A DNA stretch of 19,278 bases, taken from Candidatus Odinarchaeota archaeon. GTDB taxonomy: Archaea > Asgardarchaeota > Odinarchaeia > Odinarchaeales > Odinarchaeaceae. The notes beneath the pieces were generated by a model, which saw only the letters and a program-made list of their open reading frames with translations, was not told the DNA's origin and did not search any database. A program made the translations under genes and the position numbers. Positions 1-19,278 of this stretch are shown piece by piece. Position 1 is the first letter of the stretch. Every line of letters starts with the position of its first letter. The DNA lies in the NCBI GenBank assembly GCA_038826135.1, contig JAWBON010000021.1, positions 1 to 19,278 on the forward strand, in the 5' to 3' direction.

Positions 1-2
1 TA

Positions 3-158
3 AACCAGCAGGGCGGAGACTATAATATACCCGTGTTCAACTACTTTGAGCTACTAGCATACTGCTTCGGCCATGAACCCGACGAGTTCGGCGCGTATCT
101 TCACAAACTCGACTATGAGAAAATATTTGAGAAAGCTCAATCAGGGGGTAAATCATAA
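3..158 (+). CDS. hdrB: C-terminal fragment (5'-truncated by the window edge) of a heterodisulfide reductase subunit B-like CCG-family protein
   Basis: Not in the ORF track. My translation of frame 3 is NQQGGDYNIPVFNYFELLAYCFGHEPDEFGAYLHKLDYEKIFEKAQSGGKS*, which resembles the HdrB C-terminal pattern (Y/F)xIPVxxYxQLLxxAxGxxPxExGxxxH. Its stop TAA (156-158) overlaps the next ATG (TAATG). Only 51 aa are visible and the CCG motifs lie outside the window. Confidence 0.62.
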   Translation, partial: NQQGGDYNIPVFNYFELLAYCFGHEPDEFGAYLHKLDYEKIFEKAQSGGKS

Positions 159-457
159 TGGTTAAATTATCTGAAAGACTTAAAAGAAGAACAATTGCTG
201 TAGCTCTTGTATTTCTAAGCCTCGGTATATTAGGATCATTTTTCTCAAGAACACTGGTTGAGTTCTTTCTGATGGCTGAACTGGTGGTTATAACAGCATT
301 CTACGTGTTCTTCTCAATAATAGTTCCAGGCCTTTACCCTAAGAAACGTAATAATGAGGAGATTTTCCTAGGCGGTGTAGCACGCCCCCCATACATCCAC
401 GAATACGAGTTATATGTGCCTAAATCAGCTTTAATATCTGAGGAGGAGGAAACATAG
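158..457 (+). CDS. Small membrane subunit of hydrogenase module 1, two TM helices, possibly MbhI/NuoA-N-terminus-like
   Basis: Two hydrophobic segments followed by a polar loop PKKRNNEEIFLGG, reminiscent of the post-TM loop of MbhI/NuoA (xIF(I/L)SGE / YxCG). Coupled to the genes on both sides. Confidence 0.55.
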   Translation: MVKLSERLKRRTIAVALVFLSLGILGSFFSRTLVEFFLMAELVVITAFYVFFSIIVPGLYPKKRNNEEIFLGGVARPPYIHEYELYVPKSALISEEEET

Positions 458-458
458 T

Positions 459-2024
459 ATGGTCGCAGAGATAATCCTAGCCATATGCCCGCTCATACTA
501 CCTTTATTAGCAGCGTTAGTAGGTTACTTACTCTCTTTGATAAGCGATAATGCTAGAAACGCTGGTATAATATTTGTAATTTCAACAGCTTTCATAATAA
601 ACTCTATATTACTTATTCAAGCGAACCTTGGGGCTTTCACAATCGTTGAACTGGGAGCTTTAATAATAAACGAATCAGGGATATTCGTATCCGAACTAGT
701 ATTATTCCTCTCCCTGCTGGTTATAGTCTATTCAATAAGGTATATGTCCGCTGAACGTGATAAAACATTATATTACGTGTTAATATGCATATTCACCGGG
801 ACCATGAACGGATTAATCTTCTCATTCAATATAATAATACTTTACATGTTTATAGAAGCTTCAACAGTTACCAGCGCTATACTAGTCATGTTCGGTAGAA
901 CGAGAAGAGCTAACAGAGCGGCGATAATATATTTAGCTATCAGCATTCTCGGCGGGTTCTTCATCTTAGGCGCTGAGTTCGTTCTCGTCTCAGCTTCAGG
1001 CGTTGAGCTGTTAACAGATCCAGCGATAGCCTTGGTTTCAGCGGATATAAGGCTGATAATATCTGTTTTAATGCTAGTCGGCTTCGGTGTGAAAGCCGGT
1101 ATTATACCATTCGGTTTTATATGGTTACCTAGAGCCCACGCTGAGGCTCCTTCACCTATAAGCGCGCTTCTTAGCGGTGTTCTCGTCCAAGTAGCAGCCT
1201 TCGCGATGATAAGAACAATCGGCGTGGTGGCGTTCGACATACAGGTCGTTTCACTGCTTTTAATAGTCTTCGGAGTGGGGTCGATGTTATCCGGCTCTCT
1301 ATCCGCTCTCTTCGAAGTATACGGGGTTAAACTAGCGAAATACAGGTTTAACAGAGATATAAAAAGAGTATTAGCCTACTCCACTATAAGCGAGATCGGG
1401 TTCATAATAATGTTAGGCGGTATTCAAGGCTTATTCGGCCCGTTCGCACCGCCTGTGGAGTTTTCAGCTCTCACAGCCATGCTACTCCACTTATACAATC
1501 ACGGCTTCTCTAAAGCACTGCTCTTCTTAGCTGTGGGTGTGATAATGTATTATCTTCATATAAGAGATATAGGCCAGATGGGCGGTTTATCAAAAAGTAT
1601 GCCGATCACCACAACCTCATTCCTTATAGGAGCTTTAAGCCTGGGGATGATTCCACCGTTATTCGGTTACAAGACGATATTTGAATTAGCTTTTGAAATA
1701 CCTTTACCCCTGACGGTGAACATATTTCTCATAGTATCTATAATTACGATAGGGTTGACGTTAGCATTCTATATCTCCGCCTTCACATTTATATTCATAA
1801 AACCCAGACCGAAAGGAGCACTAGGCGATATAAGCGTTGACGCCGCTAAAGTGACGCCGCCCCCAAGGGTGAAATTATATCAGCCGCTGCCTATGATTTT
1901 CCCCGTGGTCTTTATACTACTCGTGGTAATAGCTTTAGGCATACTCTTCTTAAGCGGAATATTAACCGCTTCAACTCTGAATCTTGAACATATAGCGTTC
2001 ACAGTAATAAACCCGGGATTGTGA
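459..2024 (+). CDS. Antiporter-like (MrpD/MbhH/NuoM-N family) membrane subunit of hydrogenase module 1
   Basis: About 14 hydrophobic segments; motifs FIEAST (E133), GFGVKAG (K212), WLPRAHAEAPSPISALLSG, DIKRVLAYSTISEIG, HLYNHGFSKALLFL, DIGQMGGL. SD AGGAGGAGG upstream. Confidence 0.93.
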   Translation: MVAEIILAICPLILPLLAALVGYLLSLISDNARNAGIIFVISTAFIINSILLIQANLGAFTIVELGALIINESGIFVSELVLFLSLLVIVYSIRYMSAERDKTLYYVLICIFTGTMNGLIFSFNIIILYMFIEASTVTSAILVMFGRTRRANRAAIIYLAISILGGFFILGAEFVLVSASGVELLTDPAIALVSADIRLIISVLMLVGFGVKAGIIPFGFIWLPRAHAEAPSPISALLSGVLVQVAAFAMIRTIGVVAFDIQVVSLLLIVFGVGSMLSGSLSALFEVYGVKLAKYRFNRDIKRVLAYSTISEIGFIIMLGGIQGLFGPFAPPVEFSALTAMLLHLYNHGFSKALLFLAVGVIMYYLHIRDIGQMGGLSKSMPITTTSFLIGALSLGMIPPLFGYKTIFELAFEIPLPLTVNIFLIVSIITIGLTLAFYISAFTFIFIKPRPKGALGDISVDAAKVTPPPRVKLYQPLPMIFPVVFILLVVIALGILFLSGILTASTLNLEHIAFTVINPGL

Positions 2025-3778
2025 TTACGATGTCAGATAATATAGTAAGTACTGTAAAAAGTGTTGAAAAATTTAGTATAATCGACGAGGTTAAACTCTT
2101 CCTGAAAGAGATGCTTAAAGAAAACTATATTGAAGAAACACAGATACAGGATAAAAAATATGTGATAAGAACCACACCTGAATATGTGCGATCTATAGCA
2201 GATTACATGATTAGAAGAGATGCTAGACTTGTTCATTTAACCGTATCCGATGAAGGTGTAAACGGTTTCGAGGTTCAATACCATTACGGATTCGACCACC
2301 TTGAAAAAAACACTCATTTCATTATAAAGGTAAGAGTTCCCCGTGAAAGCCCTGAAATCCCATCAATATCACCTATTACATGGCAGGCTTCATGGGCTGA
2401 AAGGGAGATGATGGATTTACTGGGGGTGAAGTTCACCGGACACCCGGATCCACGCCATCTCTTCCTACCATACGAGTGGCCTGAAGAACCTGAAAGCGAG
2501 AGAGTTGACGGATTCAGCTTATACACTAAAAGAGATAAGTCAGCTTATTATATAAGAAAGGAACTCGGCAAATGGGTCCCCCTAGCTTTAAGCCCGGCTG
2601 ACGCTAAACTCACACTTCTACCAATAGGACCTTATCACCCTATGTTTATAGAGTCCGAGTACTTCCGTGTAAGAGTTGAAGGGGATGAAATAGTCGAGGT
2701 GGATATGAAGACAGGTTTCAACCACCGTGGAGTGATGCGGCTTGCTGAGCAGAGACATTACGCTCGAATACCATTCTTAGTGGAACGTGTCTGCGGTATC
2801 TGCAGCACAACTCATGCTACAGCTTACTGTAACACTGTTGAAGCCATGCTTAAACTAGATATCCCTGACAGGGCGAAATATATTAGAACAATAATATTAG
2901 AGCTTGAAAGACTCCACAGCCATCTAATATGGTTAGGTGTAGCCGGGGATCTTATAGGTTTCAAAACACTTTTCATGTGGGCTTTAAGAGATAGAGAGCA
3001 TGTGCTCGATCTTTTCGAGAAGTTAACAGGTAACAGAGTTCATCACGACATAGTGTATCTTGGCGGTGTTAGAAAGGATATAAGTGAAGCTCACATCCCG
3101 GAAATACTTCGAAGAATAGACTTTATTGAAGAATCTGTTAAAAAATATATAGATATGGCTTACGATCACCCGGTTGTGAAAGCTAGAACTATGGATGTAG
3201 GATTACTTACACTTACAACAGCTAAAGACGCTGGGGCGGTTGGTCCAACAGCTAGAGGAAGCGACTGGAAAATAGATGCTAGAAGCTCCAACCCTTACGC
3301 TGCTTACGGCCCAGAGTACACAACCTGGGAGGTTATAACAGAACCGGGGGGAGATGTCTGGTCAAGGCTTGTAGTGAGATTAAAAGAAGCTCTTGTCAGT
3401 TGCGATATAATAAGACAGTCAGTTGAGAGAATGAAGAAAACAAGCCCGGATATTAGAGTGAAGCCTCCGCTTCCAGAGGATGGGGTTGAAGCTGCTAATA
3501 AAACAGAGGCTCCGAGAGGGGAATTATACTATTATATAAAGTCGAATGGGACAAGTATCCCTCACACGGTGAGGATAAGAACTCCAAGCTATAGAAATGA
3601 TGCGGTGCTACCGTTCATGTTAAGAGGGCAAACACTATCCGACGCCCCTATAATTATAGGCAGCATAGACCCATGCTTCTCATGCACTGATAGAATGATT
3701 AGAATAGAGGATACTAAAACAAACCAGGTCAGGTTTGAGAGAATAGGCGATATAGCTAGAAAATACAGGAGGGTTTAA
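2021..3778 (+). CDS. Group 4 [NiFe]-hydrogenase large subunit fused to a NuoC-like domain (HycE/HyfG-type); start may be ATG 2030
   Basis: NuoC motif WAEREMMDLLGVKFTGHPDPRHLFLP; GPYHP; L1 ERVCGIC (C258/C261); ELERLHSHL; EAPRGE; L2 DPCFSCTDR (C552/C555) followed by a C-terminal extension. Confidence 0.96.
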   Translation: MITMSDNIVSTVKSVEKFSIIDEVKLFLKEMLKENYIEETQIQDKKYVIRTTPEYVRSIADYMIRRDARLVHLTVSDEGVNGFEVQYHYGFDHLEKNTHFIIKVRVPRESPEIPSISPITWQASWAEREMMDLLGVKFTGHPDPRHLFLPYEWPEEPESERVDGFSLYTKRDKSAYYIRKELGKWVPLALSPADAKLTLLPIGPYHPMFIESEYFRVRVEGDEIVEVDMKTGFNHRGVMRLAEQRHYARIPFLVERVCGICSTTHATAYCNTVEAMLKLDIPDRAKYIRTIILELERLHSHLIWLGVAGDLIGFKTLFMWALRDREHVLDLFEKLTGNRVHHDIVYLGGVRKDISEAHIPEILRRIDFIEESVKKYIDMAYDHPVVKARTMDVGLLTLTTAKDAGAVGPTARGSDWKIDARSSNPYAAYGPEYTTWEVITEPGGDVWSRLVVRLKEALVSCDIIRQSVERMKKTSPDIRVKPPLPEDGVEAANKTEAPRGELYYYIKSNGTSIPHTVRIRTPSYRNDAVLPFMLRGQTLSDAPIIIGSIDPCFSCTDRMIRIEDTKTNQVRFERIGDIARKYRRV

Positions 3779-3779
3779 T

Positions 3780-4898
3780 GTGGCTGTATATTTACCGGTA
3801 TGGCAGATAATAGTTAGCTGTTTTCTACTACCTGTAGCCGCGTTTTTCTTCGGCATACTCTTCCAAAGCCTTATCAGAAAGTTTACAGCCCGCTTCCAAG
3901 GCCGCAGAGGACCCTGGTATATAGTACCTAAATCTTTAAGACCTGTAGTCGGCTCAACCCGTATCATGCAACCCTTCTGGGATATAATGAAATTAATGTA
4001 TAAGCAGACTTTAATACCCTCCACCGCTCAGAGAAAAATATTCATATCAGCCCCATTTGTAGCCTCGATCAGTCTAGTGATCGCCATCTGGTTCATTCCA
4101 GTTATAGGCATATCACCATTCGGACCTTTCGAATTCAGTCTCATAGTCACCTTATATCTTATGCTAATCGTTCCGTTAACGATTGTAGCCAGCGGGGCTG
4201 CAAGCTCCTCACCCTGGGGTGCTTTAGGAAGCTACAGGGAGGTTATACTCACATTAGCTTATGAACTACCATTCATATTCGGTATATTTTCAACAGCAAT
4301 GTTAACAGGTATACTAACCCCTGTGTACGGTACCCTACCCCAACTACCTGGAAGCCTTTCACTAACAGATATTGTAAACTTTCAAGCCCAGCATTCAATA
4401 TCCGTGCTCGGATATAAAATACCAGCCTACTTTTTAATAGTAAACCCGTTCTCAGCGATTGCTATTATAATGAGTTTAATAGGTAAGCTTAAAATAAAGC
4501 CGATGGATATACCTGACGCAGAAGTTGAGGTTATAGCAGGATCATACACAGAGTACACTGGAAAACTGTTAGGTTTCTATGAGATAGCTAAGATACTGTT
4601 ATTATTCGTAAGCTTGACATTATTCATAGACATGTATCTTGGAGGAGCTTTAGTTACAATAAACTATTTCGGCGTTCCATCATTTATATGGAGTGGAATA
4701 GTATTCGGAGTTGAAATGATAATACTAATCTTAATAGTCTCGATTATCAACGCTGCTAATGCACGTTTTAGAATAGATCAAGCTTTCACATGGTATCTTA
4801 AAATACCATTAGTTTTAAGTTTAATCGGCTTAGCCTGGCCTTATATTATGGCGTCAATAGCAGCTGCAGGGGTGAACATAGGTATAAGCATAGTTTAG
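3780..4898 (+). CDS. NuoH/HycD/MbhM/EchB-family membrane anchor subunit (module 1)
   Basis: RKFTARFQGRRGP...QPFWDIMKLMYKQ, AYELP, PMDIPDAEVEVIAGSYTEYTG, NARFRIDQ; about 8 TM segments; GTG start with AGGAGG upstream. Confidence 0.94.
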   Translation: MAVYLPVWQIIVSCFLLPVAAFFFGILFQSLIRKFTARFQGRRGPWYIVPKSLRPVVGSTRIMQPFWDIMKLMYKQTLIPSTAQRKIFISAPFVASISLVIAIWFIPVIGISPFGPFEFSLIVTLYLMLIVPLTIVASGAASSSPWGALGSYREVILTLAYELPFIFGIFSTAMLTGILTPVYGTLPQLPGSLSLTDIVNFQAQHSISVLGYKIPAYFLIVNPFSAIAIIMSLIGKLKIKPMDIPDAEVEVIAGSYTEYTGKLLGFYEIAKILLLFVSLTLFIDMYLGGALVTINYFGVPSFIWSGIVFGVEMIILILIVSIINAANARFRIDQAFTWYLKIPLVLSLIGLAWPYIMASIAAAGVNIGISIV

Positions 4899-4908
4899 GA
4901 GGCTGGTT

Positions 4909-5517
4909 ATGGTTAAAGGTAAAATAAAACTGTTAAAAGAAGCTTTGCGAAGCAGTAAAGACATCCAGACACTAGACTACCCGGGTGGGAATCCTGAGAT
5001 AGATTATTCAGAGCCGAGGTTCGGCAGCGGAGCGAAATACAGTCACGTATGCGAGGGGCTCAGAGGAGCACCTAAATATAGTGAGGATGACTGCTGCGGC
5101 TGTGCTGCATGTGAAAGCGTTTGCACCGCTAATACTATAAAAGCGGAAGATGTTAACGGGAAAAGAATATTTACAATAGACCTTGGCAGATGCGTTTTCT
5201 GCGGCAGATGCGAGGAGGAATGCCCTGAAGATGCTATAAAACTGACTACTAAATTCGAGTTAACATATACAAGCCCAGCTGTTCAAAGCCCTGAAAACAT
5301 CAGGTTTGAAAGAGATCTCATATTATGCGAGAAATGCGGTAATGTTGTAGCTCCTGTAAAACAATATGACATATACTCTGAGAAAGTTGTTAAAAATCTT
5401 GGTGAAGAATGGAGAGAGAAAAGTAAAGAGGATGTTGAAAAAGCTAGAAAACTTTGCAGAGAATGTCGTAGAAAAAATGCTTATACACTTAATTTACATA
5501 CCAGAAAATATTATTAG
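4909..5517 (+). CDS. HycF/NuoI-like 2x[4Fe-4S] subunit with a C-terminal CxxC...CxxC domain (module 1)
   Basis: TLDYP...LRGAP; CCGCAACESVCT and CVFCGRCEEECP; additional CEKC and CREC; SD AGGAGG. Confidence 0.9.
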   Translation: MVKGKIKLLKEALRSSKDIQTLDYPGGNPEIDYSEPRFGSGAKYSHVCEGLRGAPKYSEDDCCGCAACESVCTANTIKAEDVNGKRIFTIDLGRCVFCGRCEEECPEDAIKLTTKFELTYTSPAVQSPENIRFERDLILCEKCGNVVAPVKQYDIYSEKVVKNLGEEWREKSKEDVEKARKLCRECRRKNAYTLNLHTRKYY

Positions 5518-5528
5518 GAGAGTAAAAT

Positions 5529-5972
5529 ATGGGTTTGAAGCAAAAATCAAGATTGTATTCACCTTGGGTTTTCCACGCCCATTGCAGCGGCTGTAATGGT
5601 TGCGGTATTGAAATAGCAGCTGCCTTAAACCCCAGGTATGATCCTGAGAGAGTAGGGGTCACACTGCATAATAATCCCAGGCACGCGGATATAATGTTAG
5701 TTGAAGGCATAGTAGCAAAACAGCATGTACCATTCCTTAAAAGAACCTACGATCAGATGCCTACTCCGAAAGCGGTTGTAGCGATAGGCTCATGCGCGAT
5801 AACCGGTGGCGTATTTAAACCAGACGATGATAAAGGACCCTCATACACTCAAGGCGGACCTGTTGATAAAATAATACCTGTAGATGTTTACGTGCCAGGA
5901 TGTCCACCTAAACCTGAAGCTATAATAGACGGTGTTATAAAAGCAGCTATCATACTATCTAAAAGAGATTAG
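5529..5972 (+). CDS. Group 4 [NiFe]-hydrogenase small subunit (HycG/EchC/MbhJ, NuoB-like), module 1
   Basis: CSGCNGCGIE, NPRHADIMLVEG, VAIGSCAITGG, VDVYVPGCPPKPEAI. Confidence 0.95.
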   Translation: MGLKQKSRLYSPWVFHAHCSGCNGCGIEIAAALNPRYDPERVGVTLHNNPRHADIMLVEGIVAKQHVPFLKRTYDQMPTPKAVVAIGSCAITGGVFKPDDDKGPSYTQGGPVDKIIPVDVYVPGCPPKPEAIIDGVIKAAIILSKRD

Positions 5973-6036
5973 GAGCAGGCCAAATACTTCAATGATTCAC
6001 ATAATAGTACTAAATAAATATTAGCGGAAAAAGTTT

Positions 6037-6053
6037 GAAAACTATTTAATATA
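6037..6053 (+). promoter_or_regulatory. Putative BRE/TATA promoter for the kinase-OYE pair
   Basis: gaaaac followed by tttaatata about 40-50 nt before the start, in an AT-rich intergenic region; pattern match only. Confidence 0.3.
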
Positions 6054-6093
6054 CTAGAAATTGATAAAATTTTTATACAACAAAAAAGGATAA

Positions 6094-6777
6094 GTGTACT
6101 TCATGATAAGCTTATTTGAGATATTAGTGACGATTATATTATTTCTATGGGTTGCATTCGTGGTAACAGTTTTAACTAAAAAACTATATAAGGTTCTAAC
6201 TGCTCGAGGTTTTGAGCACACGATAGCGGTTTACTATAATCGTAAAGTAATACATATGCTAGCTGGTGGTGTATCCGCTATAGTTGTACCTTTCGTTTTC
6301 GCAACCCCTATTCTACCCCTGGTTTTCGCAGCTTTATTAGCTGTATTCATATATATACCCCACAGGACAGGTAAGCTGATGAACTGGTTCCAAGTGTGTG
6401 AGAACTGTTATGAAGTGTCATTCGCGATAATGTGGGGTGCTGTAATAACAATAGGCTGGTACTTCTCGGGAGGTAACTTCTGGTTTGGAGTTTTACCAGC
6501 GTTATTTATGGCGTTCGGAGACGCTATAACAGGCGTGGTTAGAAACGCCATATATAAGAGAAGAACAAAATCCTGGTATGGGAATCTGGCCATGGCATCG
6601 GTGACAATACCAACCGGTGTGATACTTGGACCCATGGGAGTTATTAGCGGATTTATAGCTAGTATAATAGAGCATTTCGAGTTCAAGTTTATAGATGACA
6701 ATATCACAGTTCCAGCTGTCACGCTGATACTCCTTCTTACAGTAAACTATTTCTTCCCCGGCTTCCTCTCATTCTAA
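6094..6777 (+). CDS. Dolichol/phytol-kinase-like membrane protein (CTP-dependent cytidylyltransferase family); start may be ATG 6103
   Basis: Multi-TM protein with RKVIHML, AFGDAITGVVR...KRRTKSWYG and IDDNITVP, typical of the DolK/VTE5/CTP_transf_1 family. Confidence 0.78.
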   Translation: MYFMISLFEILVTIILFLWVAFVVTVLTKKLYKVLTARGFEHTIAVYYNRKVIHMLAGGVSAIVVPFVFATPILPLVFAALLAVFIYIPHRTGKLMNWFQVCENCYEVSFAIMWGAVITIGWYFSGGNFWFGVLPALFMAFGDAITGVVRNAIYKRRTKSWYGNLAMASVTIPTGVILGPMGVISGFIASIIEHFEFKFIDDNITVPAVTLILLLTVNYFFPGFLSF

Positions 6778-6798
6778 ACAGTAACAGGAGACTAGCGT

Positions 6799-7914
6799 GT
6801 GTTAAATGACGCGTTTAAGCCATTCACATTAGGGTCTTTGAAATTAGATAACCGGTTTGTGATGGCCCCTGTCTGGATGGGTATGGCTGACGAGAAAGGG
6901 GGTGTGACAGATCATCTGGTTGAACACTACAGGGAGATCGCCGCATCCGGTATAGGTTTAATTATAACAGAGTATGCGTTTATAAAATCCGGGCACCAGA
7001 TACTGCCACGAATGCTGGGAATAGGAGAAGACAGCCAGATAGAGGGGTTGAAGAGAATAGTTAAAGCAGTCCATAAAGAAGGCGCTAAGATATTTATACA
7101 GTTAGCGGATTGCGGTTTCAACTCAGATCCAAAGTATAATCCTGAAGGTTTAATCTACGGACCATCTATAATAGATTTAAAAGGGTACAGTGAAGCTGAA
7201 TCGATGGGTGTTTTAACCAATGAAAATAAACATGTGATAAGAGCTTTAAGCCTAGAGCAGATAAGAGAGAAAGCGAAATTCTTCGGGGAAGCAGCGGCTA
7301 GAGCTTTTAAAGCGGGGTTCGACGGAGTGGAGCTTCACGCCGCCCACTCATATTTGATCTCACAATTCTTATCAGACTTATATAATAAGAGATGTGACGA
7401 GTACGGTGGCAGCCTGGAAAATAAGATGAGGTTTCTGGTGGAAGTTTACAGTGAAGTTAGAAAAATTTTAGGATCTAAACCTATATCGGTGAGGCTTAAC
7501 GGAGAGGATGGGGTTGCAGGCGGAATTACAATAGATGAAACTGTTCAGGTTGCTAAGAGACTTGAAAAACTTGGATGTGAATTATTATCTGTAAGCGGTG
7601 GAACACCTGAGAAAACAGGGATATTGAAAGAGGAGGAGGAAGCGTATTTCTCCTGTTTTTCTAAGAAGATTAAGAAAAATGTGAAAACACCTATTCTTTT
7701 AACAGGCGGTATTAGAACACCTAAAATAATAGATAAATTACTAAAAGAGAAAGCCTGTGATCTAATAGGTTTAGCCAGACCCCTGATAGCTGAACCCGGG
7801 CTGTTACTGAGATGGAGAAGCGGGGATTTAAGAAAAGCGAAGTGTATCTCCTGTAATAAATGCTTTTACGAAGAGGGTCTTAGCAAATATGTTAACTGCC
7901 CTGTTTTTAAATAA
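6799..7914 (+). CDS. NADH:flavin oxidoreductase (Old Yellow Enzyme family) with a C-terminal Fe-S motif
   Basis: NRFVMAP, GIGLIITE, AGFDGVELHAAHSYLISQFLS, NKRCDEYGGSLENKMRF, GLARPLIAEP, CISCNKC. Confidence 0.94.
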   Translation: MLNDAFKPFTLGSLKLDNRFVMAPVWMGMADEKGGVTDHLVEHYREIAASGIGLIITEYAFIKSGHQILPRMLGIGEDSQIEGLKRIVKAVHKEGAKIFIQLADCGFNSDPKYNPEGLIYGPSIIDLKGYSEAESMGVLTNENKHVIRALSLEQIREKAKFFGEAAARAFKAGFDGVELHAAHSYLISQFLSDLYNKRCDEYGGSLENKMRFLVEVYSEVRKILGSKPISVRLNGEDGVAGGITIDETVQVAKRLEKLGCELLSVSGGTPEKTGILKEEEEAYFSCFSKKIKKNVKTPILLTGGIRTPKIIDKLLKEKACDLIGLARPLIAEPGLLLRWRSGDLRKAKCISCNKCFYEEGLSKYVNCPVFK

Positions 7915-7955
7915 ATATTTAAAAATTTTAAGATAACAGCACAGATTTTATCCTA

Positions 7956-9320
7956 TTAGATTAATACCGGTAGAAATAGGCCTAGCAAAGCCACCTCAAC
8001 ATATAATATAAATGAGGAGGCGGCTACTTCCACTATGGAGAGTATTGAACCTACTTTCAGATATTCTTTAAGTGTTATTTTCAATCCTCCCCTTCGAATA
8101 ACATCAAACCACATTAATATCGCTAAAGATCCGATGGGGAAGAAATGAGGGCCAATATTATTACCTATAATATTTGAGAAAATCATGTTAGTTCCTAAAC
8201 TAGGGGTTAAACTCATAGATGTTATAACCTGTCTTATAGAAACTAATCCCAATAAGGTCATTGGCCAGTTATTCATAAAACTTGCCAACACGGTTACTAT
8301 TAACGCAGGTGAGATAAATCCCAGATACGACGGCATTGATGAAGATGAAGCCAGCAAAAAGCCTACGAAATCTATCATCCCGGCTTCACCAAGCCCGTGA
8401 ACAACTATAAATATTCCGATCATGAAAACCAGTATTCCCCAGTTAACCTCTCTTAAAAGTTTCAAAACTGGTTTAGGACAATAAGAAGCCGGGTCCATTC
8501 TACTAGAGAGAGTATAGTATACAATTAATAGGAAGAACGCCCCGGAGCATATTACAATTGATACAGGTATTCTAATAAAAGATGTTAACACATACCCTAA
8601 ATCCACCACTATGAGGGTGGCGAATATAATTCTGAGTAAAACATTAGATTTAGCAATAAGACTGCAATCTAAATTAACGTTTTGAGCTTCATATACCACA
8701 GGAATCTTATTTTTAAAAAATAAGTATACTACAAGTATACTAAAAACTACCGTCACAACCGACACTGGACCCATGAATATAAGGTGGTCTATAAAAGTAT
8801 ATTTGAAAAAGTCAGCGCTCACTATATTAACCGGGTTACTGGTTATAAGAGGCATCGCAGCCGTGTCAGCCACAAATCCGGCTGCAAACAAGTAGACCAG
8901 ACGTGAGCCCCCTTTAAAATTTAACTGATGGGTAATCTCCACTACTATAGGTGTAAGAATCAATATAGCCGAGTCGTTTGCGAACAAAATACTGACAGCT
9001 GCTGTCAGTAAAGCTATATATATGTATAATTTTTTACCGTTCCCTTTAGCGTAACCTATAATTTTTAAAGCCGCCCATTTAAAGAAGCCCATAGCGTCTA
9101 AAGTTAGGGAGAGCAGGATTATACCGAAAAAAGCTAAAGCTGCATCCCATATATCTGATAGCGCTTCAACAGCTTCAAAAACGGTGACAGTCCCGAATAG
9201 TAGGGAGAGGCCAGCGCCGATAGTAGCAGTCACACCTATGTTTAAACCTTTAGGCCGTTTTATTACTAGAAATACAGTTATAATAAAAATTAAAATAGAA
9301 GCTACGGCTTTTATCTCCAT
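7956..9320 (-). CDS. arsB: ArsB-family arsenite/antimonite efflux permease (ArsB/NhaD superfamily)
   Basis: About 12 TM segments; IWDAALAF, LDAMGFFKWAAL, LFANDSAILILTPIV, AGFVADTAAMPLITSNPVNIVSADFF, MNNWP and NNIGPHFFPIGSLAILMW all resemble ArsB motifs. Confidence 0.82.
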   Translation of the reverse strand: MEIKAVASILIFIITVFLVIKRPKGLNIGVTATIGAGLSLLFGTVTVFEAVEALSDIWDAALAFFGIILLSLTLDAMGFFKWAALKIIGYAKGNGKKLYIYIALLTAAVSILFANDSAILILTPIVVEITHQLNFKGGSRLVYLFAAGFVADTAAMPLITSNPVNIVSADFFKYTFIDHLIFMGPVSVVTVVFSILVVYLFFKNKIPVVYEAQNVNLDCSLIAKSNVLLRIIFATLIVVDLGYVLTSFIRIPVSIVICSGAFFLLIVYYTLSSRMDPASYCPKPVLKLLREVNWGILVFMIGIFIVVHGLGEAGMIDFVGFLLASSSSMPSYLGFISPALIVTVLASFMNNWPMTLLGLVSIRQVITSMSLTPSLGTNMIFSNIIGNNIGPHFFPIGSLAILMWFDVIRRGGLKITLKEYLKVGSILSIVEVAASSFILYVEVALLGLFLPVLI

Positions 9321-9374
9321 AGTGATCGTCTGAAAGAAGTATATTGTTACCTATACCAGCTATAAAAAAGTTTT

Positions 9375-9382
9375 AAAAAAAA
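9375..9382 (-). terminator. Possible oligo-T archaeal terminator after the 88-aa ORF (overlaps the arsB promoter region)
   Basis: T8 run on the minus strand 30 nt downstream of the stop, followed by aaaactttttt. Confidence 0.3.
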
Positions 9383-9411
9383 CCAAGGATTATTGATGAC
9401 TGTATTGGATG

Positions 9412-9678
9412 CTAATACTGTTTTTTCTGTTTCATATAGGCGTAAAGATAAGGCCGAGTGTGTAAGTCCTTATATTCCTCATTATAGTTTTGTATATAAC
9501 AGCGTTTAACAACTTCATCGATTGTCAGATCCCCGAGGGTTTTAACTATACTCATCTCATCGTCACCGAGTTTTTTAATATGAACATCTTCACCGCACAG
9601 GGGGCATGGTAATATTAGAGTAGTTTTACCGATAACAAGATTTTTTATCCAGTGTTTTAAATCAGGTTTTTTAACCAT
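9412..9678 (-). CDS. Hypothetical 88-aa protein with a CPLCG (zinc-ribbon-like) motif
   Basis: Occupies otherwise empty space; strong SD GGGAGTGAT before the ATG; upstream TATA-like element; motif PCPLCG. Confidence 0.7.
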   Translation of the reverse strand: MVKKPDLKHWIKNLVIGKTTLILPCPLCGEDVHIKKLGDDEMSIVKTLGDLTIDEVVKRCYIQNYNEEYKDLHTRPYLYAYMKQKKQY

Positions 9679-9719
9679 AATATCACTCCCAAGCTATTAG
9701 CGTATTTTATCAGAGGGGG

Positions 9720-9733
9720 TTTATATATTTAAG
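9720..9733 (-). promoter_or_regulatory. Putative TATA box for the 88-aa ORF
   Basis: Minus strand cttaaatatataaa, about 42 nt upstream of the ATG. Confidence 0.4.
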
Positions 9734-9978
9734 CCATAATATTCTGAGGTTTTTGAACATATATGTGCCCTTCCTAATTTTAAGTACACAAAGTTGAGTA
9801 ACTGTTTAGTTTTAATTATTAAACTTAACTCTCCTAAACTCTGCGAAAATTATTAAAAAAAATTGAAGATAGCTATTTAGCGATTAAAAAAGCTTTTAAA
9901 AGCCCCGTTATAATAAAAAAAGCGTTAAACAGCTTAAAACAGTAGTAAAGTTATAGTCGTAAAACACGCTAGCAGAGT

Positions 9979-9995
9979 GAAAATTTTAAATATAA
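9979..9995 (+). promoter_or_regulatory. Putative BRE/TATA promoter of hydrogenase module 2
   Basis: gaaaattttaaatataa, 35-45 nt upstream of the nuoA-like start and flanked by a 10-bp inverted repeat. Confidence 0.45.
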
Positions 9996-10029
9996 GAAGC
10001 AATGTTTTACGATTTGTAAAAATGAAAGG

Positions 10030-10368
10030 ATGATCACCATGTTAGATGTAATATGGGTTCCGATAGCTTTCATAATAATTCTAATAGCGACGGCTGCAAT
10101 CTATGCTTGGGGTAGAAGAGTAGCCCCCCCGTCGAGAAAAAAGGGGGAAGCGCTTGAAACCTACGCGTGCGGTGAGGAACAAACTGATGTTCACACACAT
10201 TTCAGAATAAACTGGTTTTATTACGCAGTATACTTTATGATATTTGATATTATAGCGTTCATACTCACCTTCGGAGCATTCCAACTAGGGATTCTACCAG
10301 CAGTTTACGCGGTAGTACTCTACGGAGCAGTCTCATTAATAGCAATAATAGTTTTATTAAGGGGGTAA
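10030..10368 (+). CDS. NuoA/NdhC-like three-TM membrane subunit (module 2); start may be ATG 10039
   Basis: TM1, loop LETYACGE, then FRINWFYYAVYFMIFDII (NuoA pattern Y...A..F..FD) and TM3. Confidence 0.85.
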   Translation: MITMLDVIWVPIAFIIILIATAAIYAWGRRVAPPSRKKGEALETYACGEEQTDVHTHFRINWFYYAVYFMIFDIIAFILTFGAFQLGILPAVYAVVLYGAVSLIAIIVLLRG

Positions 10369-10373
10369 ATTTT

Positions 10374-10826
10374 ATGAGTAAACTTGTAGATTGGGCGAGG
10401 AGAAGCTCACCTTGGCTTCTACATTTTAATTCAGGCAGCTGCAACGGCTGCGACATAGAAATTCTAGATGCGTTAATGCCCAGATTTGATCTGGAGAGAT
10501 TTGGAGCGCTTCTTAAAGGAAGTCCAAGACACGCAGATGTTTTAGTCTGCACTGGACCTGTTACAAGACAGCAGGCGCCGCGTCTTAGAAGAATATACGA
10601 GCAGATGCCGGATCCTAAATTCGTAATGGTTGTAGGCACATGCGGTTCAACCGGTGGCGTATTCAGGGGATGCTATAATAATGCTGAGGGAATCGATAAC
10701 GTAATACCGGTGGATGTTTATGTTCCAGGCTGCCCTGCAAGACCTGAAGCTATTGAATTAGGAGCTGTTAAACTGTTAGAGAAGCTTAAAAAAGTCCAGC
10801 AGCAGGCTAGAGGTGAAAAGAAATGA
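10374..10826 (+). CDS. Group 4 [NiFe]-hydrogenase small subunit (NuoB-like), module 2
   Basis: WARRSSPW, GSCNGCDIE, SPRHADVLVCTGPVT, EQMPDPKFVMVVGTCGSTGG, VDVYVPGCPARPE. Confidence 0.95.
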   Translation: MSKLVDWARRSSPWLLHFNSGSCNGCDIEILDALMPRFDLERFGALLKGSPRHADVLVCTGPVTRQQAPRLRRIYEQMPDPKFVMVVGTCGSTGGVFRGCYNNAEGIDNVIPVDVYVPGCPARPEAIELGAVKLLEKLKKVQQQARGEKK

Positions 10827-12556
10827 CTGAGTTAACTCAATTACCTAAAACTGAAGAATTAAAAAATGAATATGAGATAGTTGAAGAGTTAAAAACCCTA
10901 CTAGGCAGCGACTTATTAGAATATAAGGTTCCACGCGTTAACCGGGTCTGGATTACCGTCCCTAATGGCAAACACTATAAGGTAGCTGAATATTTATATA
11001 ATAAAATGGGTGTCTGGTTCATAAGCACTGTCACCGGACTTGACTTAAAAGATCACTTTGAAGTATTATTCCACTTCTTAGATATGCAGAGAAAAGTTGA
11101 GATCACTGTGCGAGTACCTGTCTCAAAAGATAAACCTGAATTAGAGTCTCTAACAGATTTTTATCCAGGTGCAAATCTTTACGAGAGAGAAGTCTATGAC
11201 ATGTTTGGCATTGTTTTTAAAGGTCACCCTAATCTTAAAAGACTTCTATTAGCGGAAACATTTCCAAAGGGAGAACATCCTCTACGTAAAGACTGGACAC
11301 CTGATAAATGGGATCCTAAAAAAGTTAAGCTTATTCAAAGACAACCAATCACACCTGAGACTTCAGACGATTATGTACTCCAAGTTGGACCTCAAACCCC
11401 GACATTAAAAGAACCGATGAATTTTGAAGTTATATTAGATGGTGAAATAGTAGTGGACATTATACCGCACATCGAATATAATCATCGAGGTTTAGAGAAA
11501 GCCTTCGAGCAGAGAACATTCATTCAAGGAATTTACTTAGCTGAAAGAGTGTGCGGTATTTGCAGCCAAGCACACACACTACCATACTGTGACGCAGTAG
11601 AACAGTTACTAGGCGTCCAAGTTCCACCGAGAGGAAAATATATTCGTACAATGGTGGCAGAGTTCAACAGAATCCACAGCCATCTTCTCTGGATAGGAGT
11701 GGCATGTCATCTCATAGGCTGGGATACAATGTTCATGTACAGTTGGAGGGATCGAGAAGTAATCTTAGATTTAACAGACCTTGTATGTGGAAGCAGAGTA
11801 ACAGCCGCTATTAACACAATCGGAGGGGTTAGAAGAGACGTAACGGATGATGAGATCCATAAGATAAGAAAAGGCATGGACATATTGGAGAAAAGAACTA
11901 AAACATATAAGAAAATAGTATTTGAAGAAGATACATTATTGAAAAGAGCTGTTGGAGTAGGCTACTTGAACCCATCATACCTTAAGGCTATGAGCGCTGT
12001 AGGGCCTGTAATAAGAGGTTCAGGTGTTAAAACAGATGTAAGATACGATGACCCTCATTTCGGCGCTTACGATGAAATACCATTCAATGTATGCACATCA
12101 GATATGTGTGATATCGCTGGCAGACTACTTGTGAGAGTTGATGAATTAATAGAGTCAGTGAATATGATAAGATATATTTTAGACCACCTGCCAAGCGGTG
12201 AAGTGAGAACTAAGGTTCCTAGAAGAGTACCTGCAGGTGAAGCTGTAAGCCATAATGAGGCTCCAAGAGGGGAAGTATTCTACTATATTAAATCCAACGG
12301 CACAGATAAACCTGAAAGAGTTAAGATTATAACACCTACAATGGCTAATCTTTTACCGATAATAGAGTCATGTAAAGGCCATTACCTAGCAGACTTTGTA
12401 TTAAACTTCGGAAGCATAGACCCTTGCATTGCATGCATGTGTAGGACAACATTTACAGATATATCTAAGAAACAGCCTAAACAATGGGTTTGGACAGATG
12501 AGCAGATGAGACAGTATAGTATAGAATGGTATCAGAATAAAGGATGGAGGAAGTGA
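10823..12556 (+). CDS. Group 4 [NiFe]-hydrogenase large subunit fused to a NuoC-like domain (NuoCD-type), module 2
   Basis: NuoC motif YEREVYDMFGIVFKGHPNLKRLLL...HPLRKD; HRGLEK; L1 ERVCGIC (C244/C247); EFNRIHSHL; EAPRGE; L2 DPCIAC (C535/C538); ATGA overlap with the upstream gene. Confidence 0.95.
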   Translation: MTELTQLPKTEELKNEYEIVEELKTLLGSDLLEYKVPRVNRVWITVPNGKHYKVAEYLYNKMGVWFISTVTGLDLKDHFEVLFHFLDMQRKVEITVRVPVSKDKPELESLTDFYPGANLYEREVYDMFGIVFKGHPNLKRLLLAETFPKGEHPLRKDWTPDKWDPKKVKLIQRQPITPETSDDYVLQVGPQTPTLKEPMNFEVILDGEIVVDIIPHIEYNHRGLEKAFEQRTFIQGIYLAERVCGICSQAHTLPYCDAVEQLLGVQVPPRGKYIRTMVAEFNRIHSHLLWIGVACHLIGWDTMFMYSWRDREVILDLTDLVCGSRVTAAINTIGGVRRDVTDDEIHKIRKGMDILEKRTKTYKKIVFEEDTLLKRAVGVGYLNPSYLKAMSAVGPVIRGSGVKTDVRYDDPHFGAYDEIPFNVCTSDMCDIAGRLLVRVDELIESVNMIRYILDHLPSGEVRTKVPRRVPAGEAVSHNEAPRGEVFYYIKSNGTDKPERVKIITPTMANLLPIIESCKGHYLADFVLNFGSIDPCIACMCRTTFTDISKKQPKQWVWTDEQMRQYSIEWYQNKGWRK

Positions 12557-13608
12557 AAATGGTTTTAGATATCTTTCTAGGAATACTTCAAATAGTCTTA
12601 TTCCCGGGAATAGTATTCTGCATAGGTTTAACATTCCTACTTGAATGGATAGATAGAAAATACTATGCTGATCTTCAGAATAGAATGGGGCCGCTTTACG
12701 TCGGCTGGAAAGGTATACTGCAACCATTCGCAGATTTCATCAAATTAATGGCTAAGGAAGACATTGTACCTGAGGCAGCTGACAGGAAAATGTTCACAGC
12801 AACACCTTTACTCTCAGTAGCTGTTCCTCTGCTAGGCCTTTTATTTATCCCGATTGCAAACATCACGGGCTTACTCAGCTTCCAAGGTGATCTAATCTTT
12901 GTACTGTTCCTAACAACAACGATTGCCATATTAATAATCTTGGCCGGGTATTCTTCAATGAACCAGTACAGTTCAATAGGTGCTGCTAGAGCAGGCTTAC
13001 AGTTAATGGGTTATGAAATACCCTTTACACTCGCAGCTCTCACCCCAGCGATGATAGCTAGAAGCTTGACAATAACAGGAATAGTTCAATACCAGGCTTT
13101 TGCAGGCATGACGCTACTAATATTCCCTGGTATGATAGCGTTCGGTGTATTTATAGCAACTTTACTACCTGAATTAGAGAAGATACCGATGGATATACCG
13201 GAGGCTGAAACCGAGCTTGTAGCAGGATGGCAGACCGAGTTCAGCGGTAAAAAATACGCTTTCTTACGCTTATCAAATAATCTGGAGCTGCTTTTAGGCG
13301 CTGGGCTTGCAGTAACATTATTCCTCGGAGGCCCATATGGTATAGAGAAACTACCTGGATTAACAGCACTGGACTTAGCGATTCAAGGAAACATTATAAT
13401 ATCAGCCGTATGGTATACGGTGTGGTTTTTAATTAAGACAGCGGTCGTTGTGTTAATAGTGACGAATCTGAGAACTTTATTCTCAAGGTACAGAATAGAT
13501 CAGATGGTAAGAGGTGCATGGAAATATTTAACACCACTTATGATAGGGGTTACAATTATAACCCTACTTTTAAGCGCTATAGCGCCCGGTTTATATCCAA
13601 TAATTTAG
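12544..13608 (+). CDS. NuoH-family membrane subunit (module 2); true start likely ATG 12559
   Basis: DRKYYADLQNRMGP..VG.KGILQPFADFIKLMAKE, GAARAGLQLMGYEIP, PMDIPEAETELVAGWQTEFSG, RYRIDQ. Confidence 0.95.
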   Translation: MEEVKMVLDIFLGILQIVLFPGIVFCIGLTFLLEWIDRKYYADLQNRMGPLYVGWKGILQPFADFIKLMAKEDIVPEAADRKMFTATPLLSVAVPLLGLLFIPIANITGLLSFQGDLIFVLFLTTTIAILIILAGYSSMNQYSSIGAARAGLQLMGYEIPFTLAALTPAMIARSLTITGIVQYQAFAGMTLLIFPGMIAFGVFIATLLPELEKIPMDIPEAETELVAGWQTEFSGKKYAFLRLSNNLELLLGAGLAVTLFLGGPYGIEKLPGLTALDLAIQGNIIISAVWYTVWFLIKTAVVVLIVTNLRTLFSRYRIDQMVRGAWKYLTPLMIGVTIITLLLSAIAPGLYPII

Positions 13609-13621
13609 AGGTGAAACATTA

Positions 13622-14002
13622 ATGGTTAGAAAACTAGGTGCGATGGAAACTGAGCTGTTAAAAAATCTTACAAAGAAGAGAGCTACCTTACTGTATCCTT
13701 TTCAAAAACTAGAACTCCCTGACGCATACAGAGGATTATGGAGTTTTGATATTAACAAATGTACAGGATGTGGATTATGCTCCAAAGACTGTCCGAGCGG
13801 TGCAATAGAGCTTAAACCTACAGAGAAAACCAAGGCGGGCAGATACCCGATTAACTATGTTAGCAGATGTTTATTCTGCTCTCAATGCCAGGAAGTCTGC
13901 CCAACAGGCGCTATTAAAATGACACCTGTATATGAGCTTTCAGATTACCGTAAAAAAATAATAGACGCTGAAGCCCCAGACGGATACAGGTATGAGGGTT
14001 AA
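13622..14002 (+). CDS. NuoI-like 2x[4Fe-4S] ferredoxin subunit (module 2)
   Basis: ATLLYP...YRG; CTGCGLCSKDCP and CLFCSQCQEVCP; SD GAGGTGA. Confidence 0.94.
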   Translation: MVRKLGAMETELLKNLTKKRATLLYPFQKLELPDAYRGLWSFDINKCTGCGLCSKDCPSGAIELKPTEKTKAGRYPINYVSRCLFCSQCQEVCPTGAIKMTPVYELSDYRKKIIDAEAPDGYRYEG

Positions 14003-14116
14003 GCTTAAACACCCTATATTTTTATATTTATAGCAATTAAATAAACAAAAACTTAAATTTTTATAGGTGACTCTTCCACTTAGAATTAAGAGGTTTTAAT
14101 ATGAGGGATTATTTTA

Positions 14117-15628
14117 TTGGATAGTTTAAAGTCAGGTAAAAGAATACTGGTTTTCGACACAACATTAAGAGACGGTGAGCAAACCCCCGGCTTAACTCTC
14201 CCGCCGGATAAAAAAATATCTTTAGCTAAAAGCTTAGATGAATTTGGAGTTGACATAATAGAGGCCGGTATGGCAATCACCAGTAAAGGTGAATCAGAGG
14301 CTATCAGGGAAATAGCTAAACTAGGTTTAAAAGCGAAAATATATGATGGATGCAGGTTGAATATAAAAGAAATAGAGCTCGCTTTAAAACTCGATGTTCA
14401 TGGTGTTCAAATAATTGTACCGACAAGTGAACTCCACCAGAGAGTGAAGCTTGGGAAAACACGTCAGGAGATAGATGAGCTTCTTACCGAAGCGGTTACA
14501 TATGCTAAAGATCATGGATTAGAGGTCGGTGTTTCAGCTGAAGATGCTTCTAGAACAGAGAACGATTACCTATCAGAGTTGGCTAAGAAAATCGAGGGAT
14601 TAAAAGGCGACCGCTTCTGCTATTGCGACACTGTTGGAATTCTAACCCCTGATTCAGCGTATAAAAACATAGGTGAAATTAGAAAAGCAACGAAGCTGCA
14701 AATAGGCATACATTGTCATGATGATTTCGGATTAGCCGCAGCGAACACGATATTCGCCCTCAAAGCAGGTGCTGATGAGTTCCACAGTACTATAAACGGG
14801 CTTGGAGAGAGAGCTGGCAACGCCGCTACAGAGGAGGTTGTGATGGCTTTAAAACAATTATACGGTGTGGAATTAAACCTGAAATATAATCGGCTTTTCT
14901 CACTTTCAAGAGAGGTGTCTAATTTAACATTGATACCGGTTCAACCGAATAAAGCAATAATTGGAGCGAACGCGTTCACACACGAGTCTGGAATTCACAC
15001 AGACGGTATGATGAAAGACACTAGAATGTACGAGCCATTCGACCCTGAGATTATAGGACGGAAGAGGAAATATGTTATAGGAAAACATTCAGGTAAGAGC
15101 ATAATAAAAAACACGCTTAAAGAATTAGGTATAGAATTAGCTGAAGATCAGCTGCTAATATTAGTTGATAAACTTAAAACTCTAGCCGATAAAGACAAGC
15201 TCGTCACCGAAGCGGATATAGTGGCATTAGCATATGATATTATAGGGTCACCTCGAACTGAACTGGTTAAATTAGATGAGTTAACAGTTGTAACCGGAAA
15301 CAAGATCACACCGTTTGCAAGCGTGCACATATACGCTAATAACCAGAAGTATATGGCTTCTGGGACAGGTGTAGGGCCTGTTGACGCCGCTATAAACGCT
15401 ATTAAAAACGCTACGAACATGTTCACCGATATAAAACTTGAAAATTACGAGGTTAAATCTATAACCGGAGGCACAAATGCGTTAGTAGACGTGGCGGTTA
15501 CCCTTAAGAAGGGGGAACTTGAAAGAAAGGGTAGAGGAGTAAGCGAGGATATAATCGCCGCCAGCGTGTTCGCTTATTTATCTGCAGTCAACCAAATACT
15601 TCTACTACCCGGTGAAGCTGAGAATTGA
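14117..15628 (+). CDS. cimA: (R)-citramalate synthase (LeuA/CimA family)
   Basis: DTTLRDGEQTPG, AITSKGE, HCHDDFG, GLGERAGN, HESGIH; regulatory domain KLDELTVVTGNKITP and GVGPVDAA. These match archaeal CimA as I recall it better than LeuA, but LeuA cannot be excluded. TTG start. Confidence 0.8.
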   Translation: MDSLKSGKRILVFDTTLRDGEQTPGLTLPPDKKISLAKSLDEFGVDIIEAGMAITSKGESEAIREIAKLGLKAKIYDGCRLNIKEIELALKLDVHGVQIIVPTSELHQRVKLGKTRQEIDELLTEAVTYAKDHGLEVGVSAEDASRTENDYLSELAKKIEGLKGDRFCYCDTVGILTPDSAYKNIGEIRKATKLQIGIHCHDDFGLAAANTIFALKAGADEFHSTINGLGERAGNAATEEVVMALKQLYGVELNLKYNRLFSLSREVSNLTLIPVQPNKAIIGANAFTHESGIHTDGMMKDTRMYEPFDPEIIGRKRKYVIGKHSGKSIIKNTLKELGIELAEDQLLILVDKLKTLADKDKLVTEADIVALAYDIIGSPRTELVKLDELTVVTGNKITPFASVHIYANNQKYMASGTGVGPVDAAINAIKNATNMFTDIKLENYEVKSITGGTNALVDVAVTLKKGELERKGRGVSEDIIAASVFAYLSAVNQILLLPGEAEN

Positions 15629-15695
15629 AAATAGAAGAGCGTTTTGTTTAAAAGGTAAATATATAAATTGAATAATCTAAAAACGATAATTAGGG

Positions 15696-16523
15696 GTGAA
15701 GCAGTTGAATATAGGATTACTAGGATGCGGTGCGATAGGTGAGCTGATCGTTGAAGCCTTTGTAGAGGGTATATTAGAGGAAATAAATATTTCAATAGTC
15801 TACGATCAGGACCAGCAGAGAGCTGAAAAATGTGCAAGTAAAATCCCTAATCCTCCTAAAATAGCGAGAACTGCTGACGAGTTGATTGAGAATAAGGAGA
15901 TTAGTTTAATCGTTGAAGCAGCTTCCCAGCAAGCTGTTAAAGACTACGCTTTGAAAATACTTGAAAACAGTAAGAGTCTCATGATAATGAGTGTAGGAGC
16001 GCTTGTTGATCAAGACTTCTACAATCTACTGGTTAAAAAAGCTAAAGAAAAAAATCAGAAAATATACATTCCATCCGGCGCTATAGCCGGGGTGGATGCT
16101 ATAAAAGCAGCTTCTATAGGTAAAATACACGAAGTAGAGTTAATAACAAGGAAACCCCCCGGCCGGTTTATCACCGATAAACTACCAGGCGATGTTAAAA
16201 TAGATCCTAAAATGAAAAAAGCCACCGTCATATTCAAAGGTGATGCGAAAACAGCGCAAAGCCTGTTCCCGAGAAGCATAAACGTGGCGGCCACCCTAAG
16301 CCTAGCAAGCATAGGACCGGAGTTAACAAAGGTGACGATAATAGCCGACCCCTCTATTGGAGAGAACATACATGAAATTCACGTTAAAGGAGAGTTTGGA
16401 ACACTTAAAACATATGTTGAAAACCTTCCATCCATAAAAAATCCGAAGACAAGCCATCTTGCAGCTTTATCAGCGATTAAAACACTTAAAAAAATATCTG
16501 AACACATAGAAATCGGAACGTAA
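15696..16523 (+). CDS. nadX: L-aspartate dehydrogenase (NAD biosynthesis); start may be TTG 15705
   Basis: GLLGCGAIG Rossmann motif, VEAASQQA, MSVGAL, PSGAIAGVD, FPRSINVAATL, NPKTSHLAALS; adjacent to nadA and nadC. Confidence 0.92.
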   Translation: MKQLNIGLLGCGAIGELIVEAFVEGILEEINISIVYDQDQQRAEKCASKIPNPPKIARTADELIENKEISLIVEAASQQAVKDYALKILENSKSLMIMSVGALVDQDFYNLLVKKAKEKNQKIYIPSGAIAGVDAIKAASIGKIHEVELITRKPPGRFITDKLPGDVKIDPKMKKATVIFKGDAKTAQSLFPRSINVAATLSLASIGPELTKVTIIADPSIGENIHEIHVKGEFGTLKTYVENLPSIKNPKTSHLAALSAIKTLKKISEHIEIGT

Positions 16524-16591
16524 ACAAGCTTTTACAAGGTAAAGCTCTCAAAAAATTAAAAGTAATAAGTTATTAATTCTATTAGCTTAAA

Positions 16592-17536
16592 ATGTTAACA
16601 GAGGTAATTTTAATGCAACTGTCAAAATTACAGAAAGAGATTATTCAACTGAAAAAAAGCGAGAATGCTGTACTATTAGTACATAACTATCAGACAATAG
16701 ATATCCAAGAGATAGCAGACTATATAGGAGACTCATACGAGCTCTCTGTGAAAGCCTCACAGATTAAAGACGTTGACTACATAGTGTTCTGCGGCGTGGA
16801 TTTTATGGCTGAGACCGCTTCAATCCTAAACCCTGATAAAACTATTCTAATACCGGATGAAAACGCTAAATGCCCGATGGCGGCGATGCTCCCCGCTAGT
16901 GTAATCAGAGAGGCGAGAGAAAAACACTCGAAGGCTGAAGTTATGGTGTATGTGAACACATGGGCTGAGACGAAAGCGGAGGCGGATGTCACCTGCACTT
17001 CTTCGAACGCTCTAAAAATAGCTAAAAAACTTGAATCCGAAACGATTTTATTCGGCCCTGATAAAAACCTAGCGTTATATGTGCAGGAGCGGGTGCCTGG
17101 TAAAACAATAATACCTATACCCGATTACGGCCACTGCTATGTTCACAGCCAATTCACCTACGAACCTTTAGAAATGAAAGCCGAGCACCCGGACGCTATA
17201 CTCATGGCACACCCGGAGTGCACACCTGAAGTTTTAAAAAGAGCAGACTTCATAGGAAGCACAAGTCAAATGTATAATTACGCTAAAACATCAGACCATA
17301 AAAAATTCATAGTCACAACAGAAATAGGGTTAATACAGCGAATGCAAAGAGAAATACCTAATAAAATATTTATAATGGCGAAACCGGATGCAGTATGCAC
17401 TCAGATGAAAATGCATACCCTTGAAAAAATTAAAAAAGTATTAGTAAACAAAGATAAAATTGTAAAGGTTGATAATAAAATAGCTGAAAAAGCTAGGAAA
17501 GCAATACTTAAAATGGTGGAGCTTACAAATGATTGA
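16592..17536 (+). CDS. nadA: Quinolinate synthase; start likely ATG 16613
   Basis: LVHNYQ, GDSYEL, VFCGVDFMAE, KCPMA, YVNT, CTSSNA, FGPDKNL, CYVH, AHPEC, GSTSQM, TTEIG, VCTQMK (three Fe-S Cys). Confidence 0.97.
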   Translation: MLTEVILMQLSKLQKEIIQLKKSENAVLLVHNYQTIDIQEIADYIGDSYELSVKASQIKDVDYIVFCGVDFMAETASILNPDKTILIPDENAKCPMAAMLPASVIREAREKHSKAEVMVYVNTWAETKAEADVTCTSSNALKIAKKLESETILFGPDKNLALYVQERVPGKTIIPIPDYGHCYVHSQFTYEPLEMKAEHPDAILMAHPECTPEVLKRADFIGSTSQMYNYAKTSDHKKFIVTTEIGLIQRMQREIPNKIFIMAKPDAVCTQMKMHTLEKIKKVLVNKDKIVKVDNKIAEKARKAILKMVELTND

Positions 17537-18398
17537 AAACCTTCAATGGGTTAGGGAGAAAGTGTTGTCCGCCCTCCTTGAAGATGTAGGGTACGGGGAT
17601 ATAACCACTGAAATAATAATTCCTAAAACTAAAATCGGTCAAGCTGTTATAATAGCTGAGGAGCGGGGTGTTTTAGCCGGTTTACAGGAGGTCAAAATAC
17701 TCTTCAACGAGTTTAATATATCTGTAAACGCTCATTTAAGTGACGGCGACGTTATAACAACACCTGGAGTTAAAATAGCTAATATTAAAGGTCCTGTGAA
17801 GTCAATTCTAACATGTGAGAGAACAGCGTTAAATTTTTTAATGAGAATGAGCGGTGTTGCAACAGCTACTAATCGAATACTCGTGAAGGCGAGAAGCGTA
17901 AACCAAAGTATCCGTGTGGCTGCCACACGTAAAACTCTCCCATTACTAGGATATTTTGATAAGAGAGCGGTTTACCTAGGGGGAGGTGATACGCACCGCC
18001 TGAGATTAGACGACTGCATCCTAATAAAAGATAATCATATCTCAGCAGTCGGCAGCATAGAAAAAATTCTTAAAAATGTTAAGGAAAAAGCGAGTTTCAC
18101 TAAGAAAATAGAAATAGAAGTGGAGAACACTGAAGATGCTGTTAAAGCCGCCAAATACGGCGCGGATATAATAATGCTAGATAATATGAAACCGGATATG
18201 ATAGCGGCAACTATTAACGAGCTTAAAAACCATGGGTTAAGAGATAAAGTTTTATTAGAAGCGTCCGGCGGAATCAACGAAGAAAACATAGTAGACTACG
18301 CTAAGACAGGAATTGACATAGTCTCCCTAGGCGCGATCACGCATTCGGTTAAAGCCTTAAACTTTAAACTCGAAGTTGAAGGTGAACATTTTAAGTAA
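17529..18398 (+). CDS. nadC: Quinolinate phosphoribosyltransferase (nicotinate-nucleotide pyrophosphorylase)
   Basis: EDVGYGDITT, ERTALNFLMRMSGVAT, ATRKTLP, GGGDTHRLRLDDCILIKDNH, IEIEVE, DIIMLDNM, EASGGI, DIVSLGAITHS. Confidence 0.97.
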   Translation: MIENLQWVREKVLSALLEDVGYGDITTEIIIPKTKIGQAVIIAEERGVLAGLQEVKILFNEFNISVNAHLSDGDVITTPGVKIANIKGPVKSILTCERTALNFLMRMSGVATATNRILVKARSVNQSIRVAATRKTLPLLGYFDKRAVYLGGGDTHRLRLDDCILIKDNHISAVGSIEKILKNVKEKASFTKKIEIEVENTEDAVKAAKYGADIIMLDNMKPDMIAATINELKNHGLRDKVLLEASGGINEENIVDYAKTGIDIVSLGAITHSVKALNFKLEVEGEHFK

Positions 18399-18510
18399 GG
18401 TAATCTGCTAAATAAAAATTTTTGATTAGCTGATTATTTATAAAAAGCATAACTGTTATAAATCACTTATAATAACGTTTAAACGGCGCTTATCTTAGGA
18501 GGAATAGTGA

Positions 18511-19077
18511 ATGTCAACTAAAATTATTGAGATTAGATTTCACGGTCGCGGTGGTCAGGGAGCGTGGACAGCCACGCAGCTTTTAGCTATGTCTGTATTA
18601 GAGGAGGGAAAATACGCTCAATCATTCCCGTCATTCGGGCCTGAAAGAGCCGGGGCTCCTATGATGGCTTTTGTGAGAATATCAGATCAACCTATAAAAC
18701 TCCACTCGGATATTTACAATCCTCACAGCGTAGTGGTGTTAGATCCGACTCTTCTAACAGCTGTAAATGTTTTAGAAGGAATGCAATCTGACGGTAAACT
18801 TGTTGTTAACTCGCATGAGTCACCTTCCACTCTTAAAAGCAAGCTTAAATTAAAGGATAAACAGGAGTTATGGACGGTTCCAGCCTCAGATATCGCTATA
18901 GAAATACTAGGCAGAGAGATTACAAGCACAGCTATGGTTGGAGCTTTAGTGAAGGCTACAGGATACGTGAATTTAGATAGTGTGCTGAAACAGGTTCAGA
19001 AACGTTTTTCAGGAGCGATAGCTGAGAAAAATATTGTTTTAATTAAAAGATCATACGAGGAGGCTAAAAAAATATGA
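18511..19077 (+). CDS. porG: Pyruvate/2-ketoisovalerate:ferredoxin oxidoreductase gamma subunit
   Basis: EIRFHGRGGQGA, QSFPSFGPERAGAP, VVVLDPTL, STAMVGAL; SD AGGAGG. Substrate specificity (Por versus Vor) cannot be fixed from this subunit. Confidence 0.92.
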   Translation: MSTKIIEIRFHGRGGQGAWTATQLLAMSVLEEGKYAQSFPSFGPERAGAPMMAFVRISDQPIKLHSDIYNPHSVVVLDPTLLTAVNVLEGMQSDGKLVVNSHESPSTLKSKLKLKDKQELWTVPASDIAIEILGREITSTAMVGALVKATGYVNLDSVLKQVQKRFSGAIAEKNIVLIKRSYEEAKKI

Positions 19078-19278
19078 GTGAAGAGAAGTCTTGGCGGGAA
19101 ATCCCAATGGGCGGTTTAACCTGGAGGCATAGCGCAGATTATAAGACAGGGGAGTGGAGAACGTTCAAACCTATTGTAGATCATAATAAGTGTACTCGAT
19201 GCATGCAATGTGTTATATTTTGCCCTGATGTTTCTATAAAATATAAGCCTGACGTGAACATGATAGAAATAGACTTAG
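19074..19278 (+). CDS. porD: Pyruvate/2-ketoisovalerate:ferredoxin oxidoreductase delta subunit (3'-truncated by the window edge)
   Basis: Not in the ORF track. My translation is MSEEKSWREIPMGGLTWRHSADYKTGEWRTFKPIVDHNKCTRCMQCVIFCPDVSIKYKPDVNMIEIDL, with the PorD motif TGxWRxxxP and CxxCxxCxxxCPD. ATGA overlap with the gamma gene. Confidence 0.92.
   Translation, partial: MSEEKSWREIPMGGLTWRHSADYKTGEWRTFKPIVDHNKCTRCMQCVIFCPDVSIKYKPDVNMIEIDL

Follow-up and report, generated by a model that had tools for sequence, protein, structure and literature searches.

Membrane-bound hydrogenases that are associated with HdrB, a heterodisulfide reductase subunit, are already in the literature: Kohtz et al. 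2022 (PMC9723716) described HdrB-associated group 4 hydrogenases on the basis of prediction, and their account of the Ehd complex of Methanomethylicia refers to Borrel et al. 2019. We found no literature report of an HdrB-associated group 4 hydrogenase in Asgard archaea. The initial annotation of the DNA studied here, which comes from an Odinarchaeia archaeon (Odin), mentioned Ehd as proposed in a few lineages and barely characterised. This account of Ehd was correct, but the kind is less obscure than supposed, as four named variants have been published.

Ehd (Methanomethylicia; Methanosuratincola verstraetei) and the 'Ehd-like' clusters of Bathyarchaeia contain the same nine-gene set as Odin, and their large subunits are 44–57% identical to the Odin protein and fall in one clade with it. 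The arrangement differs. In Odin, the Hdr module comes first and hdrB overlaps a gene for a protein with two transmembrane helices (2-TM), whereas in Methanosuratincola Ehd the antiporter gene comes first and hdrB adjoins the large-subunit gene. The substrate proposed for Ehd, CoM-S-S-CoB, should not be available to the Odin enzyme, given a host without Mcr, HdrA and MvhD. Drh of Methanocellales and related clusters of Methanomicrobiales belong to the same clade and show the same Fe-S/91-aa/HdrB/2-TM/large/NuoH/HycF/small series as Odin. However, their hosts are methanogens, while the Odin host is a non-methanogen; moreover, unlike in Odin, the antiporter gene is missing from the cluster at the Methanocellaceae locus and follows the small-subunit gene in Methanoregula, Methanoculleus and Methanospirillum. 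Ehe of Culexarchaeia is likewise an HdrB-associated group 4 hydrogenase of a non-methanogen host, with GcvH at the cluster (PMC9723716), and Odin is alike in HdrB and host. Ehe is co-located with SdhA, CdhA and HdrA2B2C2 (Kohtz et al. 2022), none of which is present at the Odin locus. One Ehe-type locus (L030) was seen in our comparison.

Three other systems share parts with the Odin operon. Counterparts of HycB, HycF, HycG, HycD and HycC of E. coli FHL-1 (PDB 7z0s) are all encoded in it, but where FHL-1 has FdhF, an HdrB-family protein and a 91-aa protein would sit at the end of the wire in Odin. Identity as a formate hydrogenlyase was considered and rejected, with no molybdopterin/FdhF gene found in the window operon or in same-genus operons. 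In the soluble methanogen complex HdrABC-MvhAGD (PDB 5odc), HdrB is homologous to the Odin protein over its full length, with both non-cubane sites in common. The C-terminal half of HdrC is matched by the Odin 91-aa protein, and its ferredoxin domain is replaced by a four-cluster protein. The hydrogenase of that complex belongs to group 3c, whereas that of Odin is membrane-bound and of group 4; and because Odin lacks HdrA and MvhD, flavin-based bifurcation of the HdrABC-MvhAGD kind is not expected. Finally, the sulfur-oxidising sHdr-LbpA system (PMC6067878) offers a parallel in which, away from methanogenesis, an HdrB-type site cooperates with a lipoylated GcvH-like protein. Unlike Odin, sHdr is soluble, contains HdrA, two HdrB/HdrC pairs and sulfur transferases, and has no attached hydrogenase.

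A predicted nine-gene operon cut by a contig end

The window, i.e. the whole 19,278-nt stretch analysed (C21:1-19278), has a first base that coincides with the end of contig C21, and hence there is no sequence further upstream on this contig. The seven genes for which coordinates are given below lie on the + strand. A second group 4 hydrogenase is encoded in the same window.

The first frame (3..158) is open from the first bases of the window and ends in a TAA stop at 156-158. It represents the 3' end (last 51 codons) of an hdrB-like gene, the remainder of which lies in an assembly gap. The stop overlaps the ATG (158-160) of the 2-TM gene as TAATG, and the same overlap is seen at hdrB in three same-genus genomes. 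The subsequent junctions are a 1 nt gap (457/459), a 4 nt overlap (2021/2024) and gaps of 1 nt (3778/3780), 10 nt (4898/4909) and 11 nt (5517/5529). The initial annotation had noted the TAATG overlap, a six-gene group 4 module and later gaps of 11 nt or less, and the junctions are as it described.

Contig C1 of the same genome ends, facing outward, in the first 128 residues of an Fe-S protein gene (92% identity), which is the gene preceding hdrB in same-genus genomes. Because C1 ends in this gene, the synteny of the same-genus genomes also holds in this genome, across a gap of ∼1.1 kb between C1 and C21; codons 1-242 of hdrB and the gene for the 91-aa protein fall in the unassembled part. In same-genus genomes the full operon comprises nine genes with the Hdr module first, in the order HycB-like four-cluster Fe-S protein, 91-aa protein, HdrB, 2-TM protein, NuoL-like antiporter subunit, HycE-like large subunit, NuoH-like, HycF-like and HycG-like subunits. 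The genes overlap or are closely packed, with an AT-rich region only upstream of the Fe-S gene. Three same-genus genomes, including one assembled as a single 1.418-Mb contig, carry the complete operon, as do two genomes of a sister family. On this comparison, the window appears to hold the downstream seven-ninths of one nine-gene operon of an Odinarchaeia (Asgard) archaeon.

The hydrogenase core

The large subunit (2021..3778) is of the HycE type, with a NuoC-like domain fused at its N-terminus (PF00329, PF00374 and PF00346). It carries both NiFe-ligand cysteine pairs, RVCGIC...H and DPCFSC..R, followed by a C-terminal extension; C258, C261, C552 and C555 are invariant in 16 homologues, and among solved chains E. 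coli FHL subunit 5 (7z0s_E, E = 6e-85) is the nearest. The small subunit (5529..5972), of the NuoB/HycG type (PF01058, Oxidored_q6, E = 4.3e-34), has the cysteine pattern CxxCxxC ... GSC ... GCPP (single proximal cluster). The HycF/HyfH-like subunit (4909..5517; NF009053, formate hydrogenlyase iron-sulfur subunit, E = 3.5e-29) contains two [4Fe-4S] motifs and two further CxxC pairs close to its C-terminus.

Three membrane proteins complete the module. One is a NuoH/HycD-like subunit (3780..4898; PF00146, NADHdh, E = 3.1e-54). Another is a putative ion-translocating, antiporter-like subunit of the NuoL/HycC/MbhH type (459..2024) with a Proton_antipo_M domain (PF00361, E = 3.7e-42), whose top-scoring NCBIfam families are hydrogenase 4 subunit B and hydrogenase membrane subunit. 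The third, the 99-aa 2-TM protein (158..457), has an invariant Glu in helix 2 and a conserved GG-x-A-x-PPY motif. It is possibly NuoK-like, the profile matches to NuoK/ND4L chains being weak (E = 0.06–0.3), and its homologues occur within the Ehd-type clusters of Methanosuratincola, Baldrarchaeia, Bathyarchaeia and the sister family. Judged by its NiFe cysteines and its NuoB-type small, NuoH-like and antiporter-like subunits, the predicted enzyme is a group 4 (energy-converting, membrane-bound) [NiFe]-hydrogenase.

An HdrB-family protein with two complete CCG motifs

The 51-aa frame had been taken for the C-terminus of HdrB, and this identification holds. Although an HMM search with the fragment alone, as the initial annotation had proposed, gives only a weak TIGR03288 (HdrB) match (positions 249-289 of 290, E = 1.2e-3), the frame aligns at 94–98% identity with the C-terminal 50-51 residues of a ∼299-aa open frame in three same-genus genomes, and is 98% identical to a 293-aa PF02754 (CCG) protein in a protein collection. 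Counted from its start codon, the ∼299-aa frame is this 293-aa protein, with two complete CCG motifs. It matches a solved HdrB (5odc_B) over the full length (E = 1.5e-58), and all ten CCG cysteines, which form two CX(n)CCX(n)CXXC motifs, are unchanged across 12 homologues. The Odin protein thus probably retains two non-cubane [4Fe-4S] sites. Its TIGR03288 score (230 bits) falls below the curated cut-off (345.15), and hence we regard it as an HdrB-family protein and not an equivalog of methanogen HdrB. The genus has no other HdrB, and its sole further CCG protein is a GlcF-like subunit adjoining a GlcD-like gene.

Two proteins that may stand in for HdrC

A search upstream of the fragment, for a full two-CCG hdrB together with hdrC and hdrA, had also been proposed. 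In the same-genus operons the full hdrB is there, but no canonical hdrC or hdrA lies upstream of it; genes for the HycB-like and 91-aa proteins are found instead. The Fe-S protein has 16 invariant cysteines, and among solved structures it is closest to four-cluster subunits of the HycB/HydN type, with FHL subunit 2 and HDCR HycB3/4 among them. The profile of the 91-aa family matches four solved HdrC chains, over C-terminal residues only (∼110-184; E = 4e-8 to 2e-5). It seems, then, that the role of HdrC is divided between a HycB-like four-cluster protein and a 91-aa counterpart of the HdrC C-terminal half. The Methanosuratincola Ehd cluster likewise has a HycB-like protein and a 91-aa homologue instead of canonical HdrC.

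When the Fe-S protein was modelled together with HdrB and the 91-aa protein, the score was 0.75, versus 0.01 for the best of three controls, although this pass may reflect likeness to HdrBC, whose structure has already been solved. In a benchmark, the 0.75 mark was attained by 58/80 solved complexes and 2/110 mismatched pairs. Model runs share at least 94% of contacts, with partner pLDDT of at least 88, and in the modelled interface the Fe-S protein presents its first and last cluster motifs to the CCG-motif regions of HdrB. The model thus favours an interaction between the Fe-S protein and HdrB with the 91-aa protein. An onward link to the HycF-like subunit is predicted by analogy with formate hydrogenlyase.

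Phylogeny and synteny

The initial annotation proposed phylogenetic placement of the large subunit and a comparison of hdrB-hydrogenase synteny in related genomes. In a tree of 92 large subunits, with subgroup names assigned from organism and synteny, the Odin protein falls in a 23-row clade (SH-aLRT 99) with Methanosuratincola, Methanomethylicus and Methanocellaceae. This clade holds both Ehd and Drh and corresponds to the "Ehd/Drh" HdrB-associated hydrogenases of Methanomethylicia, Bathyarchaeia, Baldrarchaeia and Methanocellales/Methanomicrobiales. The nearest non-Odin large subunits come from Bathyarchaeia (57% identity), Baldrarchaeia (48%), Methanosuratincola (44–45%) and Methanocella (41%); that of a Methanomethylicia MAG is 48% identical. 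Full-length hdrB lies within 7 kb of the large-subunit gene in 20/23 rows of the clade, and the window's own row is among the other three solely because the start of the contig cuts its hdrB short.

Synteny is indeed conserved, being kept in the genus, the sister family and several other archaeal classes, with genes that overlap or abut. Gene order is shuffled among lineages, yet hdrB remains inside the cluster: it adjoins the large-subunit gene in Baldrarchaeia and Methanosuratincola, and lies between NuoC-like and NuoD-like genes in three loci. The Bathyarchaeia contig with the nearest non-Odin large subunit (L022) keeps the Fe-S and 91-aa genes while hdrB is absent, so the hydrogenase can apparently exist without HdrB. 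Ehd-type large subunits were found in only 14 of 400 sampled Asgard genomes, in four families.

Proposed reaction and alternatives

A search of four genus genomes, including a closed one, detected no McrA, HdrA, MvhD or ComA. Because the ComA control missed Methanosarcina, the failure to find ComA says little about coenzyme M. These data indicate that the genus is non-methanogenic, a possibility that the initial annotation had raised, that the disulfide is other than CoM-S-S-CoB, and that HdrB is not part of a bifurcating HdrABC complex. Odin HdrB would then work with the hydrogenase only. All of the checks proposed in the initial annotation that could be carried out favour its interpretation.

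Our reading, which we consider probable, is that the operon encodes an Ehd-type, HdrB-associated, ion-coupled hydrogenase that interconverts H2 plus a disulfide other than CoM-S-S-CoB and thiols, without HdrABC bifurcation. We infer that the nine products form one complex, for which the following electron path, ion coupling and substrate are predicted. In formate hydrogenlyase, HycB connects formate dehydrogenase to HycF. By analogy, the HycB-like four-cluster protein would connect the HdrB-family protein, rather than a formate dehydrogenase, to the HycF-like subunit, and the 91-aa protein, which resembles the C-terminal part of HdrC, would anchor HdrB to the rest of the module. The core resembles formate hydrogenlyase and Ech, with HycE-, HycG-, HycF-, NuoH- and NuoL-like subunits and the small 2-TM protein. 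The reaction would be H2 + R-S-S-R' <-> 2 thiols, coupled to ion translocation. In the forward direction, the disulfide would accept electrons from H2 oxidation and an ion gradient would be built; in reverse, gradient-driven thiol oxidation would evolve H2.

A refinement of this reading, tentative and rather unlikely in our estimation, is that the substrate of HdrB is the lipoyl group of a dedicated 'KWVG type' GcvH paralogue, which would serve as a protein-bound dithiol/disulfide carrier between the HdrB site of the hydrogenase and a second CCG enzyme, i.e. a GlcD/GlcF-like or LutAB-like 2-hydroxyacid (lactate) dehydrogenase. In the paralogue the lipoyl-lysine is retained, E-[ST]-x-K-W-V-G replaces E-S-x-K-A, and there is a conserved C-terminal tail; its gene lies 3.4 kb upstream of the operon in the genus, and canonical GcvH is encoded elsewhere, near GcvT. 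The paralogue gene directly follows the Ehd-type small-subunit gene in two Bathyarchaeia genomes, where GlcD-like and GlcF/HdrD-like genes come next (Odin homologues of the GlcD/GlcF pair are 50% and 35% identical). In a third, LutA-like and LutB-like genes come after the paralogue gene, which is divergent from the 91-aa/hdrB genes. Methanogens with Ehd or Drh clusters have canonical GcvH alone, or no GcvH. The Ehe cluster contains GcvH as well, according to Kohtz et al. (PMC9723716), and lipoate-binding GcvH-like proteins are essential partners in the sulfur-oxidising Hdr-like system (PMC6067878). Co-occurrence is poor, however: the paralogue is found in many Asgard families (43–63% identity), compared to the 14/400 genomes with Ehd-type large subunits, and the Asgard family with split large subunits (f12) mostly lacks it. 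In the Odin order the paralogue is paired with an arginyl-tRNA synthetase gene, and in the sister family this pair adjoins A-type ATPase genes and not the hydrogenase, so its proximity in the genus may be incidental. Candidate dihydrolipoyl dehydrogenases are also encoded in the genome. If the lipoyl reading were true, the complex would be an ion-translocating H2:lipoyl-protein oxidoreductase linking CCG-type 2-hydroxyacid dehydrogenases with a membrane hydrogenase, and a protein-bound disulfide would be the non-methanogenic archaeal equivalent of CoM-S-S-CoB.

Ferredoxin is the usual partner of group 4 hydrogenases, Odinarchaeia are predicted fermenters in the literature, and one close Bathyarchaeia relative is missing hdrB while keeping the rest of the cluster. 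An ordinary ferredoxin-dependent, H2-evolving enzyme of the Ech/Mbh type, with co-transcribed HdrB, Fe-S and 91-aa genes whose products form a separate soluble enzyme or an electron-entry module lacking thiol chemistry, nevertheless strikes us as improbable: hdrB is nested among hydrogenase genes in several lineages (three times at the NuoC-like/NuoD-like position), all ten cluster cysteines of the thiol-reactive HdrB site are invariant, the HycB-like protein belongs to a type that joins catalytic subunits to HycF, and the window's other group 4 hydrogenase could fill the ferredoxin role.

It is more doubtful still that the HdrB-like subunit acts in the manner of SdhE or TfrB, reducing fumarate, an organic acceptor or a quinone-like carrier and not a disulfide. 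The second-best NCBIfam match of Odin HdrB is NF042965 (SdhE anchor, methylmenaquinol:fumarate reductase, E = 2.4e-31), TfrB matches too, and SdhA/SdhB-like genes adjoin GcvH and the hydrogenase in a Culexarchaeia-like cluster; but the true HdrB match is far stronger, and no SdhA- or TfrA-like gene was found in or near the Odin operon. Least credible of all is reduction of CoM-S-S-CoB, as proposed for methanogen Ehd and Drh, since the likeness of Odin HdrB to methanogen HdrB (E = 1.5e-58), comparable at the profile level to that among methanogen HdrBs, and the presence of methanogen enzymes inside the large-subunit clade are set against the lack of detectable McrA, HdrA, MvhD and ComA in the four genus genomes.

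Implications

To our knowledge, no membrane hydrogenase associated with HdrB has been purified, although the group has been put forward as a second route, non-bifurcating in nature, that couples H2 to disulfide reduction and ion pumping. The Odin enzyme extends this known, predicted kind to a non-methanogenic Asgard archaeon. With a small genome, a closed relative, a sole HdrB and no HdrA, MvhD or Mcr, Odinarchaeia provide an unusually clean case and hence a good study system. The sequence comparisons also suggest a concrete architectural model, in which the "HdrC" of such clusters would be two proteins, a HycB-like wire and an HdrB-clamping HdrC tail. Asgard archaea are the closest archaeal relatives of eukaryotes, and the case of Odinarchaeia bears both on how they handle H2 and on the role of the heterodisulfide-reductase site outside methanogenesis.

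Identity of the contig-end fragment and its operon

The genome to which the window belongs comprises 1.26 Mb in 105 contigs and is 93% complete, with the window corresponding to one of these (C21) in full; public records list homologues of its proteins under the names Candidatus Odinarchaeia or Odinarchaeota. The initial annotation held that a 51-aa frame at the start of the contig resembles the C-terminus of HdrB. This frame (3–158) runs open from the very start of the window to a TAA at 156–158, the final A of which is also the A of the ATG at 158, so the described TAATG overlap at 156–160 is indeed there. A G-rich Shine-Dalgarno-like stretch lies ~10 nt 5′ of that ATG. Because the fragment sits at the contig end, the upstream region is unreadable on C21. 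The peptide alone had no match in Pfam and matched, weakly, the last 41 positions of TIGR03288 (HdrB) in NCBIfam (E=1.2e-3); its identity was settled by genomes of the same genus. In three of these, one a single 1.418-Mb contig, an open frame of ~299 aa has a C-terminus 94–98% identical to the peptide, and the protein collection contains a 293-aa PF02754 protein with 98% identity, together with other Odinarchaeia proteins named HdrB family. The full gene encodes both CCG motifs.

Six products are encoded downstream, identified by profile searches as a 99-aa protein with two transmembrane segments (NuoK-like matches marginal at best), an antiporter-like subunit, a fused NuoC-like/[NiFe] large subunit, a NuoH-like subunit, a HycF-like 2x[4Fe-4S] protein and a NuoB-type small subunit, in that order. 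The junctions are +1, −4, +1, +10 and +11 nt, and the six-gene, closely packed group 4 hydrogenase module proposed earlier is thereby confirmed. The large subunit contains both NiFe-binding pairs (RVCGIC...H and DPCFSC..R), with a C-terminal extension beyond the second. Its closest solved relative is HycE of Escherichia coli formate hydrogenlyase (E=6e-85), followed by MbhL of Pyrococcus. The small subunit has the pattern CxxCxxC ... GSC ... GCPP, and the HycF-like protein carries two additional CxxC pairs besides its two [4Fe-4S] motifs.

Behind its own AT-rich spacer, the next gene (6094–6777) encodes a 227-aa multi-pass membrane protein with no match in Pfam or NCBIfam. In the sister family, as in the same-genus genomes, unannotated genes of 204–224 aa take this position after the small-subunit gene.

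Upstream genes point to a split HdrC

In the same-genus genomes, the operon begins after an AT-rich spacer beside a divergent gene, with two genes preceding hdrB, the third. The first encodes an Fe-S protein of 160–174 aa (Pfam Fer4_11) whose 16 cysteines fall into four CxxCxxCxxxC(P)-type motifs; among solved structures it is closest to HycB/HydN-type subunits, including subunit 2 of E. coli formate hydrogenlyase and HycB3/HycB4 of hydrogen-dependent CO2 reductase. The second, whose start overlaps the Fe-S gene (ATGA), encodes a cysteine-free protein of 91 aa, for which neither Pfam nor NCBIfam gave a match. Another contig of the window's own genome, C1, ends within the Fe-S gene, the initial 128 codons of which are present and directed off the contig (92% identity), and carries the arginyl-tRNA synthetase gene and the remaining neighbours in the order of the closed genome. 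These features indicate that the ends of C1 and C21 face each other across a gap of ~1.1 kb, which should contain the 91-aa gene and hdrB codons 1–242.

Full-length HdrB aligns end to end with the solved structure of Methanothermococcus thermolithotrophicus HdrB (5odc_B, E=1.5e-58). It has kept both Cx(n)CCx(n)CxxC motifs, and a comparison of 12 homologues from six lineages showed no variation in any of the ten cysteines. Its TIGR03288 score of 230 bits falls under the curated cut-off of 345, making it a family member and not an equivalog. Homologues of the 91-aa protein, with a YPLRK motif and the same cluster position, occur in the sister family, Baldrarchaeia, Bathyarchaeia and Methanosuratincola. 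A family profile from seven sequences, searched against the PDB, matched only four HdrC chains, at C-terminal residues ~110–184 (E=4e-8, 5e-8, 1.6e-6 and 1.8e-5; next matches from E=0.2). Since the profile matches only this part of HdrC, and a four-cluster Fe-S protein is encoded separately, these comparisons argue that ‘HdrC’ is split in these clusters: a HycB-like four-cluster protein would take the place of the ferredoxin domain, and the C-terminal half would be free-standing. Thus, of the HdrC looked for upstream, a canonical gene is missing and these two putative counterparts are present.

We also built, with alignments, a three-chain model of HdrB, the 91-aa protein and the Fe-S protein, the last being scored as the partner. 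It scored 0.75 against HdrB plus the 91-aa protein, compared to 0.01 for the best of three controls; 58 of the 80 solved complexes attain the mark used, against 2 of the 110 mismatched pairs. Contact agreement between runs was at least 94%, and partner pLDDT at least 88. In the modelled interface, two stretches of the Fe-S protein near its first and last cysteine motifs (residues 16–29 and 126–134) lie against three stretches of HdrB near the CC and C158 motifs (residues 49–55, 157–162 and 187–215). The model supports the Fe-S protein as a binding partner of HdrB plus the 91-aa protein. One caveat here is that solved HdrB–HdrC complexes exist, so the pass may come from likeness, and it is best read as predicted compatibility with the HdrB module rather than as binding.

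Related clusters in other archaea

‘HdrB-interacting’ group 4 hydrogenases have been described by Kohtz et al. (2022, PMC9723716): Ehd in Methanomethylicia (citing Borrel et al. 2019), Ehe in Culexarchaeia, Drh in Methanocellales and Ehg in Nezhaarchaeia, as well as an ‘Ehd-like’ cluster that groups with Bathyarchaeia. That study places Ehd, Ehe and Drh in a clade of their own and proposes ion translocation coupled to H2:disulfide oxidoreduction. A 2025 cultivation paper found Ehg to be expressed and mentions an Ehd-like complex for another family (PMC12700198). The HdrB-linked kind is thus already known, by prediction.

The nearest large subunits outside Odinarchaeia are from Bathyarchaeia (57% identity), Baldrarchaeia (48%), Methanomethylicia (44–48%, including cultured Methanosuratincola) and Methanocella arvoryzae (41%). 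The Ehd locus of Methanosuratincola verstraetei has the same nine genes as the Odinarchaeia operon but in a different order (2-TM, antiporter, Fer4_11, small unknown, CCG, large, NuoH, HycF-like, small subunit), and in the Baldrarchaeia locus hdrB overlaps the large-subunit gene. We scanned the 80 best loci, one genome per species, with HMMs made from Odin, Baldr, Bathy and Methanosuratincola proteins, and computed a tree of 92 large subunits over their NuoD-like part. In it, the window's large subunit falls in a 23-row clade with SH-aLRT of 99, the only support measure in this quick search. Clade members come from Odinarchaeia, the sister family, Bathyarchaeia, Baldrarchaeia, Methanomethylicia, Methanocellaceae and three Methanomicrobiales genera. 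Full-length hdrB was scored within 7 kb of the large subunit in 20 of the 23 rows; the window's row counts among the other three for the sole reason that so short an hdrB fragment cannot be scored. The stop of hdrB was seen, across lineages, to overlap the following hydrogenase gene or to lie directly against it, leaving no room for an internal promoter. The hdrB–hydrogenase linkage is conserved from the genus and its sister family to other archaeal lineages. Of 400 genomes sampled within the phylum, only 14, from four families, encode a large subunit of this type (E<=1e-125).

Several loci show variations. At the base of the tree's other half are additional hdrB-linked clusters, belonging to Hermodarchaeia, Asgardarchaeum and further Bathyarchaeia. 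In three of these loci (L059 of Asgardarchaeum abyssi, and L078 and L079 of Bathyarchaeia), the large subunit is split, with hdrB between the NuoC-like and NuoD-like genes, and the HMM scan detected no 91-aa gene. The Bathyarchaeia contig with the nearest non-Odin large subunit (L022) keeps the four-cluster Fe-S and 91-aa genes and lacks hdrB, with two short 2-TM-like frames at the expected place. In Drh-type clusters of Methanoregula, Methanoculleus and Methanospirillum (L040, L042 and L043), an antiporter-like gene comes straight after the small-subunit gene, unlike in the Methanocellaceae Drh locus (L038). These Methanomicrobiales versions may therefore be ion-coupled.

Candidate partners and electron path

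Four genomes of the genus yielded no McrA, MvhD or ComA, in keeping with the suggestion of a non-methanogen. HdrA, sought upstream with HdrB and HdrC, was likewise not found in any of the four, its model matching only ferredoxin-domain and dinucleotide-fold fragments; both HdrA and MvhD are present in the sister family. It follows that HdrB cannot act in a bifurcating HdrABC complex in this genus, and that CoM-S-S-CoB is unlikely to exist there. Just two CCG proteins are encoded, the operon's HdrB and a GlcF/HdrD-like protein beside a GlcD-like FAD oxidase, along with four [NiFe] large subunits, the window accounting for two.

The genus thus has the parts, with their motifs and their conserved clustering, and lacks other partners for HdrB. 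We infer that the products assemble into one complex. By analogy with formate hydrogenlyase, electrons would leave the NiFe site for the proximal cluster of the small subunit, pass through the two clusters of the HycF-like subunit and the four of the HycB-like protein, and reach the non-cubane clusters of HdrB. A disulfide would be reduced there or, in the reverse direction, a dithiol oxidized, and the NuoH-like and NuoL-like subunits would couple the redox step to ion movement. Order, direction, coupling and substrate are all conjectural in this scheme.

A more novel candidate for the substrate is a lipoyl protein. The genus has two GcvH proteins, a canonical one near GcvT (P-protein genes are also present) and a second, 3.4 kb upstream of the operon (C1, 3323–3751), that keeps the lipoyl-lysine in the sequence E-T-G-K-W-V-G and has a conserved C-terminal tail. 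Such KWVG-type proteins, with E-[ST]-x-K-W-V-G at the lipoyl-lysine and the conserved tail, show 43–63% identity across Asgard families and occur in addition to canonical GcvH. The Ehe cluster contains a GcvH gene (Kohtz et al. 2022, PMC9723716), and the sHdr-LbpA system is a precedent for a lipoyl-protein partner of Hdr (PMC6067878). In two Bathyarchaeia genomes, the KWVG-type gene directly follows the small-subunit gene of Ehd-type clusters and precedes GlcD-like and GlcF/HdrD-like genes, whose products are 50% and 35% identical to the Odinarchaeia pair; in a third, the genes after it are LutA-like and LutB-like, and it is oriented divergently to 91-aa/hdrB. Methanogens with Ehd-type clusters have canonical GcvH only, or none. 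These arrangements suggest that KWVG-type GcvH might shuttle between the two CCG enzymes. However, the paralogue is widespread in Asgard families without the hydrogenase, and one hydrogenase-bearing family mostly lacks it. Its gene pairs with that for arginyl-tRNA synthetase in the Odinarchaeia order, and the pair is sited elsewhere in the sister family. Among 400 Asgard genomes we found no co-occurrence with Ehd-type large subunits, the paralogue being widespread and the hydrogenase rare, and hence we downgraded this possibility from doubtful to improbable. The genus also encodes two PF02852 proteins, candidate dihydrolipoyl dehydrogenases, and the idea that the hydrogenase is the only means of re-oxidizing GcvH was dropped on that account. 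The explanation we favour remains an Ehd-type, HdrB-linked and putatively ion-coupled hydrogenase.

Neighbouring gene clusters

A second group 4-type module in the window (10030–14002) encodes NuoA-like, NuoB-like, fused NuoCD-like large, NuoH-like and 2x[4Fe-4S] subunits in complex I order. RVCGIC and DPCIAC are kept in its large subunit, which lies in another clade of the tree than the HdrB-linked enzyme, among Bathyarchaeia enzymes. It has no adjacent antiporter gene. In the closed same-genus genome, ~6 kb upstream of the Hdr module (L014, 14781–19001), a NuoL/M/N-like run lies beside a gene for an Arf-like GTPase and has no genes for catalytic subunits around it; possibly this run is the pump module of the second hydrogenase. 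The two hydrogenase clusters are parted in the genus by genes at 6799–9320, for an Old Yellow Enzyme-type flavin oxidoreductase (6799–7914) and an ArsB/CitMHS-type permease (7956–9320, minus strand), and are almost contiguous in the sister family. Further along, a LeuA/homocitrate synthase-like gene (14117–15628) precedes a de novo NAD synthesis cluster of aspartate dehydrogenase-like, NadA and NadC genes (15696–18398).

An Asgard member of a proposed enzyme family

Asgard metabolism papers mention group 4 hydrogenases of Odinarchaeota and do not mention a link to HdrB, and our text searches of the literature turned up no Asgard archaeon with a reported Ehd-type complex. The lineage therefore appears to be new for this enzyme. 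The reading of the locus as an HdrB-linked group 4 hydrogenase holds in our analysis, and the operon is an Asgard case of an enzyme kind already proposed, with a predicted function. The dissection of ‘HdrC’ into two proteins likewise appears to be new.

Follow-up and report, generated by a model that had tools for sequence, protein, structure and literature searches.

The window, which is the entire short contig of 19,278 nucleotides from a Candidatus Odinarchaeota archaeon, contains five adjoining open reading frames on the plus strand at positions 10030–14002. These are arranged in the order A-B-CD-H-I: a nuoA-like gene, a small-subunit gene, a fused C+D gene, a nuoH-like gene and a nuoI-like gene. 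Families were assigned with Pfam and NCBIfam profiles and, along with the reading frames, they confirm the order given in the original prediction. The first gene (10030–10368) encodes a NuoA/ND3-like membrane subunit of 112 aa (PF00507, E 1.9e-8) with three hydrophobic segments and, as had been noticed, a YACG loop. Here, the full loop motif is YACGEE, and Y45, C47 and G48 are invariant among 25 family members. Its closest PDB sequence matches are MbhI (6cfw_I, the top match) and NdhC. The statement that Mbh and related hydrogenases generally lack a full NuoA was thus imprecise for Mbh, as MbhI is both the best match and a described structural counterpart of Nqo7/NuoA (Yu et al. 2021, PMC8165549).

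The second gene (10374–10826; 150 aa, PF01058, E 2.4e-31) encodes a NuoB-like hydrogenase small subunit with the motifs SCNGCD, GTCGSTGG and GCPARP. Residues C23, C26, C90 and C120 align with C63, C64, C129 and C158 of E. coli NuoB, the first pair being CxxC rather than CC, and the subunit is predicted to bear one [4Fe-4S] cluster with CxxC...C...C ligands. This is followed by NuoC fused to a [NiFe] large subunit homologous to NuoD (10823–12556; 577 aa, PF00329, PF00346 and PF00374). Its motifs RVCGICSQAH (L1), APRGE and DPCIACMCR (L2) are intact, as is the CNGC of the small subunit, in agreement with the original prediction. A 36-aa tail of the type cut off by a maturation protease lies C-terminal to L2. 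The four NiFe cysteines, the histidine context of L1 and this tail are conserved across six aligned Odinarchaeia sequences. In Odinarchaeia, L2 reads DPCIAC-M/T-CR, with one cysteine more than the family consensus DPCxxCxDR. HypD and a HycI-type protease were found in the genome; the two other NiFe enzymes encoded there could also account for them.

The fourth gene (12544–13608; 354 aa, PF00146, E 1.5e-82) encodes a NuoH/ND1-like membrane anchor. Its PDB matches are NdhA at 167 bits, Nqo8 and NuoH at 129 bits and MbhM at only 85 bits, and by sequence it is clearly of the complex I type. The last gene (13622–14002; 126 aa) encodes a NuoI-like 2x[4Fe-4S] ferredoxin-type subunit with two 4Fe-4S motifs that match Fer4 families, and it scores under the cut-offs of the NuoI, HycF and HyfH subfamily models. 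It is probably the docking site for ferredoxin and the point of electron entry. No additional electron-input gene is present downstream of it, and no NuoE/F/G-type gene was found beside this cluster or beside the J-K-L-M-N cluster described below.

Signals read from the sequence flank the five genes. An A/T-rich BRE/TATA-like element at 9980–9994 on the plus strand, 36–50 nt upstream of the nuoA-like start, is the putative archaeal promoter of the operon, the element being generic and non-specific. After the nuoI stop codon, an oligo-T tract on the same strand (about 14016–14024) is the probable end of the transcription unit. The operon ends where originally described: beyond the T tract lie another TATA-like element and then an HMGL/LeuA-family gene at 14117.

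The original prediction also held that antiporter genes are missing. This is true of positions 10030–14002 and does not hold for the window, where an antiporter-like gene at 459–2024 belongs to a second hydrogenase operon, or for the genome. A stand-alone J1-J2-K-L-M-N cluster is present on another contig of the same MAG (C1, 5941–12015), with no Q-module alongside and no MrpE/F/G-type partners; J is present as two genes. It is the only such cluster in the genome, which supports the suggestion that the arm is encoded elsewhere. A generic BRE/TATA-like element comparable to that of the five-gene operon lies upstream of nuoJ1. The NuoA, J1, J2 and K types are each single-copy in the genome, with A in the window and J and K on C1, and every one of the eleven subunit types either has one copy or can be assigned without ambiguity. 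The L subunit is 42% identical to E. coli NuoL, retains E/K/H/H/K/K and ends in a tail of TM15, a long lateral helix and TM16. Among known structures, it best matches chain L of respiratory complex I and the NdhF subunit of photosynthetic NDH-1.

The position of this cluster relative to the window was established from a closed genome of the same genus, whose large subunit is 91% identical. There, the two contigs are collinear neighbours, and the left end of the window faces the J-K-L-M-N cluster. The start of nuoA is at 1088926 on the minus strand and that of nuoJ1 at 1105884 on the plus strand, leaving 16,958 bp between them. An HdrB-linked hydrogenase operon sits between the two clusters. 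In all, the genome encodes two other group-4 hydrogenases, one Mbh-like and the other Hyc-like/HdrB-linked. Each has its own antiporter-like subunits, and neither head has a NuoA-type gene.

The A-B-CD-H-I order is present in all seven Odinarchaeia genomes searched, and a separate L orthologue was found in each of the five relatives searched with NuoL. In the second Odinarchaeia family, the head and the arm are on different contigs. Outside Odinarchaeia, in most of the 80 related loci with enough flanking sequence, J/K and antiporter-like genes share an operon with the NiFe large subunit or lie in a divergent operon next to it, and an A-like gene is usual. The order is A-B-CD-H-I-J-K-L-M-N in Bathyarchaeia, while in many bacterial phyla antiporter-like genes are followed by J-K-(A)-B-C-D-H-I. 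The one-cluster order of Fpo and Nuo is not found in Odinarchaeia, which have two divergent units 17 kb apart. Twenty further Asgard loci show three layouts: one operon, same-strand tandem clusters that are adjacent or a few kb apart, and adjacent divergent pairs separated by 0.06–4.3 kb. The layout in Odin amounts to the last of these, stretched over a longer distance. As other Asgard members show these intermediates, from one operon to adjacent divergent pairs, we treat the split as a variation in layout and not in kind.

Relatives of the large subunit occur in Asgard archaea, Bathyarchaeia, Thermoplasmata, Methanoregula and more than 10 bacterial phyla, and their NiFe motifs are retained: L1 is kept in 80/80 and L2 in 79/80, the exception being a truncated ORF. 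In the tree, the Odin protein lies inside a 62-row clade of Ni-retaining sequences with complex I architecture (SH-aLRT 94), which contains Bathyarchaeia operons, including the B26-2 contig, as well as Asgard operons. This clade stands apart from the Ech-like, Mbh-like, Hyc/Hyf and NuoD/FpoD groups. The sister of the Odin sequences is formed by two closed 2.8-Mb Asgard genomes and isolate LC30. All 18 NuoD/FpoD-type reference sequences are without NiFe motifs and form a clade of their own.

A place near the complex I/Fpo/Mbs branch had been proposed for the hydrogenase. In favor of this are the type of the H subunit and the fact that a topology uniting the hydrogenase clade with NuoD/FpoD is not rejected. 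On the other side, the PDB matches of the large subunit are led by HycE (313 bits), followed by MbhL (242) and Nqo4 (224), and by raw similarity HycE and MbhL are closer to the catalytic subunit than NuoD is, with MbsL the most distant. As judged from these comparisons, nearness to complex I/Fpo is compatible with the data, not proven. As the catalytic subunit scores closer to HycE and MbhL, the term “complex-I-like” applies less to the active-site subunit than to the architecture and the membrane subunits.

What the sequences show is the gene content and motifs, the complementarity of the single-copy genes, the synteny among relatives and the position in the tree. We consider it likely that the five genes code for half of a group-4 [NiFe] hydrogenase with eleven subunits and the shape of complex I (the Hfo or “complex-I-like” type), with its arm encoded approximately 17 kb away. 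That the two halves assemble physically, that ferredoxin is the partner, which way the reaction runs and which ion is pumped are all inferred. Here, B, the fused C-D and I would form a head resembling the Q-module, and A and H would provide its membrane foot. The remainder of the enzyme would comprise a J1-J2-K connector and three antiporter-like subunits, that is, L with its long lateral helix, M and N, made in Odinarchaeia from the second, divergently oriented transcription unit. Electrons from reduced ferredoxin, produced for example by 2-oxoacid:ferredoxin oxidoreductases, would enter at the two clusters of I and pass via the single small-subunit cluster to the NiFe site, where protons would be reduced to H2. 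Coupling would be as in complex I, with the A loop, H, J and K linking this reaction to translocation of H+ or Na+ by L, M and N. In reverse, H2 could drive ferredoxin reduction paid for by the ion gradient. The separate transcription units, the roughly 17 kb between them and the different hydrogenase operon in that interval speak against assembly of the two halves, as do the different contigs on which they lie in the second Odinarchaeia family.

The five genes could instead encode a minimal, self-sufficient hydrogenase that either does not pump or moves ions through the H/A foot only, with J-K-L-M-N an unrelated entity such as a stand-alone Mrp-like transporter. Such an enzyme would fit a transcription unit with its own promoter-like and terminator-like signals, and an arm that lies 17 kb away or, in the second Odinarchaeia family, on other contigs. 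It is very unlikely, as among the relatives examined J and K almost always accompany a NuoA-type subunit, and orthologous enzymes elsewhere are encoded in one operon. In addition, the J-K-L-M-N cluster has neither MrpE/F/G-type partners nor a head of its own, and the head and arm sets are single-copy and exactly complementary. No characterised group-4 hydrogenase (Ech, FHL, MBH and Coo) is known to lack an antiporter-like subunit, which also counts against a minimal enzyme.

Since the head and the arm are separate transcription units, the head might be made with or without the arm. That the cell does so, or lends the arm to another of its three heads, is very unlikely; if true, this would give the cell a natural, modular means of switching between hydrogen metabolism with and without pumping, and would show in a living organism how modules were put together to make complex I. 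The broader proposal that J-K-L-M-N docks to more than one of the three heads, or only under some conditions, giving pumping and non-pumping forms, is highly improbable. It draws on the separate encoding of the arm, the HdrB-linked operon between arm and head and the varied module arrangements among Asgard genomes, and is opposed by the other two heads having antiporter-like subunits and no NuoA-type gene, and by relatives in which the arm is linked specifically to the NuoA-containing head. It is just as improbable that the NiFe ligands are kept while another acceptor, such as sulfur, quinone or a phenazine-like carrier, is reduced, as in MBS, Fpo and complex I. The complex-I-type membrane subunits and the atypical L2 with its extra cysteine would suit this, and no family member has been characterised biochemically (PMC7886697). 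Yet the Ni/Fe cysteines, L1 context and protease-type tail are conserved in the six Odinarchaeia sequences and in 79/80 relatives, whereas the acceptor-switched NuoD and FpoD of the reference set have lost the NiFe motifs. The HypD and HycI-type protease also argue against another acceptor, though the two other NiFe enzymes could account for both.

With the two-half hydrogenase as the preferred reading, a thermophilic Asgard archaeon with a 1.3–1.4 Mb genome has retained an enzyme of complex I shape with all eleven subunits and a hydrogenase active site, which lends support to the published proposal that such hydrogenases gave rise to complex I. The split operon also provides a practical warning: where a lineage has a split operon, studies limited to adjacent genes will underestimate the membrane arm, and in Odinarchaeia would miss three antiporter-like subunits. 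The novelty at first suggested does not stand, as the large subunit falls within a group of the same architecture that has been described before (Hfo/4g, Loh et al. 2021; Asgard complex-I-like, 2024). Most likely, this is neither a new kind of enzyme nor a minimal pump-less hydrogenase, but a type known from genome-based descriptions of 2021 and 2024.

Among the closest described systems is Hfo of Bathy-6 Bathyarchaeia, a [NiFe] hydrogenase that resembles Fpo and has 11 subunits. It is HydDB subgroup 4g (a label taken here from the paper only), and clusters related to it occur in Methanomethylicus and Pyrodictium (Loh, Herve & Brune 2021, PMC7886697). Both NiFe motifs, homologues of all eleven core subunits and the clade placement assign the Odin enzyme to this Hfo or complex-I-like type; like Hfo, it has no NuoEFG/FpoFO module. 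The three Bathyarchaeia loci examined also have a fused C and D; their order is (A)-B-CD-H-I-J-K-L-M-N, identity is 44–48% and the sequences fall in the same Ni-retaining clade. In contrast to Hfo, the Odin gene set is divided, with 17 kb between A-B-CD-H-I and J1-J2-K-L-M-N and the two on opposite strands; J is split, and L2 has an extra cysteine.

Within the same phylum, complex-I-like group 4 [NiFe] hydrogenases have been described with the same proposed mechanism, ferredoxin to H2 with ion translocation, and the published tree already places Freyarchaeia and Atabeyarchaeia large subunits beside those of Odinarchaeia (Valentin-Alvarado et al. 2024, PMC11291895). Asgard subgroups 4j–4q were defined by Appler et al. 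2024 (bioRxiv 10.1101/2024.07.04.601786), and the label that applies here is probably 4q. In that study, which modelled only adjacent ORFs, Odinarchaeia complexes are described as MBH-like with an Hdr domain and Heimdallarchaeia ones as having shortened arms; the Odin enzyme differs in that its L-M-N arm is complete, includes a lateral helix and is encoded away from the head genes.

Complex I and Fpo (NuoA-N, FpoA-N) share with the Odin enzyme the eleven core subunit types and the order A-B-C-D-H-I then J-K-L-M-N, and its H, L and A loop are of the complex I type. Unlike theirs, its D retains the NiFe site and is placed outside the NuoD/FpoD clade, its B has CxxC rather than tandem CC and an input module for NADH or F420 is absent. 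Identity with respiratory complex I or Fpo was rejected on the NiFe cysteines and the CNGC of the small subunit. The MBH of Pyrococcus furiosus (6CFW), fed by ferredoxin, and the E. coli formate hydrogenlyase (7Z0S), fed by formate dehydrogenase, are likewise built on [NiFe] group-4 catalytic modules; HycE and MbhL are the top matches of the catalytic subunit and MbhI is the nearest solved relative of A. An Ech/FHL/MBH-type (group 4a–e) identity was also rejected, as the operon has no antiporter-like gene and the complementary arm is of the J-K-L-M-N type. In contrast to MBH and FHL, the Odin enzyme has no MrpE/F/G-type (MbhA-C, F) genes, carries three antiporter-like subunits where they have one or two, and has an L-type lateral helix; its H subunit is far closer to NuoH/NdhA than to MbhM.

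The complex-I-ordered hydrogenase genes of the window are five closely spaced, same-strand ORFs (10030–14002). The window is the entire contig C21, which belongs to a MAG of 1.26 Mb that comprises 105 contigs and is 93% complete. The product of the first, 112 aa long, belongs to the NuoA family (PF00507); it contains three hydrophobic helices as well as a YACGEE loop. The remaining four are a 150-aa NuoB-type small subunit, whose four cluster cysteines have the hydrogenase spacing CNGC...C...C; a 577-aa protein in which a NuoC domain is fused to a NuoD/[NiFe] large-subunit domain that has RVCGICSQAH, APRGE and, ahead of a 36-residue tail, DPCIACMCR; a 354-aa protein assigned to the NuoH family; and a 126-aa NuoI-type protein with 2x[4Fe-4S]. 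Between nuoI and the gene for an HMGL/LeuA-family synthase lie an oligo-T tract and a new TATA-like element. Since the five ORFs, the motifs and the boundary are all present, the original prediction of this gene order, and of an operon that stops after nuoI, is right in every sequence detail. The sole in-frame start of the synthase gene is a TTG at 14117 (in 14003–14130), with the ATG at 14102 being out of frame. An Rfam scan of the window gave no match. Genes for HypD and a HycI-type endopeptidase are present elsewhere in the genome.

A search of the MAG for antiporter-like genes found three in succession on a second contig, C1. Immediately upstream, NuoJ is represented by two genes, one for its N-terminal half (85 aa) and one for a 101-aa protein aligning to its C-terminal half, and a NuoK gene comes next. 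Together these form a J1-J2-K-L-M-N cluster (C1 5941–12015), which has no head subunit genes beside it. The family profiles for NuoA, J1, J2 and K have one match each in the genome; that of NuoA is on C21, the other three on C1. It had been proposed that the membrane arm is encoded elsewhere or shared, or that the enzyme does not pump. This proposal is partly supported: the cluster on C1 bears out the first option, and an enzyme lacking antiporters or pumping is unlikely. Divergent from nuoJ1, on the minus strand, is a gene for an Arf/Ras-family small GTPase (C1 5150–5740), a neighbor that is also kept in a closed congeneric genome.

That closed genome measures 1.418 Mb and has a large subunit 91% identical to that of the window; C21 and C1 both align with it collinearly. 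Here, the C21 genes span 1079834–1098861 and those of C1 follow after a gap of approximately 1.1 kb. As nuoA starts at 1088926 on the minus strand and nuoJ1 at 1105884 on the plus strand, the two units are divergent and 16,958 bp apart. The stretch between them contains additional genes, among them those of another hydrogenase operon. The possibility that the window is misassembled and that the missing subunits are adjacent does not apply, because the window is a whole contig and the closed relative places the arm 17 kb away. A-B-CD-H-I is present in all seven Odinarchaeia genomes searched, from two families, and a separate NuoL orthologue in all five relatives searched with NuoL. In the second family, head and NuoL orthologue are on different contigs, the 78-kb contig that bears the head having no L orthologue.

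Whether this arm goes with this head can be judged from the two other group-4 hydrogenases that the genome holds. One is the operon between the two units (window 459–5972), which encodes an antiporter-like protein, a fused CD, H, a ferredoxin-type protein and a small subunit, and whose large subunit is closest to HycE. The other, on C49/C73, has two antiporter-like subunits and a large subunit closest to MbhL. Neither has a NuoA-type gene, as judged by the NuoA-family profile across the whole genome. As both have membrane subunits of their own and no NuoA-type gene, J-K-L-M-N is left for the one head without an arm. Co-folding of NuoA with J1, J2 and K, run without controls, gave a score of 0.01 against a mark of 0.32, a value read as neither for nor against an interaction. 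A motif shared upstream of both units, GAAA(A/G)TTTT..TAAATA, was considered as a sign of co-regulation; this argument was dropped because the motif is only the generic archaeal BRE/TATA consensus. Two sequencing runs labeled metatranscriptomic, and flagged as probably DNA, yielded short, low-depth contigs scattered across the window, the five genes included. The operon between the units also contains a 99-aa ORF, its ferredoxin-type protein is HycF-like, and it runs past the left end of the contig (158–5972).

The subunits differ in which known enzymes they resemble. The catalytic subunit scores highest with E. coli HycE (313 bits), followed by MbhL (242), Nqo4/NuoCD (about 223) and MbsL (161). 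For the H subunit the scores are 167 with NdhA, 129 with Nqo8 and NuoH, and 85 with MbhM, and by this measure of sequence similarity it is clearly of the complex-I type. The L subunit shares 42% identity with E. coli NuoL across the core and retains the TM5 Glu, TM7 Lys, TM8 His/His/Lys and TM12 Lys. Its C-terminal end comprises TM15, a helix of ~60 residues (of low confidence in the monomer model) and TM16. In structure comparison, the model agrees over its full length with respiratory complex I chain L and with NdhF from photosynthetic NDH-1, both ranking above MrpA. The L subunit therefore looks like NuoL. In the A subunit, the YACGE loop varies little or not at all among 25 family members and occupies the position of the TM1–2 loop of NuoA/ND3. 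The solved relative nearest to A in sequence is MbhI, which has been described as the MBH counterpart of Nqo7 (Yu et al. 2021, PMC8165549); the earlier assumption that Mbh lacks a NuoA counterpart was consequently too strong.

Relatives were compared using the best 80 loci with a large-subunit relative from 185,579 species genomes (39–63% identity outside the genus and about 40–55% outside Odinarchaeia). The first NiFe-binding motif, RxCGxCxxxH, is kept in 80/80 of these; the second, DPCxxCxxR/H, and the C-terminal tail are present in all but one truncated ORF. The form of this motif is DPCxxCx(D/S)R in 74 of the 75 more distant relatives; the other one, a truncated ORF, does not contain it. 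All large subunits from Odinarchaeia have an extra cysteine in the second motif, DPCIAC(M/T)CR (window 12419–12445; also L018 and L020–L023).

A quick maximum-likelihood tree was built from 94 D-domain sequences, among them FpoD above the NCBIfam cut-off, NuoD from archaea and from E. coli, HycE and HyfG of E. coli, Ech-like sequences and the paralogues encoded in this genome. The Odinarchaeia large subunits fall within a clade of 62 sequences (SH-aLRT 94), all of which, except two incomplete ORFs, have the NiFe motifs. Most clade loci whose neighborhoods were examined and had enough flank encode complex-I-type membrane subunits next to the large subunit, with genes of the J/K and antiporter-like kinds and usually one of the A-like kind. 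The sister of the Odinarchaeia sequences (support 95) is formed by a pair of closed 2.8-Mb Asgard genomes and isolate LC30. The NuoD/FpoD sequences, which lack the Ni ligands, group apart in a clade of 18 (support 99). The tree does not fix the order of the backbone joining the Ni-retaining clade, NuoD/FpoD and the Ech-like, Mbh-like and cluster-1 sequences. Forcing the Ni-retaining clade together with NuoD/FpoD was not rejected (p-AU 0.76) and gave a likelihood above that of the free, quick search. As the groups for the AU test were defined after seeing the tree, and the tree search was quick, this counts as compatible with this hydrogenase type being the nearest relative of complex I and is not proof of sisterhood. 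The predicted placement near the complex I/Fpo branch is compatible with these data to that extent.

In most of the best 80 loci with sufficient flank, J, K and antiporter-like genes share the operon, usually accompanied by one for an A-like protein; this comparison, too, favors the arm as the partner of the head. Bathyarchaeia have A-B-CD-H-I-J-K-L-M-N, and in many bacterial phyla J-K-(A)-B-C-D-H-I comes after three genes of the antiporter-like kind (L055–L128). Bacterial MAGs with the NiFe-retaining version come from more than 10 phyla, including Omnitrophota, Planctomycetota, Bacillota, Spirochaetota, Elusimicrobiota, Myxococcota, Lentisphaerota, Acidobacteriota, Actinomycetota, Bacteroidota and others. 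The complex-I-like type is much wider spread than the archaeal literature consulted here suggests. Methanoregula and some Thermoplasmata have J-K-N-N-(A)-B-C-D-H-I. In Methanoregula (L089, L091, L092, L094 and L096) this is preceded, on the same strand, by a second group-4 module, H-B-D-I; an Ech-like head thus sits directly before a hydrogenase of the complex-I-like type that has two antiporter-like subunits.

The two modules also occur in 20 additional Asgard loci, as one operon, as a same-strand tandem (adjacent or 3.8 kb apart) or as adjacent divergent pairs 0.06–4.3 kb apart. Because these range from a single operon to adjacent divergent pairs, the Odinarchaeia layout is the stretched end of a series. 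In the two closed genomes of the sister group (L135 and L136, from G017 and G027), J1-J2-K-L-M-N is ~1.6 kb away on the opposite strand, and no H or I gene was detected within 10 kb after A-B-C-D. These may be encoded elsewhere, which would be another way of splitting the same complex. At another Asgard locus (L151; G011:C1, about 548.8–551 kb), the D gene reads through one TAA and the called ORF is without the first NiFe motif; the gene could be broken, its stop codon could be recoded, or it could contain a small intron of a type noted in other Asgard genomes.

Head and arm are predicted to assemble into one complex, the most likely function of which would be ferredoxin:H+ oxidoreduction coupled to ion translocation. 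Electrons would enter at the I subunit, as no other input module is encoded and genes for pyruvate:ferredoxin oxidoreductase are nearby, 4.5 kb downstream of the head. They would then pass via the small-subunit cluster to the NiFe site, with the energy reaching L, M and N by way of the A loop, H, J and K. We somewhat favor H2 evolution in a fermenter over H2-driven ferredoxin reduction, the direction proposed for Bathyarchaeia.

On the features used to test membership, filing under Ech/FHL/MBH and filing under complex I/Fpo were both rejected. Instead, the enzyme belongs to a kind already described. This includes Hfo, an Fpo-like enzyme of 11 subunits from Bathyarchaeia, in which the D subunit retains both NiFe motifs (HydDB subgroup 4g) and which was put forward as the nearest connection between complex I and the energy-converting hydrogenases (Loh, Herve and Brune 2021, PMC7886697). 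It also includes group-4 hydrogenases of the complex-I-like type in Freyarchaeia and Atabeyarchaeia (Valentin-Alvarado et al. 2024, PMC11291895). Appler et al. (2024 preprint, bioRxiv 10.1101/2024.07.04.601786) named the Asgard subgroups 4j–4q and described those complexes that come from Odinarchaeia as MBH-like and as having an Hdr domain; by their own statement, only adjacent ORFs were modeled and subunits may be missed. In contrast to that description, the Odinarchaeia enzyme has three antiporter-like subunits and a lateral helix. What is new here is that the complex is complete yet encoded in two distant units, an arrangement that an adjacency-based survey would miss.
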